In this document: positions 1 through 64,000 of the stretch, one piece after another
Layout of the letters: each line of letters opens with the position of its first letter
Numbering within the stretch: the stretch's first letter is position 1
Origin: an uncultured virus (IMG/VR IMGVR_UViG_3300020048_000030)
Lineage: Duplodnaviria; Heunggongvirae; Uroviricota; Caudoviricetes
Length of the DNA: 64,000 bases
Virus record (IMG/VR): IMGVR_UViG_3300020048_000030
Reading direction: 5' to 3' (one strand)
Notes under the pieces: model-generated
Told to the model about the DNA's origin: nothing
The model's database searches: none
What the model saw: only the letters and a program-made list of their open reading frames with translations
Made by a program: the position numbers and the translations under genes

Positions 1-2172
1 ATTTTCTATAAATAAATTTGTAAATATGGCTTCAAGTACATTAACTACAATTGAATTACCAGCTTGTTTCACTAATGTACTTTCATCAAATACTTTTAAA
101 ACATTATCAACATCTTGATCAGTAAAACCCATTAATTTATAACATTCTCTACCATTTAAAAATCTTATTTTACCATCATCCATATAAATCTTACCGGCAA
201 TTCCGGTTGTTAATGTTGGACTTACCCCATCTATACTATAAATTCTACCAAGTGTTTCAAATTTATATTTTCCTATTAAATCAAATTTCTTTATATTATT
301 TCTTGATGTACGAAATACTACTGGTTCGGGTAAAAATCCAATAAAATCTAACCATCTTTCATCATTTAAATCAAGGATATCTCTTAATGTTTTAGTTGTG
401 AAATTTACTTCTTTAGGTACATTATAATGACCCAATAAGGTTGAAACCATATAAACCCTATCTCTTGATTGAGGTACATCAAAATAGGTTGATTTTAATT
501 TAAAATCATAATTAGTATAACCTAAATCAGTTAACATTTTTTTCCAATCATCAAATCCATCTTTATTTTGTTCAGAATAAATACCTGGAACATTCTCCAT
601 AAGTAAATAATTTGGTAATTTATCCAATCCTTTAAGTTCAGTTAAAATTCTTCCTACTTGCCAAAGTAAAGAACTTCTTTCACCTGCATATAAACCCTTC
701 TTTTTTCCTTGTATCGAGAGATCTTGACAATTATGTGCAATACAACCATTTGCAGTAAATGTATGATCAGTTTCAACTTCTATATCATAAACAGTTTCAT
801 TTCTATGTGTATTTAATACTTTAGTTACTGGAAACCAAACATAACCATTTTCATAAAATGACTTTCTATTTGATGCAGTTGAAAAATTATAAACTAATGT
901 ATAATTTGTTTTTTGATTAATACTTCTACCTTCAATAATATGTTTTTTTCTTTTTGGTTCATCTTTATATATTGAATATGGTAATTTATATACTTTAGAT
1001 ACACATTGAGCAACACCATAAATTAATTCCCTACTAACACTAGAAATTCTATGTTTAGTTAATTTTGTTGAACCATCTGCTGAATGATATCCAATTATAA
1101 ATTGTTCTAATAAATCTATTGGTAAATCTATTATTGTATTTGTTAATTTTTTACCATATGCATATTTACCAAACTGTGTTACAAATAATTCTATTTCTTT
1201 TTTTGGAATATGTATTTTATAAATTGTTTTTTCTTTAACTATATTATATGAAAAATTAATATTTTTTAATTTTTCAGTTATTTCATTCAATTCATTTTCA
1301 TCATTACCTTCACAACAAATAATAATTCCACCATTTGATCTAACCCAACCATCACCAATATATCTACCTATAACCCACCAAAAATCTTTATTATCCATTA
1401 ATATAGATAATTCATTTTTATGTCGATCTTTTCTTCCATCAGACCATTCAAAATCAATACCATCCCATTTAGGTATTATACTATTATTATTTATTGCAAC
1501 ACCTAAATAATCATTTTTAGTCAATTCATTACATTCTTTCCATTGTGGTTCAGTAAATGACCTTCTTTTGTGACTTTTAATAATTTTAGTTCTTGTTAAA
1601 AATTTATGATTTTCTGTTGTTTCTATTTTATCAATACCACTACCTACAATTTCCCATATTTCTTTTATTCCTTGATTATATGTATTTAAAACTTTTTTAT
1701 AAGTATTAGTATGTGTTAATACAACATCATCAACTTTTATATCATTTATTTTCTTATAACCAACATCAGTTAATACTAATGTATTTTCAGTAAAACAAGG
1801 AAAAGAATATGTTAATAGGTTATGTGATGGTATATTTTCACCTTTTAAATCAATTACACTACCAAGATTTTTAGTATTAATATGAGCATCATATAATAAT
1901 CTTAATTTTTTTAAAGATAATTTATTTAATTCACATTTTGTTTTAGTATTATTACTAAATGTAAAATCTTTTAATTTTTCAATAATTTCTTCTTTTGTTA
2001 ATGTAATTTCAGTTGGTGTGTGGTGTATATGATTATAAGATATAAGACAATTAATATCCCATTCAGATATACCAACTACTTCAACTGGTACATTTATATT
2101 TTTTAATGCTTTGTACTGTGAACCAATACCTGCAAATAATTCTATTACTTTAATTTTTCCATTTTGTTCCAA
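1..2172 (-). CDS. dcm: DNA cytosine-5 methyltransferase containing an intein (3' end runs off the window; absent from the ORF track)
   Basis: Manual translation shows motif I KVIELFAGIG, motif IV TYSFP-[intein]-CQDLS, motif VI LMENV and motif X KQAGNSI. Probable TTG start at 2172. Confidence 0.92.
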   Translation of the reverse strand, partial: MEQNGKIKVIELFAGIGSQYKALKNINVPVEVVGISEWDINCLISYNHIHHTPTEITLTKEEIIEKLKDFTFSNNTKTKCELNKLSLKKLRLLYDAHINTKNLGSVIDLKGENIPSHNLLTYSFPCFTENTLVLTDVGYKKINDIKVDDVVLTHTNTYKKVLNTYNQGIKEIWEIVGSGIDKIETTENHKFLTRTKIIKSHKRRSFTEPQWKECNELTKNDYLGVAINNNSIIPKWDGIDFEWSDGRKDRHKNELSILMDNKDFWWVIGRYIGDGWVRSNGGIIICCEGNDENELNEITEKLKNINFSYNIVKEKTIYKIHIPKKEIELFVTQFGKYAYGKKLTNTIIDLPIDLLEQFIIGYHSADGSTKLTKHRISSVSRELIYGVAQCVSKVYKLPYSIYKDEPKRKKHIIEGRSINQKTNYTLVYNFSTASNRKSFYENGYVWFPVTKVLNTHRNETVYDIEVETDHTFTANGCIAHNCQDLSIQGKKKGLYAGERSSLLWQVGRILTELKGLDKLPNYLLMENVPGIYSEQNKDGFDDWKKMLTDLGYTNYDFKLKSTYFDVPQSRDRVYMVSTLLGHYNVPKEVNFTTKTLRDILDLNDERWLDFIGFLPEPVVFRTSRNNIKKFDLIGKYKFETLGRIYSIDGVSPTLTTGIAGKIYMDDGKIRFLNGRECYKLMGFTDQDVDNVLKVFDESTLVKQAGNSIVVNVLEAIFTNLFIEN
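730..1797 (-). mobile_element. Intein (356 aa) with LAGLIDADG-type endonuclease
   Basis: Starts CFTENTLVLT and ends VYDIEVETDHTFTANGCIAHN followed by Cys. Internal motifs IGRYIGDG and IGYHSADG. Confidence 0.93.
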
Positions 2173-2248
2173 TTTTGATTATCATTATTTTTTAATAATT
2201 TATATAGTGGTTAATTTTTGATTTGTTTATTTTATATATAATTAAAAT

Positions 2249-4216
2249 ATGAAACAGATAAAACATACTATACTTATAATTGAAGATAATATTAATTTAA
2301 GTAACTTAATTTCAGAAACAATAGAAAAATTAGGATATAATACCCATTGTATTAATAGTGCAGAAGATGCATTAATTTGGTTAAAATCAAATACACCTTT
2401 TTTAATGATATTAGATTATATTCTTCCTAATATGAATGGGAAAGAAATGATTATTAAGTTAAAAGAAATGTATAATACTATACCACCGTTTATAATTGCA
2501 ACAGGTAGTGGAAATGAGCACTTATTTATTGATATGATGAAATTAGGTGCTAAAGATTATTTAATAAAAGATAAAAATTTTATTGATATATTACCAATAA
2601 TAATTGATTTAATTGAACAAGATGTTAAAAATGAAAATAAATTTAAAAATTCAGTAAAAGAATTAGCTAGACAAAAAAAATTCTTTGAACAAATGTTTAT
2701 GCAATCTAATATAAGTACACAAATATTAGATAAAGATGGTTGGTGTGAAAAAATAAATCCTGAATTAACTGAATTATTTGGTGTAGAACCTAAAGATATT
2801 GAAGGTAAAATTTATAATATTTTTAAAGATCAATCAATTATTGATAATGGATTAATACCTAAATTAGAAAAAGTTTTTTATGATAAAAAAGCATTAGAAT
2901 GGGAAGTTTTATTTGATATTGGTATTGCAGCAGATTCACAAAATATTAAAATAAAAGAAAGAAAAATAAAATGGATTTATACTAGGGCATATCCAATATT
3001 AGATGAACTGGAAAATCTTATCAATGTTATAATTCAACACCGTGATATTACAGATCAGAAAAACTTTGAAATTGATTTAATTAAAGCCAAAGAAAAAGCA
3101 GAAGAATCAGATAGATTAAAATCAGAATTTTTGGCCAATATGAGTCATGAAATAAGAACCCCTATGAATTCAATATTAGGTTTTTCAAGTTTAATTAATA
3201 AAGATACTCCTATTAAAAAAATAGAAGATTATATACATATTATACAAAGTTCTGGTAATCTATTAATAACCCTAATAGATGATGTTATTGAATTATCTAA
3301 AATACAATCAGGTATATTTAAAATAGAAAAAGATTATTCTGATATAAAAAATATGATGATTAGGACAGAAGAAGAATATAATCAACAAATATTAAATAAA
3401 AATAAAAATATAAATTTAATTTTAGAAATAGGTGGTAAATGCGAAACTTATACTGACCTAAGAAGGGTAAAACAAGTTCTTAATAATTTAGTAAATAATG
3501 CAATAAAATTTACAAATGAAGGTACTATAACTTATGGATATAATATTGTGGATGATATTATTATATTTTTTGTTAAAGACACTGGAATTGGGATAATAAA
3601 AGAAAATATTGATAAAATTTTTGATAGATTTCACCAAATTATAGACAAAAGTTATAAAAAACAAGAAGGAACCGGACTTGGATTAACTATAAGTAAAGCA
3701 ATTGTTAATCTATTAAATGGTGAAATATGGGTAGATTCTGTGTATGGTATAGGATCAGTATTTTATTTTACTATACCATTAGATAATAATCTAAAACAAA
3801 TAATAAAACCAATGGCAAAACCAATTAAAAAACAATATGATTGGAGTAATAAAAAAGTATTGATTGTTGAGGATGATGAAACAAATTATACATTAATGGA
3901 AATAGTTTTAACACAAACAAAAATAAATATAACACATGCTATTGATGGAAATAATTTTTATAAATTAATAACAAAAGATGTATATGATATTATATTATTA
4001 GACTTACAACTACCAGATATATCTGGATATGAGTTATTAAAATATATTAAAAATAATACAAATATACCAGTAATCATTCAATCTGCTTATGCATCTATTG
4101 ATTTTATAAATAATGCAAAAAATTTAGGTGCAGATGGATTTACTATAAAACCTATAATATGGGATAAATTATTTTTAGAAATTGATATATTAATTAACCA
4201 ACAAAATTACCACTAA
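2249..4216 (+). CDS. Hybrid sensor histidine kinase (REC-PAS-HisKA-HATPase-REC)
   Basis: H-box [14 protein letters not shown]-box [22 protein letters not shown]; receiver domains at both ends ([14 protein letters not shown]). Confidence 0.93.
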
Positions 4217-4595
4217 TAAAATTTTTTAAAGGTAAAAATAAATTAGTTGGTAATTCTTTTGGATTAAACCATTTCCATTCTAAACATTTATCTATTTCAA
4301 CTACTTTTACTTCACCTTCATAATTATTAGTAGAAAAAAATATTGTAATATAATGTTGGTCAATATCTTCCATTATGTCATTAGATACACCAATAAATGT
4401 TAATTCATTTATATCTAAATCAGTTTCTTCTTTTGCTTCTCTAATAATACAATTTTCAAAAGATTCATTTTTATCTAATTTACCACCAGGTAATCCCCAT
4501 GTGTTATTACCAACTTTACCTTGTCTCAATCCTAATAAAATTTCATTATTTTCATTAAGAATAAATAATGCAATTCCTACTATTGGTCTATCCAT
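4194..4595 (-). CDS. Nudix hydrolase (MutT/NUDT15-like)
   Basis: Nudix box [24 protein letters not shown]. Confidence 0.9.
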
Positions 4596-4610
4596 ATTAT
4601 AATTTATTTT

Positions 4611-4811
4611 TTAAGGGTGTGTTTCATTTGATAATGATATTCCATGTTTAATTCCATGTAAAAAATCATCTTCATCAAACCCCATTTCTTTATCTGTTAG
4701 ATGATTACCAATAACAATCCCAATGGTATTACCTATATCAGATAAATCTACCATTGGGTCATTATTGATTGCATCAATTAATTCTTGTCTTATTTTATTT
4801 ATATTTTCCAT
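4611..4811 (-). CDS. hypothetical protein
   Basis: Tightly packed ORF in a minus-strand gene run. Confidence 0.65.
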   Translation of the reverse strand: MENINKIRQELIDAINNDPMVDLSDIGNTIGIVIGNHLTDKEMGFDEDDFLHGIKHGISLSNETHP

Positions 4812-4812
4812 A

Positions 4813-5274
4813 TTAATCCCACCACCAAGTTACTTTAGCATAAAGTTTACCAATTTCTTCTATTTCATCTTTTTCAAGTTGATTTGCTTCTTTAATTGCC
4901 CTTCTATTATTAACATGTTGTTCAGGTGTTTCATTACTCTTCATTTCATAATTACCATTATTCATTTTTTCAAATATAATTTCATAATTATGATCAAATC
5001 CACATCTTTGAGAATAATTATCTTTAATAGAATTATTTAAAAGATAAATAAATCTTTTAATATCTTTAACTTTTTCCAATCTTGATTCATCTTCTTCATG
5101 TCCATTTTCAATTATTGGAAGAAGTTGTTCAAGTTGAAATTTAGTCATCATATAAATATAATGACCATCCCAAGGTCTCATTTCTTTTACAACCTTATGG
5201 TATTTAATAAGATTAGAAAAGTAATATTTCATATCATAAAAAAAACCATTTATATTTCTAATTAAATTTTTCAT
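4813..5274 (-). CDS. hypothetical phage protein
   Basis: 153-aa ORF ending in WWWD, overlapping the upstream gene. Confidence 0.7.
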   Translation of the reverse strand: MKNLIRNINGFFYDMKYYFSNLIKYHKVVKEMRPWDGHYIYMMTKFQLEQLLPIIENGHEEDESRLEKVKDIKRFIYLLNNSIKDNYSQRCGFDHNYEIIFEKMNNGNYEMKSNETPEQHVNNRRAIKEANQLEKDEIEEIGKLYAKVTWWWD

Positions 5275-5545
5275 TATTAATTATTTTTTTAATTTTTAAT
5301 ATTCTAAAATAAGTACTAACATCATTTATCTTTATTATATTAAAATCTTTACTTAAATATTTAACATTATCAGTTGTCATGGTATACATAATATCATTAA
5401 TAACAACAATATAATCCCCCGATATATAATTTTGAACACTACTATTTGATACCCATTCATAACCATTCTTAATGAGTTCTTTTTGTATATCCATTAATTC
5501 TTGTTCACTATATTTTTTAATATAAACTGCTAAAATTTTTTTCAT
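5258..5545 (-). CDS. hypothetical protein with C-terminal RxxKI motif
   Basis: Downstream of a TATCTTTG promoter element (5566-5573, minus strand); ends FRILKIKKI. Confidence 0.7.
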   Translation of the reverse strand: MKKILAVYIKKYSEQELMDIQKELIKNGYEWVSNSSVQNYISGDYIVVINDIMYTMTTDNVKYLSKDFNIIKINDVSTYFRILKIKKIINNEKFN

Positions 5546-5597
5546 AATCTTTTATATTTAATATACAAAGATAAGTAAAAAAAGTTTAATAAAAAAA

Positions 5598-6446
5598 TTA
5601 ATATAAATATTCTACAAAAAAAGATGCCTTTTTAGTAGTATTATTATTATTTTTATATTTAATTCTTATTAATGTATTTGCAGGTAATCTTTGACCTGTT
5701 GAAATATCTTTTCCTATTTCAATTGTAGCCAAATCACTAAAATATAAATATGGTATTATTTTTACTGTAATAGAAACATAACTACCTATATTGGCATATT
5801 GACTAGATAGTCTATCTAATTTTATATAATTAGTACCTATTTCTATTACTCTACCTAATTCAATACCACCTAATATATTATGTAATCCAATATAATAACC
5901 TATTTTAGCATTTTGTGTAACAGTCTGTGATACATATACAATACTATCCCCTTCATTAAGAACAGATGTTAATACACCAACTATTGTATTAGGACTTATT
6001 AGTATTTCTAATTCATCACCAATCATATTATTTGATACACCTATTGTCCCTGATTTTATAGATATATTAAATTTCCAAGATATATCTTTAATTACTTCTA
6101 CTTGATCAGAAGGTACATCTATAACAATTGATTCAGCAGAAAATAATCCTTGTGTAACATCACCCTTTTCAACATATTTTAAATGTTCTGTTAACACTTC
6201 TGTTCTAACAATAATTGGTTCTTGTGGTAATGCTTCACCTGTATGATTAGCAACAATAGTATCTAATAATTCCCTATCAAATATTATAAGTGAAGATACA
6301 AAATATATATCTACTGTTATTTGGTCAGAATTTATATAATCTAATCCTATTGCTATTGTAGAATCATTTATTTCTTTGGTCAATCTATCTAAACTTACTT
6401 TACTTTTTTTAAATTGACTTAAATTATATTGATATAACATACTCAT
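5598..6446 (-). CDS. putative virion structural protein
   Basis: Beta-rich composition; co-oriented directly after the giant fibre-like gene. Confidence 0.5.
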   Translation of the reverse strand: MSMLYQYNLSQFKKSKVSLDRLTKEINDSTIAIGLDYINSDQITVDIYFVSSLIIFDRELLDTIVANHTGEALPQEPIIVRTEVLTEHLKYVEKGDVTQGLFSAESIVIDVPSDQVEVIKDISWKFNISIKSGTIGVSNNMIGDELEILISPNTIVGVLTSVLNEGDSIVYVSQTVTQNAKIGYYIGLHNILGGIELGRVIEIGTNYIKLDRLSSQYANIGSYVSITVKIIPYLYFSDLATIEIGKDISTGQRLPANTLIRIKYKNNNNTTKKASFFVEYLY

Positions 6447-6464
6447 TTCTTAAATTATTATTTT

Positions 6465-9400
6465 TTATGATACTCTTATTAATTCTATTGTTGCATCTGA
6501 TGTTGTTGTACTATTACCAGTACTTTCGCCCCAATGATTGAAGACAATTGTGTTCACTCCAGAAAGTGCTTTGTAAAATATTCTGGTTTCTGGACGAATA
6601 TCTGTAGTATCACCGTTCTCAATTTCCATTGTTGTTCTTGTACCTTGCGCAACACCACCAATAGTTACATTAAACCTTCCTGAGTTTGCTGCACTATTTC
6701 TTGACCATACCCAGTGTACAACAATTTTATATGTACCAGATGGTAAATCAGTTGTTGTCATAGTTACTTTAGCAACAGGTGTTGTACTTGTAGTACTTGT
6801 AGTTGTTAAATCTTGTGCTAATTGATATTCACTACCATATACATGATATTTTAAATCACTATTTGCAAGTTTTTTTGTTACATTATCAATTACAACAAAA
6901 TTTGAACTTGTACCACTTGTTACATTACCTAAATATGTTGAACCAGTAATACTTAAATCATTACTTAAATTTATACTAGTACCATTCAATACACCTGTCA
7001 TAGTATCACCTGATTTATTAACTCTTGTTGTATCAATTGGATGAACATGATCTTCTCTTGAATATCTTAATGATGTACCTATTAAAACACTACCATTCAT
7101 TAACGGATTTATTGCACTGGCTTGACCTACAACATATGCAGTTGTTGCAATCTGTGTTGTACTTGTATTAACTAGTGCAGTTGGTGCTAATGGTATCCCT
7201 GTTAATGTAGGACTTAATAAAGGTGCTTTTAAATTTAATTGTCCTTGTATATCAGATGTTGTTCCACTTAAATACCCTATTTGTGTTGCTGTTGTATTAG
7301 ATACTGCAACTTTACCACTACCATCTGAAACTAATGCTCTATTAGTAGTCAAATTACTACTTGTAATAGTTGTAGCAGCACCTGTTATAGTGTTTTGTTT
7401 TGTTCCAATTAATGTTAATGTATTTCCTGTATAAGTATTATATGTATTTAAACTTACATATGTTGCTGGTGCTGTTGTACCTGTATAAGTATTGTATATA
7501 CTTTTAGTTAAATAAAGTAATGGTAAAATATTTGAATTATAATCATAAAATTCAGTAATAAATAATTTATCATCGAGTTCATTCTTTGTATCTCCACTAT
7601 AAGTATTAAAATCTACAATACTTAAATATGTTTCTGGTGCTGTTGTACTTACATAAGTATCAAAATTTGATAAGTTAGCATATGTATTTGGTGCAGTTGT
7701 ACCTGTATAAACAATATATGTGGATACTTGAACTGATAATGATGATGATATTGAACTATCTACTGAACTTCTTGTTGAAATTTCTGTTGAAATACTTGAA
7801 GATAATGAATTATCTACACTTGTTCTTGTTGATAAACTTGTTGATAATGAATTATCTACTGAACTTCTTGTTGAAACTTCTGTTGATAAACTTGTTGATA
7901 ATGAATTATCTACACTTACTCTTGTTGATAAACTTGAAGATAAAGATAAATCACTTGAACTTCTTATTGAAATTTCTGTTGAAATATTTGTTGATAAAGA
8001 TAAATCATTTGAACTTCTTATTGAAATTTCTGTTGAAATATTTGTTGATAAAGATAAATCATTTGAACTTCTTATTGATACCTCTGATGATAATGAGGTA
8101 CTTAATGAATTATCTACACTTGTTCTTGTTGATAAACTTGCAGATAATGAATTATCAACTGAACTTCTTGTTGAAATCTCTGTTGAAATACTTGTAGATA
8201 ATGATAAATCATTTGAACTTCTTGTTGAAATTTCTGTTGATAATGATGTACTTAATGAATTATCTACACTAACTCTTGTTGATAAGCTAGAAGATAATGA
8301 AGAATCTACTGAACTTCTTGCGGAAACCTCTGTTGATAAACCAGAAGATAATGAAGAATCTACTGAACTTCTTGCTGAAACCTCTGTTGATAAACTTGTT
8401 GATAATGAATTATCAACTGAACCCCTTGTTGAAATTTCTATTGATAAAGAAGTACTTAATGATGTTATATTATTATTAGTACTTCCACTATAAGAATTAA
8501 AATCAGTTAAATTTAAATAATTATTAGGTAATGTTGTTCCTGTAAATGTATTAAATGTTGATGAACTTAAATATGGTATTAAAGAATCATCAACATATTT
8601 TTTATCAATTAAATCAGTATTAGTTGTAAATGTAGGATGTGATTGATATTTTTGAATACCTGTTAATAGTCTTGTTCCATCTGTTCTTATATATTGAGTA
8701 TGATCATCATTACCTAAACCAGTTAAACTACCATGATTTGTAACTGTTGAACCACCACCACTTTGTCCACCTTCTCTATCATGAAAAGGTAATGGTCTAA
8801 TATCATATATTTTTCCAGTTAAATCTAATTCTTCTGCAATATGAACAATATATGCCATTTTAAGAGCACCTTGATTCAATTCTGTTGGAATTTGAGGTAA
8901 AACACCATTTATTGCATCATTTTCAGTATCATAATATGTTTGTGATGGGAATAATATCAATTGACTATCTGTTGTTCTGACAATTAATGATTTAACATAT
9001 TTACCACTTGGTATCTTAGGTAATGAACTATCAATCATAGCAATACCTGTACTTGATGAACCAAGATAAGTAAAGTTTGAATAAATATTAGTTTGGCTAC
9101 CTGTCCAAGTAATACCTGTAATTGGTATACTATATGTATGACTATCACTAGATAAATATATAAAATCATCTACAGATATTAAAGAAGTTAAATCTGATGT
9201 ACTTGTCATTACTGAACTACCATTAGTAAAACTAATTGTATGACCAGTTAATAGAATATGACTATTTTTTGTTATATCATTCCATCTACCTGTTGGTATA
9301 ATACCACCAGAACGAGCAAATACCCAATTTAATTCAATACCTTCATCTGCTGATATGTATGTATACTTAAATTGTAATGTGCTTGCTTGATCTGACCCAA

Positions 9401-12400
9401 TTTCTGGTAAATCAATATTAAGTAAACCGAATTGTACTTTACATGGTGAACTAACGATTTTACGATTATTACCGCTCATTATTTCAATTTTTCCACCATC
9501 ATCGTATATAAAATACCCCAACCTCAAAAAGAAATTAACTGTTCTTGCAAGTGAGTTTAAGATAACACAACCACATTGAGTTATAGTTCCAATTATCGAA
9601 CCACCCCAGAAGAATGTTCCTAATCTTATGTTATGAATACCATCAGGATTACTTGTTGAAATCTGAATCTCTGAATTAGTATCAACATACACATAATATG
9701 TACCTTCAGTGTACCCACTAACATTAATTGTTGTACCTGTCCAATTTATTACACTATGGTAATTTGAATATGTAATATATCCGGTTCCACCACTAACTAT
9801 TAAATTTGTTGTATTTAATCCACCTAAAACTATATCAGGTGAAAGCCTACCAGAACCTTGTGTATCTTCTATATAATCAGCAATTTTATTTGTAAAATCA
9901 CTTATATTTGTACTATCCCAATTAGGAACACTAATATTAACATCTTCTGCATTTCTTGTTTCTAAATCTAATAATGAAGAACCACTTTTACTTATTTGTG
10001 TCCAAGGTAATGTACTACCTGTATATGTATTAAAATCAGATACATCAAGTTTTAAGTCTAATTCATTTTGTAAATCTGTTTGTCCTGAAAGAGTTCCACC
10101 AATACTTCCCCAATTTGTAAATGTCATACCACTTAATAAATTTTGAAGAATAATATTATCAGAACCACCTAAATCAGTTATATTATTATTATTACCTATA
10201 ATTGTATTATGTTCTGCCCCACTATTAATAGTGATAGGGAATTGTGATGTAGTAATTACACAGTTATCACCATATAAAACTATTTTACCTGTTACACTTT
10301 CTGATTTTGCGATTGTAACAATTGCAGGTGTAGTTGTCTTACTTGTACCATTCCAACCTACATTAAGATTTGAACCAGATCTTAACCAATTTGATGTAAA
10401 TATTGCACCACCATATACATTAATTTCTTTAACAGTAGTAATACTCTGTGATTGGAAATTAGTCCTATCCATAATATTTAAAACAGCATTAGAACTATTA
10501 GCCTCAACTCTACCAACTGTCATATTAACAGCATTTAAACTAAGTGTAGTTAATGTTCCAGTAGGTGTAAATCTTATTTCAGTTAAATCAATAACAGTAT
10601 GTTCACTTGCACCTTGAACAGTAATATCAGCACCAACTTCAATAAATAATTCTATACCACTTATACCAACAGTAGAAAAAACTGATTGTATACCATTTAA
10701 TTTCACACGCGGTGCACTTAATCCACCATTAATACCTTGCCATGGTAATTTATTATATGATTTAGTTGTAGTTAATCCAGAAAAAACAAATCCATAATCA
10801 TTAGGATCATGTAAAAATATTGGTTGACCATTTAATAACTGTGTATTTGAATAAATTTCAAAATTTGTTGTATCATCAGTTGTACCATCAATTGGTTGAA
10901 ATACATTCCACAATTTAGGGGTAGTATTTCCACTATAAGTTTCAAAAGAAATTTTATCTAATTTTGTTTCAGTTAATCCAGTAATATCAGATTCAATTTC
11001 TTGTAATCTTAATTCAGTTGTACCTGTATATTCATTAAATACTGATTTATCTAATTTTAATTCAGTTAATCCAGTTAAAGTTTGTGATATACTTATTGAT
11101 AATGAACTATCTACACTTGTTCTTGTTGAAGTTTCTGTTGAAATATTTGAAGATAATGAACTATCTACACTTGTTCTTGTTGAAACTTCTGTTGATAAAG
11201 AAGTACTTATTGAATTATCAACACTTGTTATAATTGAAATATTTGTAGATAAAGAACTATCTACACTTGTTCTTGTTGAAACTTCTGTTGATAAACCAGT
11301 TGATAATGAAGTATCACCACTAATTCTATTTGATATTTCTACTGAAACACTTGTTGATAATGAAGTTATATTATTATCAGTATTACCAGTATAAGAATTA
11401 TAACTTATTAAATCTACATAGTTATTAGGTAATGTTGTACCTGTAAATGTATTAAATATATTAGTATCTAATTTTGTTTCAGTTAATCCGGTAATATCAG
11501 ATTCAATTTCTTGTAATCTTAATTCAGTTATACCTGTATATTCATCGAATACTTCATTAGTAATACCACTTATATTAATATCAGCAGTTTGTACTATTTT
11601 TTTCATTTCAAGAACAACACTACCTAATGCAGGATCAGCTACACCATCACCACCACTTTGTATAATAGCTGCAAAAACATCACCAGTAACTCCACTTGCA
11701 ACTGTAACCCATCCACTATCTATTGCACCAGTTGTATTCAATGGAAATGATACTTCAGTAACACCAATATCTAAATAATTACCTACTATGGTACTAAAAG
11801 TTTTTGAATATCTGATAATTATTCTTGGGTTATTAATACTAACAGAAGAAGTTACTATCCTCCCACTTAATCTTACTTGTATCACATTATCAAAATTTAA
11901 TAATCTAATATTACGATTATTATTTGCCAAAAATTGAGTTAATATAGATTGGTTAGATAAAGTCATATTTCCAACTGCATTAGTATGAAAACTAACTGCA
12001 TCTACTGTTGTTCCAGTTGTTCCACCACTTAAAATTTGTGTAAAATTATCTATTTTAGTATCTGTAATACCAGTATATGTATTAAATACTGAAGTGTCTA
12101 ATTTAGTAGCTGTCCATCCACTTAAATCATTAATATCATTTTCAATACCAATTATTGTAGTATTAGTTGTTCCTGTATATGTATTAAATTCAGTCTTTGT
12201 TACAAGTGATGTATTATTAGTACCACCAGATGTTAGTATAAAATTAAAAAGACTTGTATTATTTAATGTTGTTCCACTAGGTAAATTAGGTGTACCTATA
12301 AATTGTGGACTTTCTAAAAATGCGAATGTTTTTCTTGTAGTTCCAGTTGTAGTTCCATAAAAATTATCACCAACAAATTCTACTGCACCTGCTTGTGGTG

Positions 12401-15400
12401 AAGATAATAATGAGCCTGATGTAAATTTCAATGGTGCAACACTTGTATCACCAGATACTATATGAATTTGTGCAGTTGGTGTTATACCACCAAAACCAGT
12501 ACCAACTCCAGATATTCTAACTTTTTCAATTGGGTTATCACCATTAGATGTTGAAAAAATTAAATCACCATATTTTGTTGTACCATTTCCATAATATTGT
12601 GAAGTAATTTTATTTAATTCAATTCCAAGATTATTTACACGTGTTTTAAATATTATATGTCCTATTTCATCACCATTTTGTACATTTAAACCAGTACCTA
12701 AAGTTCCCCTTGTTTTTCCTATAATAAAACCTGCACTACGATTATCATTTGATGCTAATTTTAATTTAAAGTCAATCTTATCTGCATCTTCTGAATCTAA
12801 TTCAATTAAACTAAGTGCATCACCAATACTAACAGGAATATTTTGTACATTATTTATTTGTAATACATTATTACCTGTTATATTACCACCACCAATATTT
12901 ACCCTACCTAAACTATCAATATAAAATGCTGGTCTATAAGATAATGGTGCAGTATTTACTAAAAATCTTTTGTTACCACCTCTAACTACATTATTCACAA
13001 TTGGTAAAGTAGTTGGATTACTTATACTTCTTATTCTAATCCAATATAATAAATAACCATCTTCAATTTTATCTGGAAGATATGCAGCATCCCAATTTGT
13101 TAATGCTGTTGCATCCCAAACAATATCACCTGATATAGTTAAATTATTTGTATAATCTACATAATAATCAGTTCCAATTGATATATCAGTCCAAGTTGTA
13201 CCATTCCAAAATTCTGTTACTAATAACATATCAGCACCAACAGAAACTAAATTAAAAAACATTTCATCAAATTTTATTAATGCACCAATATATAATGCAC
13301 CTATTGTATCACCAGTATTAAATATTGAAGTACTATGTGTTGGATCAGAATCTAGTATATATGCACTTATATCTTCATATATTATTGTACCAGCAGTATA
13401 ATCATCAGTTTTTAATATTTCATTAAATCCAACTGATGATATTGAAAATGTACCTTGTGGAAGTTGTGGAAATCCACCAAATTCCCAAGTATCACCTACT
13501 ACATTACCTGTTTCTTGATCAAAATAAAGTTCAATACCATTACTAAATAAAATAGGTGATAATGTTATACCACTTTCAGGTGACCAATCATTATATGTAA
13601 AACCTTGGTCAATTGAATATCTCCAAACAAATGTATCTGTTGCACCAGTTGTACTATTTATTTTAACTTGATATACACTTATAAAATTTTTATTATATAT
13701 ACCACTTACTGATAATCCTTCACCATTACCTACAATTTTGGTAATATGATAACTCATAATATTTGAAGGGTTATTAATACCAATTCTACCACCTTCTGAT
13801 ACTGCGATAGGTGTCAATTCACTATATTGATTATATAAATACCAAAATTTACCACCTTCACCTCTATATATTTCGGCTAACCATTTCACTGATCCATTAT
13901 CCGCCCATTGTATATCTTTATCTGTATCTGTATTACCATCAATTCTAATACCATTTGATTGTAATCCTAATAAGTCATCATCATTATTATCAGTACCATA
14001 TAAATGAATTAATGATTTAGGATTAGTAACACCATAACCAGTAAATCCACTAATTGTATTATATGTAATTATAGGTGTTATACCATCTGCTTTATTTATC
14101 TGTATTGCAGTTAAAGAATCAACAAGTGGATTTATTTTATTTAAAGTAACACCACTATTAAAAGTAGTATTGATATTTGAATATGCATTAATTTGAGTAA
14201 TTTCGTTTAATCCTGTATTTCCAGTATAAGTGTTAAATATAGTATTAGTAACATAGTTTGTACTACTTATACCTGATACAGAATTATCAACATATTTTTT
14301 AATACTGTGTTGTGTAGCAATTGCATTTGGACTATCTGATATTAAATCTTCTTCATTTAATATTTGATTAATAATTGTTGCACCACTGTAGTTAAAATCT
14401 GAACCTACATATAAAGTTTCTGTTCTTAATTCACCTGAATTAGTTAATGTCCCAACACTATTTTGAATAGAATAATATATTGAACCAAGTGTACCAAGTA
14501 CATCATATCTAACAGGTATATTATCATTTAATGTTTTAAAGAAACAATTCATAATATTAATATTATCATATAATGAAATAACCGCACCTAAAAATACACT
14601 ACCATCACTAATTTGAGTATTATTCCAATTATATGAATTGAAAAGATTATAAATAGATGAACCACTAACTGTATTGTTACTTAATGCAGTCATTATAGTA
14701 GTTCCACCTACATTATAAGGTGCATTTATAAAAAACTTTGATGTATTTATACTAGTTGAATTTGTTGCACCACTATGTATTATAGGTATTACAAAATTAA
14801 CTGGATTATTATTATATAAATAATAATAATTAAGTGTATCTTTAATATTTAATTCAGTTAATGAATTAGTATTTTCATTATAAACACAAGAAACATATGT
14901 ATTTTTTTCATATGTAAATATTTGTTGTGCTACATTAAATGATGATAAATTAGTATTACCAGTACCATTAATATAAAAAATAGTGTCTATATTATTTGTT
15001 GTACCTGTGTTAGTATTATAATATGTTACAGTTGATGCACCAGCTAAACTAACTATACCCTGTTTAATATTAAACATACATTTTATTCTTTCAATTGATG
15101 GAATAGTATAATATGTTTTAATATTTACGTTACTTAATATTAATATACCTTGTGTATCAATATCAATTGTTTCTTTATTATAATTTCTTAATTCAATATT
15201 ATCTAATCTTGTTGAATTAGTAGAGCCAGTAAAATTAACTACTATTTCTCCTTGAATTCTAGCATAACTAGATAAACCATGTATAGTAACAAAAGGTTTC
15301 GTGATAATATCTTCAATATATAAATCAGGTGAAACTTCTATTAAATATCTATTATTAGTATTATTATCAGTTATAGAATCTAATGCACTATTAATTGTAT

Positions 15401-15689
15401 TAAATGTAGAACCTGTTTTAGCAACAGTTATAATATTTTCATATTGTGAATCAGATAAATAATAGTTATTTGTTGTATTATATACAAACCCCATATTAGT
15501 TACTTCTATACCATCAATATATCTTGATAAAGTACCACCTGATAAATAATTATATAATTCTTCTGATATAACTGCTTTATCATATTCATATAAATCAACT
15601 GTTTCACCAGATGATATTATAATACCAAAATCTTTTAATTCTATATCCTCTATACTGTTATTCTTTACTATAAATATTTCTCTTAACAT
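6465..15689 (-). CDS. Giant (3074 aa) tail fibre/adhesin-like virion protein
   Basis: Ser/Thr-rich E-x-x-x-R-x-x-x-D repeats, FNTYTGxT repeats, tail-fibre-type motif SPTLTGIPLAPTA..TQIATTAYV, beta-helix-like start ITVAKTGSTFNTINSAL. Confidence 0.7.
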   Translation of the reverse strand: MLREIFIVKNNSIEDIELKDFGIIISSGETVDLYEYDKAVISEELYNYLSGGTLSRYIDGIEVTNMGFVYNTTNNYYLSDSQYENIITVAKTGSTFNTINSALDSITDNNTNNRYLIEVSPDLYIEDIITKPFVTIHGLSSYARIQGEIVVNFTGSTNSTRLDNIELRNYNKETIDIDTQGILILSNVNIKTYYTIPSIERIKCMFNIKQGIVSLAGASTVTYYNTNTGTTNNIDTIFYINGTGNTNLSSFNVAQQIFTYEKNTYVSCVYNENTNSLTELNIKDTLNYYYLYNNNPVNFVIPIIHSGATNSTSINTSKFFINAPYNVGGTTIMTALSNNTVSGSSIYNLFNSYNWNNTQISDGSVFLGAVISLYDNINIMNCFFKTLNDNIPVRYDVLGTLGSIYYSIQNSVGTLTNSGELRTETLYVGSDFNYSGATIINQILNEEDLISDSPNAIATQHSIKKYVDNSVSGISSTNYVTNTIFNTYTGNTGLNEITQINAYSNINTTFNSGVTLNKINPLVDSLTAIQINKADGITPIITYNTISGFTGYGVTNPKSLIHLYGTDNNDDDLLGLQSNGIRIDGNTDTDKDIQWADNGSVKWLAEIYRGEGGKFWYLYNQYSELTPIAVSEGGRIGINNPSNIMSYHITKIVGNGEGLSVSGIYNKNFISVYQVKINSTTGATDTFVWRYSIDQGFTYNDWSPESGITLSPILFSNGIELYFDQETGNVVGDTWEFGGFPQLPQGTFSISSVGFNEILKTDDYTAGTIIYEDISAYILDSDPTHSTSIFNTGDTIGALYIGALIKFDEMFFNLVSVGADMLLVTEFWNGTTWTDISIGTDYYVDYTNNLTISGDIVWDATALTNWDAAYLPDKIEDGYLLYWIRIRSISNPTTLPIVNNVVRGGNKRFLVNTAPLSYRPAFYIDSLGRVNIGGGNITGNNVLQINNVQNIPVSIGDALSLIELDSEDADKIDFKLKLASNDNRSAGFIIGKTRGTLGTGLNVQNGDEIGHIIFKTRVNNLGIELNKITSQYYGNGTTKYGDLIFSTSNGDNPIEKVRISGVGTGFGGITPTAQIHIVSGDTSVAPLKFTSGSLLSSPQAGAVEFVGDNFYGTTTGTTRKTFAFLESPQFIGTPNLPSGTTLNNTSLFNFILTSGGTNNTSLVTKTEFNTYTGTTNTTIIGIENDINDLSGWTATKLDTSVFNTYTGITDTKIDNFTQILSGGTTGTTVDAVSFHTNAVGNMTLSNQSILTQFLANNNRNIRLLNFDNVIQVRLSGRIVTSSVSINNPRIIIRYSKTFSTIVGNYLDIGVTEVSFPLNTTGAIDSGWVTVASGVTGDVFAAIIQSGGDGVADPALGSVVLEMKKIVQTADINISGITNEVFDEYTGITELRLQEIESDITGLTETKLDTNIFNTFTGTTLPNNYVDLISYNSYTGNTDNNITSLSTSVSVEISNRISGDTSLSTGLSTEVSTRTSVDSSLSTNISIITSVDNSISTSLSTEVSTRTSVDSSLSSNISTETSTRTSVDSSLSISISQTLTGLTELKLDKSVFNEYTGTTELRLQEIESDITGLTETKLDKISFETYSGNTTPKLWNVFQPIDGTTDDTTNFEIYSNTQLLNGQPIFLHDPNDYGFVFSGLTTTKSYNKLPWQGINGGLSAPRVKLNGIQSVFSTVGISGIELFIEVGADITVQGASEHTVIDLTEIRFTPTGTLTTLSLNAVNMTVGRVEANSSNAVLNIMDRTNFQSQSITTVKEINVYGGAIFTSNWLRSGSNLNVGWNGTSKTTTPAIVTIAKSESVTGKIVLYGDNCVITTSQFPITINSGAEHNTIIGNNNNITDLGGSDNIILQNLLSGMTFTNWGSIGGTLSGQTDLQNELDLKLDVSDFNTYTGSTLPWTQISKSGSSLLDLETRNAEDVNISVPNWDSTNISDFTNKIADYIEDTQGSGRLSPDIVLGGLNTTNLIVSGGTGYITYSNYHSVINWTGTTINVSGYTEGTYYVYVDTNSEIQISTSNPDGIHNIRLGTFFWGGSIIGTITQCGCVILNSLARTVNFFLRLGYFIYDDGGKIEIMSGNNRKIVSSPCKVQFGLLNIDLPEIGSDQASTLQFKYTYISADEGIELNWVFARSGGIIPTGRWNDITKNSHILLTGHTISFTNGSSVMTSTSDLTSLISVDDFIYLSSDSHTYSIPITGITWTGSQTNIYSNFTYLGSSSTGIAMIDSSLPKIPSGKYVKSLIVRTTDSQLILFPSQTYYDTENDAINGVLPQIPTELNQGALKMAYIVHIAEELDLTGKIYDIRPLPFHDREGGQSGGGSTVTNHGSLTGLGNDDHTQYIRTDGTRLLTGIQKYQSHPTFTTNTDLIDKKYVDDSLIPYLSSSTFNTFTGTTLPNNYLNLTDFNSYSGSTNNNITSLSTSLSIEISTRGSVDNSLSTSLSTEVSARSSVDSSLSSGLSTEVSARSSVDSSLSSSLSTRVSVDNSLSTSLSTEISTRSSNDLSLSTSISTEISTRSSVDNSLSASLSTRTSVDNSLSTSLSSEVSIRSSNDLSLSTNISTEISIRSSNDLSLSTNISTEISIRSSSDLSLSSSLSTRVSVDNSLSTSLSTEVSTRSSVDNSLSTSLSTRTSVDNSLSSSISTEISTRSSVDSSISSSLSVQVSTYIVYTGTTAPNTYANLSNFDTYVSTTAPETYLSIVDFNTYSGDTKNELDDKLFITEFYDYNSNILPLLYLTKSIYNTYTGTTAPATYVSLNTYNTYTGNTLTLIGTKQNTITGAATTITSSNLTTNRALVSDGSGKVAVSNTTATQIGYLSGTTSDIQGQLNLKAPLLSPTLTGIPLAPTALVNTSTTQIATTAYVVGQASAINPLMNGSVLIGTSLRYSREDHVHPIDTTRVNKSGDTMTGVLNGTSINLSNDLSITGSTYLGNVTSGTSSNFVVIDNVTKKLANSDLKYHVYGSEYQLAQDLTTTSTTSTTPVAKVTMTTTDLPSGTYKIVVHWVWSRNSAANSGRFNVTIGGVAQGTRTTMEIENGDTTDIRPETRIFYKALSGVNTIVFNHWGESTGNSTTTSDATIELIRVS
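7715..8465 (-). repeat. Coding tandem repeats (STEVSTRSSVDNSLS-type units)
   Basis: Degenerate DNA repeats directly visible; a second block lies at ~11090-11365. Confidence 0.85.
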
Positions 15690-15704
15690 TTTAATAAATT
15701 ATTT

Positions 15705-16310
15705 TTATATTCTATATGCAATATCAATAACAACTATTGCTTGACTTAATGCAGAACCAGTACTTCCTGGTACAGTAACTACTTGAATTAAATCACCTAC
15801 ACTAAAATCTAAATTAAAATTGTTTAAATTTATCCCACTTGTACCAATTGATATAGGTAATGTTACTTTATCTACTGTACTATTATTTACACGAATTTCA
15901 ACATTTTTTACAGCAGTTAATACATTATTATTTTGAACAGAACCACCTATTATAGTACCATTCCTATTCATTTTAAAACCACTAGTACTTGATTGTGTAG
16001 CATCACCAATTTTCATATATATTGTACCTGTTGCAGTTGCTGATAATCTACCACAATTTAAACTATGTTTATTAACAGTTAACCACTTACTTCTACCACT
16101 ATCATAATGAAATAATAAATCAACATCTGTTCTATAAAATAAATCACCGCCAATAGGTGTTAAAGTAAATCCAGTACCTTTCTGAATATTATAAGTCAAA
16201 CCTGATATATCATAGAAAGTAACACCTGATAATCCATCAGAAATTAAAACTTTACCAAATGTTGTATTATTAGATGATAATTGTTTTACCTTTATTTTAA
16301 ATGCCATCAC
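15705..16310 (-). CDS. putative fibre-associated structural protein
   Basis: Gly/Thr-rich; PIGGDLFYRTD..FHYDSGRSKW motif of the type seen in fibre proteins; first gene of the fibre operon. Confidence 0.5.
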   Translation of the reverse strand: MMAFKIKVKQLSSNNTTFGKVLISDGLSGVTFYDISGLTYNIQKGTGFTLTPIGGDLFYRTDVDLLFHYDSGRSKWLTVNKHSLNCGRLSATATGTIYMKIGDATQSSTSGFKMNRNGTIIGGSVQNNNVLTAVKNVEIRVNNSTVDKVTLPISIGTSGINLNNFNLDFSVGDLIQVVTVPGSTGSALSQAIVVIDIAYRI

Positions 16311-16389
16311 TGTGTTTATTTTTTATATCCTTATATATAATTTTTTAAACACAACTTTATGTAAAAACAGGTAAAAATACTTACTTTTT

Positions 16390-16992
16390 TTAAAAATCTT
16401 TTAAATACAATACTTTAGATTCAGTATGAAGACTTTTTCTTTTTTGGAGATTAGTAAATTTTATTTGATCATCAGTTATTTCTATATTAAAATCAAATAA
16501 ACTTTTTTTGGTAGGTAAATTATTTAATTGTTCAATTTCACTTATTTTCATTTTAGATGCTTTTTCAAAATCATCTTTATTAAAAACCATAGTATCTTCA
16601 TTTTCATTTTTATAAATTAATAAAAATTCTATAAGTTGTTTTACTTTATCACCATGTTCTAATGAACCTTTTCTAAATTCAAGGTTTTGAATATCATCAA
16701 ATCTTAATATATGGGATTCACTAGTAGATTTATTTTTTTCTTGTAAATATTTATTTATTACTCTTGTTGTTTTCATTTTAGTAATCTTATCCTCTGTCAT
16801 ATTTGTTATTGTGTATTCTCCGGTAATTTCATAATCATTATCTTTTAACCATTTTATAAGATTATCATAATTTATGTTTTTATCATCAACATTAATAGTT
16901 TTTATTATTTTTGATAATCCTTTCTTATAATCATCTTTTGATATTCCAATCATCTTATCTCTAATAGATTCATTAAAAGTTAATATTTTCAT
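16390..16992 (-). CDS. hypothetical protein (capsid-targeting-like N-terminus)
   Basis: Starts MKILTFNES. Confidence 0.65.
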   Translation of the reverse strand: MKILTFNESIRDKMIGISKDDYKKGLSKIIKTINVDDKNINYDNLIKWLKDNDYEITGEYTITNMTEDKITKMKTTRVINKYLQEKNKSTSESHILRFDDIQNLEFRKGSLEHGDKVKQLIEFLLIYKNENEDTMVFNKDDFEKASKMKISEIEQLNNLPTKKSLFDFNIEITDDQIKFTNLQKRKSLHTESKVLYLKDF

Positions 16993-18377
16993 CCTAAATA
17001 TCCTGTTTGTTTTTTACCTTTACCTTTAGTAGTATCTTCTTTCTTAGTAACAGAACCTTTTAATGTAGTACCAAAATAATTATCTTCATCAGTAACCATT
17101 TTTACACCTTCACCTATTATTGCATTTGGTCCAATTACACCACCTCTAAATACACCTGATTTCATCTCACCATCAAGAAATCCACCATAAAAATAAACTT
17201 TTTCTAAAACTGATTCTTGGTCAATATTACAATTTGTTAATTTACAATTAAATACTTCACAACTTTCTATTTTACAATCTTCTATATGTGAATTTTTTAT
17301 ATCAGATTGTTGAAATAAACATTTAAAATAAGTACCTTCTGATACTTGACATTCAATAAAATTTAAATATTTAAGATCAAAAATACCTTTAACAAAAGAA
17401 TCAACCACTTCTAATTTTATTTTATCTGTATCATAATTTATAATTGCATCTCTTAAATTATATGTATTAGATAATAAATCAAATAATTTATCATACATTT
17501 TATCATAATATGATTTTATTTTAGCAAAAGAATCTTCTCTGTCTACTTCTAATCGCACTGTTGGAAATTCACCAATAAAATCTTCATATTTTGCAAACTT
17601 TTTAAAATTAGCAATATTATCAGTTAAATATTGCATTAATTTTTCTCTATCATCTTCTTCTAATTCTTTATCTAATGAATTCCAAGTTAAAAGAATAAAA
17701 TAATCCATTAATTCTAATATTTCATCTGTTTTATAATGATAATCAGTACCACCAATATATCTAAATTCTAATCTACCTTCTGTATAATTTTTAATATTTA
17801 TTCCATAATATTTAGTATCTGGTAATTCTATATTAGCCATCACTATATTAATAGCATCAAATGAAAATTTATAATCCTTAAAAGGAATTAATTTCTTAAC
17901 TGTCTTTGCATAAAAATTATTTTTTCTATTTGGGAAAAATTTATACACTAAATCTTCATCCACATCTAATATTATTTTAAGTGCATTTAAATCATCTAAT
18001 GTCTTACCAGATTCTTTATCAAAAGATATATTTATATGTATTGAACATTTTTCATCAGTATATGCATTATCCTGTAATAATTTTAATATTTTTAAAAGAA
18101 TTACCTTACTATCAACATATTTTAAAGGACCAGTGATCAATTCAACGAGATCCACACCCCCGCTTAAGTCAGGTTCAATCTTAAAGTTCATTTCATCTGG
18201 TTTCATATCACTATGATATTTTCGTTGTCCCCACGTTTTAATAGGATATAATTCTCTATTAAGTAATTCTAATAATTTATAATATGATACTTTAGTATAA
18301 AATTCAAATTCGAATCCAATTACTGCATATTTCATTATATTATAATAATTAATGTACTTACTACTAAATTTTTTCAT
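16989..18377 (-). CDS. Putative amidoligase (COOH-NH2 ligase type 2 family) with C-terminal beta-solenoid repeats
   Basis: IGFEFEF, IEPDLS, ELITGPL, CSIHINIS, KYYGIN, RLEFRYIGG motifs. Confidence 0.75.
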   Translation of the reverse strand: MKKFSSKYINYYNIMKYAVIGFEFEFYTKVSYYKLLELLNRELYPIKTWGQRKYHSDMKPDEMNFKIEPDLSGGVDLVELITGPLKYVDSKVILLKILKLLQDNAYTDEKCSIHINISFDKESGKTLDDLNALKIILDVDEDLVYKFFPNRKNNFYAKTVKKLIPFKDYKFSFDAINIVMANIELPDTKYYGINIKNYTEGRLEFRYIGGTDYHYKTDEILELMDYFILLTWNSLDKELEEDDREKLMQYLTDNIANFKKFAKYEDFIGEFPTVRLEVDREDSFAKIKSYYDKMYDKLFDLLSNTYNLRDAIINYDTDKIKLEVVDSFVKGIFDLKYLNFIECQVSEGTYFKCLFQQSDIKNSHIEDCKIESCEVFNCKLTNCNIDQESVLEKVYFYGGFLDGEMKSGVFRGGVIGPNAIIGEGVKMVTDEDNYFGTTLKGSVTKKEDTTKGKGKKQTGYLG

Positions 18378-18490
18378 ATTAATTAATTTTATAATTTATT
18401 ATTATATATTAAATAATAATAATATAAAAATAAAAACATATTTAAATATTTTATGTATAACATATATCAACTAAAAAATAAGGGTCAATT

Positions 18491-20071
18491 ATGTTAATAG
18501 ATGAAATAATAAAGGTAAAGGTAAGTATGAAAAATATAGAACACTTTAAAAAATTAAATATAGAATGTAATTTAAAAGATATAATAGAAATTGATCCAAA
18601 AAATTTAAATGAAGGTAGTCACATATTAGTTAATGTCAAATGTGATATCTGTAATTTTGAAAAACAGTTATCATTTCAAAAATATATCAAGAATATTAAA
18701 AATGGTGGAATATATTGTTGTTCTTCTAAGTGTGCTCAATCAAAGGTAAAAAATACATCATTAGAAAAATTTGGTTCTGAATATTATGTACAAACTGATG
18801 AATACAAGAAAAGACATAAAGAAACTTCAATGAAAGTTTATGGTGTAGAACATCATACACAAAATGAAGATGTAAAGAACAGAATTAAAGAAACTTCAAT
18901 GAAAATTTATGGGGTTGATAATCCTTCTAAATCCCAAATAGTTATAGATAAAATTAAAAATACTTTTTTAGATAGATATGGTGTTGAAAATATTAGTAGT
19001 CTTGATTATATTAAAAATAAAATATCACAAAATAGTATTACTTTTTTTAAAAATAATTATAATTTAAATATTTTAAAATATTTAAATAATCAATATTATT
19101 TAATATGTGATAGATGTAGTAATGAATATAATATTCACAAAAAAACATTAAGAAATAGATTAATTGGTAATACTATACCTTGTACTATATGTAATCCTAT
19201 ACATAACATATTTTTTTCAGAAAAAGAAAAATTATTATTAAATTTTATAGAAAACAATTATAAACATACTATTATAACAAATACGAAATCAATTATATCA
19301 CCATATGAATTAGATATATATTTACCAGAATTAAAATTAGCATTTGAATTTAATGGTGTTTATTGGCATAATGAATTGAATAAAGATAAAAATTATCATA
19401 AAATGAAAACAGATTTGTGTGAAAAAAATGGTATTCAACTTATACATATCTATGAAGATGATTGGGATTATAAACAAGAAATTGTAAAATCTATGATATT
19501 AAATAAATTAAATTTAACAGAAAATAAAATATATGCAAGAAAAACAGAGATAAGGGAAATAACAGATAATATATTAATACGAGATTTTTTAGATAAAAAT
19601 CATTTACAAGGATTTATTGGATCAAAAATTAAGATAGGATTATTTTATGAAAATGAATTAGTTTCTTTAATGACATTTGGTAATTTAAAAAAACCTATAA
19701 ATGATAATATCATAAATGAATATGATATGTTAAGATTTTGTAATAAAATAAATACAACTGTTATTGGTGGTGCTAGTAAATTATTTCAATATTTTATTAA
19801 AATATATAAACCAACACAAATTATAAGTTATGTAGATAGAAGTCATTCAAATGGAAATTTATATAAACAACTTGGGTTTGTATTAAGTCATATAACTGAA
19901 CCTAATTATTATTATGTTATAGATGGGATTAGAAATAACAGATTTAACTTCAAAAAGAATATATTAATTAAAGAAGGGTATAATTTAGATAAAACTGAAC
20001 ATAATATAATGTTAGAAAGAAAGATATATAGAATATATAATAGTGGTTATATTATTTTTATATATAATTAA
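18491..20071 (+). CDS. Hef-like homing endonuclease with KYGVEN repeats and C-terminal GNAT-like domain
   Basis: KxYGVEN-type repeats, CDRC/CTIC zinc sites, ELDIYLPELKLAFEFNGVYWH nuclease motif, ISYVDR..GNLYKQLGF. Confidence 0.72.
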   Translation: MLIDEIIKVKVSMKNIEHFKKLNIECNLKDIIEIDPKNLNEGSHILVNVKCDICNFEKQLSFQKYIKNIKNGGIYCCSSKCAQSKVKNTSLEKFGSEYYVQTDEYKKRHKETSMKVYGVEHHTQNEDVKNRIKETSMKIYGVDNPSKSQIVIDKIKNTFLDRYGVENISSLDYIKNKISQNSITFFKNNYNLNILKYLNNQYYLICDRCSNEYNIHKKTLRNRLIGNTIPCTICNPIHNIFFSEKEKLLLNFIENNYKHTIITNTKSIISPYELDIYLPELKLAFEFNGVYWHNELNKDKNYHKMKTDLCEKNGIQLIHIYEDDWDYKQEIVKSMILNKLNLTENKIYARKTEIREITDNILIRDFLDKNHLQGFIGSKIKIGLFYENELVSLMTFGNLKKPINDNIINEYDMLRFCNKINTTVIGGASKLFQYFIKIYKPTQIISYVDRSHSNGNLYKQLGFVLSHITEPNYYYVIDGIRNNRFNFKKNILIKEGYNLDKTEHNIMLERKIYRIYNSGYIIFIYN

Positions 20072-20096
20072 TAAAAAGAATAATAATCTATAATAT

Positions 20097-21896
20097 ATGA
20101 ATAATGTATTTAAGTCTTTAGAATATATGACAATTGGTGCATCTATACATGATGCAAATGGTATAGTGATGTATGTAAATCCAGTATTTTGTAAATTTTT
20201 TAAGACTAGTAATAAAAATATAATAAATAATAAATTATCAATTGATAACATTAATGTAGAAATAGATTCTGTTTTTAATGTTTTTGAATTTATTAATAAT
20301 AATTTATCTAATATCAATAATCTAACTTTTAAGATAAGATTTAATGATATTGGATTCAAAGTAATAAAATCAGATTCATTTATGATTAAAAACGGAGTTG
20401 ACTATTATATAGTTACATATAATGATGTGACTGATAGTGTAAGCCAATCACATTTATATCAAGAAATATTCAATAATGTTAATGTTGGTATCATTTTATT
20501 AAAAAGTAAAAATGGTCAAGATTTTTTTATTAAAGATTTGAATCCATTTGTTGAAAATTTAGAAAATATCACTAAAGATAATATCATAGACAAGAATATT
20601 AATGAAATAACAAATAATAAAATAATTTTAGATGGTATTGAAAATGTATGGAAAAATGGAATTAAATTAGAATTAAAAAATATAAAATGTGATGACTGTA
20701 ATAAATTATCTTGGAGAAATGTTTATATCCACAAAATATCAAGTGGTGATATTGTTATATTATATGAAGATATAACTAGAATGATAGAGTCAAAGAAAAA
20801 ATTTGAAGATTTTGATAAACAAAAAACTACTTTTTTATCAAATATGAGTCATGAGATTAGAAATCCTATAAATTCAATAATTGGATTTGCTGATTTATTA
20901 AGTGAAGAAAATAACAAACAAAAACAGTTAGAATATATTGATATTATTAAAACCAATGGTAATATGCTAACTCAGTTAGTTAATGATATTTTAGATATAA
21001 CTAAAATAGAAGAAGGAAAATTAGATATAAATAAAAGTGAATTTAATGTAAATAAAATAATTGAAGAAATATACACAACAACTAAATCAAATATTTCAAA
21101 AGATGTAGAATTTAAGAAAAATACACCCATACATAATTTAACATTATTGAATGATGAATATAGATTTAGACAAATACTTAATAATTTAATTTCTAATTCA
21201 AAAAAATTTACTAAAACAGGTTCAATTGAAATTGGATATAAAAAAGAAAATAATTTTATTGTTTTTTATGTGAAGGATACTGGTATTGGTATAAAAGATA
21301 AAGATAAAGAAAAAGTTTTTAATAGATTTGAACAAATAAAACAATCTTCTAAAATTGGATATGGACTAGGACTACCAATTTGTGTACAGTTAATTAAAAT
21401 GATGGGTGGTGAAATATGGTTTGATTCTGAATATGGTGTAGGTAGTACGTTTTATTTTAAATTACTAATTGATAAAAAAATTGAAAATAAAAAACAAAAT
21501 ATAAATATCAACACCAAAACAGATATTAATCTAAGTGGTAAAACCATATTATTAGCTGAAGATATAGATTTTAATATTAAATTGTTACTTTCTTATTTAG
21601 AACAGACAAATGTTAATATAATACTAGCAGTTGATGGAAATGATACATTGATTAAATATAATGATAATAAAAATACTATTGATTTAATATTAATGGATAT
21701 TCAAATGCCATTTATGGAAGGTACGGAAGTAACACAAATAATAAGAACAATAGATAAAACAACACCAATTATTGCACAAACTGCATATGCAATGAAAGAA
21801 GAAATTGATAATATATTAGAATGTGGTTTTAATGATATAATTAAAAAACCAATTAGAAAAGATGAATTATTAAGATTGATATCTAAATATATCTAA
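20097..21896 (+). CDS. Hybrid sensor histidine kinase (PAS-PAS-HisKA-HATPase-REC)
   Basis: FLSNMSHEIRNP, NLISNSKKFT, DTGIGI, GYGLGL, ILMDIQMP receiver. Confidence 0.92.
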   Translation: MNNVFKSLEYMTIGASIHDANGIVMYVNPVFCKFFKTSNKNIINNKLSIDNINVEIDSVFNVFEFINNNLSNINNLTFKIRFNDIGFKVIKSDSFMIKNGVDYYIVTYNDVTDSVSQSHLYQEIFNNVNVGIILLKSKNGQDFFIKDLNPFVENLENITKDNIIDKNINEITNNKIILDGIENVWKNGIKLELKNIKCDDCNKLSWRNVYIHKISSGDIVILYEDITRMIESKKKFEDFDKQKTTFLSNMSHEIRNPINSIIGFADLLSEENNKQKQLEYIDIIKTNGNMLTQLVNDILDITKIEEGKLDINKSEFNVNKIIEEIYTTTKSNISKDVEFKKNTPIHNLTLLNDEYRFRQILNNLISNSKKFTKTGSIEIGYKKENNFIVFYVKDTGIGIKDKDKEKVFNRFEQIKQSSKIGYGLGLPICVQLIKMMGGEIWFDSEYGVGSTFYFKLLIDKKIENKKQNININTKTDINLSGKTILLAEDIDFNIKLLLSYLEQTNVNIILAVDGNDTLIKYNDNKNTIDLILMDIQMPFMEGTEVTQIIRTIDKTTPIIAQTAYAMKEEIDNILECGFNDIIKKPIRKDELLRLISKYI

Positions 21897-22297
21897 ATTT
21901 CAACATCTGTTGTAAAATAATAATAATCAAGTGTTTCTTGATTCTGTTCAATCTTATTCTGATATTCCTTAATAATTAAATCTAATTCTAATCTAGTAAA
22001 AGTATTTTCATAATTTACATCATTTGATGTTGGTGTTTTATTTAATAATTCTATAATACTTTTATATTCTTCATTTTGTATGATAATTTCATAAATATTT
22101 AATTCATACTTTCTTATTAAGAATCTAATATTAAGTAATTCTTCATATTTTAATTTTATTTCATCTAATACTAATTTTGAATCATAATCCCTACTATTAT
22201 TAATAACAACTAAATTATTATTAATAAATCTATTATTTAAAATACTTAATTCATTTGATAATTTATTTTCTAGTTTTTTAACTTGATAAAATTTCAT
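21893..22297 (-). CDS. coiled-coil hypothetical protein
   Basis: Heptad-rich 134-aa ORF overlapping both neighbours. Confidence 0.65.
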   Translation of the reverse strand: MKFYQVKKLENKLSNELSILNNRFINNNLVVINNSRDYDSKLVLDEIKLKYEELLNIRFLIRKYELNIYEIIIQNEEYKSIIELLNKTPTSNDVNYENTFTRLELDLIIKEYQNKIEQNQETLDYYYFTTDVEI

Positions 22298-22569
22298 TGT
22301 ATTTTATTTAATTTAAATGCTAACATATAACCTTTTGCTTTTGACCCACTTGGAATATTATACATAACATTTTTTCTTATATCATATAAACAAGTCATAT
22401 TTTCTGTTGTATTATAAAATAATCTATATGCAACAAATTCTTCATTTTCAATAGTTATCTTACCATCTTCTGACCAACTAAATTCCTTTGCCTTTTTATC
22501 AATTGGTGTAGAACTCCAAGAAACTTTAGTATTTGATGTATCATTACTTCTTATCCCTTTAACTCCCAT
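22294..22569 (-). CDS. hypothetical protein
   Basis: 91-aa ORF in the gene run. Confidence 0.6.
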   Translation of the reverse strand: MGVKGIRSNDTSNTKVSWSSTPIDKKAKEFSWSEDGKITIENEEFVAYRLFYNTTENMTCLYDIRKNVMYNIPSGSKAKGYMLAFKLNKIQ

Positions 22570-22594
22570 AATAAATATATTTTTATTGTATATA

Positions 22595-23122
22595 TTATTT
22601 TCTTGGTTTTAATATTATAATCAATTTATTACCTTCTAATTGTGGTAAACTTTCTACTAAACAATAATCAGCCAAATCATTTGCTAATTTTAATAACATA
22701 ATTTCACCTTTTTCTTTAAATTTAATTTCTCTTCCTTTAAAGATTACAAATGCTCTAACCTTATCACCATCTTCTAAGAATTTTTGTGCATGTCTTTTCT
22801 TGAATTCAAAATCATGATCATCTGTATTGGGACCAAATCTTAATTCTTTTAATTCCATCTTGTTTTCTCTATTCTTCTTTTCCTGTTCTTTTTGTTTTTT
22901 CTTTTGTTCATAGAGATACTTACTTATTTCCATTATCTTACATACTGGTGGAACTGCATTAGGACTGATTTCAATTAAATCTAATCCTAATTCATCTGCC
23001 AATGATATTGCATCTTTAGTATCATAAATACCAGTTTCTATATTATCTCCAACTAATCTTACTTCAGATACTCTTATCTGATTGTTAATTTTAAAAGTTA
23101 CTTCTTTTTGTTTTTTAGCCAT
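22595..23122 (-). CDS. infC: Translation initiation factor IF-3
   Basis: INNQIRVSEVRLVG, LDLIEISPNAVPPVCKIM, KELRFGPNTDDHDFEFK, GDKVRAFVIFKGRE. Confidence 0.95.
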   Translation of the reverse strand: MAKKQKEVTFKINNQIRVSEVRLVGDNIETGIYDTKDAISLADELGLDLIEISPNAVPPVCKIMEISKYLYEQKKKQKEQEKKNRENKMELKELRFGPNTDDHDFEFKKRHAQKFLEDGDKVRAFVIFKGREIKFKEKGEIMLLKLANDLADYCLVESLPQLEGNKLIIILKPRK

Positions 23123-23569
23123 TTAGTTTTTATTATAAAATTTTTTTATTTTGTCTTTCCTCAAAGATACACAAATATTATTATTATTTGTATAAAAATT
23201 ATCATATTTTATCTTACCATCAATTTTTATTGTTTCACCTTTTATTGATAATGTCATCATTGTTGGTATTTCATCTACTATTTTTATTCTTTCATATATA
23301 TCAAATATATCATAATACTTTTTGTTCAATACAATATCACCATCTATAAATAAATCCACTGTGACATTCATTAATGGTGTATTAATAATATGATTAATAC
23401 CTAGAACATTTGGTACAAATGGTTGCGATAAACTTGGTTTAATATCTTTTAAATCTAAATCTTCAAAAGTAATCGTACCATTACAGTATAATGAACCATT
23501 GACTTCTAAATCACCATGAATATAAACATTATTATCTATTATCATACAGCAATAGGTACATTTTTCCAA
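23123..23569 (-). CDS. hypothetical protein with C-terminal RxxKI motif
   Basis: Ends LRKDKIKKF. Confidence 0.6.
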   Translation of the reverse strand: MEKCTYCCMIIDNNVYIHGDLEVNGSLYCNGTITFEDLDLKDIKPSLSQPFVPNVLGINHIINTPLMNVTVDLFIDGDIVLNKKYYDIFDIYERIKIVDEIPTMMTLSIKGETIKIDGKIKYDNFYTNNNNICVSLRKDKIKKFYNKN

Positions 23570-24525
23570 TTAGGATAAGGATTGTAATCACTAATTTCAA
23601 AATCTTCAAATTTAAAATCATAAATATCAGTTACTTTTCTATTTATTTTTAATGTTGGTAATTTTTTAGGTTCTCTTTTTAATTGTTCATTTACATAATC
23701 TATATGATTCATATATAAATGTGTATTTCCTAAATTTCCTATAACTTCATATGGGATATGATTAGTTACCATTGCCAATATATGTGTTAAAAATGCATAA
23801 GAAGCAATATTATAGGGGATCCCGAGAAAAGTATCACAGGATCTCTGATTCCACATTAATGATAATTTCCTTGTAGGAAAATTATAATGATTCATTGCAG
23901 CTTCAGCAGACATACCAGTATCTTCTAATTTATGAATTTTTTGATATTCAATCCATTTCATATATCTTTCAGAATCTTTCATCTTAACACTATCACATTG
24001 AAAACCATAATGACATGGTGGTAAATTCATTTCATCTAATTGTCCCGGATTCCATCCACTTACTATAATTCTACGTGAATTAGGATTATTTTTTAATTGA
24101 TCTATAATATTATCAATTTGATTTATTGGACTATTTTTAATATCATAGTCTGAACTACCAAATGTTTTAACATATTTATATTTATCCCAATTGGTCCATT
24201 GATATCCATATATTTTTCCTAAATTACCATCTTTATCTGCCCATTCATCCCAAATAGATACACCATTGTCTTTAAGATATTTAATATTTGTTAATGATAA
24301 GTCTTTATATCTTTCATCTTTCATATGAATACCTAAAAACCACAATAGTTCATATATTATAGATTTAGTATGTAACTTTTTAGTTGTCAATAAAGGAAAT
24401 AACCCATCTCCTAAATTAAATCTAATTTGTCTTCCAAATACAGAAATCGAATCTGTTCCTGTTCTATTTTCTTGTAAAATACCATTTTCTTTAATATCTC
24501 TTAATAAATCTAAATATTGCTTCAT
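23542..24525 (-). CDS. thyA: Thymidylate synthase
   Basis: NRTGT, FPLLTTKK, ELLWF, LPPCH, QRSCDTFLGIPYNIASY, HLYMNH. Confidence 0.97.
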   Translation of the reverse strand: MKQYLDLLRDIKENGILQENRTGTDSISVFGRQIRFNLGDGLFPLLTTKKLHTKSIIYELLWFLGIHMKDERYKDLSLTNIKYLKDNGVSIWDEWADKDGNLGKIYGYQWTNWDKYKYVKTFGSSDYDIKNSPINQIDNIIDQLKNNPNSRRIIVSGWNPGQLDEMNLPPCHYGFQCDSVKMKDSERYMKWIEYQKIHKLEDTGMSAEAAMNHYNFPTRKLSLMWNQRSCDTFLGIPYNIASYAFLTHILAMVTNHIPYEVIGNLGNTHLYMNHIDYVNEQLKREPKKLPTLKINRKVTDIYDFKFEDFEISDYNPYPNWKNVPIAV

Positions 24526-24642
24526 TATACTTTTTATATCTTATATTTTTAATTTCACTAAAAGTTTAAATATACAAATATATTTTACTAAACAAACTAT
24601 TAATAATTAAAAAATTTCCAATTTCAATATCATTCAAAAAAT

Positions 24643-25902
24643 CTAAGAAAATTCATTATTTTCAAAAATTATTTCTTCTTGTTTCATTCTATCATAACTT
24701 TTTAGGGGAATTACTTCCTTGTCATCCATTAGAGGACAGTCCACAAGCGTAAATTTGGGATAATGCATCCCTATTAAAATTCTTTTTCCTTCATTTTCTA
24801 TGTTTATTGCTGCATTAAAATCTCTGTTATGTATTGTTCCACACTCAGAACAAGTCCATTCCCTTTCTTTTAATGATAATTCTTTGTATTTATGTCCACA
24901 TACTGAACACAACTTCGAAGAAGGAAACCACCTATCAATAACAATTAGATTTCTTCCATACCACTCAGATTTATATTTTAATTGTCTGAATGTTTCACCA
25001 ATTGAAAGGCCTTGAATTGATTTTGATAATTTATGGTTTTTTATCATACCTTTAACATTTAAATCTTCAATTACAATCGTTTGGTTTTCACGTACTAATT
25101 GAGATGTAATGTTATGTATGTAATTTATCTTTATATTATTTAACTTTTCATGAAATTTTGCTAATTTAATTCTTTGTTTATTTTTGTTTTTTGATCCATT
25201 TATTTTTTTGGATAATTGTCTATGTAATTTAACTAACATTTTTTCATTTTTATATTTAAGTTTTAAATTATCAAACACTTGACCATTAGAACAAACCATA
25301 AAATCTTTAATTCCAATGTCAATTCCGATAATATTATTAATAGGTGATTTAATTGGTTCAATAATATTTTCAATTAAAATTGATAAAAAATATTTATTTG
25401 TTTTTGATCTTGAAATGGTAGCAGATCTTATTTTATCTTTATGATTTGTTAAATAATTTTTATCTTTATCAGAACATTCAAATTTTATCTTTTTTAATTG
25501 TTTTGTTAATGTAATTTTATTATCTGAATATATATTTTTATTAGACATTGCTTCTGATGGAAATCTTGCAGACTGTTTATTATTGTGTTTTGATTTGTAT
25601 TTAGGAAATCCATTTCCGTTAATAAAAAATCTTTTATAAGCATCTAATAGATCAATAATAGATTGTTTTAATACTTTTGTATTATGTTCTTGTAAATAAT
25701 TAAATTCTGTTGATTTTATTAATTCTTGATGAAAAAATTTCCCTAAACCACTAAGTGATATATTTGTTTTGTCTAATGTATATGCAGTTATTTTTTTATT
25801 CAAACATAAATTATATACTTTCCTATATGAACCACATAATCTATTTATATAATTTGATTGTGTTTTATTTGGATATATTCTTATTTTAATTGCTTTTATC
25901 AT
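24643..25902 (-). mobile_element. tnpB: RNA-guided nuclease TnpB (IS200/IS605 family), no adjacent TnpA
   Basis: N-terminal KIRIYPN HTH, RuvC residues GIDIG / IEDL / RDFNAAINI, zinc finger CSVC..CSEC. Confidence 0.92.
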
Positions 25903-25937
25903 TTCTAATTTATGGATTATTTTTAACCCTTTTATTT

Positions 25938-25974
25938 ATATATTAAATAAAAATAGTCATATTTTTCCATTTTT
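25938..25974 (-). promoter_or_regulatory. phage late-type promoter upstream of tnpB
   Basis: AAAAATGGAAAAATATGAC..TTAATATATA, the same pattern as upstream of the capsid and protease genes. Confidence 0.6.
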
Positions 25975-26017
25975 AAAAAAATTTTATTTAATATATAAAT
26001 AAAAATCCACTTTTTTT

Positions 26018-26452
26018 ATGCCAAGTGTCAGAATACCATATAAAAAAGTTCAAAATTTTGTCCTAATAAAACAAATTGATTATGATTATAGGAGAAAATA
26101 TAAGAAGATTACTTATTGTTATGATGAATATAAGGATGGTGTAATATTTAAAACTTATACCCATAGAATTAATAACCCAGCTGTTATCATTTATAGAAAC
26201 AATCATATTAATGAATTACAATATTGGAAATTTGGTAAATTACATAGAGAATATGCACCTGCTATTATAATATATGATGGTAATAAAATAGATACTGAAA
26301 AATGGTATGTTAATGGTATAAAATTAACAGATGATGAAATTGAATCAGAAAAGAAAGTCATTGATAGAAGACAAAAAATGATGAAGGTTATATTGAAAAT
26401 AAAGAAAAAACAACAAAATAAAATTAANNNNNNNNNNTTAATATATAATTGA
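26018..26452 (+). CDS. hypothetical protein with LHRxxxPA beta-repeats
   Basis: HRINNPAVI, GKLHREYAPAII, EKWYVNG; 3' end crosses an assembly gap. Confidence 0.7.
   Translation: MPSVRIPYKKVQNFVLIKQIDYDYRRKYKKITYCYDEYKDGVIFKTYTHRINNPAVIIYRNNHINELQYWKFGKLHREYAPAIIIYDGNKIDTEKWYVNGIKLTDDEIESEKKVIDRRQKMMKVILKIKKKQQNKIXXXXLIYN
26428..26437. other. assembly gap (10 N)
   Basis: Run of n. Confidence 1.
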
Positions 26453-26560
26453 ATAAAAAATAATAAAAATAAAATTAAATTTAGTAAAAATAAACCCCCA
26501 AAATCCGGTCCAAATAGTAGAACAAGAAGAAAAGATGGTCAAGGTAAATAAGTTAATAAT

Positions 26561-26800
26561 ATGATACTAAAATCAAAATATCCAATAAATGAATTTAATA
26601 ATTCCACTGGTGTAATGGGATTACAAGAACTTGCTGATTTAGCATCAAGACTTGGTTTTGAATCAGAATTCATTCTTCCATTATTACAAAAATCATTTAA
26701 ATTTCAAGGTGATGAAAGTGTTGTAAAAACATTTAAAAGAATTACGAATTTAGAAATTACCCCAATTATAAAAGGAAAATATATAATTTCATATTCATAA
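26561..26800 (+). CDS. hypothetical protein
   Basis: 79-aa ORF. Confidence 0.6.
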   Translation: MILKSKYPINEFNNSTGVMGLQELADLASRLGFESEFILPLLQKSFKFQGDESVVKTFKRITNLEITPIIKGKYIISYS

Positions 26801-26885
26801 AATGAGTTTTAAAATTAAATATATAAATAAAATATATAATTTCATATTCATAAAATGAGTTTTAAAATTAAATATATAAATAAAA
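26776..26885 (+). repeat. 53-bp perfect tandem duplication containing a TAAATATATAAATA promoter-like motif
   Basis: Copies start at 26776 and 26829. Confidence 0.9.
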
Positions 26886-26901
26886 AATAATAATAATTAA
26901 A

Positions 26902-27318
26902 ATGGCAAACATAATTACGAAATTTGAAAACTTTGTAAATGAATCAAAATTAAATGAAGAAAATTCATTAGGTAATAGTGGTATAGTAGGTTGGTATAAT
27001 TTATTTGGTAGAACATTAATGGCAATTCCAACATTAGGAACAAATATCTTAATTGAAAAAGGAATTGATTATTTAAGGGGATTGTATAGTGATCATCTTA
27101 TAAAAAATATTGTAGATAAATTATCAAAAGATGAACTAATTATGAAATCTCTTGATACATTAAATGTAGATAAAATTGGAGATGATAGAGAATTAGTTTT
27201 TAATGGTACAAGAAATACCACAGAAGTAGGAGAAAGAATTAAAGAACTTTTAACTGAAAGAGAAATAGAAGAACTCTATCAAAATTTAAGATATATAAAG
27301 AGAAATATTAAAAAATAA
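26902..27318 (+). CDS. hypothetical protein (capsid-targeting-like N-terminus)
   Basis: IITKFENFVNE. Confidence 0.7.
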   Translation: MANIITKFENFVNESKLNEENSLGNSGIVGWYNLFGRTLMAIPTLGTNILIEKGIDYLRGLYSDHLIKNIVDKLSKDELIMKSLDTLNVDKIGDDRELVFNGTRNTTEVGERIKELLTEREIEELYQNLRYIKRNIKK

Positions 27319-27325
27319 ACAAAAT

Positions 27326-27354
27326 AAAAAGGGAAGTAAAAACTTCCCTTTTTT
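27326..27354. terminator. bidirectional intrinsic terminator
   Basis: A5-GGGAAGT-loop-ACTTCCC-T6 between convergent genes. Confidence 0.85.
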
Positions 27355-28526
27355 CATAACTTCATTTTAATCAAATCAGTTAAATTCATTAAATATAATT
27401 TATCCATAATATCATTACTAAAATAATTATCCCAATCAAACATATCATATATTGGTTTATTTATTTTAACAGCTAACTTATTAAAATCTTTTATATTTTC
27501 ACTTAATAATCTTGCCATATCTAATTTATTCCCTTTATGTTTTCTTAACATATCTAAAAAGAATTTATTCCAAAGAAATACTGTCCTACCATCCTCTAAC
27601 ATCTTTTCTGTTTTTTTATTTCCTGCCTTATCATTATCATATACAAATCTTATATCAACACCATCTTCATTTAATAAAAATGTTATATCTGTATTAACTC
27701 CAATCTGTCCAATTGAATTTGGTAAAAATAAACTATCTGCATACCCTTCAAATACATTAACTTTATTAGAAAAATCAATATTAAATATATTAAAAAAATG
27801 TGATAATTTATTATAAGATAATCTTTCTTGTTCATCTAAATCATTCTCAGGATACATCATATCATATATAAAAGTAAAATCAAATATTTTGAAATATCTC
27901 TTTTCACCTTCTAATAAATTTCTTACTTGCATTGATATTACCTTATCACCCATTCTATTTAAAAATACCATAACAGGTTGTTTCCATTTTGGTGAAAAAT
28001 GATATATACCTTGATATATATCCCTTGTATTCTGTATTTGTCTTGTATGTCTAACATGATATTCTACTGGACTACCATATTCTAAAGGTTTTAAATCTGT
28101 TAATCCCCTTATCCAATCATGTGAATAAAATTTAGTTAATTCATCAATTGGAATTAATTTTTCTAAAGAAGTTAAAGTAACATCATCTTTTTTAGTAAAT
28201 TGAATATTTTTTTCAATATAATCATACATTTCCATCTTTTTATCCAAATCCATTTGAATACCAAAAGTATTCAATAATTTAGTAAATGATCTATTACAAG
28301 ATGAATCATTATAACATATATACATCATATTTTTGAAATATAAATTACCTCTTTTTTTTGATGCAGATTTTTGAGAATCCCCACATATAGGACAACTTAT
28401 ATTAAATTTATCAGGATATTCCCTAATATTTTTCTTATTAGAATCAATATGATTCTTATTTAAGATTATTTGTAATAAATCTTTTATGTAACCTTTATCT
28501 AAAGGTGTATTTTCTTGTAAATTCAT
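27354..28526 (-). CDS. DNA primase (T4 gp61-like)
   Basis: Zinc finger CPICGDS..KKRG..CYN; TOPRIM motifs VFEGYADSLF and VYDND. Confidence 0.88.
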   Translation of the reverse strand: MNLQENTPLDKGYIKDLLQIILNKNHIDSNKKNIREYPDKFNISCPICGDSQKSASKKRGNLYFKNMMYICYNDSSCNRSFTKLLNTFGIQMDLDKKMEMYDYIEKNIQFTKKDDVTLTSLEKLIPIDELTKFYSHDWIRGLTDLKPLEYGSPVEYHVRHTRQIQNTRDIYQGIYHFSPKWKQPVMVFLNRMGDKVISMQVRNLLEGEKRYFKIFDFTFIYDMMYPENDLDEQERLSYNKLSHFFNIFNIDFSNKVNVFEGYADSLFLPNSIGQIGVNTDITFLLNEDGVDIRFVYDNDKAGNKKTEKMLEDGRTVFLWNKFFLDMLRKHKGNKLDMARLLSENIKDFNKLAVKINKPIYDMFDWDNYFSNDIMDKLYLMNLTDLIKMKL

Positions 28527-28535
28527 TGGAAAATA

Positions 28536-28567
28536 TTTGGTAATATTAAAATTATTGTATATCTTTG
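28536..28567 (+). promoter_or_regulatory. Bacteroidota-type housekeeping promoter
   Basis: TTTG-N20-TATCTTTG. Identical spacing at 32728, 32841, 41704, 42006, 45834, 46089 and 49102. Confidence 0.8.
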
Positions 28568-28662
28568 TATAGTAATTAAAAAGAAAAGTTTAAGAAGAAT
28601 AAAAAAAATAATAATATAATATAATATATCATAATCTTGCATCTTTTTATAAATAACTAAAT

Positions 28663-29139
28663 ATGAGCAAATTAATAAAAATAAAAATTTTATCAGGAAT
28701 TCCAGGTTGTGGTAAATCTACTTGGGCTAGAGATTTTGTTTCTCAAAATCCGGATACAAAGAGAATTAATCGTGATGATTTAAGAAGAATGTTTGATGAT
28801 AGTAGATTTACAGATGGTAATGAAAGTTTTGTAAATAAAGCTAAATTATCTTTAGTAAAGACAGGTATTGATTTTGATAAGGATATGATTATAGATGATA
28901 CTCATTGTTATAATGATTACTTGGTATGGTTTATAAATGAAATAAGAACATATGCAAAGGGTTTAGATAAACCAATTACTATTGAAATTATTGATTTCAA
29001 GGCTGATTTTGATTTATGTATTGGTAGAAATGACAATAGAGATTGTAAAGTTGATAAGAATGCTCTATATCATATGAATAAGGAAAAGAATTTAATTGAT
29101 TATGATTCTTTAGATATTGATGGTCATATCTTAATTTAA
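28663..29139 (+). CDS. P-loop kinase (AAA_33 / PseT kinase-like)
   Basis: GIPGCGKST, RINRDDLR, IIDDTH. Confidence 0.85.
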   Translation: MSKLIKIKILSGIPGCGKSTWARDFVSQNPDTKRINRDDLRRMFDDSRFTDGNESFVNKAKLSLVKTGIDFDKDMIIDDTHCYNDYLVWFINEIRTYAKGLDKPITIEIIDFKADFDLCIGRNDNRDCKVDKNALYHMNKEKNLIDYDSLDIDGHILI

Positions 29140-29182
29140 TATAAAAATATGATTTTTCATTTTAAATATATAATAAAAAATA

Positions 29183-29767
29183 ATGTTAATTAAAATGAAA
29201 AATATTAAAAATTATAATCAATTTATTAATGAAAATAAATTATTTGAAGATGTTATTCTTGGAAAAAATGATGCTAAAAATCAAAATGGTGTTGTTTTTG
29301 ATACTAATAATTGGGATATGACCTATGAAGAAGAAGGTGGTAAAAAAATAATATCTGCAAGAGGGTGTTTAAGAAATTCTTCTGGTAAATGGGTAACAGG
29401 TTTAAATTTTTCATATTATAATGATGTATCTGGTGAAACATCTAAATGGTTAGGAAAAAAATTAGGAAATAGTAAACTTAATGATACTTCTGGTTTCAAT
29501 ATTTTTCAAGTTCGTAATGATATTAATGGTAATTTATATGGATTATCACTTTATTCTAGAGATAATAAAAATATAACTAATCTATCTGAAATTGGTAATC
29601 AAAAATTTATTTTAATTGATGAAAGTGGTAATAAAAATAATCAACCTTTAAATTTATCTACTACTCAAATAGAATTTGATGTTATAAATAAAACTATAAA
29701 AGAAAAATTTGGTATTGAAGTTAATTTAAAAGATATAATAGATTCTTTAGGAATAAAAATACAATAA
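29183..29767 (+). CDS. hypothetical protein (capsid-targeting-like N-terminus)
   Basis: KNYNQFINE. Confidence 0.7.
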   Translation: MLIKMKNIKNYNQFINENKLFEDVILGKNDAKNQNGVVFDTNNWDMTYEEEGGKKIISARGCLRNSSGKWVTGLNFSYYNDVSGETSKWLGKKLGNSKLNDTSGFNIFQVRNDINGNLYGLSLYSRDNKNITNLSEIGNQKFILIDESGNKNNQPLNLSTTQIEFDVINKTIKEKFGIEVNLKDIIDSLGIKIQ

Positions 29768-29772
29768 ATTAT

Positions 29773-29802
29773 AAAAAAAGGAAGTAGAAACTTCCTTTTT
29801 TT
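29773..29802. terminator. bidirectional intrinsic terminator
   Basis: A7-GGAAGT-loop-ACTTCC-T7. Confidence 0.85.
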
Positions 29803-29818
29803 ATTTTATGGACATATC

Positions 29819-30277
29819 TTAGTCTAACATACCAATATCATAAATATATTTCTTAAAATTTTCTTTAACTTTAACTGGAAGTTTATCCCAAGGCATTTGG
29901 GATAATTCTTCTGGTATTTTATATTGTCTCATAAAACTATCCATATCTTCATCATAAAGACCATCCCATAGGTGACTATATTTACCATCTTCAATTTCTT
30001 CATCACTCCAATCATCAAAGTTCATATCATCAATACCAAATTCTTTACCTGTTTCTTTATAGAAATCAGTATCATCTTTTCTTGGGTCATATGATAATAC
30101 ACCTTTATAATTCTTTTCTCTTTCTTTTATTTTATTTTCTACTTGTTGGTGTTTATTATCACCAAATTTATTAAGGAAATCTTTTTCTAAATCAGTTAAG
30201 GAATCCATACCATCTTTACTGATTTTATCTAAGATATCATCAAGTACTTTATTTTCAAAGAGTTTTAAGTATTTCAT
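29819..30277 (-). CDS. hypothetical protein
   Basis: Probable start MKYLKLFEN at 30277; LDDILDKISKDGMDSLT motif. Confidence 0.7.
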   Translation of the reverse strand: MKYLKLFENKVLDDILDKISKDGMDSLTDLEKDFLNKFGDNKHQQVENKIKEREKNYKGVLSYDPRKDDTDFYKETGKEFGIDDMNFDDWSDEEIEDGKYSHLWDGLYDEDMDSFMRQYKIPEELSQMPWDKLPVKVKENFKKYIYDIGMLD

Positions 30278-30282
30278 ATTAT

Positions 30283-30954
30283 TTATTTTATTTTTAAGTT
30301 TAACCATTTTGTTTGTTCAATCCATTTTAAAGCATCTTCAATATTTGTAAAACTATTAATTGCACCTTCAGTTTGCATACTCCATTTATATACATCTTCT
30401 TTTTCATTTATTAAAATATAAGGTTTATTTAACCCATACATCATCCCCATTTCAAATGTCATTCCAAATCCAGATGGATTATCTTTTGTTACCCATGCAA
30501 TTAATCCATCACATTCTGTTATCATATTTACTTCTCTTTCAAACCATTTTTCTTTATCTGTTGCAGTTCTTGGATCTAAGAATATAGCATTATCTATTTT
30601 AGAAATAATAAAATCTCTCCAATTATCCCATCCACCTGCTAAATAAATTTTATTTAGTGAAGTAGATTCATTTAAAAAATTATCAAATTTAGTAATAAGA
30701 TTTTCTTTTACTTTTTCTGGTAATCCTTTATGTTTAGTAGATGCAAAATCTTTAACATCATCATCACCCATACCTTTAGTCTTTTTTCTTTTATCACCAG
30801 TTTTTCTTTTATAACCATCTGCAATATCTTTAATTTTCTTACCTAATGAATCAGGTAATTCTTCTATATCTAAATCACCTTTTTTATAAGCATGTACCAT
30901 TCCCATTAATCTTTGTTGTGATTTTGATTTAGATTTTTCATTTAAAGATTCCAT
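30283..30954 (-). CDS. Basic phage domain fused to nucleoside 2-deoxyribosyltransferase-like domain
   Basis: N-terminal KSKSQQRLMGMV..FASTKHKGLPE; C-terminal KIYLAGG..DPR..ECDGLIA..GMTFEMG..NKPYILI. Confidence 0.7.
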   Translation of the reverse strand: MESLNEKSKSKSQQRLMGMVHAYKKGDLDIEELPDSLGKKIKDIADGYKRKTGDKRKKTKGMGDDDVKDFASTKHKGLPEKVKENLITKFDNFLNESTSLNKIYLAGGWDNWRDFIISKIDNAIFLDPRTATDKEKWFEREVNMITECDGLIAWVTKDNPSGFGMTFEMGMMYGLNKPYILINEKEDVYKWSMQTEGAINSFTNIEDALKWIEQTKWLNLKIK

Positions 30955-31006
30955 TTTAAAACTTATTATTTTTTATTGTATATATTAAAAAATTAAATAT
31001 AATTAT

Positions 31007-31390
31007 ATGAATACTGAACACATTTTAACAAGTAAATTTGAAGAACAAAAGAAAAACTTTACAATAGATGGACAACTTGATAGACATATTAAGAAGTTTA
31101 TCCTTAATCTTAATAAGAATGAAAATATTGTAACCATTTTTTCTTGTGAAGGTATGGATGATAAACAATTAAATCATTCACATATGCCATACTTTGGTTT
31201 TAATGTAAATAAACAAACTTGGAACTTATTGTGGACACAAGTTATCCCTGAATTAATGATGAAAATTGAAATACAAGTATCTACTAATTGTTATGAAGAA
31301 GTTATTTTTATCCACTATCCTAATAATGACAAATTTAAATTCTGGAAAGTAGTATTTGAAGTCTTTGGAAAATATTTTATTGAAAAATGA
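31007..31390 (+). CDS. hypothetical protein
   Basis: 127-aa ORF with TIFSCEG motif. Confidence 0.65.
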   Translation: MNTEHILTSKFEEQKKNFTIDGQLDRHIKKFILNLNKNENIVTIFSCEGMDDKQLNHSHMPYFGFNVNKQTWNLLWTQVIPELMMKIEIQVSTNCYEEVIFIHYPNNDKFKFWKVVFEVFGKYFIEK

Positions 31391-31845
31391 AAGAAAAGTT
31401 AATCATAGATATAGCAACCTACTGGACTAATACATTACTTGAAAATGGTATTAGATTAGATAAAAGTAATGACGAACAATATCCTTGGTCAAGTGTATTA
31501 CATCCTTGGTTAGTTAGTATTATTCATATGGGGGGTAAGTATTATACAGAAGATACTTATAAAATTAATTTTAATTTAGAATGTAGTGAAATAATTGATT
31601 ATGAACATATTGAAAATGTTATGTTAACTGAAAATACTTTGTCAAGTAGAGGTATAGGAACAATAGGATATAATTTAACAAAAGAAGAAAGATTATTTGT
31701 AGAAAATTTCTTTAAAGGTGAATGGTTAGAATATTTAGACATACAAGGTAGTAGAATAATAGTACAATTTCATTTAGATAAATATTATCCTGTATTTAGA
31801 CAATTAAAAATTAGGAAAATTAAAAATAACATATTATCTTTGTAA
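31387..31845 (+). CDS. hypothetical protein with C-terminal RxxKI motif
   Basis: Ends FRQLKIRKI. Confidence 0.65.
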   Translation: MKEKLIIDIATYWTNTLLENGIRLDKSNDEQYPWSSVLHPWLVSIIHMGGKYYTEDTYKINFNLECSEIIDYEHIENVMLTENTLSSRGIGTIGYNLTKEERLFVENFFKGEWLEYLDIQGSRIIVQFHLDKYYPVFRQLKIRKIKNNILSL

Positions 31846-31851
31846 AATAAT

Positions 31852-31947
31852 TGGGGGGAGATGCTGTTGGGTTCGAATCCCTTTACTTTGGACAGACAGA
31901 AAATATGGATACAGCTTGATCACTGAGTGGGTTCGAATCCCCTCCAC
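31852..31947 (+). ncRNA. tRNA-like element with two GGGTTCGAATCCC T-loops
   Basis: GC-rich island; G-rich 5' end pairs with CCTCCA at the 3' end; GCTGT/ACAGC stem. Confidence 0.45.
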
Positions 31948-31963
31948 AAAAAAGAATAATATA

Positions 31964-32152
31964 ATGGAAAACAATAAAGTAGTTGGAAAATATATAATAA
32001 TTAAAGACCTTGATTTTAGTGATTTTATGAAGGATGAACAAGGTAAAATAAAACTATATGATTCCATTGATGAAGCAAGTGAAACTTGTGGAATGTATGA
32101 ATTTCCAAATGTTTTAATCTGTAAAATTGAACATAATTACAGAGAATTATAA
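31964..32152 (+). CDS. hypothetical protein
   Basis: Likely start MENNK at 31964. Confidence 0.6.
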   Translation: MENNKVVGKYIIIKDLDFSDFMKDEQGKIKLYDSIDEASETCGMYEFPNVLICKIEHNYREL

Positions 32153-32187
32153 AATTAAATTAAATATATAAAGAAAAAACATTAATT

Positions 32188-32724
32188 ATGATAAATAAAT
32201 TTCAAGATTTTATAAATGAACATATGTCTAATTTATCAAAAAATAGAAAATGGAAAATTAATAATTCTGGTAAACATGAATTTACTGATTTATACTTTAC
32301 ATATAAATTACCAAAATCAGAATTAGGTGAATATCTTAATACCTGGTTTGAAGGTGTAGTTGCAAAATCAAAAGATGGTAGTATAACATATCGTGATGAA
32401 ATGGTAACTTTAAAAAAAGTTGATAAAGAAACTGCTGGTAGACTATATGATAAATATTATAATCCAATTAATATAGTTATAATGTATCTAAAACCTAATA
32501 AGAATGATAAAGGAGTAGATTTTTACACAATGAAAGCACAAATACATTCAGTAGATGATTCATCATATGGTATTTGGTGGGATGATAAAACATTTGAAGA
32601 ACTTTCAAAAATAAGAATTGATTTAATGAAATGGATTAATGCAAATCCTATCATAAATGGCGAAGAATTTCTTAATGTTTGTATTAGTCTAGGTGCAGAT
32701 GAAGATTCAAAAGATTATGATTAA
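32188..32724 (+). CDS. hypothetical protein (capsid-targeting-like N-terminus)
   Basis: MINKFQDFINE. Confidence 0.7.
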   Translation: MINKFQDFINEHMSNLSKNRKWKINNSGKHEFTDLYFTYKLPKSELGEYLNTWFEGVVAKSKDGSITYRDEMVTLKKVDKETAGRLYDKYYNPINIVIMYLKPNKNDKGVDFYTMKAQIHSVDDSSYGIWWDDKTFEELSKIRIDLMKWINANPIINGEEFLNVCISLGADEDSKDYD

Positions 32725-32968
32725 AAATTTGGTAGATTAAAAAAATTGTCATATCTTTGTATTCTAATTAAAAATAATTATAATAGAAAAAATTGATAAT
32801 CAATAACTTAAAAAATAATTTAAAAAAAAGTACAAAAATATTTGGTAGATTAAATAAACTTTTGTAATTTTGTACTCTATAATAAAAACAAATAATTCCA
32901 GAAATGGAAAAAAACGGACTTTAAGAATTAATATATAAAAAAAAACAAAATAATAGGAGATTAATAAA

Positions 32969-33120
32969 ATGTTGAAAAATTGTAAAAATATCGTCATATC
33001 CTCATCAGTAAAATGGTTTTATATTCAGCCATCTACGGGATCGGTATATTTGCAAATAAAGTAGACTAAAAATCAACTTATAATTTACAAAAACCCGAAC
33101 CCAAAAAGTTCGGGTTTTTT
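32969..33120 (+). promoter_or_regulatory. leader peptide (31 aa, 32969-33064) plus terminator: attenuator-like element before tRNA cluster 1
   Basis: MLKNCKNIVISSSVKWFYIQPSTGSVYLQIK followed by AAACCCGAAC-loop-GTTCGGGTTT-T run. Confidence 0.55.
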
Positions 33121-33124
33121 ATTT

Positions 33125-33193
33125 GGGAGTAATTCTTTGGAGAAACCGGCTCTGTAAAAGCTCACATAGCAAGTTCGATGCTTGCTACTCCCA
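33125..33193 (+). tRNA. tRNA-Tyr(GTA), atypical
   Basis: GGGAGTA/TACTCCC acceptor, loop CTGTAAA, T-arm GCAAG-TTCGATG-CTTGC; short D-arm and no long variable arm. Confidence 0.65.
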
Positions 33194-33209
33194 CAAAGTT
33201 CTTTAAAAT

Positions 33210-33297
33210 GCAAGTATTCATTGGCATGACCAGCAGGCTCCAACCCTGTCTTTTAAGGTCGTAAGATTGGTTGGGGGTTCGAATCCCTCTACTTGTG
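33210..33297 (+). tRNA. tRNA-Trp(CCA) with long variable region
   Basis: GCAAGTA/TACTTGT acceptor, GCAGG-CTCCAAC-CCTGT, GGTTCGAATCC. Confidence 0.65.
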
Positions 33298-33330
33298 CAA
33301 AAAGATTGTTCTTTGACATATTGGTATTTT

Positions 33331-33416
33331 GAGGGTATAGCTCAACTGGTGGAGCTTCTGTCTTTTAAACAGAAGGGTGCGTAATGCCGTTGTGGGTTCG
33401 AGTCCCACTGCCCTCA
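33331..33416 (+). tRNA. tRNA-Lys(TTT) with long variable arm
   Basis: TCTGT-CTTTTAA-ACAGA; canonical D and T arms. Confidence 0.85.
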
Positions 33417-33489
33417 CAAAATAATATTTTTAAACTTATTTTTAACAAAAAAGGGGTTCAATATATTTTATATATAAAAGTAAAAAGTT

Positions 33490-34194
33490 ATGTGGAAAAA
33501 AGAAAAAGTTGAATGGATAATTAAAAATAGTACAAATAAATCTGAAGTTTTAAAAAAAATGAACTTAAAGATTTTTACTGGAAATTATGATACATTAAAT
33601 AGATATATTAAAAATAATAATATTGATATATCACATTTTAATAGAAAACTTAAAAATTCAAATAAAAATAATGGTATTAAGATTCCATCATCTGAAATAT
33701 TAGTTGAAAATTCAACATATGCATCTACAAATCATTTAAAACAAAGATTATATAAAGAAGGATTAAAAGAAAGAAAATGTGAATTATGTGGACAAGAAGA
33801 AGAATGGAAGGGAAAACATATGAGTTTAATTCTTGATCATATTAATGGAATAAATAATGATAATAGATTAGAAAATTTAAGAATTGTTTGTCCTAATTGT
33901 AATGCTACTTTAGATACTCATTGTGGTAAAAATGCTAAATATAAAAAAATAATAGAAGTAAAAGTAAAAAAGATAAAAATATATTATTATTGTAATGATT
34001 GTGGAATTCAATTAAGTAAAAAATCAAATTATTGTTTAGATTGTTATAATAAACAACAAAGAAAAGTAGAAAGACCACCATATGAACAATTAATAAAAGA
34101 AATAACTGAATTGGGTTGGAGTGGTACTGGTAGAAAATATGGTGTATCTGATAATTCTATTAGAAAATGGGTAAAATATTATAAAAAACAATAA
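33490..34194 (+). CDS. HNH homing endonuclease
   Basis: CELCG..LILDHINGINNDNRLENLRIVCPNCNA; C-terminal HTH. Confidence 0.88.
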   Translation: MWKKEKVEWIIKNSTNKSEVLKKMNLKIFTGNYDTLNRYIKNNNIDISHFNRKLKNSNKNNGIKIPSSEILVENSTYASTNHLKQRLYKEGLKERKCELCGQEEEWKGKHMSLILDHINGINNDNRLENLRIVCPNCNATLDTHCGKNAKYKKIIEVKVKKIKIYYYCNDCGIQLSKKSNYCLDCYNKQQRKVERPPYEQLIKEITELGWSGTGRKYGVSDNSIRKWVKYYKKQ

Positions 34195-34205
34195 TATAAT
34201 TATAT

Positions 34206-34314
34206 GGTAGGTCAACTAGTGGTCAATGTTGCTTAGGATCGAGTATAGTATAATACTATATTCATGTGGTCTTAGGTCTCTTCGGAGTGCAAAGGTTCAA
34301 ATCCTTTTCTACCA
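34206..34314 (+). ncRNA. tRNA-like RNA with anticodon loop replaced by a long hairpin
   Basis: GGTAGG/TCTACC acceptor, D-arm with GG, variable arm CTC-TTCG-GAG, T-arm AAAGG-TTCAAAT-CCTTT. Confidence 0.6.
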
Positions 34315-34324
34315 ACTAAAAAAT

Positions 34325-34401
34325 GAAGGAGTACCAGAGTGGTTTAATGGCTTAGTCTGCAAAACTATTGATTTTCGTGGGTTCGAATCCCACCTCCTTC
34401 T
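34325..34401 (+). tRNA. tRNA-Cys(GCA)
   Basis: GAAGGAG/CTCCTTC with U73; loop CTGCAAA. Confidence 0.9.
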
Positions 34402-34409
34402 CAAAAAAT

Positions 34410-34488
34410 ATCGATGTATTCCCCTTGTCTTATACACAATCATTAAAAGGATAATTGGTGTATGCGGGTTCGAATCCCGCCTTCGATA
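34410..34488 (+). tRNA. non-canonical tRNA-like gene, anticodon TAT (Ile), lacking a normal D-arm
   Basis: ATCGATG/CTTCGAT acceptor, TTGT-CTTATAC-ACAA, T-arm GCGGG-TTCGAAT-CCCGC. Confidence 0.55.
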
Positions 34489-34493
34489 CATAT

Positions 34494-34568
34494 AGACACT
34501 TATATCAGTCTGGTCAGATAGTTTCGCTGATACCGAAAAAGTCACTGGTTCAAATCCAGTAGTGTCTA
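34494..34568 (+). tRNA. tRNA-Ile(GAT)
   Basis: TTTCG-CTGATAC-CGAAA. Confidence 0.9.
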
Positions 34569-34577
34569 CAAAATTAT

Positions 34578-34655
34578 GGGAAATTAGCTCAGTTGGTTTA
34601 GAGCATCGCGTTTACACCGCGAGGGTCATAGATTCGAATTCTATATTTCCCACCA
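34578..34655 (+). tRNA. tRNA-Val(TAC)
   Basis: TCGCG-TTTACAC-CGCGA, encoded CCA. Confidence 0.9.
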
Positions 34656-34661
34656 TAATTT

Positions 34662-34747
34662 GCCCTGATGGTGTAATTGGAAACATCCCACCCTTACAAG
34701 ATGGAGACGTGAAGCAAGTAGTCCTGGTTCGAGTCCAGGTCAGGGTA
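34662..34747 (+). tRNA. tRNA with TAC (Val) anticodon and long variable region
   Basis: GCCCTGA/TCAGGGT acceptor; CCACC-CTTACAA-GATGG with one mismatch. Confidence 0.65.
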
Positions 34748-34814
34748 CGTGAGAGACTGGTTTAGAATTTTTGATAGTACATAAGAATAATGAGAGCGTA
34801 GAAAAATTCAACAA

Positions 34815-34887
34815 GGAGATTAAGCTAACCAAATGGAAGCAATTGTTTGAAGCACAATGGGGGCAGGAGTGTTACCTGCAATCTCCA
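34815..34887 (+). tRNA. tRNA-Phe(GAA), non-canonical T-loop
   Basis: GGAGATT/AATCTCC; ATTGT-TTGAAGC-ACAAT; T-loop AGTGTTA. Confidence 0.7.
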
Positions 34888-34972
34888 CAATAATTTTTAA
34901 AAGTTCGATATAAAAAATAAATAAAAATCAAACTTTAATATTTAATATATAGTAATAAACAATTTATTAAAT

Positions 34973-35689
34973 ATGAAAAATGAATATAATTATTTTTATA
35001 AAATAACAAACTTAATTAATGAAAGATATTATTTTGGTGTACATAAAACAAATAAAATTGAAGATGGTTATATGGGTTCTGGGAAAAGATTAAAATATGC
35101 AATTATTAAATATGGTATGGAAAATTTTAAAAAAGAAATTATTAAATATTTTAATACATTTGAAGAAGCATTAAATTATGAAGCTGAAATAGTAACAGAA
35201 AATTTAGTTAATGATATTGAATGTTATAATTTAAAACTCGGTGGAACAGGTGGTTGGTCTTATGTTACTTCTACTCGTAAAAATGTTCATAATAATAAAG
35301 TAGTAGTATTTAATAAAAGTGGTAATACAATGATGATTGATTTAGATGATATAAGGTATATTAATGGTGATTTAAAATCTATACATAAAAATAAAATAAA
35401 TGTAAAAGACAATAATAATAATTATTATCATATTAATATTGATGACGAAAGATATATTAATGGTGATTTAAAACCAATTTGGACAAATAGAAAACACACA
35501 GAAGAAACCAAAATTAAAATTGGAATTACTAATAGTATAAATCAAAAAGGGGAAAAAAATTCTCAATTTGGAACTTGTTGGGTGATGAAAGAAAGTGAAA
35601 ATAAAAAAATTAAAAAAGAAGAATTAAATATTTATTTAAGTGGAGGATGGATAAAAGGTAGAAAAATAATTAAAAATTTGGATAGTTAA
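34973..35689 (+). CDS. GIY-YIG (Seg-like) homing endonuclease
   Basis: YFYKITNLINERYYFGVH..YMGSG..YNLKLGG; NUMOD3-like KHTEETK. Confidence 0.88.
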   Translation: MKNEYNYFYKITNLINERYYFGVHKTNKIEDGYMGSGKRLKYAIIKYGMENFKKEIIKYFNTFEEALNYEAEIVTENLVNDIECYNLKLGGTGGWSYVTSTRKNVHNNKVVVFNKSGNTMMIDLDDIRYINGDLKSIHKNKINVKDNNNNYYHINIDDERYINGDLKPIWTNRKHTEETKIKIGITNSINQKGEKNSQFGTCWVMKESENKKIKKEELNIYLSGGWIKGRKIIKNLDS

Positions 35690-35771
35690 GTAGCTATATT
35701 GGAATGGCAACTAGTTTAGAAAACTAGGTTTCGGATTTCATCTGGATGGGGGTCGGGTCCTCAACTATCCG
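35680..35771 (+). tRNA. tRNA-Ser(AGA)
   Basis: GGATAGT/ACTATCC with G73; CTAGT-TTAGAAA-ACTAG; long variable arm; degenerate T-loop. Confidence 0.65.
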
Positions 35772-35783
35772 CAGTAAAAATAC

Positions 35784-35867
35784 ACGCAAGTTGCCGAGTG
35801 GTTAAAGGCACTGGTCTCCAAAACCAGTCTGAAAAGTTCGTGGGTTCGAATCCTACCTTGCGTGCCA
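35784..35867 (+). tRNA. tRNA-Trp(CCA)
   Basis: CTGGT-CTCCAAA-ACCAG, G73, encoded CCA. Confidence 0.88.
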
Positions 35868-35870
35868 TAT

Positions 35871-35943
35871 TCCTTCATAGCTCAATTGGCAGAGTAAGAG
35901 ATTCTTAATCTTTGGGTTCAGGGTTCGATTCCCTGTGAGGGAA
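35871..35943 (+). tRNA. tRNA-Lys(CTT)
   Basis: AGAGA-TTCTTAA-TCTTT. Confidence 0.88.
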
Positions 35944-36561
35944 CTAATTTTTTTGGACTATTAGATGTAATAAATTAGATGGGTCTTTTTCAAATGAATA
36001 AGCTTTTTTAAATTCTTCTTTAGAATAAACAATTTTAAAAGTTTCAGATAGTACATCTAACCAAGTTTCTTTATCATAAGATACTTTACCAGTAATGACA
36101 TTACCTGTATTAGAAGTTTTTACCAATATGTAAAGATATCCATTATCATTTAATATTCTGTTTATATCAGATAAAACTTTTACAACTTCATCCATAACAA
36201 AATAATGGAGAGCAAGTCTAGCAAATACCAAATCAAAAGAATTATTAGGAAATGGAAATTTTTTTAATGTATCATGAACAACCCAAGTATAATCAGGTTG
36301 TTTTTCTTTCATTGTATCAATTGCTAAATCTGATATGTCAGTACCATAAACATCAAACCCTTTATCAATAAAATATTCTGAATAGATACCATCACCAATA
36401 GATATATCTAATATTTTTGAATTTTGTGGTATTAATTTTATTAATTGATTTACATTTTGTAAATCAATATTATCTTTTGGGATAATACCTTTATTAACTT
36501 TATCAATGAAATCATTCCATAATGAAACAGATTCAAAGGTTTTAAAGTTTTTAATTTTCAT
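35944..36561 (-). CDS. class I SAM-dependent methyltransferase
   Basis: ILDISIGDG, GTDIS, FPNNSFDLVF, RILNDNG. Confidence 0.85.
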   Translation of the reverse strand: MKIKNFKTFESVSLWNDFIDKVNKGIIPKDNIDLQNVNQLIKLIPQNSKILDISIGDGIYSEYFIDKGFDVYGTDISDLAIDTMKEKQPDYTWVVHDTLKKFPFPNNSFDLVFARLALHYFVMDEVVKVLSDINRILNDNGYLYILVKTSNTGNVITGKVSYDKETWLDVLSETFKIVYSKEEFKKAYSFEKDPSNLLHLIVQKN

Positions 36562-36631
36562 AAATAATTTTTTATTTTATATATAAAATATGAAATCACA
36601 TTACTTTAATATATAGAAATAAAAAATACCA

Positions 36632-37525
36632 ATGATAATAATAAGGAATTATGATGATATGTTATTAGAAAGATATGGATATAATAATATTGCAAAAGAA
36701 ATATCAAATAAAATAATAGATTTAATAAATTATAATTTAGGAAAACTCATTTTAAATAAGAGTATTACATTAAATTCATCATTAGGAAAAATTTCAGAAA
36801 TAGATTTTATTGAGGATATTATAAATATTAAATTATCTAATAGAACATATGGAAATGTAAATCCAAAATCAACCATAAATGAATCTGATAGTATTTATAA
36901 TATGACTATAAATCTTGAATTAATATTATCACCAATTGAATTAAAAGCAAAAAGATTAATACATAATGACATAATACATACAGTTGAACATGAATCATTA
37001 CATATAATAGAAGGATATCTTACAAATTTAAATAACAAATCTTTTGCAAAATCTTGGGATATGGGAAGTGAATTACAAGATTTACAAAATAAATATAAAT
37101 TAGATGATAATTGGCAAGAAATATCACATTTTATTTATTTATCATTACCTCATGAAATGAGAGCGAGATTACAACAATTAAATTCTAAAATAAAAATGAT
37201 GGGTTTAAGAGGAATATATTATGTACAAGGGTATATTAAAAGGACTAAAATTTTTAAGGATGTAGAATTTTTATCAGAAATAGATGAAATAGTGACATTA
37301 AATAAATTAAAAAAAGACAAAAATTATAATGATATTATAAAAGATTTTAGTTTATTATTTTTAAAAAATAGTGGAATTGATTATGAAAATAATTTTAAAG
37401 ATTATTTTAAAACTATTAAATTTAAAAATAAAAAAATACTTTCAAAACTACTTAAAACATCATATAATTTTGAAAGTTATGGACATGAAGACATTATTAT
37501 AGATTATAGTAAATATATAAAATAA
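36632..37525 (+). CDS. putative zinc metallopeptidase-like protein
   Basis: HESLH (HExxH) with downstream E in HEMRAR. Confidence 0.55.
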   Translation: MIIIRNYDDMLLERYGYNNIAKEISNKIIDLINYNLGKLILNKSITLNSSLGKISEIDFIEDIINIKLSNRTYGNVNPKSTINESDSIYNMTINLELILSPIELKAKRLIHNDIIHTVEHESLHIIEGYLTNLNNKSFAKSWDMGSELQDLQNKYKLDDNWQEISHFIYLSLPHEMRARLQQLNSKIKMMGLRGIYYVQGYIKRTKIFKDVEFLSEIDEIVTLNKLKKDKNYNDIIKDFSLLFLKNSGIDYENNFKDYFKTIKFKNKKILSKLLKTSYNFESYGHEDIIIDYSKYIK

Positions 37526-37690
37526 TTAAAAATCTTTTTATTAGGTTTTGACTACAACCCTTATTATATATACAAAAGATATATTTTTTAAAATTTTTGA
37601 GAAAAAATTAAACTTTTATATAAATATATACAATCAATAAAATTATTAACAAAAAATAAAAAAAATTAAAAAAAGGTTTAGACCTTAACT

Positions 37691-38896
37691 ATGGAAAAAC
37701 AAATTATTCTATCTGAGACTTCTGCTAATGTAGAAGAATCAGAACCACCGGTTTCACAGAAACCATCAGTCTTTAATAGACAAACCGAAGATGATAAGGT
37801 TATAGAATTCATCACAAACAACTACCCAAATACAACAATAGAACAATGGAATTCATGGCAGTGGCAGATAAAGAATAGTATTACCAAGTCAGATGATTTA
37901 ATTAATATATTAGGGAAAAAAAGAGAAAATATAATTCTCAATATTCCAGAAAACCACTTACCTTTTAGAATAACACCTTACTTTGCTTCTTTATTAGATA
38001 GATTAGAAAGTAATCACCCATTGTATAAAACAATTATTCCAACTTTAAATGAATTAGATGTTTATGAAGGAGAATCACCAGATTCTTTAAATGAAGAACA
38101 TAGTTCACCAGTTAAGAATATTGTACATAGATATCCAGATAGAGCATTATTTTTAGTTACTGCTTTTTGTAGTACATATTGTAGATTTTGTACAAGAAGT
38201 TATATGGTAGCTAAACAAAATTCTATTAAAGTATCACATAAAGATTGGGAAGATGCATTCAACTATTTAGAAAACCATACTGAAATTAGGGATGTTATAG
38301 TATCTGGTGGAGATCCACTTACATTATCTGATGAACAATTAGAATATATATTAAGTAGATTAAGAAGTATAGAACATATTGAAATCATTAGAATTGGCAC
38401 AAAAATTCCAGCTGTATTACCTCAGAGAATCACACCGGAATTAGTGAATATGTTAAAAAAATATCATCCACTATATTTAAGTGTACACTTTACTCATCCT
38501 GATGAATTCAGTAAAGAAACTAAAAGAGCTTGTAATATGTTAGTTGACAATGGAATAGTATTAAGAAGTCAGACTGTATTATTAAAAGATATAAATGATA
38601 ATGTAGAAACTATGAAAAAATTAATGCATAATTTATTATTAAATAGAATTGTACCATATTATTTGTATCAGATGGATAAAATTCCGGGTGCTAAAATATT
38701 TGAAACTACAATTGATAAGGGTATTGAAATAATAAGAGGGTTGCGTGGATTCACATCTGGTTATGCAATTCCACAATATATTGTTGATACAGCAATTGGA
38801 AAAATGCCAATAAGTCCAAATTACATAAAAGATATAAATGATGGAATTGTTACTTTTGAAAATTATGAAGGAAAATATATATCACAATATCATTAA
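37691..38896 (+). CDS. kamA: Lysine 2,3-aminomutase family radical SAM enzyme
   Basis: WQWQIKN, VHRYPDRAL, CSTYCRFCTR, SGGDPL, RIGTKIP, PYYLYQ, LRGFTSGYAIP. Confidence 0.9.
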   Translation: MEKQIILSETSANVEESEPPVSQKPSVFNRQTEDDKVIEFITNNYPNTTIEQWNSWQWQIKNSITKSDDLINILGKKRENIILNIPENHLPFRITPYFASLLDRLESNHPLYKTIIPTLNELDVYEGESPDSLNEEHSSPVKNIVHRYPDRALFLVTAFCSTYCRFCTRSYMVAKQNSIKVSHKDWEDAFNYLENHTEIRDVIVSGGDPLTLSDEQLEYILSRLRSIEHIEIIRIGTKIPAVLPQRITPELVNMLKKYHPLYLSVHFTHPDEFSKETKRACNMLVDNGIVLRSQTVLLKDINDNVETMKKLMHNLLLNRIVPYYLYQMDKIPGAKIFETTIDKGIEIIRGLRGFTSGYAIPQYIVDTAIGKMPISPNYIKDINDGIVTFENYEGKYISQYH

Positions 38897-38915
38897 GAAA
38901 TAAAAATACTTTAAG

Positions 38916-38950
38916 AAAAAGTAGAAGATTTATTTCTTCTACTTTTTTTT
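38916..38950 (+). terminator. intrinsic terminator after kamA
   Basis: AGTAGAAGA-loop-TCTTCTACT-T run. Confidence 0.8.
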
Positions 38951-38992
38951 ATTAAAAATATTTATTATCTTTGTAAAAATAATATTTTATAA

Positions 38993-39373
38993 ATGGTAGA
39001 AAAAATATTAAAATTAGGTGTAAAAAAAGGTTTGTGGACTGATACATACCAACATTCATGGAGAATTAATTATAGTGGTGTTAGTCCAAATATGGATAAG
39101 TGTATTAATATTATTATAAATATTGATGGTGTTGATATTACTTGTTTTACTCATGATGGGTACAAAAGAGGATATTTACATTATTTGTATTATAATAGTA
39201 TTGACCGATTTGATAATGGTAATATAATGAAATATAACATATATGTGCCAATAGATGATGTATTAGATGGAAAACCATTTTATACAACAAATAAAATAGA
39301 AAGAAGAAAATTAAAAATTGAAAAATTAATAAAAATAAAAAATGAAAGATTACAGAATACTATTTCCATCTGA
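38993..39373 (+). CDS. hypothetical protein with C-terminal RxxKI motif
   Basis: ERRKLKIEKL; follows a TATCTTTG element at 38966. Confidence 0.65.
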   Translation: MVEKILKLGVKKGLWTDTYQHSWRINYSGVSPNMDKCINIIINIDGVDITCFTHDGYKRGYLHYLYYNSIDRFDNGNIMKYNIYVPIDDVLDGKPFYTTNKIERRKLKIEKLIKIKNERLQNTISI

Positions 39374-40211
39374 ACCTTTTGAACAAAAGGTTGTTGATTC
39401 TGCTTATACTGAAGAGTATAATGTATGTAAACTTATGGGAATTAAGACACATCTTTTTGATTATGAAGAATTAGTTGAAAATGATAAATTAGTATCTGAT
39501 ATATTTTTTGATGATAGTGCCACTCTTATTTATAGGGGATGGATGTTAAAACCTGAACAATATAGTAAGTTGTATAATAAGATATTACATAAGACAAATG
39601 GATATGTAACTTTATTAAATTCACCGGAACAATATAAGAATTGTCATTGTTTTCCATTTGTATATAAAGATATAAAAGATTATACACCTAAAATATTAGT
39701 ATTTGATAATTATGATAATTTAGTTGATTTATTTTGTATATTACCATTATTAGATTTTGATTTTTTCTTAAAAGATTATGTTAAATCAATTAAGACAAAT
39801 TTAGGTGTAGAAAAAATAAATAGAAAAATAAGTACAAGTGATTTATTTAAGAAGATACAAGAATTTGTTACAGAAAGAGGTAATTTATTTACAGGTGGTA
39901 TTGTATTTAAAGAATATATTAATTTAAAAAAGATAAATGAAATAACAAATGAATGGAGGGCATTTTATTTATATGGTAAACTTATAGATTTAAGTAATAA
40001 TTCAAGTATAGATATATCTAAAGGAGAACAACCACCTATTGAATTTGTAAATAGTGTTGGTAAAGTATTATCTGAAAAAAGTAATTTTTTTACAATTGAT
40101 TTTGCATTAACTGAAGATAATATTTGGAAAATTATAGAAACTGGTGATGGTGGAGTATCAGGTTTATCACCACATTCTAATGTAATGGGATTTTATAATA
40201 AACTATTTTAA
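39342..40211 (+). CDS. ATP-grasp domain protein (R2K-like)
   Basis: YRGWML, FFLKDYVKS, NEWRAF, FFTIDFA, IIETGDGGVSG. Confidence 0.8.
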   Translation: MKDYRILFPSEPFEQKVVDSAYTEEYNVCKLMGIKTHLFDYEELVENDKLVSDIFFDDSATLIYRGWMLKPEQYSKLYNKILHKTNGYVTLLNSPEQYKNCHCFPFVYKDIKDYTPKILVFDNYDNLVDLFCILPLLDFDFFLKDYVKSIKTNLGVEKINRKISTSDLFKKIQEFVTERGNLFTGGIVFKEYINLKKINEITNEWRAFYLYGKLIDLSNNSSIDISKGEQPPIEFVNSVGKVLSEKSNFFTIDFALTEDNIWKIIETGDGGVSGLSPHSNVMGFYNKLF

Positions 40212-40212
40212 A

Positions 40213-40389
40213 ATATTTACTAATGGTAATTTAAAACAAGGTGAATATGCAAGGGGTGGATTTGAATTACATTTTGACAATGATTGGGAAGAAGTATCAG
40301 TAATAAATGAAAATGGTGGACATGCAATTTTAATTAATCCAGATTTTGAAGAAATTTTTAGTGAAATACAATATAAAAATGAAAAATAA
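40213..40389 (+). pseudogene. start-less open 3' gene remnant
   Basis: Open frame IFTNGNLKQGEYARGGFELHFDNDWEE..NEK* with no ATG/GTG/TTG start. Confidence 0.35.
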
Positions 40390-40669
40390 CTATTGGAAAT
40401 TTATAAAATTAAAAATTAATAATAAAAATATTGATGATACTTTTCATAAGTATATTTTTAATAAAAATAGATTAAATGCATTATCAGGTTATCTTTCCCT
40501 ATTAACTAGATTAAATTATCTTGAAAAATTAGATAAAGGAAATTATAGAATAATTAAAAAAATCCCTAATGGATTATCTACAACATTAGCGAATAAAATG
40601 TTAACTGATAAAACTTATCAGAGAATTATAAAATTAGAAAAAATTAAATTAAACATATTGAATAAATAA
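40379..40669 (+). CDS. hypothetical protein with C-terminal RxxKL motif
   Basis: Probable ATG at 40379; QRIIKLEKI. Confidence 0.6.
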   Translation: MKNNYWKFIKLKINNKNIDDTFHKYIFNKNRLNALSGYLSLLTRLNYLEKLDKGNYRIIKKIPNGLSTTLANKMLTDKTYQRIIKLEKIKLNILNK

Positions 40670-40704
40670 TGATATAATAGTTTTAAAAATAAATAAAAAT
40701 AAAA

Positions 40705-40998
40705 ATGGAAAAGATAGAAACAAAATTAAAAACTTGTGATGCAGTACATATAGATGTACAATGTGAAAGAAATGATCCAGAAGATATTGAATGTGGTGGA
40801 CCAGTAATGTTAGGATATTCATTTTATATTTCAAAATCAGATAACTTATCAGAATATAAACAATTTATAAAAGATTGTCTTGAAAAATATAATAGACCTT
40901 TTATAAATATGGTAATTACTATGAAAAATAGACTTAATGTTAAATATCTTAATGATAAAAAACAAATTGAAGAAACAATTAGAATTGAATCAATATAA
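40705..40998 (+). CDS. hypothetical protein
   Basis: 97-aa ORF. Confidence 0.6.
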   Translation: MEKIETKLKTCDAVHIDVQCERNDPEDIECGGPVMLGYSFYISKSDNLSEYKQFIKDCLEKYNRPFINMVITMKNRLNVKYLNDKKQIEETIRIESI

Positions 40999-41003
40999 TT
41001 GAT

Positions 41004-41147
41004 ATGTCAATATATAAATTTATTCCCAAACTTGATTATACTTCTTTATACCCTACTACAATGAGGGATTTAAATGATGATTATTTTAAACTATTTAATA
41101 GAAGAAGAAAATTAAATAAAATTATTAATAGTATGAACAATGTATAA
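41004..41147 (+). CDS. 47-aa microprotein
   Basis: MSIYKFIPKLDYTSLYPTTMRDLNDDYFKLFNRRRKLNKIINSMNNV (manual translation); fills the gap between genes. Confidence 0.55.
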   Translation: MSIYKFIPKLDYTSLYPTTMRDLNDDYFKLFNRRRKLNKIINSMNNV

Positions 41148-41334
41148 TTATATTTATTGTAATAAATGTGAAGGATTTTATTTAAATTGGTCAGTAGATT
41201 TTGGTAATATGGATAAAGCTTGTCCTAAATGTTTCACTAAAGATATTAAAGAATTTAAGTCTGATAGTTTTGCTGATATGGCTCAGATAGAAAGACAATA
41301 TAAAATTAATAAAATAAATATAGATTTAATATAA
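41140..41334 (+). CDS. small zinc-ribbon protein
   Basis: CNKC..CPKC; ends ERQYKINKI. Confidence 0.65.
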   Translation: MYNYIYCNKCEGFYLNWSVDFGNMDKACPKCFTKDIKEFKSDSFADMAQIERQYKINKINIDLI

Positions 41335-41410
41335 TAATAACAATTAATTAACTATCAAATGATAGTATTTATATGATTTTTATTATATATAAGAATAAAA
41401 AATAAAAAAT

Positions 41411-41716
41411 ATGATTCTATTAAATTTTGTATCAACATTAATAATGGTTGTATCAATGACATTAACACCATCTAATACTATAAATGGATATATTGTAGAT
41501 AATAATACAAATGAAACATTAGTAGGTGTTAAAATTACAGTAAATGATAGCATTTCTACATATACTAATCTTGATGGATACTTTGAAATAAATAATATAT
41601 CAGACACTATAAATATGAAAATTGAATACATATCTTATGAAACAATAGATATAAAAGTATCTGGTGATGAATATAAAAATAATATAAAAAAACTTCAAAA
41701 TAATTTGGTAGATTAA
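41411..41716 (+). CDS. secreted carboxypeptidase-regulatory-like (CarbopepD_reg_2-type) domain protein
   Basis: Signal peptide; INGYIVD..TNETLVGVKI..TNLDGYF..YISYET pattern of the N-terminal domain of Bacteroidota TonB-dependent receptors. Confidence 0.75.
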   Translation: MILLNFVSTLIMVVSMTLTPSNTINGYIVDNNTNETLVGVKITVNDSISTYTNLDGYFEINNISDTINMKIEYISYETIDIKVSGDEYKNNIKKLQNNLVD

Positions 41717-41840
41717 AAATCTTGTATTATCTTTGTATCATAATTAGAAAAAAATGACTTTTTTAATTAAATATATACTTTTATTAAACTTTTGAAAAAA
41801 CTTTGTATATAAGAATAAAATTAAATAATAAACAAAACAA

Positions 41841-41977
41841 ATGAACTTAAACTTAAATATAACATTGAATTCTTCATTAGAGAATACAGATAGTGATACA
41901 AAATCATTAACCGGAATTGATATGTAAATAAGTTATACATAATATCAAAAACCCGGTTTGAAAAAATCGGGTTTTTT
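41841..41977 (+). promoter_or_regulatory. leader peptide (28 aa, 41841-41927) plus terminator: attenuator-like element before tRNA cluster 2
   Basis: MNLNLNITLNSSLENTDSDTKSLTGIDM; leader AACCGG is complementary to CCGGTT in the terminator 5' arm. Confidence 0.55.
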
Positions 41978-42260
41978 GTTTTATAAAAAGTTTTTTGAAA
42001 ATAAATTTGGTGGAGTCGAAAATAAGTTTTATCTTTGTACTCTATTAAAAAGGAAAAAGTTCCTTGACATGTTGGACTATTAAAAAATAAGTAAATTTAT
42101 TTTATAATAAAATGTAGCATTGGTAGTATGCATCATCTAAGGAGTGAATCGTACCATTCAATCTAAAAACATTATGGTAACAGTAATGTAAAAAGTAAAC
42201 AATGGGTAAATATGGATTCTTTGGTGTAACAACACATTATTTTAAAATAAATTGAAAAAT

Positions 42261-42443
42261 AAGAGAGGATATATCCTTAATTATTGTCTATATACCAGAA
42301 ATGGGAGAGTACCTAGTAGATTTATCTACAATTAACATATATAGGTTCGAAGAGAGACATTACTTGAGATGATGGTTGCAGAAATAGAAGTATGCATTTA
42401 TGTAAGAACATCCGATATAGACTTTAACTAAGGATACCCTCTT
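42261..42443 (+). ncRNA. unknown structured RNA (~180 nt)
   Basis: Nested end pairing AGAG/CTCT, TATCCTTA/TAAGGATA, GTCTATAT/ATATAGAC. Confidence 0.5.
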
Positions 42444-42450
42444 TTTATAT

Positions 42451-42533
42451 GCTGCGTTATGCAAGTGGCCAAAGCTAACAGGTTTTCACCCTGTTCTTGT
42501 ATTAGTTCGTGGGTTCGAATCCCACACGCAGTT
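42451..42533 (+). tRNA. tRNA-Glu(TTC), enlarged variable region
   Basis: ACAGG-TTTTCAC-CCTGT. Confidence 0.82.
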
Positions 42534-42549
42534 CTAAGTTTAAAATATA

Positions 42550-42626
42550 TGCGCGGTGACTGGAGTGGTCCCAGCCGAGAATCATAATCTCGATAGACGT
42601 AAGTTCGATCCTTACCCGCGCTACCA
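42550..42626 (+). tRNA. tRNA-Met(CAT), probably initiator-type
   Basis: 1:72 mismatch, CGAGA-ATCATAA-TCTCG, encoded CCA. Confidence 0.75.
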
Positions 42627-42699
42627 AAATCTTCAACTATTTTTAGTTTGATTATATTTTCCGTTATTAAATTTTTATATATACAATTAAAAACTAATT

Positions 42700-43590
42700 A
42701 TGAATAAATGTTTAAGTTGTGGTAAAGATGTAAAAAATAAATATTGTAATGTTTCTTGTCAAAATACACATCAAAATTCAAGTAGAGCTAATAAAAATTT
42801 TGGAGAATTTAAATCCTTTATAATAACTTGTCATAAATGTGAAAAAGAATTTGAAGTGATAGAAAGAGAAAAATTACATCCACAAAAAGAAAAATACTAT
42901 TGTTCAAGAAGTTGTGCAAATAGTCATATTAGAACAGAAGAAAGTAAAAGAAAAGTAAGTGAATCTTTATTAAGAGGATTAAAAATAATTACAATTTGTA
43001 AAAAATGTGGTAAAGATATAGAACATTTAAAAAGTAGAGAACAGATGTATTGTTCTATTGATTGTGCTAAAGAAGCAAAATTTGTAGGTATAAGAATAAT
43101 TACTGAATGTAAAAATTGTGGTAAAGAAATAAATGATTTAAAAAGTAAAAATAGAAGTTTTTGTTCTACATCTTGTAATACTATTTATCAAAATAAAAAT
43201 ACAGATAGATGTAAGAAAGGTGGATTAAAATCTTGTAAAGTACAAAAAGAAATAAGAAGAAGTAAAAATGAGATATATTTATCTGAACTATGTATGGATT
43301 ATTTTAATAATGTATTAATTAATGAACAAATGTTTAATGGTTGGGATGCAGATATTATTTTAAATGACCAAAAAATTGCAATATTATGGAATGGTAAATG
43401 GCATTATAAAAAAATTAAAAAAGAACATTCTGTTGAACAAGTACAAAATAGAGATAGAATTAAAATAAAAGAAATTGAAAAATTAGGGTATGTACCATAT
43501 ATTATTAAAGATATGGGAAAATTTAATAAAGAATTTGTAGAAAATGAATTTGAAAAATTAAAAATAATATATGGGGGTGTAGCTGATTAG
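42700..43590 (+). CDS. zinc-finger-repeat PD-(D/E)XK/Vsr-like endonuclease
   Basis: Four CxxC..YCSxxC repeats; WDADII..AILWNGKWH..D. Confidence 0.75.
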   Translation: MNKCLSCGKDVKNKYCNVSCQNTHQNSSRANKNFGEFKSFIITCHKCEKEFEVIEREKLHPQKEKYYCSRSCANSHIRTEESKRKVSESLLRGLKIITICKKCGKDIEHLKSREQMYCSIDCAKEAKFVGIRIITECKNCGKEINDLKSKNRSFCSTSCNTIYQNKNTDRCKKGGLKSCKVQKEIRRSKNEIYLSELCMDYFNNVLINEQMFNGWDADIILNDQKIAILWNGKWHYKKIKKEHSVEQVQNRDRIKIKEIEKLGYVPYIIKDMGKFNKEFVENEFEKLKIIYGGVAD

Positions 43591-43662
43591 GTTTTAGCTG
43601 CAGACTGTTAATCTGTGAATGAAAACATTGAAATAAAGTAGGTTCGAATCCTTCCTCCCCCG
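43573..43662 (+). tRNA. tRNA-Asn(GTT) with long variable region
   Basis: GCAGA-CTGTTAA-TCTGT, GGTTCGAATCC. Confidence 0.72.
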
Positions 43663-43668
43663 CAAACT

Positions 43669-43751
43669 GGATGTATGATTAAGGTGTAAAAACTTTAAAA
43701 ATCTTTAAGTTGGTTTGATCACCAAAATAGGTTAAAATCCTATTACATCCT
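43669..43751 (+). ncRNA. degenerate tRNA-like RNA
   Basis: GGATGTA/TACATCC acceptor, ATAGG-TTAAAAT-CCTAT T-arm, no readable 7-nt anticodon loop. Confidence 0.45.
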
Positions 43752-43758
43752 TTTAAAT

Positions 43759-43838
43759 GCCTCTGTGGATTATGCAAACCGGCACAGCCAACTGGCTTAA
43801 ACCCAGATCTTTTGAGGGTTCGACTCCCTCCAGGGGTA
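43759..43838 (+). tRNA. tRNA-Leu(TAA), short variable loop and enlarged D region
   Basis: GCCTCTG/CAGGGGT; CTGG-CTTAAAC-CCAG. Confidence 0.65.
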
Positions 43839-43913
43839 CAAAATTTTAATTAATTACCCATCGGAAGGTGGGAAATACATCTGAAAATAATTATATAATA
43901 AAAGCAGATGTTT

Positions 43914-43989
43914 TCCGATATAACTCAGTTGGCTAGAGTACCCTCACAAGCTTTGGGGGGTGTCACAGGTTCAAATCCTGTTATCGGTA
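43914..43989 (+). tRNA. tRNA, anticodon undetermined (9-nt loop ACAAGCTTT)
   Basis: Canonical D and T arms; CCCTC/GGGGG anticodon stem. Confidence 0.55.
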
Positions 43990-44004
43990 CAAAATAAAAC
44001 AATT

Positions 44005-44283
44005 ATGATGAAAAAAGAGATAAAGAATGTGTCTAATTGGGATATCAAAGACAAAGTAAAATTAATTGCTGGAACTATTGTTGAAAATGATGATCAAAAT
44101 GGTTTTAATTATTTTGAAGACCTTATTCCTTTTTATTTTACTAATGATAATGATCTTCTGTTAATAAAGGAAAAAATGAATAACTTGATTAATTTACTTA
44201 ATGAAGCAAAAAAACAAAGTTCAGTAGAATTTGAAAAAATTCAAGATATGGACTTTGAAGATGAAATCTGGTATAAAATATAG
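44005..44283 (+). CDS. hypothetical protein
   Basis: Likely start MMKKEIK at 44005; the upstream part of the tracked ORF overlaps a tRNA. Confidence 0.65.
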   Translation: MMKKEIKNVSNWDIKDKVKLIAGTIVENDDQNGFNYFEDLIPFYFTNDNDLLLIKEKMNNLINLLNEAKKQSSVEFEKIQDMDFEDEIWYKI

Positions 44284-44347
44284 GATTTTTCTATTTATCC
44301 TAGTCTTAAATAGAATGGTGGTGTAGTTGAAGTAAAATTCAGCCCCA

Positions 44348-44422
44348 ATCAGTTTTCTTGGTTTCTGATAAAAAATCAAGATTTTAAAATATTTCAGTTT
44401 TCTTGGTTTCTGTCAAAAATCA
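44348..44422 (+). repeat. two copies of TCAGTTTTCTTGGTTTCTG-(A-rich)-TCA
   Basis: Copies start at ~44349 and 44394. Confidence 0.7.
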
Positions 44423-44427
44423 TACTT

Positions 44428-44503
44428 AGGCTATAGGTCAAACGATTAAGATGTCGCCCTGTCACGGCGCACGGAGCGGGTTTAACTCCCGTATAGCCTG
44501 CCA
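44428..44503 (+). tRNA. tRNA-Asp(GTC)
   Basis: CGCC-CTGTCAC-GGCG, G73, encoded CCA. Confidence 0.85.
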
Positions 44504-44595
44504 AATCTAACTTGTAGAATTTTTAGTAATTTACAAGTTAGATTTCATTTAGACAATTTTTATTTAATATATAAATAAAAAATAATCAAATTATT

Positions 44596-44826
44596 ATGAA
44601 TAAGATTTTAAATAGAATATTATCAAGAATTCCTTGGACTTATATAATAATATTAATAATAGCATTAGTAATTACTTTAGTTGCTAAAATGTTTATATCT
44701 ACACCATATTTAGTTGTATTATTTGGTGTATTTTTTACTATTGGTCTTGGATTTACTTTATTTATATGGTTAAGAGAACTTTATTGGGTTATAACAAAAA
44801 AAGATAATTATGATAAGAAAAATTAA
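44596..44826 (+). CDS. small membrane protein (2 TM)
   Basis: Two hydrophobic stretches. Confidence 0.65.
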   Translation: MNKILNRILSRIPWTYIIILIIALVITLVAKMFISTPYLVVLFGVFFTIGLGFTLFIWLRELYWVITKKDNYDKKN

Positions 44827-45325
44827 AAAAAATTGGAGAAGACCTTTTCCTTGGTTTGAATTTATTCCTATCATATTTAAAAAGAACAAATCATTTTCAA
44901 TTGTAAAAGATTTTGAATTTACACCATCTACAATGTATCATTTTGATGACGCAGACCAATTTGATGTGAATAAATTATTTGGTTTTAGTATAGGGATGCA
45001 TCACACTAATTCATTTAGATTTGGGTGGAGACCAAGTAAAGATTTATTAAAAATGGAAATTGGTGCATATGAATATCATAATAAAGTAAGGGTTTTTATT
45101 TTACCTTTATGTGAAGTTGAAATAGGTAAAAATTATAAGTATGAAATAAATTATTTATCTGATAAAAAACAAGTTCAGTATAAAATTGTAGAAGACAATA
45201 ATACACTTGTTACTCATATAAGTAATGTTGATGTTAAAAAATATTGGGGTTATAAATTAGGTTTATATTTTGGTGGTAATAAAAAAGCACCACATGATAT
45301 GATATTCTTCCAAACAAATTTTTAA
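44810..45325 (+). CDS. hypothetical beta-sandwich protein
   Basis: Aromatic-rich; NKLFGF..SFRFGWR..YFGGN. Confidence 0.65.
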   Translation: MIRKIKKNWRRPFPWFEFIPIIFKKNKSFSIVKDFEFTPSTMYHFDDADQFDVNKLFGFSIGMHHTNSFRFGWRPSKDLLKMEIGAYEYHNKVRVFILPLCEVEIGKNYKYEINYLSDKKQVQYKIVEDNNTLVTHISNVDVKKYWGYKLGLYFGGNKKAPHDMIFFQTNF

Positions 45326-45342
45326 AAATAAAATTATTAAAT

Positions 45343-45415
45343 GCTTCCTTAACTCAGTTGGTAGAGTGATACTCTTGTAAAGTATATGTCATTAGTTCGA
45401 TCCTAATAGGAAGCT
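45343..45415 (+). tRNA. tRNA-Thr(TGT)
   Basis: ATACT-CTTGTAA-AGTAT. Confidence 0.9.
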
Positions 45416-45417
45416 CA

Positions 45418-45557
45418 AAGTATATGTAAATCCTTAGATGGGTTTTTGGATAAGAACAGGAGTACAACTATTCCTATTGGGTAGTAGATACTTTTGTTCA
45501 TGACAGTAGAATTTCTATTACAATCAAAATATCAAATTGGTTTTTAAACATATACTT
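45418..45557 (+). ncRNA. unknown structured RNA (~140 nt) between tRNAs
   Basis: AAGTATATGT/ACATATACTT ends; GAACAGGAGTA/TACTTTTGTTC inner stem. Confidence 0.5.
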
Positions 45558-45562
45558 CATTT

Positions 45563-45651
45563 GGAAATTTGCTAGAGCCAGGTTTATTAGGTTTGTCTTG
45601 AAAACAAAAGTACAGGAAACTGTACCGGGGGTTCGAATCCCTCAATTTCCG
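45563..45651 (+). tRNA. tRNA-Ser(TGA)
   Basis: TTTGT-CTTGAAA-ACAAA; variable arm GTACAG-GAAA-CTGTAC. Confidence 0.9.
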
Positions 45652-45726
45652 CACCAAAAACGCGACAGGTTATTAAAGTTTGGAAAATCCAACACCTAAA
45701 TGGGGGGCTGGTCATGTCCATATAAT

Positions 45727-45815
45727 GGAGAAGTAAGCATAATTGGTACTGCAGCGGTTTGCTAAACCGTTCATCGATTAAAATTGGTGTGAAGGTTCGA
45801 GTCCTTTTTTCTCCG
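45727..45815 (+). tRNA. tRNA-Ser(GCT)
   Basis: GCGGT-TTGCTAA-ACCGT; long variable arm. Confidence 0.88.
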
Positions 45816-45896
45816 CAAATTTTTTTAAATAAATTTGTATAGTTCAATAAATAGTATTATCTTTGCATTATTACTAATCACTTAACACATTACATT

Positions 45897-46088
45897 ATGA
45901 AAACAATACTTAATATCATAATCCTAATGATTGGAATTTTTGTAAGTGGAATATCACTGATGATTTCTTGGAACATATGTAATTTATCACATAATACAAA
46001 ATTTGTAGAATTTATGTTATTTCAGGGAATATCTTCTGTATTAGTATCCTTTTTTTCTTTTATTGAAACTATAATAATTAGAAATTAA
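45897..46088 (+). CDS. small membrane protein (2 TM)
   Basis: Hydrophobic; has its own host-type promoter at 45834. Confidence 0.6.
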   Translation: MKTILNIIILMIGIFVSGISLMISWNICNLSHNTKFVEFMLFQGISSVLVSFFSFIETIIIRN

Positions 46089-46140
46089 TTTGGATAGTTC
46101 AATAATTAGTATTATCTTTGTAGTCTAAATTATAAAACAT

Positions 46141-46578
46141 ATGAATAGAATTCACAAGTGGTCAAAGGAAGATACAATAGTAACTTACTTTTTTGTAAAA
46201 TTTGGTTTAAAAGGACTTCCTGTTAAGGATGAAAAAGAACTAGCAGAATTTGTTATTGGTACAAGTGTTGTATCTTTACAAATGCAAGCATCAAATATCA
46301 GATACTTACTTGGTTATGAAGATGGTGTATTAACTGACTTTTCAAAAGTTCAGTCTGATGTTGTTGACCAATATAAAAATACTTCTGTTGAAGAATTAAA
46401 ACAGATTGTTATTGACATTATTCTTAAAAGGGATTTTGAAGATAATGTAAAGAAGGTAAGGGAATCAATCAGATTGAAAGATTTGGAATTGAAGAAGAAG
46501 AATGCTAAAAATGAACTCGATGAAATTTTTAGAAAGATGGGTAAAGATCCTTCAAAGATGAAAAAAGTTGTAAAATAA
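46141..46578 (+). CDS. hypothetical protein
   Basis: Has its own host-type promoter at 46089. Confidence 0.7.
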   Translation: MNRIHKWSKEDTIVTYFFVKFGLKGLPVKDEKELAEFVIGTSVVSLQMQASNIRYLLGYEDGVLTDFSKVQSDVVDQYKNTSVEELKQIVIDIILKRDFEDNVKKVRESIRLKDLELKKKNAKNELDEIFRKMGKDPSKMKKVVK

Positions 46579-46580
46579 TT

Positions 46581-46691
46581 ATGGGAAAAAAGTGTAAATC
46601 AAAAAATAAAAAAGATTCATCTAAGAAATATATTTGTGAAAAGTGTAAATGTGGATCAAATGATAAAAAAGAATTATGTAAACCTAAATAA
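46581..46691 (+). CDS. 36-aa Cys/Lys-rich microprotein
   Basis: MGKKCKSKNKKDSSKKYICEKCKCGSNDKKELCKPK (manual translation). Confidence 0.55.
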   Translation: MGKKCKSKNKKDSSKKYICEKCKCGSNDKKELCKPK

Positions 46692-46692
46692 A

Positions 46693-46879
46693 GATAAGTA
46701 AGTTGATCATTCTGTCAAATCAATGGTAGGCATATCATTAGAAAGGTGAGTTCGTTACTCATATAATCTCTTATGGAGAGCCAAGTAACAGATATAATGA
46801 TATAACCTTGAGCCGATGCATCATAAAATTAAAAAAGCTCTAAATAGTGAAATAATAATGGGTATTTCACCAACTTATC
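46693..46879 (+). ncRNA. unknown structured RNA (~185 nt)
   Basis: GATAAGT/ACTTATC ends, TATCATTA/TAATGATA, GTGAAATA/TATTTCAC, GAGC/GCTC stems. Confidence 0.5.
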
Positions 46880-46903
46880 CTTTTAAAACTAAAAAGAAAA
46901 TAT

Positions 46904-47140
46904 ATGAATCCAAAAGATATGTATGATATGTTCGGTGAGGATTATGTTTATGGTAATAATCATCATACAGATGGTAGTAGTGTTTGGGTAACAACAAGAC
47001 CAAGTAAAAATATTACTATTGAAGATGTGTTATATAAATTTACACCGGAACAATTGATTGAAGCAATTGGTGTGGATGAAGTACAAAATATTTTAAGAAA
47101 TAAAAAATTAAATATTCTTAAAAAGAAATTAAACAAATAA
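46904..47140 (+). CDS. hypothetical protein with C-terminal RxxKL motif
   Basis: LRNKKLNIL. Confidence 0.65.
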   Translation: MNPKDMYDMFGEDYVYGNNHHTDGSSVWVTTRPSKNITIEDVLYKFTPEQLIEAIGVDEVQNILRNKKLNILKKKLNK

Positions 47141-47191
47141 ATGGTGAAATTGGTAGACACAATTTTTATATATAAGAATAAAAAACTTTAT

Positions 47192-47974
47192 ATGGAAATA
47201 TGTGAATGTGGAAAACAATTTGAAAAAGCAAGTTCTTTGAAGAGTCACGCAAGATTTTGTAAATCTTATGTTAAAAAAGAAAAGAAACAATCCATATATA
47301 AAAAAGAAGAAAATTTATATGAATGTGAGTGTGGAAAACAATTTGAAAAATCACAAAGTTTGAATGTTCATTTTTCACATTGTCTAATTCATAGAAATGG
47401 GAAAGAAGAAACAAGGGATTGTTTAAGACAAGGTACTATGGTTGGTTGGAATGATTTTTCTGATGATAAGATGAAAGAAATTAGAAAAAAATTATCTAAA
47501 ACATATAAAAATAAAATTGAAAAAGGTGAAATTTTTTATCCATTCCAAGATAAAAAACATACTAAAGAAACATTAGAAAAAATATCTTTGTCTTATTTAA
47601 ATGGTGATAGAAAAAATCATGGATATATAAGAGTAAAATATTATGAAGTTTTTTGTCCTTTTCATGATAAGATTGTTAAAGTTCAAGGTACTTGGGAATT
47701 AATATATGCCAATTATTTAAATGAAAATAATATTAGATGGACAAGAAACACAAAATTAAGATATAGATTATTTGAAGATGATTATTTACATACTTATTAT
47801 CCAGATTTTTATCTTATTGATACAGATGAATATATTGAAATTAAAGGATATTGGTGGACATCAAAAGATGGGAAGAGAGATGATAAAAGAAAAATGGAAT
47901 TTGTTAGAAAATATAATGAGGATAAAAAAATTACAGTAATTATGAATATAGATAAATATAAATTAAACAAATAA
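47192..47974 (+). CDS. zinc-finger / PD-(D/E)XK homing endonuclease
   Basis: CECGKQF..H repeats, KHTKET, GTWE..YYPDFYL..YIEIKG; likely start at 47192. Confidence 0.8.
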   Translation: MEICECGKQFEKASSLKSHARFCKSYVKKEKKQSIYKKEENLYECECGKQFEKSQSLNVHFSHCLIHRNGKEETRDCLRQGTMVGWNDFSDDKMKEIRKKLSKTYKNKIEKGEIFYPFQDKKHTKETLEKISLSYLNGDRKNHGYIRVKYYEVFCPFHDKIVKVQGTWELIYANYLNENNIRWTRNTKLRYRLFEDDYLHTYYPDFYLIDTDEYIEIKGYWWTSKDGKRDDKRKMEFVRKYNEDKKITVIMNIDKYKLNK

Positions 47975-48012
47975 TAAATTATAATATATAAAGTATAGTT
48001 CTTTAAAATAAT

Positions 48013-48299
48013 GGCTCGGTGATGAAATTGGTATACATGATGGACTTAGATATAAATTTGAGTGCCCTTATGGAAATGTAAGGAGTAGAACTTGTCAAAT
48101 TCGGGGAAACCTTTAAAATGGTAATCCCGATCCAAACCTTGAAAAAGGGAGGAGTAGAGACTTAACGGCAAGCACCTAAATAGAAATATATGGTGAAGAG
48201 AAAGTCCAGACCACAAACTTAATAGGTAATGAAAATTATAGTGGTAAGAAAATCCATTGGTTAGTGATAATCGTGCGGGTTCAAGTCCCGCCCGAGCTA
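48013..48299 (+). tRNA. tRNA-Leu(TAA) interrupted by a group I intron
   Basis: 5' exon 48013-48047 (..ATGGACTT), 3' exon 48249-48299 (AAAATCCAT..GGTTCAAGTCC..CCGAGCTA). Confidence 0.88.
48048..48248 (+). mobile_element. group I intron (IC3-like, ~201 nt, no ORF)
   Basis: AAATTCGGGGAA (P), AATCCCGATCC (Q), GTAGAGACT (R), AGAGAAAGTCC (S), terminal G; inserted after U34. Confidence 0.88.
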
Positions 48300-48318
48300 C
48301 AATAAATAATATTACAAA

Positions 48319-48552
48319 ATGAAAAAATTTCTTTTAATTTTATTATGTATCTTAATGATATCTTGTGGAAAAATACAAGAAAAAAGAACAATAGAGTGGA
48401 TTGCAAAAGCAAGAAAACCTATAACTTGTAAGATTTATAATAAAAAGACAAATGGTTCTACTAAAAATTGGTACACTTTACAAAGTGCAAATAGTGAATT
48501 TTTTAATACTAGAGGAATCTATATGACATTACCAGACACTATTAAATATTAA
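48319..48552 (+). CDS. small lipoprotein
   Basis: Signal peptide with lipobox MISC; ends LPDTIKY. Confidence 0.7.
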   Translation: MKKFLLILLCILMISCGKIQEKRTIEWIAKARKPITCKIYNKKTNGSTKNWYTLQSANSEFFNTRGIYMTLPDTIKY

Positions 48553-48556
48553 ATAT

Positions 48557-48790
48557 ATGAAAAAACTTATTTTGTTATTTACATTCATTGTAATAACATC
48601 TTGTGAATCTAAAAGAATTGCAGAAAGGGAAATATTAGCAATTGATTGGATATTACTTGTTCCAAAACCAGTAGTTTGTTATCCATATGATATGAATAGA
48701 GATGGAACTATTTATTTTTTAGTAAATGCAGAAAGAGGTACATATATGACTGGTAGAATTAATTTAGATTTACCAGATACAATTAAATAA
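48557..48790 (+). CDS. small lipoprotein (paralog of the previous gene)
   Basis: Lipobox ITSC; shares WI..KP..C and LPDTIK. Confidence 0.7.
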   Translation: MKKLILLFTFIVITSCESKRIAEREILAIDWILLVPKPVVCYPYDMNRDGTIYFLVNAERGTYMTGRINLDLPDTIK

Positions 48791-48815
48791 TCATTAATTT
48801 AAAATAAATAAAATT

Positions 48816-49097
48816 ATGGGAAAAATTACAGTAAGTGATGTTTATAATTGGATGAGTGAATATGGTGAAGATCCTATTGTTGATGGTCCAATTATTTTAA
48901 CTACTGAGGATGAACAAGAATTTATGGAATCTTTAGATAAATATATTATTGATGAAGATGAATTTGATTTCTTGTTTCTTAATGGTAGTAGTGAAGATCA
49001 ATATTTAGTAAATATGTGGGTTGACTTTTTAAATGAAAAAGAATATCCAAATGAATATCTTTTTGATGAGGATATGGATGAATTTGAAGATGAATAA
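48816..49097 (+). CDS. highly acidic small protein
   Basis: 30 D/E versus 3 K in 93 aa. Confidence 0.7.
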   Translation: MGKITVSDVYNWMSEYGEDPIVDGPIILTTEDEQEFMESLDKYIIDEDEFDFLFLNGSSEDQYLVNMWVDFLNEKEYPNEYLFDEDMDEFEDE

Positions 49098-49165
49098 TAA
49101 ATTTGGTAAATTGAAAAAAAAGTATTAACTTTGTAAAAGTATTAATTTTAAAATAAATAAAAAAG

Positions 49166-49396
49166 ATGGCACAAAAATTAGGAAAAATAGTAAAAGATGT
49201 AGTAGGATACAAAGTTCGTATTATGCTTGAAAGTAAAACTTCCGAAACACCAGGAAGAGGTGATAAACCAGTTAGAATAACTAAAATGTGTGATTCTGGT
49301 ACATATGGTGTATATGCAGGTAAAAAGAAACTTGTAAAGAATGGATTCAAATCAGTTGATGAAGCTACTACATATATCTTTGATAAAGTAGTATAA
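49166..49396 (+). CDS. basic hypothetical protein
   Basis: Has its own host-type promoter at 49102. Confidence 0.7.
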   Translation: MAQKLGKIVKDVVGYKVRIMLESKTSETPGRGDKPVRITKMCDSGTYGVYAGKKKLVKNGFKSVDEATTYIFDKVV

Positions 49397-49472
49397 TAAA
49401 TATCCCTACTGATATTGTATATTTACTGACCTACCCTCTTTATTGGTAGGGATATTTTTAAAACTTTAAACT

Positions 49473-49811
49473 ATGTTAAATCAAACTATATTAGATGAAT
49501 ATATTTTTTATCTTAAAAAAGTTAAGTATAAAGGTAATATTCAAGATATAAAATTAGAATATTGTAAAGATAATATTGGTAATTATATTTATCTTGTACA
49601 GATTAAGATTAAAAAATCACAAAAGAATAAAGGTTATGGTTCATCAGTACTTACAGAAGTTATTGAACTTGCGAATAAACATAATCTTAGAATTAAACTT
49701 TGGGCAACAGATGTATTTGGTGCTGATTTGAAAAGATTAATTGAATTCTATAAAAGATTTGGATTTGTTTTATTGGAAGAAAATAAAATGGTTTATTATC
49801 CAAAAGAATAA
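49473..49811 (+). CDS. GNAT-family acetyltransferase
   Basis: QKNKGYGSSVL..LIEFYKRFGF. Confidence 0.8.
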   Translation: MLNQTILDEYIFYLKKVKYKGNIQDIKLEYCKDNIGNYIYLVQIKIKKSQKNKGYGSSVLTEVIELANKHNLRIKLWATDVFGADLKRLIEFYKRFGFVLLEENKMVYYPKE

Positions 49812-49816
49812 TGTTA

Positions 49817-49888
49817 GGATCTTTAGCTCAGGGGTAGAGCGCGACACTCATAATGTCAGGGTCGGGGGTTCAAATCCCTCAAGGTCCA
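49817..49888 (+). tRNA. tRNA-CAT (Ile2 or elongator Met)
   Basis: GACA-CTCATAA-TGTC; canonical arms. Confidence 0.85.
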
Positions 49889-49937
49889 CAAATAATAAGG
49901 TGTTTTAATAGTAAATAATTTTTATTATAACTAAAAT

Positions 49938-50090
49938 ATGAAAAATCACAGATTATGTACACATTGTTTTAATCTTATGTCAGGTTGTAAATATGGTTAT
50001 AATTTAAAGATTTGTGAACCTAAATTAATGACTAAAACATTTTGTCCTATATGTTATAATATAAAAGGAAATTGTTCTTGTAAAAAATAA
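49938..50090 (+). CDS. 50-aa Cys-rich microprotein
   Basis: CTHC..C..C..CPIC..CSC (manual translation). Confidence 0.5.
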   Translation: MKNHRLCTHCFNLMSGCKYGYNLKICEPKLMTKTFCPICYNIKGNCSCKK

Positions 50091-50094
50091 AAAT

Positions 50095-50316
50095 ATGAAA
50101 GATATAAAAGAAGAAATATTTCATTTCATATCAACACACGAATGTATCATATCTAATGAAATGCATAAAAGAGATGAGAATATTAATGTTAGATTTACAA
50201 CATTTGGTAATAAAGCAGGATGTAGATCAGTTTATGATGTCATTAGTCTATTAGATGAAGATACAAAAGTGAAAGTAATTGAAATGATGAAAAATAAAAG
50301 AGTTTCAGATAATTAA
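50095..50316 (+). CDS. hypothetical protein
   Basis: 73-aa ORF. Confidence 0.6.
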   Translation: MKDIKEEIFHFISTHECIISNEMHKRDENINVRFTTFGNKAGCRSVYDVISLLDEDTKVKVIEMMKNKRVSDN

Positions 50317-50344
50317 AAGATTTTTGGAAAATAATTACAAAAAA

Positions 50345-50843
50345 TTTGGAAAATAAATTAAACTTTTGTAATTTTGTTTCCTAAATTAAAAACATCTTTT
50401 GAAAAAAGATAAGGTTCTTTAAAATGTTGAGTTAAATAGTTGAAGATTAAACAACTAAAAGATTTTTTGAAAATAAGTGTCAAAAAATTTGGAAAATGAA
50501 AAAAGATGTTGTATCTTTGTAAGACAATTGGAAGATAAAATATCTGATTGAAAAAAGAAAAAAGTTTTTAAAAAATTTGGAAATTAAATTAAACTTTTAT
50601 ATCTTTGTTGAATATATAAATCACCTTTTAAAAATGGTGAAAAAAATAAAGAAAAAAGTTTTTAAAAAATTTGGAAATTAAATTAAACTTTTATATCTTT
50701 GTTGAATATAAAAATAGTTCTTTAAAATACTGAAATGATAATAAAAAAGATTTTTTGAAAATAAGTGTCAAAAAATTTGGAAAATCAAAAAAGATGTTGT
50801 ATCTTTGTAAAGTATTTAAAATGTAAAAATAGTTCTTTAAAAT
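50345..50843 (+). promoter_or_regulatory. array of five tandem Bacteroidota-type promoters with boxA-like GTTCTTTAAAAT motifs
   Basis: TTTGG at 50345, 50488, 50576, 50670 and 50776, each followed 24 nt later by TAnnTTTG. GTTCTTTAAAAT at ~50414, 50717 and 50832. Confidence 0.82.
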
Positions 50844-50845
50844 AT

Positions 50846-51474
50846 TGGGATAAAATTAGAGCGAAAGCGAAGAAGAGTAAAGTAAACTGTTCTCTGTCTG
50901 AAAATAGGGTCAAGGTTTGTGAAAATCTTGTGAAAATATCAGATATAAAAATCACTGATACGGATGTTGAAGTTGATTGTTTGAAATCGTAAAAAGTAAA
51001 CAGAATTCTAATTTAGGTCGTTTGTAGAGAATACATTGTAAAATGGAAATCGTAAAACATAAATTCTAAAAAAGATGTTGAAATTGTAGAAAGTAAAGAT
51101 TTGAAACCGTAGGGAGTAAGTTAAGTTGTTATATAAGTATAACAATGTTTACCTAAATGGGTAAAGTGGTTGAAACCATAGGTAGTAAAGCGAAAAATTT
51201 GAAACTGAAAGGAGTAAAATGATTGAAATCAAGGGAAGTAGGGAAACTGAAACCAAGGAAAGTAAAAGGATTGAAACTGAAAGGAGTAAAATGATTGAAA
51301 TCATAGGGAGTAAGTTTTTGAAACTGAAGGGAGTAATAAAGTTGTCATACTCAATATGACAATATTTATCTGAAAAGATAAAGGTGGTTCAAACCGAAAG
51401 TAGTAAAGTTACTGAAATCAAAGAAAGTAAACAACAGTTTTGAAATTCGTAGTGAGTAGCTCTTTTTTATCTCA
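50846..51474 (+). ncRNA. novel ~630-nt RNA with ~13-14 TGAAA-N8-AGTA hairpin units
   Basis: Ends pair (TGGGATAAAA..GAGC / GCTC..TTTTATCTCA; AAACTGTT/AACAGTTT); repeat units at about 24-nt spacing. Confidence 0.72.
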
Positions 51475-51480
51475 TTTTAT

Positions 51481-51646
51481 GGTCTGATCGTCTAGCGGTC
51501 AAAATTATAACAAAGACTTTATATGTTGCTCAGCAGTAAATAAAGTAGTTATAAAGGACAAAGCAAACTTATGATAGGTATGGAAATACAAGGAAGTTGA
51601 GAAAAATTGTAAAAGCTTTACATAGGTTCGAATCCTGTTCAGACTA
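51481..51646 (+). ncRNA. tRNA-scaffold RNA with large insertions in the D and anticodon loops
   Basis: GGTCTGA/TCAGACT acceptor, GTCT/GGAC D-stem, AAAGC/GCTTT stem, ATAGG-TTCGAAT-CCTGT T-arm. Confidence 0.65.
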
Positions 51647-51647
51647 C

Positions 51648-51685
51648 AAAAATGGAAAAAAGTGAAGTTTTTGTATAAATATATA
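51648..51685 (+). promoter_or_regulatory. phage late-type promoter upstream of GOLLD-like RNA 1
   Basis: AAAAATGGAAAAAAGTGA..TAAATATATA. Confidence 0.6.
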
Positions 51686-51739
51686 CAATCACCAACTTTT
51701 GAAAAAATGTTCTTTGATAATATTGAAAAGATAATATAT

Positions 51740-52689
51740 GGTTCTAATCCTTATAGACCTTACTTGAAAGGGTAAAAGTCTGAGGATGAAACGCAAGAGT
51801 TGAACCTAAGTAGTATTAATCATCGTGTGTGATGATATCTTTCTTCGGAAAGAGCAAATAATGTAAGGTGACTTACAAAAGGGGGAGTCTCTCAACTTCC
51901 CGCCAGGTCTTCGGATTTGGTTACAGCACACAAACTTCGTCTTTGTTGGCTACCCGCCAACAGATTCATCCGCAAGGACTGGATATAAGGAGTAAGTAAT
52001 GAGTACATGGTTCTTTGGTAAGAATAAGTCTTGTAAGCCCCCAGCAATGGGTAAGGAGCAAGATGAATAAGGGGTGACACCCACACCATTGCGTGTCAAC
52101 ATTATGAATTTGAAAGATAAGAAGTAGGTAATCTGTCAGAGTGTTGATAGCACAAAGGCTAATTATCAATACAAATGGTGAAAGGAGAAGTCCTGGAATT
52201 GTGAAGTATGGTACAGTAGGAATAATCAACCGAAACGCATGTTTAGTTAAGTATTTTGTATGACAAAATCTTATGAAGCTTTGTCTGAGCGCTAAACCGA
52301 GACCCTGATATTAGGGTTAAAATATCAACTATCTTAAAAATTAATATGATAATTAAAATTTGATAAAAAGCAAAGACTCAGACAAGTATATGACGAAAGT
52401 CGTTTAAGTCTTGACATCTTCGGATGAATCAAGATCACGGAAACTCGCAAGGTAGAAGTGTTTTATGGAAAGAAGCATCTAAGAGGTTAGCGCCTCTGAA
52501 TGGCTCGCAAGGTCAAGAGAATTTTGAACATAGAGTAATCATATACTGATAGTGGAAAAGCTACCACTTAAAATAAAGCAACGTCGCTGATAGACTTCCA
52601 TGAGGAAGTGGATAAGTGTAGAACCTTGGCCGCAAACTAAGGGTAATGACACGAAGGTATCGGTACTAAACCTGTAATCTCAAGGTTTT
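51740..52689 (+). ncRNA. GOLLD-like giant structured RNA (copy 1, ~950 nt)
   Basis: GC-elevated, ORF-poor, many GNRA/UUCG hairpins (GCAA, TTCG, GAAA). 3' domain CTCGCAAGG..GGAAA..GAGTA..GTGGATAAG..GTAATCTC resembles GOLLD as I recall it; not searched. Confidence 0.68.
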
Positions 52690-52694
52690 AAAAT

Positions 52695-52778
52695 AGTTCA
52701 GTCGTCTATTTTGGAGTACTTAATTTAAGTCAAGACACAATAACAATTGGAGATATGGTTCAAAACCTATCTGAACTA
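52695..52778 (+). ncRNA. tRNA-like RNA with truncated anticodon arm and D-loop hairpin insert
   Basis: AGTTCAG/CTGAACT acceptor; GTCT/AGAC; CAAT-AACA-ATTG; GGTTCAAAACC. Confidence 0.55.
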
Positions 52779-52956
52779 CAAAATCTGATATGTCAAAATA
52801 ACTGATTTAGTAGTAAGTGAACCTGCTTTACAAAAGTTCACCCTCTAAGAACATCATTCACTCTTAGGTTGATGGTTGAAATGGGTAAGGAATACCATAC
52901 ATTCCAATAAAAACCACTATGTTTAAAACCCCTTAAAAGGTATAGTAGTAATTTGT

Positions 52957-53021
52957 AATCAAGTAGCTCAGTGTTGAGAGCGGTCGAAAGACAGGTCAGT
53001 GGTTCAGCGCCATTCTTGAAA
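52957..53021 (+). ncRNA. mini tRNA-like RNA with anticodon arm replaced by GTC-GAAA-GAC
   Basis: TCAAG/CTTGA, TAGCTCAG..GAGC D-arm, AGTGG-TTCAGCG-CCATT T-arm. Confidence 0.6.
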
Positions 53022-53094
53022 ACAAATAATTATGTTTAAAACCCTTCAGAAAGGCATAGTAGTGGTTTGTTTTTATTGTTCTTTGAATAATGAT

Positions 53095-53993
53095 ATTTCC
53101 TATGCTTGAATAGGAATCCGTAAGGAAGAGATAATATATCGTAAGATATAAAAAGGATAGACATCCATTTGTTTATTCACCTTAAATCCCAATTTAAGGC
53201 CAAATCAAGCAACTCCTTGCTCACCTTTACTGAAAAAGGGTTTCTCTTCGGAGGAAATAAGAGGAAGATAAGTTTTTAGGAACTTTGGAAAGTATGGAAT
53301 TTCTTACTTGCCTGTAAAGGGAACAAGGGAAATTTAATAAAGAACTATGGTGGTTCATATCCTAAATTACCAACCTTATCGTCTCAGAATTGTAAAAGGA
53401 AGATAGTAAAATAGTCCAAGTGATGCAAAAGTAAGGGCGACTATCAGTATTAAGGTTTTGAAAAGAATCTGAAATACCGCACAAGTAGGTTTAGCAGACT
53501 GAAAATGTAAACTAAGGGTCGGATTTTTTTCTTCAAAAGAGAATGAAACGGTGAACAGGCACTTAGTAATGGAAAAACAAAATTAGCTCAGTTGGCAGAG
53601 CAATTGGCTTCTAACCAATAGGTCATAGGTTCAATTCCTATAATTTGTAAAAAAGCGAAGTCCTGTTCAACATCAGTAAGAAAAGACGCTTAATTCTTGA
53701 CATCTCCGGATGAATCAAGAGCAACTGAAACTCGCAAGGTGAATGTTGTTTGATGGAAAATCACACTTAGGGATTAATTATCTCAAACTGTCCGCAAGAT
53801 AGGAGGCCGATTGAACATCGAGTAGTACTGGTGGTAATAAAGTTAGTCAATCTTTAAAATGGCAGCGTTGCTTGACTAAACTATGATTGAAGGGAAACCT
53901 TAATTATAGTGGATAAGTAAAGAACATGAAGAATAGCATCTTTATGATAATGTTACGAAGGTGTCAAGTGAAAACCAGTAGTCTCATGGTTTT
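53095..53993 (+). ncRNA. GOLLD-like giant structured RNA (copy 2, ~900 nt) with embedded tRNA
   Basis: 3' ~350 nt collinear with copy 1 (TCTTGACATCTyCGGATGAATCAAGA, GAAACTCGCAAGGT, TTGAACAT.GAGTA, GTGGATAAGT, ACGAAGGT, GTArTCTCA.GGTTTT). Confidence 0.68.
53577..53649 (+). tRNA. tRNA-Arg(TCT), nested in GOLLD-like copy 2
   Basis: TAGCTCAGTTGGCAGAGC; ATTGG-CTTCTAA-CCAAT; GGTTCAATTCC. Confidence 0.82.
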
Positions 53994-54000
53994 AAATTTT

Positions 54001-54036
54001 AAACCCCTTAATCTTCCGAGGATTAAGGGGTTTTTT
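54001..54036 (+). terminator. intrinsic terminator closing the ncRNA operon
   Basis: AAACCCCTTAATC-loop-GATTAAGGGGTTT-T run. Confidence 0.88.
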
Positions 54037-54037
54037 G

Positions 54038-54814
54038 TTATCTTAAAGTTTTAATTCTTTCTGTTTGATATTTCATTATATCAATATCTTTATTTTCTTT
54101 TAATATATCAATAATTTTAATAAACATATTTGTAGTTATTCTACAATCTGATAATGCATCATGATAATTTATCATACTTATATTAAGAGCTGGTCCAATC
54201 TTTGACATTGAAGAACTTATTAATCCAAAATCTCTTTCAGATGTTCCTATTGTTCCAATCATTTTTTTATAACTTTCATCTGTTTCTGCTAATTTTTGTA
54301 TTAGTGGAATATAATATAATTGAATGATTTGTTTGGTGTCTATTACTTCTTTTTCATATTTCCTACCATATCTACCATTTAACATATTCATATCAAATGC
54401 AGCGTTCTGTATGACAAATAAAGGGTTATTTTGCTCATCTATCCAATCATAAAATTCAGATAATACCATTTGTTCATCATAATATTTAGTGTCTTTTGTT
54501 CCATAGTGATTAAATGATAATACTTTTTTAATTCTTGAACCGGGTTCATTCATTTTTACTTTAGTTTCATCAGTTAATTTTATCTTTTTATTAAAAGAAT
54601 CCTTTTCTGTGAACTCATTTAAATCAAAATTATAAGTATTTGATATGGCAGCAACTTGTGTTAATTGTTCTTTCTTATGTCCACCTAATCCAGTAGTTTC
54701 AGTATCAATAAATATCCAATCATTAACTGATTTACTTTCAATCCAATTTAAGAATTGATTAATAGATTTATACCATAACTTATGTTCAAGTAAAAAATCA
54801 GTATATTTAATCAT
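54038..54814 (-). CDS. DEDDh 3'-5' exonuclease (DnaQ-like)
   Basis: IDTETTG, NAAFD, IDT, HDALSD. Confidence 0.88.
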   Translation of the reverse strand: MIKYTDFLLEHKLWYKSINQFLNWIESKSVNDWIFIDTETTGLGGHKKEQLTQVAAISNTYNFDLNEFTEKDSFNKKIKLTDETKVKMNEPGSRIKKVLSFNHYGTKDTKYYDEQMVLSEFYDWIDEQNNPLFVIQNAAFDMNMLNGRYGRKYEKEVIDTKQIIQLYYIPLIQKLAETDESYKKMIGTIGTSERDFGLISSSMSKIGPALNISMINYHDALSDCRITTNMFIKIIDILKENKDIDIMKYQTERIKTLR

Positions 54815-54873
54815 TGGTGAATCTTTTTTCTTTATATATAAAAACTTTTATCTTATTTTTAATTATAATATGT

Positions 54874-55971
54874 ATGATAAATAATAAAACAATATGTCTT
54901 TGTTTAATAGTCAAGAATGAAGCTAAAGTAATTCATAGACTAATTAGGAGTTGTAAACATTTCATAGATTACTATGTAATATGTGATACTGGTTCAAGTG
55001 ATAATACCATTGAAGTAATTAAAGAAGAAATGGGTGATATTAAAGGTGAAATTCACCAAAGAAAATGGATTGGATTTGATGTGAATAGAACAGAACTAAT
55101 GGAATTTGCATATAAGAAATCAGATTATCTACTTATAGCTGATGCTGATGAAGAATTTATAATTACTGATGATTTTTATAATGAAAATTTTACTTATGAT
55201 TGGTATCATTTTAGGTATATAGGTGATTTAGATTATACAAGAATTCATCTTGTTAATGCTAATATAAAATGGAGATATTTAGGTAAATTACATGAGTATA
55301 TTGATTATGTAGATAATAGTAAATCTAGTGAAGTCTTAGAATTAAATACAATTACAGTTTTACATCATGATGATGGTAGTTCAATGTTAAGAAAAGATAA
55401 AATAAAAAGAGACATTGAAATTCTTAAAAAAGCAATTAAAGATGAACCCAATAATGAAAGAAATTATTTTTATATGGGTCAAACTTATAATGATAATAAA
55501 GAATACAAAAAGGCAATTATATATTATGAAAAAAGAATAAAATTTGGTGGATGGGAAGAAGAAGTATATTATTCTATGTTTCAACTAGGTGTTATGTATT
55601 ATTATCTTGAAAAAAAGGATATTGCAATTATTAAATTTATTGATGCTTATTCATATAGACCTTCAAGATTTGAATCATTATATATGATAGGTATAATATA
55701 TAGAGAACAAAATAAGTTTCATTTTGCTAGATTAATGTATGAAGAAGTTCTTAATATGAAATACCCTAATGATGTCTTATTTATTGATAGAACAAGTAGA
55801 GAATATCTAGCCGATTATGAATTAGCTATTTGTTATTATTGGATGGGTGAATATGAAAAAGCAAAATTTCATGCATTACAAGTAGATGGTAAAAAAAATA
55901 TACCAAAAGAAATATATGAACAAAATAAAAAAAATCTAAAATTTATTTTGGATAAAATTAACGAACTTTAG
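54874..55971 (+). CDS. GT2 glycosyltransferase with TPR repeats
   Basis: LIVKNE, CDTGSSDNT, DADE, LHE; TPR-like helices. Likely start at 54874. Confidence 0.88.
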   Translation: MINNKTICLCLIVKNEAKVIHRLIRSCKHFIDYYVICDTGSSDNTIEVIKEEMGDIKGEIHQRKWIGFDVNRTELMEFAYKKSDYLLIADADEEFIITDDFYNENFTYDWYHFRYIGDLDYTRIHLVNANIKWRYLGKLHEYIDYVDNSKSSEVLELNTITVLHHDDGSSMLRKDKIKRDIEILKKAIKDEPNNERNYFYMGQTYNDNKEYKKAIIYYEKRIKFGGWEEEVYYSMFQLGVMYYYLEKKDIAIIKFIDAYSYRPSRFESLYMIGIIYREQNKFHFARLMYEEVLNMKYPNDVLFIDRTSREYLADYELAICYYWMGEYEKAKFHALQVDGKKNIPKEIYEQNKKNLKFILDKINEL

Positions 55972-57928
55972 GATATTTTATTTTTGTATAGTTTGGGTTA
56001 TTTTCTTTGAATAATTTATATAATTTTTTAGTTTCTTTTTTATCTTTTCCTAATATATAAATATACTTATGTTTTTTAGGGGATTTACGTTTTATTAAAT
56101 TTTTTATTGTGTTTTTACTTGTATTTGTTAATAATTCAGATATTTCATTTGGTATAATATCCCAATGTATAGTATATCTAGTATTCCAATTATCTTCCCA
56201 TTTAATATTATATTTTTTACAAATTCTTTTATAAAAAGATAATTTTCTAAAATTTCTACCAGAAGTCCATCCAATGTTAGGATTATTTAAATCAAAATAT
56301 AGATAATCAGATCCAAATGTTTGTCCTAAATAAGTAAAATTACACGCTTGATAAATAGTTCCTAATTCTTTTGCTTCTGTATCAGAATATGCACTAAATA
56401 ATTTAAACTGAGTATTTTGAACCATCCACCTTATTGACCACATTATTAAAGAACTAGATAAATTTTTAGGAGTCCAATATGCATTTGCACCTCTACTTAT
56501 TAATTTTTCTATATTTTTTGTATCTTTTCCCAACATATTAGAAAATGCATTAGGTGTAGACATTATTATGGCAGCACCTATTTCATTATCCATCATAGCT
56601 ACAAATCTATGTGTAGGTCTATTTGGTAATTTACCTAACCATTCATATTTTTCTATAAACTGTTTAATCTTAGTACACATTATTTTATCACTTGGTTCAA
56701 TGTACTTAAATTCAAAATCAGAAATTCTTAGATTATTATTTATATCATCTATTTTATTATCCATTTTTATCTTATATTGATAACAAACATCTTCTGATTG
56801 ATATATTTTATACTTTATTAGTTTTTCAAAAATATCATAATTTTTATCTATAATAAATATAAAGTTATATCCATTTTTAATACAAAATTCTTTTTTAATA
56901 TCATTTTTTTCTTTATGAACATTATACCAATTAGTAGATTTTATTTCTACTATTAAATTTAATTCTTCTATATAAAAATCAGGGTAATAAATATGTGTGC
57001 TACCACTATATATATATTTTATAGATGTACCTCTACTTATATTTATTAAATTATAATATTTATCCAAAAAATCCTTTTCATATGAAGATTGATAATATAA
57101 ATCTGTTTCTTTATATTTTGATATTTTTAAACCAGATTTTATCATTTTTTCTAAAAATTCCGGTACATGCATTGGGTGTCTTTCACCATATTTTTCATAA
57201 AATAAATCAAACATGTGTTCTTTTATTATTTCATTTTTCATAGGATTATCAAATCCAAATTTATCAACACAGGTTTCTTTATATTTTATTCTATTATTAA
57301 AATTTTTATCATCATGATTTAATAATTTTGTATTTGATATTTTATTTTTTATTTCTTCATTCTGTAATACATATTCAGTATTATATTTTTCTAAATTTGT
57401 TTTTATCCATTTTTCTTTTATTTCTTTGTTCCTTAATGGTATTGTAGTATTATATTTTTCTAATAATACCCTACTTTTAGTTTCTTTAAATTCATCAGTT
57501 TTCATATATGAATCAACACCATATCTTTCTAAATTAGTTTGTTTTTGTTTTTCTATATTAATATAATTTTCATTATTATATTTTTCTTTTTTTGTGTTTT
57601 TAGATTTTATTAAATATTCATCTGTTTTATTATAATGATCAACACCATATCTTTCAGTTGATGTTTGTTTAGATTTATTAATAGAACATTTTTGTGAACA
57701 AGAATAATACCCATATGTTTCAATATTTCTTCTATATGAATGCATAGAAATAGTTTTTTCATTATTACATACATCACATTTCACTAATATCTTTACTACT
57801 GATGTAGCTGGTAATTGTCCTGGTACTATAATAATTTCATCACCTGATTTTATATCAAATCCTATTGAATTATAATATGATATATTTTTATTTGTGGTTT
57901 TTATTTTAATATTAGTAGTAATTATCAT
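55958..57928 (-). CDS. KYGV-repeat PD-(D/E)XK endonuclease fused to a Mom-like (GNAT) DNA-modification domain
   Basis: ERYGVD repeats; SSYE..YYPDFYI..IVEIKS; C-terminal AYSDTEAKELGTIYQACNFTYLG. Confidence 0.68.
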   Translation of the reverse strand: MIITTNIKIKTTNKNISYYNSIGFDIKSGDEIIIVPGQLPATSVVKILVKCDVCNNEKTISMHSYRRNIETYGYYSCSQKCSINKSKQTSTERYGVDHYNKTDEYLIKSKNTKKEKYNNENYINIEKQKQTNLERYGVDSYMKTDEFKETKSRVLLEKYNTTIPLRNKEIKEKWIKTNLEKYNTEYVLQNEEIKNKISNTKLLNHDDKNFNNRIKYKETCVDKFGFDNPMKNEIIKEHMFDLFYEKYGERHPMHVPEFLEKMIKSGLKISKYKETDLYYQSSYEKDFLDKYYNLINISRGTSIKYIYSGSTHIYYPDFYIEELNLIVEIKSTNWYNVHKEKNDIKKEFCIKNGYNFIFIIDKNYDIFEKLIKYKIYQSEDVCYQYKIKMDNKIDDINNNLRISDFEFKYIEPSDKIMCTKIKQFIEKYEWLGKLPNRPTHRFVAMMDNEIGAAIIMSTPNAFSNMLGKDTKNIEKLISRGANAYWTPKNLSSSLIMWSIRWMVQNTQFKLFSAYSDTEAKELGTIYQACNFTYLGQTFGSDYLYFDLNNPNIGWTSGRNFRKLSFYKRICKKYNIKWEDNWNTRYTIHWDIIPNEISELLTNTSKNTIKNLIKRKSPKKHKYIYILGKDKKETKKLYKLFKENNPNYTKIKYPKVR

Positions 57929-58772
57929 TTATTATTTCTTTTAAATTATTTATATTTGATTGATTAAATCTTAATAATTTTATATTATTATTTAAACAAT
58001 AATCTGTTTTTATATTGTCATTATTAATAACATATTCATCTATAAAATGATAATTACCATCATATTCTATACAAGTATTAAAATCATATAAATAAAAATC
58101 AAAAGGTAATTTTCTTTTATTTATACATCCATCAAATTTTTTTTGTTTTATATATTTTATATTATTTTCAATTAAAAATTCTTCTATTTTATTTTCTCCT
58201 TTAGAATTATTACAATTAGGACAACCATGACCTTTTAAATGATTATATATATTTTGTGTAAAAATTCCATGTTTTATACACTTAATTTTAACCATTTTTG
58301 ATATTTTTTTGATAAAAGAATAATCATATTTATTATTATGTATTTTATTTGATTTAATAATAAATATATCTTTTGTTAAAATAGTATCATTGTAACAATT
58401 TGGACATCCCTGTTTTTGAATAATGTGCATATCAGGTCTTTGAAAAAAAGAACCATGTAAAGGACATATAATTTCAATTTTTGTTTTATTATCTAAATAA
58501 TTTATATTATCATAATTATAAAAATTATTATGTATTTTATTTGAGTCTATTATAAATTTAAGTTTTTGTTTTTTAGTATATATTTCACTTCTGCATTTTT
58601 TACAAGGAATATTTGCCCTAATATGATTAATTGGAAATTGTTCAAATATTCCGTGTTTTTTACATATAATTTTTATTTTTATTTTTGAACCAATATAATC
58701 AACCAATGAATAATCATATTTATTGTTATGAATTTCATTAAATTTATAAATTAATTCTTCTTTTGTAAACAT
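57912..58772 (-). CDS. CxxHG zinc-repeat Vsr/DUF559-like homing endonuclease
   Basis: Three YDYS..CxxHG..H..GCPxC repeats; SKGE..PFDFYL..IEYDGNYH. Confidence 0.78.
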   Translation of the reverse strand: MFTKEELIYKFNEIHNNKYDYSLVDYIGSKIKIKIICKKHGIFEQFPINHIRANIPCKKCRSEIYTKKQKLKFIIDSNKIHNNFYNYDNINYLDNKTKIEIICPLHGSFFQRPDMHIIQKQGCPNCYNDTILTKDIFIIKSNKIHNNKYDYSFIKKISKMVKIKCIKHGIFTQNIYNHLKGHGCPNCNNSKGENKIEEFLIENNIKYIKQKKFDGCINKRKLPFDFYLYDFNTCIEYDGNYHFIDEYVINNDNIKTDYCLNNNIKLLRFNQSNINNLKEIINDNYY

Positions 58773-58855
58773 TTTATATAATTATTTTTAATAGTTCAAA
58801 CTATATTTCTTATATATAAAACTATAAAAGTCAAAAGTTTATTTTTTATTAAAAT

Positions 58856-58884
58856 AAAAAAGGGTTCTCAATTGAGAACCCTTT
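58856..58884 (-). terminator. terminator of the capsid gene
   Basis: AGGGTTCTCA/TGAGAACCCT hairpin with U-run on the minus strand. Confidence 0.82.
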
Positions 58885-58905
58885 AGTTTTATGTGATTTA
58901 ATTTA

Positions 58906-60612
58906 TTAGATTAAATAACCATGAACATCAGTTACATGAAGAGCCATAAATTGTTTTTCTGGGAAGAAACCAACATCTGCTACTGCATATCTTGAACGAA
59001 TTAACATTCTAGGAGCCCAAGTTGCTTCACTGATAAGTGATATAGACTGTGCCATCAAATATGGAAGGAATAATAGACCTGGTTGATCTACTGAATTCTT
59101 TCTACCTAAGAATACTCTATTATCATCCCATCTCATATAAGGGTCAACGTACAAGGTCATATTACCTACTTTACCCACTGGGTATAATTGACCATTTGTA
59201 TTAAGGTTTGAACCACCTACAACTGGATTAAGTGTATAACCTGCGATGTCTTGAATAATTGAAGCAACATTACCATTTGTTACAATGTATTGTGCTGGTC
59301 CTACTCTACCTTCATTTGCAATATAGTTAGAAGCATTATTAATCTTAGATAATAATTTTCTTTGTGCTGCATGTGAAGTTTCACCACCTGGTGCTTGTAC
59401 TGCAAAATATGTATCAACATCAAAGTCAAATTTTGATACACCTGCTACTTTAGGAGTTGTGTGTGATAATCTGTTTAATTCAGCTAATTTTTTAACACTT
59501 TCAACAATTTCTTTAGAAATAGTTTGTGAAAGTTCGTTAATAAGAACTGATTCAAGTTTTTGAACAATGTCCATACCTGTTGAAGCTTTAATATCTTCAA
59601 TTTCTGTTCTTTTAAGAGCTGAAGTGATTTCGATGTCACCAACTTGGATAGTTTTTGTGAAAACATTTGGTCCAATTTGACCTGGATAAGTATTTTCATC
59701 TTCTTTTCTGTTCATACCTTTGAAAAGATTCCAACCTGCTGAGAATCCAGGAATATGATCTTCCATTAATGATACTAATTCAATAGTTGCTCCAGTTAAT
59801 GCAACAGTTACAACAGATGTTACTGTTCCTGATGTTCCACTTGCTGTTATTAATAATCTACCATCTAAAATAGAAACCATTGAAGTTGTTGTATTATCAA
59901 ATGTATTTTTACTTGCATCTGCTGTTCCTGGATAGAAACCTCTTTCAACTGCTTGTCTGAAAATTCTAAACATTGGAGTTCCATCAATTCTGGAAAAACC
60001 TAAAAATTCCATCCAACCTGCTTTGTTATCTGGTGCTGAAGTTGTAAAAGAACCAGTAACAACTGTACCTGTGGTTAAACCACTTAATGCTACAAAACAT
60101 CTTTTATCAAGTCCACCAACCATTTCAGTGATACCTAATGCTTTTAATTCAGCATAAAGATTTGTTTTAAGTGTATCTGCATTTGTAACTGTTAATTTGA
60201 ATACTAATGGTCTATCACCATCTTCTTCTAAGTTAGGATCATCATAACGGAAGTCAACAAATAAAAGGTCAACTTTTGGTGATGCTGCTGGTTTTACAGC
60301 TACTAGGTCAAGACCAATAGTTTGTGCTGCAATTTTCATTGAAATAGGAAGTAAGTTTTGACCAACGTCACCTGAACCTACTGAACCATCTCCACCCCAT
60401 ACTTGTCCTGGAGTTGTTGAAGGTTGTGCTGCTTGAACTGCACCCATACCTCTAATATTTCCTAATGTTGCATAAGAAACATTTTCATTTAACTGATGTA
60501 ACTCAGCGTATTCTGCCATCCATGCTCTTTTTTCAAAGTCTGATACATGTAATGCTTCAAGAATTGGTGACCATTTCTTTTCTGCTTTTGCTTTATCTAC
60601 TATAAAATTCAT
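58906..60612 (-). CDS. Major capsid protein (T4 gp23-like)
   Basis: KKWSPILE, DLVAVKP, INELSQTISKE, GPAQYIVT, LYVDPY, GLLFLPY, PRMLIRSRYA. Confidence 0.88.
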   Translation of the reverse strand: MNFIVDKAKAEKKWSPILEALHVSDFEKRAWMAEYAELHQLNENVSYATLGNIRGMGAVQAAQPSTTPGQVWGGDGSVGSGDVGQNLLPISMKIAAQTIGLDLVAVKPAASPKVDLLFVDFRYDDPNLEEDGDRPLVFKLTVTNADTLKTNLYAELKALGITEMVGGLDKRCFVALSGLTTGTVVTGSFTTSAPDNKAGWMEFLGFSRIDGTPMFRIFRQAVERGFYPGTADASKNTFDNTTTSMVSILDGRLLITASGTSGTVTSVVTVALTGATIELVSLMEDHIPGFSAGWNLFKGMNRKEDENTYPGQIGPNVFTKTIQVGDIEITSALKRTEIEDIKASTGMDIVQKLESVLINELSQTISKEIVESVKKLAELNRLSHTTPKVAGVSKFDFDVDTYFAVQAPGGETSHAAQRKLLSKINNASNYIANEGRVGPAQYIVTNGNVASIIQDIAGYTLNPVVGGSNLNTNGQLYPVGKVGNMTLYVDPYMRWDDNRVFLGRKNSVDQPGLLFLPYLMAQSISLISEATWAPRMLIRSRYAVADVGFFPEKQFMALHVTDVHGYLI

Positions 60613-60662
60613 TTTTTTTAAAATTATTTTTTAGACATACGTCTTTTTATTTTTGTGTAAAT

Positions 60663-60700
60663 CTATATATTTAATCAAAAATGTCATTTTTTTCCATTTT
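60663..60700 (-). promoter_or_regulatory. phage late-type promoter of the capsid gene
   Basis: AAAATGGAAAAAAATGAC..TAAATATATA; near-identical copy at 63238-63276. Confidence 0.7.
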
Positions 60701-60716
60701 TGAATGTATATAAGGC

Positions 60717-63206
60717 TTACAAATTTTTAAATATGCTTAGGTATCTATCTACTTGATTTTCAGTAAGTTTGATATCATCTACATATTTCTTATTTTCAGT
60801 AATAAGTTTTTTTGATTCAGTATATTTAACTAATTCTCTACTGTTCCAAAATGATTCCATTTTTAATTCTGATCCTACAAGGTTTGGATAGAACCTTGCT
60901 TGTGCTAATACACTTTTTTTAACTGTGTCATTTAGACCATTCCAAGTATCAATTAAGTCAGTTGGAATTGAATCAAGAAGAATTTCTTCTTCTGTTTTTT
61001 TGTTTGTACTTAAAGATTCTCTTATGGCTTTGAGAACTTCTTTTTCTGATGTATAGTTGCTTTCGTTTAATGCAACAGTTGTTTTTTCTTTATCTTCTAA
61101 ACTTAATTTATTCCACGTTTCTTTATTTTTCTCAGATAAGAACATTAAGAAATGTGGTTGATTTTCTTCTGAAGCTTTACGTTTTTTAGTTTCATTGATT
61201 AATTTAGATATAGTTTCTTTTATTGATACTTCTGATTCAAATACTTTATCACCCTTTATTTTTATTTTGGATTCATGTACTTCAATTTCAGATATTTCTT
61301 GTGCTTGTGGTTGTACTTGTGTTTGGCCTACTGGTTGTCCTTGAATTTGAACTTGTGCTTGACCTGCTTGAACACCATCAACTTGTGCTTGTGGTTGTAC
61401 TTGTACTTCATCATTTTGTACTTGTACAGGTTCTGCTAATTTTACAATTGCAAAACCATCTTGTGGATTAAAAGAAATAATTTCACCATCTTGTTGTTCA
61501 CCATTAACATCAATTTGTACCATTGTACCAGGAAGTAATGAAACATCACTTGTTGACTCTAAATCAACTGGTTCTTCTGTGATAACTGGTTCTTCAACTT
61601 GTGCATTTGGTGTTTCAACTTGTACTTGTGGTTGATTTTCATCTTCTATATTGATAACTTCTTCTTCTTCTTCTTCTTCTTCAATATCATTTAATTCATC
61701 TGGGAGTTCATTATCCATAGGAGGAAATTCATTATTATCTTCATCATCATAATATTTGTCAACATTGTTAACTTTTAAATCTGATATTCTTTGGTCATCT
61801 TGGACATCTTCATTTAATGATTCACCATTAAATTTATCAATTGTTTTATCAAGACTTTCTGCAATATATTTTGAATATGCTTGTGTATCTGCTAAATTTT
61901 CAGCAATATATTCTGAATAAGCAATATTATTATCAACATGTTCTGCAACATATTCAGTATAATTAATATTATTATCAAGATGTTCTGATAAATATTCTGA
62001 ATAAGCAATATTGTTATCAACTTGTTCTGCAACATATTCTGAATATTTAATACTATTATCTACATATTCTGATAACATTTCAAAATTTTGTAAGTTTGTT
62101 TCAGTATTTTCTGCAATATATTCAGCATAATCAATAGATTTATCAAGATGTTCAGCTAAATATTCTGAATATTTAATAGTTTTATCTACATTTTCAGCAA
62201 CATATTCAGTAAAATCAATTGATTTACTTAAATTTTCAGAAATATATTCAGCATAATCAATGTTTTTGTCCACTTTTTCTGCTAAGTAATTAGAATAATT
62301 AATAGATTTTTCAAGAGTTTCTGCTAAATAATCACTATGTTTAACAAGATTTTCTGATTGTGATTTCAATGTTTGATTTTCATTTACTAAAATTTGAACA
62401 TTATCTGCTAGATAATCTAAATATTTAGTCATTTTACTGTAATTTTCCATAAGAATTTCATATTGTTCTTGTAACTTTACTAATTCTTCTGGATTCTTCC
62501 CATCTTTAATATTTTGCATTAGTTCTTCTTTAATTTTAGAAGTTTCATTTGCCAAATATTCTGTATATTCAGTCATTTGTGACTGTGTTACTTTGTCATT
62601 TTTATTCATATCGAATAATTCATTAATTTTTGACTCATTGGACATATCTACTATCCTTAAGTTTACTGATTCATTGAATCCTAAAGATTCATTAATAACA
62701 TTTAAATTCATTTTTGCTGATGCAAATCCAGGATCTGCCACAGCATCATAAGTGAATAATTTCTTAACTGTAACAGTACCATCTGATTCTGTAACACCAG
62801 CAGCTCTTGAAGATACAAATAAAGGACAACCATCTAATACTAATTCTTTTGCAGTCTTACCATTAGGTGTGTTCAATAATCTTATTGATCCATCAATTCT
62901 GTTTTTTGATTCATTATAAGTAGCAGACTGTATTAAGTGTGATACTCTTGTTAATGATGTGTCAAAAACATCAGGATGGTCAAATTCTCCATAAACTACA
63001 CCTAATGACTTAATCCTACCTTGCATTTCATACAAATGTGGTAAGAATCTATCTTTGGTGTAAATTCTTTCATTTCTATTTTTAATATCAAATTCAGTAA
63101 AAATACCAGAAAGAATAAATTTGTCTCGTTTAATTTCAGATGCACCTTCATTTAACATTAATCCACTAAGATTACTTTCCATGATAAGTACGGGTTTCAT
63201 TTCCAT
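60717..63206 (-). CDS. Prohead protease (gp21-like) fused to a scaffold/core coiled-coil
   Basis: KNRNERIY, GEFDHP, VSH, TPNG, VSSRAAG, TYDAVADPG; followed by 14-aa heptad repeats and an acidic region. Confidence 0.88.
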   Translation of the reverse strand: MEMKPVLIMESNLSGLMLNEGASEIKRDKFILSGIFTEFDIKNRNERIYTKDRFLPHLYEMQGRIKSLGVVYGEFDHPDVFDTSLTRVSHLIQSATYNESKNRIDGSIRLLNTPNGKTAKELVLDGCPLFVSSRAAGVTESDGTVTVKKLFTYDAVADPGFASAKMNLNVINESLGFNESVNLRIVDMSNESKINELFDMNKNDKVTQSQMTEYTEYLANETSKIKEELMQNIKDGKNPEELVKLQEQYEILMENYSKMTKYLDYLADNVQILVNENQTLKSQSENLVKHSDYLAETLEKSINYSNYLAEKVDKNIDYAEYISENLSKSIDFTEYVAENVDKTIKYSEYLAEHLDKSIDYAEYIAENTETNLQNFEMLSEYVDNSIKYSEYVAEQVDNNIAYSEYLSEHLDNNINYTEYVAEHVDNNIAYSEYIAENLADTQAYSKYIAESLDKTIDKFNGESLNEDVQDDQRISDLKVNNVDKYYDDEDNNEFPPMDNELPDELNDIEEEEEEEEVINIEDENQPQVQVETPNAQVEEPVITEEPVDLESTSDVSLLPGTMVQIDVNGEQQDGEIISFNPQDGFAIVKLAEPVQVQNDEVQVQPQAQVDGVQAGQAQVQIQGQPVGQTQVQPQAQEISEIEVHESKIKIKGDKVFESEVSIKETISKLINETKKRKASEENQPHFLMFLSEKNKETWNKLSLEDKEKTTVALNESNYTSEKEVLKAIRESLSTNKKTEEEILLDSIPTDLIDTWNGLNDTVKKSVLAQARFYPNLVGSELKMESFWNSRELVKYTESKKLITENKKYVDDIKLTENQVDRYLSIFKNL

Positions 63207-63337
63207 TATGTGTAAAATTATTTTTATTTTATTTATCTTATATATTTAAACAGAAATGTCACTTTTTTCCATTTTTGTAAATAGAATAAGGGTATTATAA
63301 TGTAGTAGTAATCAATGTTTTACAAATTAAAATAAAT

Positions 63338-63369
63338 AAAAAAGGGAAATTCTATAATTTCCCTTTTTT
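63338..63369 (-). terminator. intrinsic terminator
   Basis: AGGGAAATT/AATTTCCCT hairpin with A and T runs. Confidence 0.8.
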
Positions 63370-63376
63370 ATTTATT

Positions 63377-64000
63377 TTAATGTTTTTCATAATATTTTTT
63401 GATTTCATGTTCAAATTCAGAACAAAAATTTACAAATTTATCTGGATAACTTTTAAATATTGTTTTATCAGATCTTTTATAATCAATACTACTTAATTCA
63501 TCCAATATCATTTTAGTTAATGATGGTCTAACTTTTGGTGCATCATTAATTTCAAAATCTTTAAATATTAATTTCACTAATTCTGGTTCATTATCAACTA
63601 ATTTTCCAAATAATTGATATTGGTCTTGGTGAAATCTACTTGTATTAATTTGAAAATCTTCTAATGTTCCTAAAAATCCACTACCAGAATTTATTTTAAT
63701 TTTATTTTTAGAATCACTACCATATTTTAATAATGATTCCATATTTGTCCAATAATCATATATCCATTCAGTATATTCATCTGGATTTATTTCAGTACCA
63801 TGTACACCATAATTAACTTTATAACCTAATTTTTTAAAACCATGATCAATTTTTAACCACAATTCACTTTTAAGTGTTTTAGTATTATTAGTTTTCATAT
63901 CATCCATTACTGATTTAAGTAAGTCTAAATCATATGATGATAAATCTTTAAATGCCTTTTGTTGTTCTTCAGTATAATTAAATTCACTTTTAGATATTTC
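63377..64000 (-). CDS. hypothetical protein (5' end beyond the window)
   Basis: Frame stays open from 63907 to the window edge. Confidence 0.7.
   Translation of the reverse strand, partial: EISKSEFNYTEEQQKAFKDLSSYDLDLLKSVMDDMKTNNTKTLKSELWLKIDHGFKKLGYKVNYGVHGTEINPDEYTEWIYDYWTNMESLLKYGSDSKNKIKINSGSGFLGTLEDFQINTSRFHQDQYQLFGKLVDNEPELVKLIFKDFEINDAPKVRPSLTKMILDELSSIDYKRSDKTIFKSYPDKFVNFCSEFEHEIKKYYEKH

Follow-up and report, generated by a model that had tools for sequence, protein, structure and literature searches.

A candidate modular RNA gene with many copies of one putative binding motif in the RNA operon of a huge phage

On the plus strand of the DNA analysed here, a 64,000-nt stretch from an uncultured huge phage (hereafter the window), a tandem array of short modules occupies positions 50846–51474. 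This array is very probably an expressed RNA gene of a new family. The fuller reading, to which we give about even credence, is that it encodes a stable, modular non-coding phage RNA carrying many copies of one putative binding motif, as a sponge or scaffold would; the sponge or scaffold function taken by itself, as suggested by the sequence, is put forward tentatively. An Rfam 15 scan of 50846–51474 matched no family, whether at the gathering score or with the limit relaxed to E ≤ 1, so that an earlier, sequence-only reading of this DNA, which had recognised no family for the element, agrees with the scan even at that limit. In the literature on GOLLD/ROOL, phage tRNA islands and tandem sarcin-ricin hairpin RNAs, we found no description of the array. 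We rate it as an uncatalogued RNA family of a known general kind, the repeated-motif non-coding RNAs, with an unusual module; judging by Rfam scans and literature search, it would be the first case in nature of sarcin-ricin-type hairpins arranged in tandem.

Modules of the array and their relatives

Within the 64-kb window, the pattern GAAA-N8-AGTA occurs 16 times against 4.78 expected, a number reached in 0 of 100 shuffles, and 11 of the 16 matches fall in 50983–51429, every one on the plus strand. A weight matrix trained on 39 modules of other loci alone and applied with a cut-off of 20 bits found 12 sites at 20–29 bits, exclusively within 50980–51432 (+). When a leave-one-locus-out matrix was used (≥15 bits), there were 12 matches in the array and none elsewhere on both strands of the 64 kb. 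The 12 strong modules identified by these pattern and matrix searches (50980–51432, +) are ~24 nt long, with the consensus UUGAAA-YYRNARRR-AGUAAA, and their 22-nt matrix windows start at 50980, 51077, 51100, 51169, 51198, 51222, 51246, 51270, 51294, 51317, 51387 and 51411. Matrix sites coincide with 12 of the 13 main unit starts that the sequence-only reading had proposed, one of which (51389) reads CAAA, not GAAA; its remaining unit at 51441 and a weaker one at 50862 were found as variants with a 9-nt middle. Besides the strong modules, the array has two to three degenerate ones, and its last module (51438–51461, +), a 9-nt-middle variant kept in the related loci L012 and L041, adjoins the 3′ arm of the terminal helix. 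By eye, a degenerate module copy is also seen near 51046 (repeat family D8).

AGUA is present in 12/12 strong window modules and retained in eight of nine aligned partners in L012, and GAAA is present in 11/12, the other having CAAA. GAAA lies on the 5′ side, at a spacing of 8 nt from AGUA (7–10 nt in the related locus L046). Together, 49 distinct modules drawn from five loci give the consensus (U)U-GAAA-YYRNARRR-AGUA-A(A).

These five genomic loci, the window included, are those from which the array is known, and two of them, L012 and L041, are near-identical. Four pattern scans of IMG/VR gave 25, 1, 45 and 1 loci and one true contig, IMGVR_UViG_3300033514_000261 (L012, L026, L072 and L107 being pieces of a single IMG/VR contig). 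A metagenome pattern scan gave 23 loci with three true relatives (L041, L045 and L046), and a scan of genome contigs gave five loci with no true relative. All remaining pattern-scan loci were rejected as unrelated simple tandem repeats, many of them in giant-virus bins. A blastn search of 50,697 phage records matched 43 of them; among the 30 matches listed, none was on the array, and all were on tRNA-Arg except one on a 5′ part of GOLLD.

The relatives differ widely in module number. L012 has 22 canonical modules plus two variants (~24 in all) and keeps the order promoters, array, tRNA-like element and GOLLD, as well as the 5′ domain and the closing helix. L041, a near-copy of L012, has at least eight modules in an array cut by the contig end, with GOLLD downstream. 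In L045, the matrix finds six modules and the exact pattern five, plus about two GAAC variants by eye (~6–8); downstream, on the same strand as the array, is a strong intrinsic terminator with 14 pairs, and there is no GOLLD within its 3,018-nt contig. The L046 array begins right behind a promoter and runs off its contig after at least 27 modules by pattern (one overlap artefact dropped), with middles of 7–10 nt. Across relatives, module number thus ranges from ~6–8 to at least 27 and changes by whole units, both motifs being fixed. No proteins were common to the flanks of L045 or L046 and the window. Among published huge phage genomes, the five whose capsid proteins are closest all lacked the array (0/5); two isolated pattern matches in one of the huge phage genomes equalled the level of a reversed-pattern control and were dismissed. 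Two of the five genomes have GOLLD behind a similar tRNA-like element, in one of them also behind the motif GTTCTTTRAWW described below.

Tandem Repeats Finder (TRF) detected a period of 23–24 nt in the window array, with copies matching at just 67–80%, which indicates that the modules are old and diverged and form no fresh tandem repeat; within one array, modules are 67–73% alike. Over nine module pairs of the window and L012, the motif positions differed at 5/90 sites and the middles at 27/72 (Fisher p 6e-7, a comparison that is partly circular as the window modules were picked by motif). From these sequences, selection appears clearly to act on the UGAAA and AGUAA motifs. This bears on the possibility that the array, though transcribed, has no function and is a satellite-like expansion that sits in an operon spacer and persists by chance or through recombination drive. 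Copy number is indeed very unstable, and the L012 array contains higher-order repeats that are 72 and 96 nt long and match at 74–83%, which suggests recent unequal recombination. However, both 5-nt motifs are invariant against ~30% divergence of the rest, they also persist in two distant arrays, L045 and L046, that have no flanking protein in common with the window, and the closing helix and 5′ domain are conserved. A functionless expansion therefore seems rather improbable to us.

A repetitive protein with an 8-residue period is hardly tenable as the product of the array. Stop-free frames do run through the 24-nt array of L012, 123 aa on the plus strand and 222 and 176 aa on the minus strand, the latter being open because of the purine bias. 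In contrast, all frames within 50846–51474 are at most 79 aa from stop to stop on both strands, and the plus-strand frames of L046 are at most 56 aa. Spacings of 23 nt, and of 25–26 nt where middles have 9–10 nt, shift the frame. Moreover, third positions of the putative codons are among the invariant bases: GAA is never GAG and AGT never AGC in 49/49 modules (which were picked by these motifs), whereas first and second positions vary.

Promoters, neighbouring RNAs and RNA libraries

The array had been placed behind a promoter cluster by the sequence-only reading, and five tandem promoters TTTG-N20-TAnnTTTG do precede it (50345–50807, +; at 50345, 50488, 50576, 50670 and 50776; repeat families D2 and D3). 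This pattern, which we take to be the Bacteroidota promoter consensus, is matched 15 times in the window (5.98 expected), and five of the matches cluster upstream of the array. A second motif, GTTCTTTRAWW, here as GTTCTTTAAAA (50832–50842, +), stands 3 nt ahead of the first base of the terminal helix. It has nine matches in the window against 1.51 expected, seven of them on the plus strand. Five of these plus-strand copies precede RNA starts, namely those of a tRNA, an intron-bearing tRNA, the array, GOLLD 1 and GOLLD 2, and the other two lie within the promoter cluster. GTTCTTTRAWW is possibly a phage promoter or a processing signal.

Directly 3′ of the array, and bounding its RNA, is a tRNA-like element (51481–51647, +) with acceptor, D-arm and T-arm but ~100 nt in place of the anticodon arm. 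ARAGORN made no call and Rfam gave no match for 51481–51647; in three acceptor pairs, both bases differ from those of L012. It is followed by GOLLD RNA copy 1 (51709–52686, +), whose RF02032 match (52241–52686; 168.2 bits, E 1.9e-45) begins ~770 nt downstream of the array and is preceded by a less conserved 5′ region. A second GOLLD copy at 53511–53990 is sub-threshold (118 bits, E 4.5e-32) and has a tRNA-Arg embedded. The sole terminator predicted on the downstream side is at 54001–54033, with none between 50.0 and 54.0 kb, and at 54 kb, where the gene strand switches, the genes converge. The order is thus array RNA, tRNA-like element, GOLLD 1, tRNA-like element, further RNAs, GOLLD 2 with tRNA-Arg, and terminator. 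With promoters upstream and the tRNA-like element, GOLLD copies and terminator downstream, the array appears to head an operon made up of RNA genes only, in a huge phage. The T4-type capsid protein of this phage shares 62% identity with its counterpart in an uncultured huge phage of 735 kb. Small ORFs upstream (48.3–50.3 kb) gave no RNA-binding Pfam domain and no informative match save a weak one to GNAT. A 15-nt complementarity between 51342–51356 and the start of GOLLD (52252–52266) is absent from L012 by eye and was taken as chance. The sequence-only reading had missed GOLLD, the tRNA-like element that bounds the array and the relatives of very different module number.

Contigs of 4/4 RNA libraries, from four studies, map to 50.8–54.0 kb and to the intron-bearing tRNA at 48.0–48.4 kb, with the array among the parts covered. 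The mapping covered 46.0–58.0 kb with a cut-off of ≥88%, in runs selected for containing this stretch. Both array bins were covered in 4/4 RNA runs at depths of 0.02–4.2, with GOLLD reaching up to 172; being assembled contigs, these data do not give strand, ends or level. The coding flanks (46.0–48.0 and 54.0–58.0 kb) had next to no RNA contigs, although flanks of diverged relatives could miss the 88% cut-off. One 469-nt RNA contig, an L012-like variant, starts at 50867, enters the array and spans the 5′ domain and several modules. At GOLLD 1, RNA contigs start at 51753–51794. Some array RNA contigs are 54–168 nt long, a length that is uninformative alone, and among the RNA contigs listed 51313–51753 is unbridged, a gap that carries no evidential weight.

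The array could alternatively be a part of the GOLLD system on the same transcript, as an extended 5′ appendage, an adaptor or a cargo of the RNA cage. At three of the five loci (window, L012 and L041), the array lies upstream of GOLLD in the same order, and the absence of a predicted terminator from 50.0 to 54.0 kb would suit a common transcript. GOLLD cages have also been proposed to enclose other molecules, and tRNAs are located in GOLLD linkers (bioRxiv 10.1101/2024.12.08.627333). We nonetheless consider a role as a GOLLD part improbable: the L045 array has its own terminator and no GOLLD in 3,018 nt, whereas two related huge phages have the tRNA-like element and GOLLD without the array, which is present in 0/5 such genomes. 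Furthermore, the tRNA-like element and the repeated start motif stand between array and GOLLD, a contig bridging the two is absent among the RNA contigs listed, and the array has no Rfam GOLLD signal at E ≤ 1. As array and GOLLD each occur alone, the array is best seen as an independent RNA gene that became linked with the GOLLD locus in a single lineage.

Strand, ends and the module hairpin

The whole array RNA (~630 nt; 50846–51474, +) is described here from its terminal helix, the Rfam scan and the RNA-library contigs. In the minimum free energy (MFE) fold, 50846–50862 pairs with 51458–51474 in a duplex of -17.6 kcal/mol. This helix is retained in L012 at -11.8 kcal/mol, with two G-C pairs changed to G-U by eye, and the pairing of the RNA ends that had been noticed in the sequence is thereby upheld. 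A non-repetitive 5′ domain with several ordinary hairpins (50846–50978, +) is near-identical in L012, the alignment of the two having one 1-nt gap across ~120 columns (78–200). Two further pairs of hairpins interrupt the modules, each with a module after it: copy 1 (51125–51165, +) has a 9-bp stem at 51125–51146 and a 7-bp stem at 51148–51165, and copy 2 (51341–51382, +) has its stems at 51341–51363 and 51365–51382. Among four paralogous copies (two in the window and two in L012), three of 20 predicted pairs have substitutions in both partners and all 20 stay intact, in line with the internal duplication with compensatory changes reported before.

The array folds better on the plus strand (-122.1 kcal/mol, z -4.21) than as the complement (-78.1 kcal/mol, z -2.69), and the MFE folds contain 22 G-U pairs on the plus strand versus six on the complement. 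The plus strand is purine-rich (purine fraction 0.64, GC skew ~0.5), and conserved stems of the array use G-U pairs that are possible only in RNA from this strand. The better plus-strand fold, the greater number of G-U pairs and the placement of modules on one strand match the modular, plus-strand, RNA-level feature that the sequence-only reading had described. The L045 array as a whole is unexceptional in fold stability (z -0.71).

These strand asymmetries also bear on whether the repeats act as DNA, as iterons or centromere-like sites for a replication or partition protein, with transcription being incidental. DNA iterons are double-stranded binding sites adjoining a replication gene. The array resembles them in that its direct repeats all point the same way, measure about two helical turns each, vary in number and occupy DNA free of genes, and both duplicated hairpins are also DNA palindromes. 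However, it belongs to a co-oriented RNA operon, with promoters ahead and, in L045, a terminator behind. Its purine bias is confined to one strand, and the G-U pairs of its stems would be C-A on the other. RNA contigs cover the array, no replication gene adjoins it, and the strand switch at 54 kb is convergent. We therefore regard action as DNA as very unlikely.

For the module itself, the favoured reading proposes a hairpin. GAA is the strand opposite AGUA in the sarcin-ricin/loop-E consensus. AGUA is named as a hallmark of sarcin-ricin loops, with the ‘7 x 6’ form as a common one (PMC13085918). In the modules, the possible pairings are between UU before GAAA and AA after AGUA, and between YY and the purines before AGUA, with the U of AGUA facing an A of GAAA; the five pyrimidines of the module sit exactly at the positions that the hairpin requires. 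GAAA opposite R-AGUA would fit the layout of the ‘7 x 6’ sarcin-ricin loop. The loops are RNA(R), for example GAA, GUA, GCA and AAG.

Pairing counts were compared with shuffled modules and with controls in which the partner column was slid by one. The triloop register had 80.6% standard pairs versus 78.1% in shuffled modules (31/500 shuffles as high), the tetraloop register 78.6% versus 77.5% (148/500 as high), and the slid controls gave values similar to both, so that the two registers are indistinguishable on pairing counts. By position, standard pairs were formed in 48/49 and 39/49 modules for the lower pairs and in 30/49 and 41/49 for the upper pairs. N2 and N6 alone stood out, being paired in 41/49 modules, against a shuffle mean of 35.4 and with 10/5000 shuffles as high, a count made on modules that are related by duplication. 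As 31/500 shuffles match the 80.6% pairing, covariation within the module is weak, and over 49 modules of five loci it did not stand out from shuffles or slid controls. The loop-E assignment made from sequence alone fits the AGUA/GAA pattern and the placement of pyrimidines, but the covariation within modules does not beat shuffles. Some support for the hairpin topology may come from the 7–10-nt middles of L046 and from a stem variant in L045, where one module, by eye, has in place of the cap an ACC/GGU stem of 3 bp that closes a 6-nt loop, flanked by GAAC and UAGUA. An alternative fold proposed by RNAalifold from four copies, in which a UGAA tetraloop is closed by upstream bases, was dropped (57.1% paired versus 57.0% shuffled, 49 modules). 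On balance, we consider it an even call, from the module sequences, that the module is a hairpin with an S-turn-type loop.

In the ribosomal sarcin-ricin hairpin, the cap is on the opposite side of the loop from that of the array module. As this orientation is reversed, the module would be no literal mimic of a ribotoxin target, and it is unlikely that the array acts as a literal ribotoxin decoy.

Possible function and comparison with known systems

In the mechanism that we propose, the array would be transcribed from the stacked promoters, perhaps also from the GTTCTTT element, its 3′ end could be freed by RNase P or RNase Z acting at the adjacent tRNA-like element, and the closing helix would shield the RNA ends. 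Each module would form a mini-hairpin with two basal U-A pairs, a sarcin-ricin/loop-E-type internal loop (GAAA opposite RAGUA) and two Y-R pairs capped by a 3–4-nt purine loop, and would offer one candidate binding site. Most speculatively, a dozen or more identical sites might serve, during infection, to titrate a single factor of the host or the phage, or to scaffold it. That 6 to at least 27 modules are tolerated, but not motif change, suggests multivalent binding of this kind, with titration or scaffolding of one factor. A bolder version, which we hold to be possible but doubtful, is a new phage RNA class: huge phages would use stacked promoters to produce large amounts of an RNA with a dozen to several dozen mini-hairpins of sarcin-ricin type. 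Such an RNA would catch or organise a single host factor, involved in translation or defence, or else load the adjacent GOLLD cage, and unequal recombination would adjust module number to how much target is present.

GOLLD and ROOL are large, abundant phage RNAs whose structures have been solved as RNA-only cages, and the array RNA shares an operon with two GOLLD copies in a huge phage. Its simple repetitive design makes it directly testable. A defined partner, if found, would expose a host pathway targeted by huge phages and might offer the first functional handle on the GOLLD locus.

The array resembles GOLLD and ROOL in its niche in a phage tRNA/RNA island, its size of several hundred nucleotides and its presence in RNA libraries, and it is co-oriented with the GOLLD copy that it precedes by 770 nt. 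It differs in that it has no RF02032 match at the gathering score or at E ≤ 1 and consists of tandem repeats of variable number, whereas GOLLD is one fixed ornate fold; as described above, the array occurs without GOLLD in L045 and GOLLD without the array in two related huge phage genomes.

With ToxI and pseudo-ToxI, the array shares tandem RNA repeats, which in phage-borne versions are known to expand in copy number. It might accordingly be a precursor that is cut to module-length small RNAs, either neutralisers of a host endoribonuclease, of the ToxI/pseudo-ToxI type, or a guide-RNA array. Its tandem units lie on one strand behind strong promoters, its A-rich single-stranded linkers would be cleavable, and module number expands among relatives; pseudo-ToxI reportedly expanded in a phage escaping ToxIN. 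ToxI-type repeats, however, are 34–45 nt long and near-identical, with a toxin gene next to them, whereas the array units are of 24 nt and 67–73% alike, no toxin or Tas gene is next to them, and RNAs without any protein gene extend downstream up to 54.0 kb. The 469-nt RNA contig, moreover, covers the 5′ domain and several modules uncut. As for guide RNAs, TIGR arrays are likewise phage-borne and alternate conserved short motifs with short variable segments, and their description (PMC12045711) gives a unit length of 36 nt, edge and loop repeats separated by two unconstrained spacers of ~9 nt, box C/D motifs and an adjacent Tas gene with a Nop domain. In contrast, the array has a period of 24 nt, a lone variable segment of 8 nt that is constrained to YYRNARRR, unlike TIGR spacers, and no box C/D, and a Nop domain was found in 0/39 ORFs of ≥120 aa within the 64-kb window. 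We hold a precursor of small RNAs to be unlikely; the coding, TIGR, ToxI-type and GOLLD-domain readings of the array fail their tests.

The favoured reading of the array as a multi-site RNA has its likenesses among other non-coding RNAs. Dictyoglomi-1 RNA (RF01703), which also bears several sarcin-ricin-type loops, has four such conserved motifs in a fixed fold (PMC13085918), whereas the window array and its larger relatives have 12 to at least 27 putative, near-identical mini-hairpins in tandem and match no model. CsrB and RsmZ differ from the array in presenting GGA in hairpin loops, where the array has UGAAA...AGUAA with a purine loop and no Rfam match, and CsrA is not known from Bacteroidota. 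The likeness is one of design: in CsrB, 12 CsrA-binding motifs were found by CaCoFold-R3D (PMC12510878), and in both cases a short motif is repeated a dozen times or more per RNA, in a number that varies among relatives. By this analogy, the repeated-motif design of the array would be the architecture expected of a titrating RNA.

The second GOLLD copy

Downstream of the first GOLLD RNA (51709-52686, + strand), a second copy was detected at 53511-53990 on the same strand (E 4.5e-32), scoring 118 bits against the Rfam gathering score of 150 bits. Its 5' part probably starts at ~53090 (+). A tRNA-Arg (53577-53649) is embedded within this copy, which is followed by a terminator at 54001-54033. 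In run X18, one of the four RNA-library runs, its RNA-contig depth was the highest in the RNA island apart from that of the first copy. The stretch at 52800-53080 (+) contains no genes and gave no Rfam match at E<=1; it carries a ~40-nt element in two copies and a piece similar to a tRNA 5' half, and RNA contigs covered it lightly.

tRNA-like elements and an intron-bearing tRNA

GOLLD copy 1 is flanked by two + strand tRNA-like elements, at 51481-51647 and ~52696-52783, each with an acceptor and T-arm and lacking a normal anticodon arm. Comparison of the first with its counterpart in L012, a related IMG/VR contig, revealed three compensatory acceptor pairs. Similar elements lie upstream of GOLLD in the huge phage records LR745206 and LR756502, and these elements may serve as processing handles. 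In L012, an extra ~230-nt block (~3330-3560), absent from the window, separates the tRNA-like element from the 5' region of GOLLD.

At 48038-48228, a small group I intron (Rfam RF00028, 60.5 bits) splits a further tRNA gene (48012-48298, +); the intron was not among the matches of an Rfam gathering scan of the whole window. In each of the four runs, RNA contigs covered this gene.

A motif upstream of RNA starts

The motif GTTCTTTRAWW occurs nine times in the window, versus 1.5 expected, with + strand matches at 33198, 47998, 50414, 50717, 50832, 51709 and 53078. Five of these seven stand just upstream of identified RNA starts: those of tRNA-Trp, the intron-bearing tRNA, the array of ~24-nt modules and both GOLLD copies. 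Locus L108 has a match at ~989, and in LR745206 the motif likewise precedes GOLLD. It may represent a phage-specific promoter or processing signal.

Protein-coding genes and huge-phage similarity

Genes on the - strand encode a cytosine DNA methylase (1-2172) interrupted by an intein that contains a LAGLIDADG domain, translation initiation factor IF3 (22595-23122), a TnpB/IS605 OrfB-type protein (24643-25902) and a Gp23-type capsid protein (58906-60612), the last sharing 62% identity with its counterpart in a 735-kb uncultured huge phage.

Follow-up and report, generated by a model that had tools for sequence, protein, structure and literature searches.

Why would one phage carry two giant RNAs side by side, and would their transcripts act together or apart? 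The question is raised by a stretch of DNA of 64,000 nucleotides from an uncultured member of the Caudoviricetes (hereafter the window), in which a first-pass annotation had pointed to two paralogous, GOLLD-like RNAs in tandem, one of them hosting a tRNA-Arg(UCU), and had suggested that the two could form hetero-oligomers or carry different cargo. The setting is a gene-free stretch inside an island of tRNAs and non-coding RNAs in a large, very A+T-rich tailed phage.

Identity and extent of the tandem RNA genes

The covariance-model search that the first-pass annotation had proposed, with the GOLLD and ROOL models, confirms the claim of two tandem GOLLD RNAs. The Rfam model RF02032 matches the + strand at positions 52241–52686 (168.2 bits, E = 1.9e-45) and 53511–53990 (118.0 bits, E = 1.3e-31), in each case over model positions 1–416. 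The first gene (GOLLD-1), matched along the entire 3' domain model, exceeds the RF02032 gathering score of 150 bits; the second (GOLLD-2) lies under it, both here and in the sister contig L001 (129.1 bits), with E-values ranging from 1.3e-31 here to 3e-34 in L001, both over the full set of model positions. Its alignment to the model includes a tRNA insert of 73 nt and a longer P24. As the gathering score is a curation threshold and not a structural feature, we file GOLLD-2 as a divergent member of the family. The ROOL model (RF03087) matches nothing in the whole window when the gathering score is applied and nothing in 50500–54600 at E-values up to 10, and the Rfam models of other large-RNA families gave no match at E-values up to 10. 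The collinearity noticed earlier between the 3' parts of the two copies holds, but the collinear part measures about 445–480 nt by the Rfam matches and not ~350 nt.

Both genes run head to tail on the + strand with a spacing of 420 nt. GOLLD-1 (51759–52689, ~930 nt) is delimited by the Rfam match, by RNA-library contigs and by homology to the single GOLLD of a related phage, L009, which extends from 51817 to 52690; its exact ends we infer from these sources. Its 5' domain (51759–52240, 482 nt) aligns with ten further 5' domains of its type. GOLLD-2 (53111–53993, ~880 nt) is delimited in the same manner, the homologous GOLLD of G001 being alignable from 53119, and its 5' domain (53111–53510, 400 nt) was recognized by alignment, consensus pairs and a profile search. 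Both copies are true members of the GOLLD family with full 5' and 3' domains, beyond merely GOLLD-like, and we consider it very likely (a probability of roughly 85%) that two GOLLD RNA genes, each complete and from a lineage of its own, lie side by side at this locus.

A degenerate copy of the motif GTTCTTTAAAATATTG, a putative promoter element, lies upstream of each gene (51710–51726 and 53078–53093). Better copies precede other RNA units at 33308, 47998, 50414, 50717 and 50832, and the copy before GOLLD-2 recurs before the GOLLD of G001 (the L039 row of the alignment). A terminator-like hairpin at 54001–54033, the sole one in 49500–54500, is located between GOLLD-2 and a convergent exonuclease gene.

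In contigs from four metatranscriptome runs, which belong to four studies, the two genes are covered by separate pieces, although such contigs show neither strand, true ends nor relative levels, and RNA libraries can hold DNA. GOLLD-1 is represented by one contig from each of the four runs (51759–52580, 51747–52424, 51784–52434 and 51909–52652), GOLLD-2 by contigs of 876 nt (53114–53988) and 874 nt (53111–53984) from two studies, both with the tRNA inside. The boundaries assigned in the first-pass annotation (51740 for the first RNA, 53095–53993 for the second) agree with the contig ends to within about 20 nt. Contig starts for GOLLD-2 fall at 53111, 53111 and 53114 in three studies and ends at 53984 and 53988 in two, and this coincidence gives a faint hint of the true RNA ends. 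Contig cover is near zero at 50300–50807, 51443–51696 and 53983–54100 and low on the spacer 52713–53093; we did not count this pattern as evidence. The X20 joint from 53464 to 53651 (depth 6.75, side 38) was considered as a trace of tRNA excision and rejected. This joint ends at the 3' border of the tRNA, but a related GOLLD is its most likely source.

Folding and ancestry of the two copies

The alignment and covariation check suggested in the first-pass annotation yielded compensatory changes in both domains. In the 3' domain, 94 of the 112 consensus pairs, which were derived from 68 distinct GOLLD sequences, are canonical in GOLLD-1, 84 in GOLLD-2 and 71 in both, and the shared pairs include 26 double and 8 single changes between the copies. 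The 5' domain gives a similar picture, with 80 (GOLLD-1), 62 (GOLLD-2) and 59 (both) of its 84 consensus pairs canonical and 19 double changes. Controls in which the 3' partner was moved by 1–3 columns retained only 17–27 pairs canonical in both copies and 2–8 double changes in the 3' domain (15–22 and 2–5, respectively, in the 5' domain), a comparison in which the true register is favoured over the slid ones by the fact that the consensus structures came from alignments including both copies. The 3' helices P13 to P27 are maintained in both copies through compensatory changes. The helix that had been named earlier as equivalent in the two RNAs is indeed present in both: in GOLLD-1, TTGTCTGAG (52281–52289) pairs with CTCAGACAA (52377–52385), and in GOLLD-2, TGAACAGG (53552–53559) pairs with CCTGTTCA (53662–53669). 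This linker-closing helix covaries over the 68 distinct GOLLDs (columns 50–55 with 157–162, consensus GAGGCA/TGCCTC). Further GOLLD motifs found in both copies are the L14 CAAAA, the CGCAA loops, GAGUA, GUGGAUAAG and the 3' GUAAUCUCA hairpin; the last hairpin of GOLLD-2 reads GUAGUCUCA.

The 3' domains of the two copies are 56% identical. The 5' halves, described earlier as diverging, do diverge in sequence (47% identity versus 43.4 ± 2.7% in shuffled controls), but are homologous nonetheless: a profile built from GOLLD-2 and its relative L039 matches GOLLD-1 at 51829–52185 (E = 1.5e-10), the conserved motifs occur in the same order in both copies, and the 19 double changes point the same way. 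The two 5' domains can also be aligned with nine other GOLLD 5' domains. The reciprocal search of the window with a 5' profile of the GOLLD-1 clade gave no match to GOLLD-2 at E-values up to 10.

The copies fall in separate GOLLD lineages. GOLLD-1 belongs to a clade (SH-aLRT 99) with L009, L146, L134 and L150, and GOLLD-2 groups with L039/G001, L172 and L095 (support 81–89). The paralogy claimed earlier is an old one: the pair does not stem from a recent duplication but unites two GOLLD lineages that are each single-copy in other phages. L009, with a capsid protein 77% identical to that of the present phage, carries a single GOLLD, which shares 78% identity with GOLLD-1. The sister contig L001 (~97% identical) retains both GOLLDs and the tRNA; compared with it, GOLLD-1 and GOLLD-2 have accumulated 0.019 and 0.022 substitutions per site, versus 0.046 and 0.070 in two adjacent protein genes. 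By manual count, 16 of the 19 substitutions in GOLLD-2 are transitions, and 11 of these are A to G.

Tandem GOLLD pairs are rare, with one case among the 127 distinct GOLLD loci sampled. A pattern scan of genome contigs recovered a GOLLD in none of 120 loci and is therefore uninformative on prophages. The phage section of GenBank contains 43 matching records, none of which covers 80% of the query, and all matches listed but one are tRNA look-alikes. Two matches of the pattern scan at one locus (L211/L230) were considered as a further GOLLD pair and rejected, as they have no match to a GOLLD profile; by reading, a protein-coding stretch bearing an ABC-ATPase signature is repeated there.

Linkers and contact motifs in comparison with known GOLLD RNAs

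The two linkers differ in content, so that the earlier suggestion of different cargo is literally true of them. The GOLLD-1 linker (J13/15, 52281–52385, delimited by the covarying closing helix) contains an A+T-rich 77 nt in which ARAGORN finds no tRNA, in keeping with the A+T-rich insert noticed earlier. The helix-closed linker of GOLLD-2 (53552–53669) holds the full tRNA-Arg(UCU) that had been reported, an intact tRNA at 53577–53649 recognized by ARAGORN as well as by the tRNA model of Rfam (70.2 bits), with one acceptor mismatch (by reading) and no encoded CCA. The window has 17 tRNAs, no other of which is a tRNA-Arg, and AGA makes up 299 of the 363 Arg codons (82%) in 24 ORFs of the phage. 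Linker tRNAs of several identities (Lys, Leu and Arg) occur among the relatives of GOLLD-2. ARAGORN also reports a tRNA-Pyl (CUA) in the GOLLD linker of G001; we do not accept it as a suppressor, because its anticodon stem pairs poorly (by reading).

The GOLLD cages whose structures were solved in 2025 are homo-oligomers, each built from a single kind of RNA. The env-38 GOLLD (RF02032, 833 nt) forms a 14-mer cage with D7 symmetry (Kretsch et al. 2025, PMC12286853, available text). The GOLLD of Streptococcus agalactiae is a 12-mer, held together by contacts of L14 with P21, L15 with L20, the L24 tetraloop with P21, and L21 with L21 (PMC12990946, available text). The 3' primer site of env-38 was not found in 425 loci or in viral contigs, and we therefore matched the contacts with those of env-38 by eye, using a printed sequence; the comparison covers the 3' domain, the 5' domain contacts B2–B5 not being mappable. 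For bridge B4 (L12 with residues 251–257), no 5-bp complement to the loop of the hairpin preceding P13 was found at one position in at least 4 of the 11 sequences.

The contact motifs predicted to act within a ring are identical in both copies, namely the L14 CAAAA and the L20 CGCAA with the J13/15 AAGC, forming a GC:GC kissing pair. Of the three predicted ring-to-ring contacts, the self-kissing loop L21b (CGCAA) is the same in both copies, and two, L21a and P24, differ. In GOLLD-1, hairpin P21a (52483–52496) carries the loop UUAGCG with the GC dinucleotide of the common type, mapped to G656–C657 of env-38 (bridge B8), and P24 (52594–52609) is of a short form, 16 nt with a 6-bp stem and the loop AUGA, mapped to A763/A764 (bridge B10). 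In GOLLD-2, the P21a hairpin (53760–53774) carries the loop UAAUU, with the palindrome AAUU (AU dinucleotide) and no G or C, and P24 (53875–53905) is of a long form, 31 nt with a GAAA tetraloop. L21a loops without GC or CG occur in 3 of the 68 distinct GOLLDs: GOLLD-2, its twin in L001, and L050. The idea that the AAUU loop is a consequence of two co-resident GOLLDs is not required, since L050 combines an A/U-only L21a loop with a single GOLLD in a complete 209-kb genome.

As far as the available description of env-38 goes, this RNA resembles both copies in the two-domain build, the P13–P27 core, the L14 CAAAA and the GC loop of L21b, and likewise in a helix-closed linker pointing into the cage (the cage being a prediction for the present RNAs) and in the phage or tRNA-island setting. 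The kissing pair of L20 with J13/15 is UC:GA in env-38 versus GC:GC here, a covarying change. In contrast to the present locus, env-38 is a single gene with a 42-nt linker without a tRNA and with a different type of 5' domain, whose L12 kissing partner was not found in this phage's copies; GOLLD-2 further departs from it by the AAUU in L21a and the long P24. The S. agalactiae GOLLD, compared by its available description only, belongs to the same family, and the GAAA of the GOLLD-2 P24 fits its tetraloop-type contact; it is unlike the present RNAs in lacking P21b and several 5' helices and in that it occurs in a bacterial genome, as a single gene.

Mycobacterial GOLLD genes reportedly occur in tRNA arrays (a 2020 study by Morgado et al.). 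The available parts of PMC6582537 place such genes within tRNA arrays and describe a J13/15 that holds a tRNA or pseudo-tRNA. According to the same parts of that paper, the mycobacterial RNAs are like those described here in the many surrounding tRNA genes, a nearby HNH endonuclease and a tRNA-like linker insert, but one copy with a pseudo-tRNA was reported (further copies being possible according to the authors), whereas the present phage has two genes and an intact tRNA-Arg.

Separate or mixed assembly and the role of the linker tRNA

By analogy with the solved structures, each of the two RNAs would fold alone and assemble, protein-free, into a two-ring cage with its linker in the cavity. 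As the linker occupies the cavity in the solved cages, a GOLLD-2 cage would contain about a dozen tethered tRNAs reading AGA, and a GOLLD-1 cage only a short A+T-rich loop. We lean towards mainly two separate homo-oligomeric cages and expect these in preference to mixed ones, as two ring-to-ring contacts differ between the copies. The identical in-ring motifs would allow mixing of the two RNAs, and together with the shared L21b CGCAA loop, the distance of 420 nt between the genes and their co-occurrence in RNA libraries of four studies, they lend some credit to the rather unlikely scenario that GOLLD-1 and GOLLD-2 co-assemble, with subunits bearing and lacking a tRNA in one cage. Such a cage would have to accommodate L21a loops with GC versus AU (AAUU), P24 hairpins of 16 versus 31 nt, and 5' cap domains (contributing four of the ten env-38 bridges) that are only 47% identical. 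Moreover, neither the secondary-structure elements nor the ring size (12-mer versus 14-mer) are the same in the two full-length GOLLDs with solved structures (PMC12990946, available text), so that unequal subunits may not close one ring.

Another reading, compatible with separate cages and possible although we would not bet on it, takes GOLLD-2 primarily for a precursor or store of tRNA-Arg, from which RNase P and RNase Z would excise the tRNA, always or when the cage opens. The tRNA looks functional and is the isoacceptor that the phage needs most, it sits close within the closing helix, which covaries family-wide, Lys, Leu and Arg tRNAs occupy the linkers of GOLLD-2 relatives, and 'inhibited storage' has been raised as an idea for a mycobacterial GOLLD tRNA (PMC12990946, available text). 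However, full-length RNA contigs from two to three studies retain the tRNA, and the pseudo-tRNA embedded in the GOLLD of Mycobacterium aubagnense showed no detectable expression (PMC6582537, available text). The 8-bp closing helix would keep the two pieces of GOLLD-2 together after cutting. It is improbable, in our view, that both GOLLDs and the spacer form one long precursor, transcribed from upstream promoters and cut at tRNA-like elements: a separate GTTCTTTAAAATATTG-type motif lies ahead of each gene and no contig bridges both genes among the longest RNA contigs listed, even though the only terminator-like site lies downstream of both genes (54001–54033), a cloverleaf-like element begins 10 nt past GOLLD-1, and low-depth RNA contigs lie over the spacer (52803–53068). 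We give almost no credence to GOLLD-2 being a decaying duplicate without a role of its own. Its score below the Rfam gathering threshold and its fewer canonical pairs (84 versus 94 of 112, and 62 versus 80 of 84) would fit decay, but it changes as slowly as GOLLD-1 and more slowly than the neighbouring genes, its differences from L001 are mostly transitions (16 of 19, 11 of them A to G), its tRNA is intact, full-length RNA contigs exist, and it represents a separate lineage not copied from GOLLD-1.

Extending the preferred reading of separate cages, one may imagine two orthogonal RNA-only cages, one empty and one loaded with tRNA-Arg, in which L21a and P24 would serve as an address code and cage opening would gate the release of the tRNA, so that the state of assembly would determine how much of a limiting tRNA is available in the course of infection; as a whole, this scenario is a long shot.

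GOLLD itself, linker tRNAs and the tRNA-island context have all been described already, and the new part is the two-gene arrangement. The available sections of the bioRxiv version of Kretsch et al. and of the review PMC12990946 do not mention tandem or heteromeric GOLLDs, and none of the titles listed for GOLLD-mentioning papers has a two-copy GOLLD as its subject, an earlier report nevertheless being possible. The phage thus offers a natural co-resident pair with identical in-ring and different ring-to-ring contacts and with a tRNA in one member only, a ready test both of partner specificity in RNA quaternary structure and of whether a linker tRNA is cargo, store or precursor. A lack of mixing between the two RNAs would turn the differences in L21a and P24 into a first natural 'specificity code' for RNA cages, whereas mixing would yield the first natural hetero-oligomeric RNA cage. 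ROOL (RF03087) is comparable as a large cage-forming phage RNA encoded near tRNAs, but is unrelated to GOLLD in sequence and fold.

Two complete GOLLD genes in tandem

The Rfam scan of the whole window at gathering thresholds returned 15 tRNA matches and a sole large RNA, a GOLLD (RF02032) match at 52241-52686 on the plus strand (score 168.2 bits with the cut-off at 150; model positions 1-416). In a permissive scan of 50500-54600, GOLLD matched a second time over its full length, at 53511-53990 and under the cut-off (118.0 bits, E 1.3e-31); neither ROOL nor any further large RNA matched at E up to 10. The first-pass annotation had proposed tandem GOLLD-like RNAs here, and its observation is confirmed and its interpretation supported: GOLLD-1 (51759..52689) and GOLLD-2 (53111..53993) are each a member of the known family GOLLD, and the pair is no new class of RNA. 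The tRNA-Arg(UCU) ascribed to the second copy is indeed there, called at 53577-53649 as the only tRNA-Arg among the 17 tRNAs that ARAGORN predicts in the window. The helix described as enclosing the insert is present in both copies, where it closes the linker, and its column pair covaries among 68 distinct GOLLD sequences. No ORF of at least 90 aa occurs between 49811 and 54038, and the GOLLD stretch has 35.6% G+C versus 20-30% in the remainder of the window. A tRNA in the linker and a setting in a tRNA island are already known features of GOLLD RNAs.

The Rfam GOLLD model is restricted to the 3′ domain. Homology to the single GOLLD of contig L009 begins at 51817 in GOLLD-1, and homology to the GOLLD of contig G001 (locus L039) at 53119 in GOLLD-2. 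The 5′ halves of the two copies had been called divergent, which is fair because they share 47% identity, shuffled controls giving 43.4 ± 2.7%. Conserved motifs nevertheless follow in the same order in both (alignment of 11 5′ domains), and a profile built from GOLLD-2 and L039 matches GOLLD-1 at 51829-52185 (E 1.5e-10); the reverse profile search found no match. In RNAalifold consensus structures, whose alignments include both copies and thereby favour the true register, 94 of the 112 pairs of the 3′ domain are canonical in GOLLD-1, 84 in GOLLD-2 and 71 in both, with 26 double and 8 single changes between the copies; the corresponding counts for the 84 pairs of the 5′ domain are 80, 62 and 59, with 19 double changes. 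When partners were slid by 1-3 columns, shared pairs dropped to 15-27 and double changes to 2-8. Both are complete GOLLDs.

Ancestry, rarity and likely expression of the pair

The 3′ domains of the two copies are 56% identical, GOLLD-1 being 78% identical to the GOLLD of L009 and GOLLD-2 closest, at 58%, to that of G001. A tree inferred from 68 distinct 3′ domains, with the linker columns left out, places GOLLD-1 in a clade with L009, L146, L134 and L150 (SH-aLRT 99), and GOLLD-2 with L039, L172 and L095 (support 81-89). L009, with a capsid protein 77% identical to that of the phage studied here, has one GOLLD in its entire 13.8-kb contig. Since the copies belong to different lineages and L009 has a single GOLLD, a recent local duplication does not account for the pair, which stems either from an old duplication and subsequent loss elsewhere or from acquisition of a second gene. 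The contig of a sister phage (L001, ~97% identical DNA) retains both copies (164.4 and 129.1 bits) and the tRNA. Divergence from it amounts to 0.019 substitutions per site in GOLLD-1, 0.022 in GOLLD-2 and 0.029 in the spacer (plus 58 indel columns), and to 0.046 and 0.070 in the adjacent exonuclease and glycosyltransferase genes, respectively. Both RNAs, with rates lower than those of the neighbouring genes, therefore look constrained.

Three motif-pattern scans, two covering IMG/VR and the third JGI metagenomes, yielded 264 loci (46, 99 and 119), and a profile search found a GOLLD 3′ domain in 157 of these (39, 73 and 45 per scan). They collapse to 127 distinct loci, among which, within flanks of at most 3 kb and in a sample skewed to GOLLDs carrying the motifs chosen for scanning, only the L001 contig has two copies. 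Searching 20 virus records in their entirety gave one GOLLD in each of seven and zero in 13; five of the seven records measure 199-364 kb, and completeness is 90% or more in four of these five. The novelty lies in one phage having a conserved, divergent pair of GOLLD genes, each of which is represented in RNA libraries.

Parts of the GOLLD stretch were found in at least 20 public runs from 14 studies of aquatic, mat, freshwater, soil and sediment habitats, seven of the runs being RNA libraries. Contigs were mapped from four metatranscriptomes, each of a different study. Those on GOLLD-1 span 51759-52580, 51747-52424, 51784-52434 and 51909-52652; those on GOLLD-2 span 53114-53988 (876 nt), 53111-53984 (874 nt) and 53111-53719, besides smaller pieces, and contain the tRNA-Arg in three studies. 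Sequencing-adaptor letters adjoin the contig at 51759 in run X9, and none of the pieces listed from the four metatranscriptomes bridges the two genes. As the contigs carry neither strand nor true ends and RNA libraries may contain DNA, expression of both genes is likely, not proven.

Cage contacts and the linker tRNA

We compared the copies with env-38, the GOLLD RNA of a solved 14-mer cage, counting positions by eye in the sequence as printed in PMC12286853; C580/U581, A447/A448, U617/C618 and G656/C657 all match the stated letters. Bridge B6 (L14 adenines into P21b) reads CAAAA in all three RNAs, B7 (L20 with J13/15) is UC:GA in env-38 and GC:GC in both copies, a covarying change, and B9 (the self-kissing GC of L21b) has a GGCA loop in env-38 and CGCAA in both copies. 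At B8, the self-kissing dinucleotide of L21a, env-38 has GC, GOLLD-1 also GC (in UUAGCG) and GOLLD-2 the palindrome AAUU (in UAAUU). For B10 (L24 adenines into P21) we read in env-38 a 17-nt hairpin with an A-rich loop; GOLLD-1 has a 16-nt hairpin with the loop AUGA and GOLLD-2 a 31-nt hairpin with a GAAA tetraloop, short and long forms of P24 both being found within the family. The B8 dinucleotide is reported as GC or CG throughout the family (PMC12286853); GC or CG is absent there from three of our 68 distinct GOLLDs, namely GOLLD-2, its L001 twin and L050. The nearest relatives of GOLLD-2 (L039, L172 and L095) have GC or CG in L21a, so AAUU is a state derived in this phage, but L050 combines an A/U-only L21a loop with a single GOLLD.

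These contacts bear on how the two RNAs might assemble; for the bridges of the 5′ domain, no mapping onto the copies was obtained. The 3′ in-ring contacts are alike in both copies and would be compatible with mixing within a ring, as the earlier suggestion of hetero-oligomers would have it. Two of the three ring-to-ring motifs, however, are unlike between the copies, and pairing of rings should hence prefer like with like. Given such a preference, we would put two separate cages at about 55% and consider mixed cages rather unlikely. With in-ring motifs alike, ring-to-ring motifs unlike and a tRNA in one member, the pair offers a good experimental handle.

In 24 large ORFs, 299 of the 363 arginine codons are AGA, which is decoded by tRNA-Arg(UCU), and the linker tRNA is the sole tRNA-Arg of these 64 kb, the remaining genome lying unseen outside the window. 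Linker tRNAs are common across the wider group containing GOLLD-2, with Arg(UCU) in L108, Lys(UUU) in L172 and L202, Leu in L095 and L055, an odd tRNA in L194 and a poorly paired one with the anticodon CUA in L039; none of the six members of the GOLLD-1 clade has one. It has been proposed that linker tRNAs are encapsulated, are exposed while tethered or are kept in 'inhibited storage' (bioRxiv Kretsch et al.; PMC12990946). ARAGORN also labels as Pyl the CUA tRNAs in or beside relatives' GOLLDs at L039 1567-1641 (G001), L095 5493-5565 and L202 676-749, although by our reading the anticodon stem of the one in the G001 linker pairs poorly; if real, they may indicate TAG as a sense codon in some of these phages.

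Genome context and neighbouring elements

Proteins encoded in the window include a major head protein, a prohead protease, a thymidylate synthase, a translation-factor-like protein and many HNH or homing endonucleases. IMG/VR contigs with relatives of the head protein reach 676 kb, which leads us to read the source as a large uncultured tailed phage. No close GenBank phage record was found: 43 matched, nearly all as tRNA look-alikes, and none covered 80% of the query. A 3074-aa ORF (6465-15689, minus strand) matches no PHROG family at an E cut-off of 1e-5, a transposase-like ORF (phrog_506) lies at 24643-25902, and the tRNA genes are interspersed with eight or more HNH or homing-endonuclease-like ORFs.

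Upstream of GOLLD-1, five near-repeats of the form TTTG, ~20 bases, TAnnTTTG can be read at 50320-50850, a pattern we take to be of the Bacteroidota promoter type; three of the five are followed by GTTCTTTAAAAT(A/G)(T/C)TG. They are a hint that the host belongs to the Bacteroidota and that several promoters are stacked before the RNA island. A short-repeat array follows at 50867-51460, with, by eye, at least 12 units of UUGAAAY, 4-6 bases and RGGAGUAA (TRF: period 24, 5.8 copies, 51199-51336). It has no Rfam match, is ~77% identical in L001 and is covered by RNA-library contigs, that of X9 having a depth of 59.8 and adaptor letters at 50867; the array may represent a repeat RNA that has yet to be catalogued.

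Three tRNA-like pieces (51488-51648, 52696-52779 and 52958-53020) have stems resembling an acceptor and a T-arm reading GGTTCRAATCC, their middles are odd or enlarged, and neither ARAGORN nor Rfam calls them. The second, beginning 10 nt past GOLLD-1, folds into a four-arm cloverleaf with a z-score of only -1.5, and L009 has corresponding T-arm and acceptor pieces on either side of its GOLLD. These pieces may serve as processing signals, or they may be dead tRNAs. The third piece, in the spacer, is flanked by a direct repeat of ~40 nt (CTATGTTTAAAACCC...TAGTAGT; 52918-52957 and 53032-53072), and in L001 58-59 nt are inserted at 52803. Finally, several tRNAs predicted by ARAGORN within 33210-45816 are long (Trp 89 and 84, Lys 87, Val 87, Glu 84 and Asn 91 nt), tRNAs of these specificities normally having no long extra arm.
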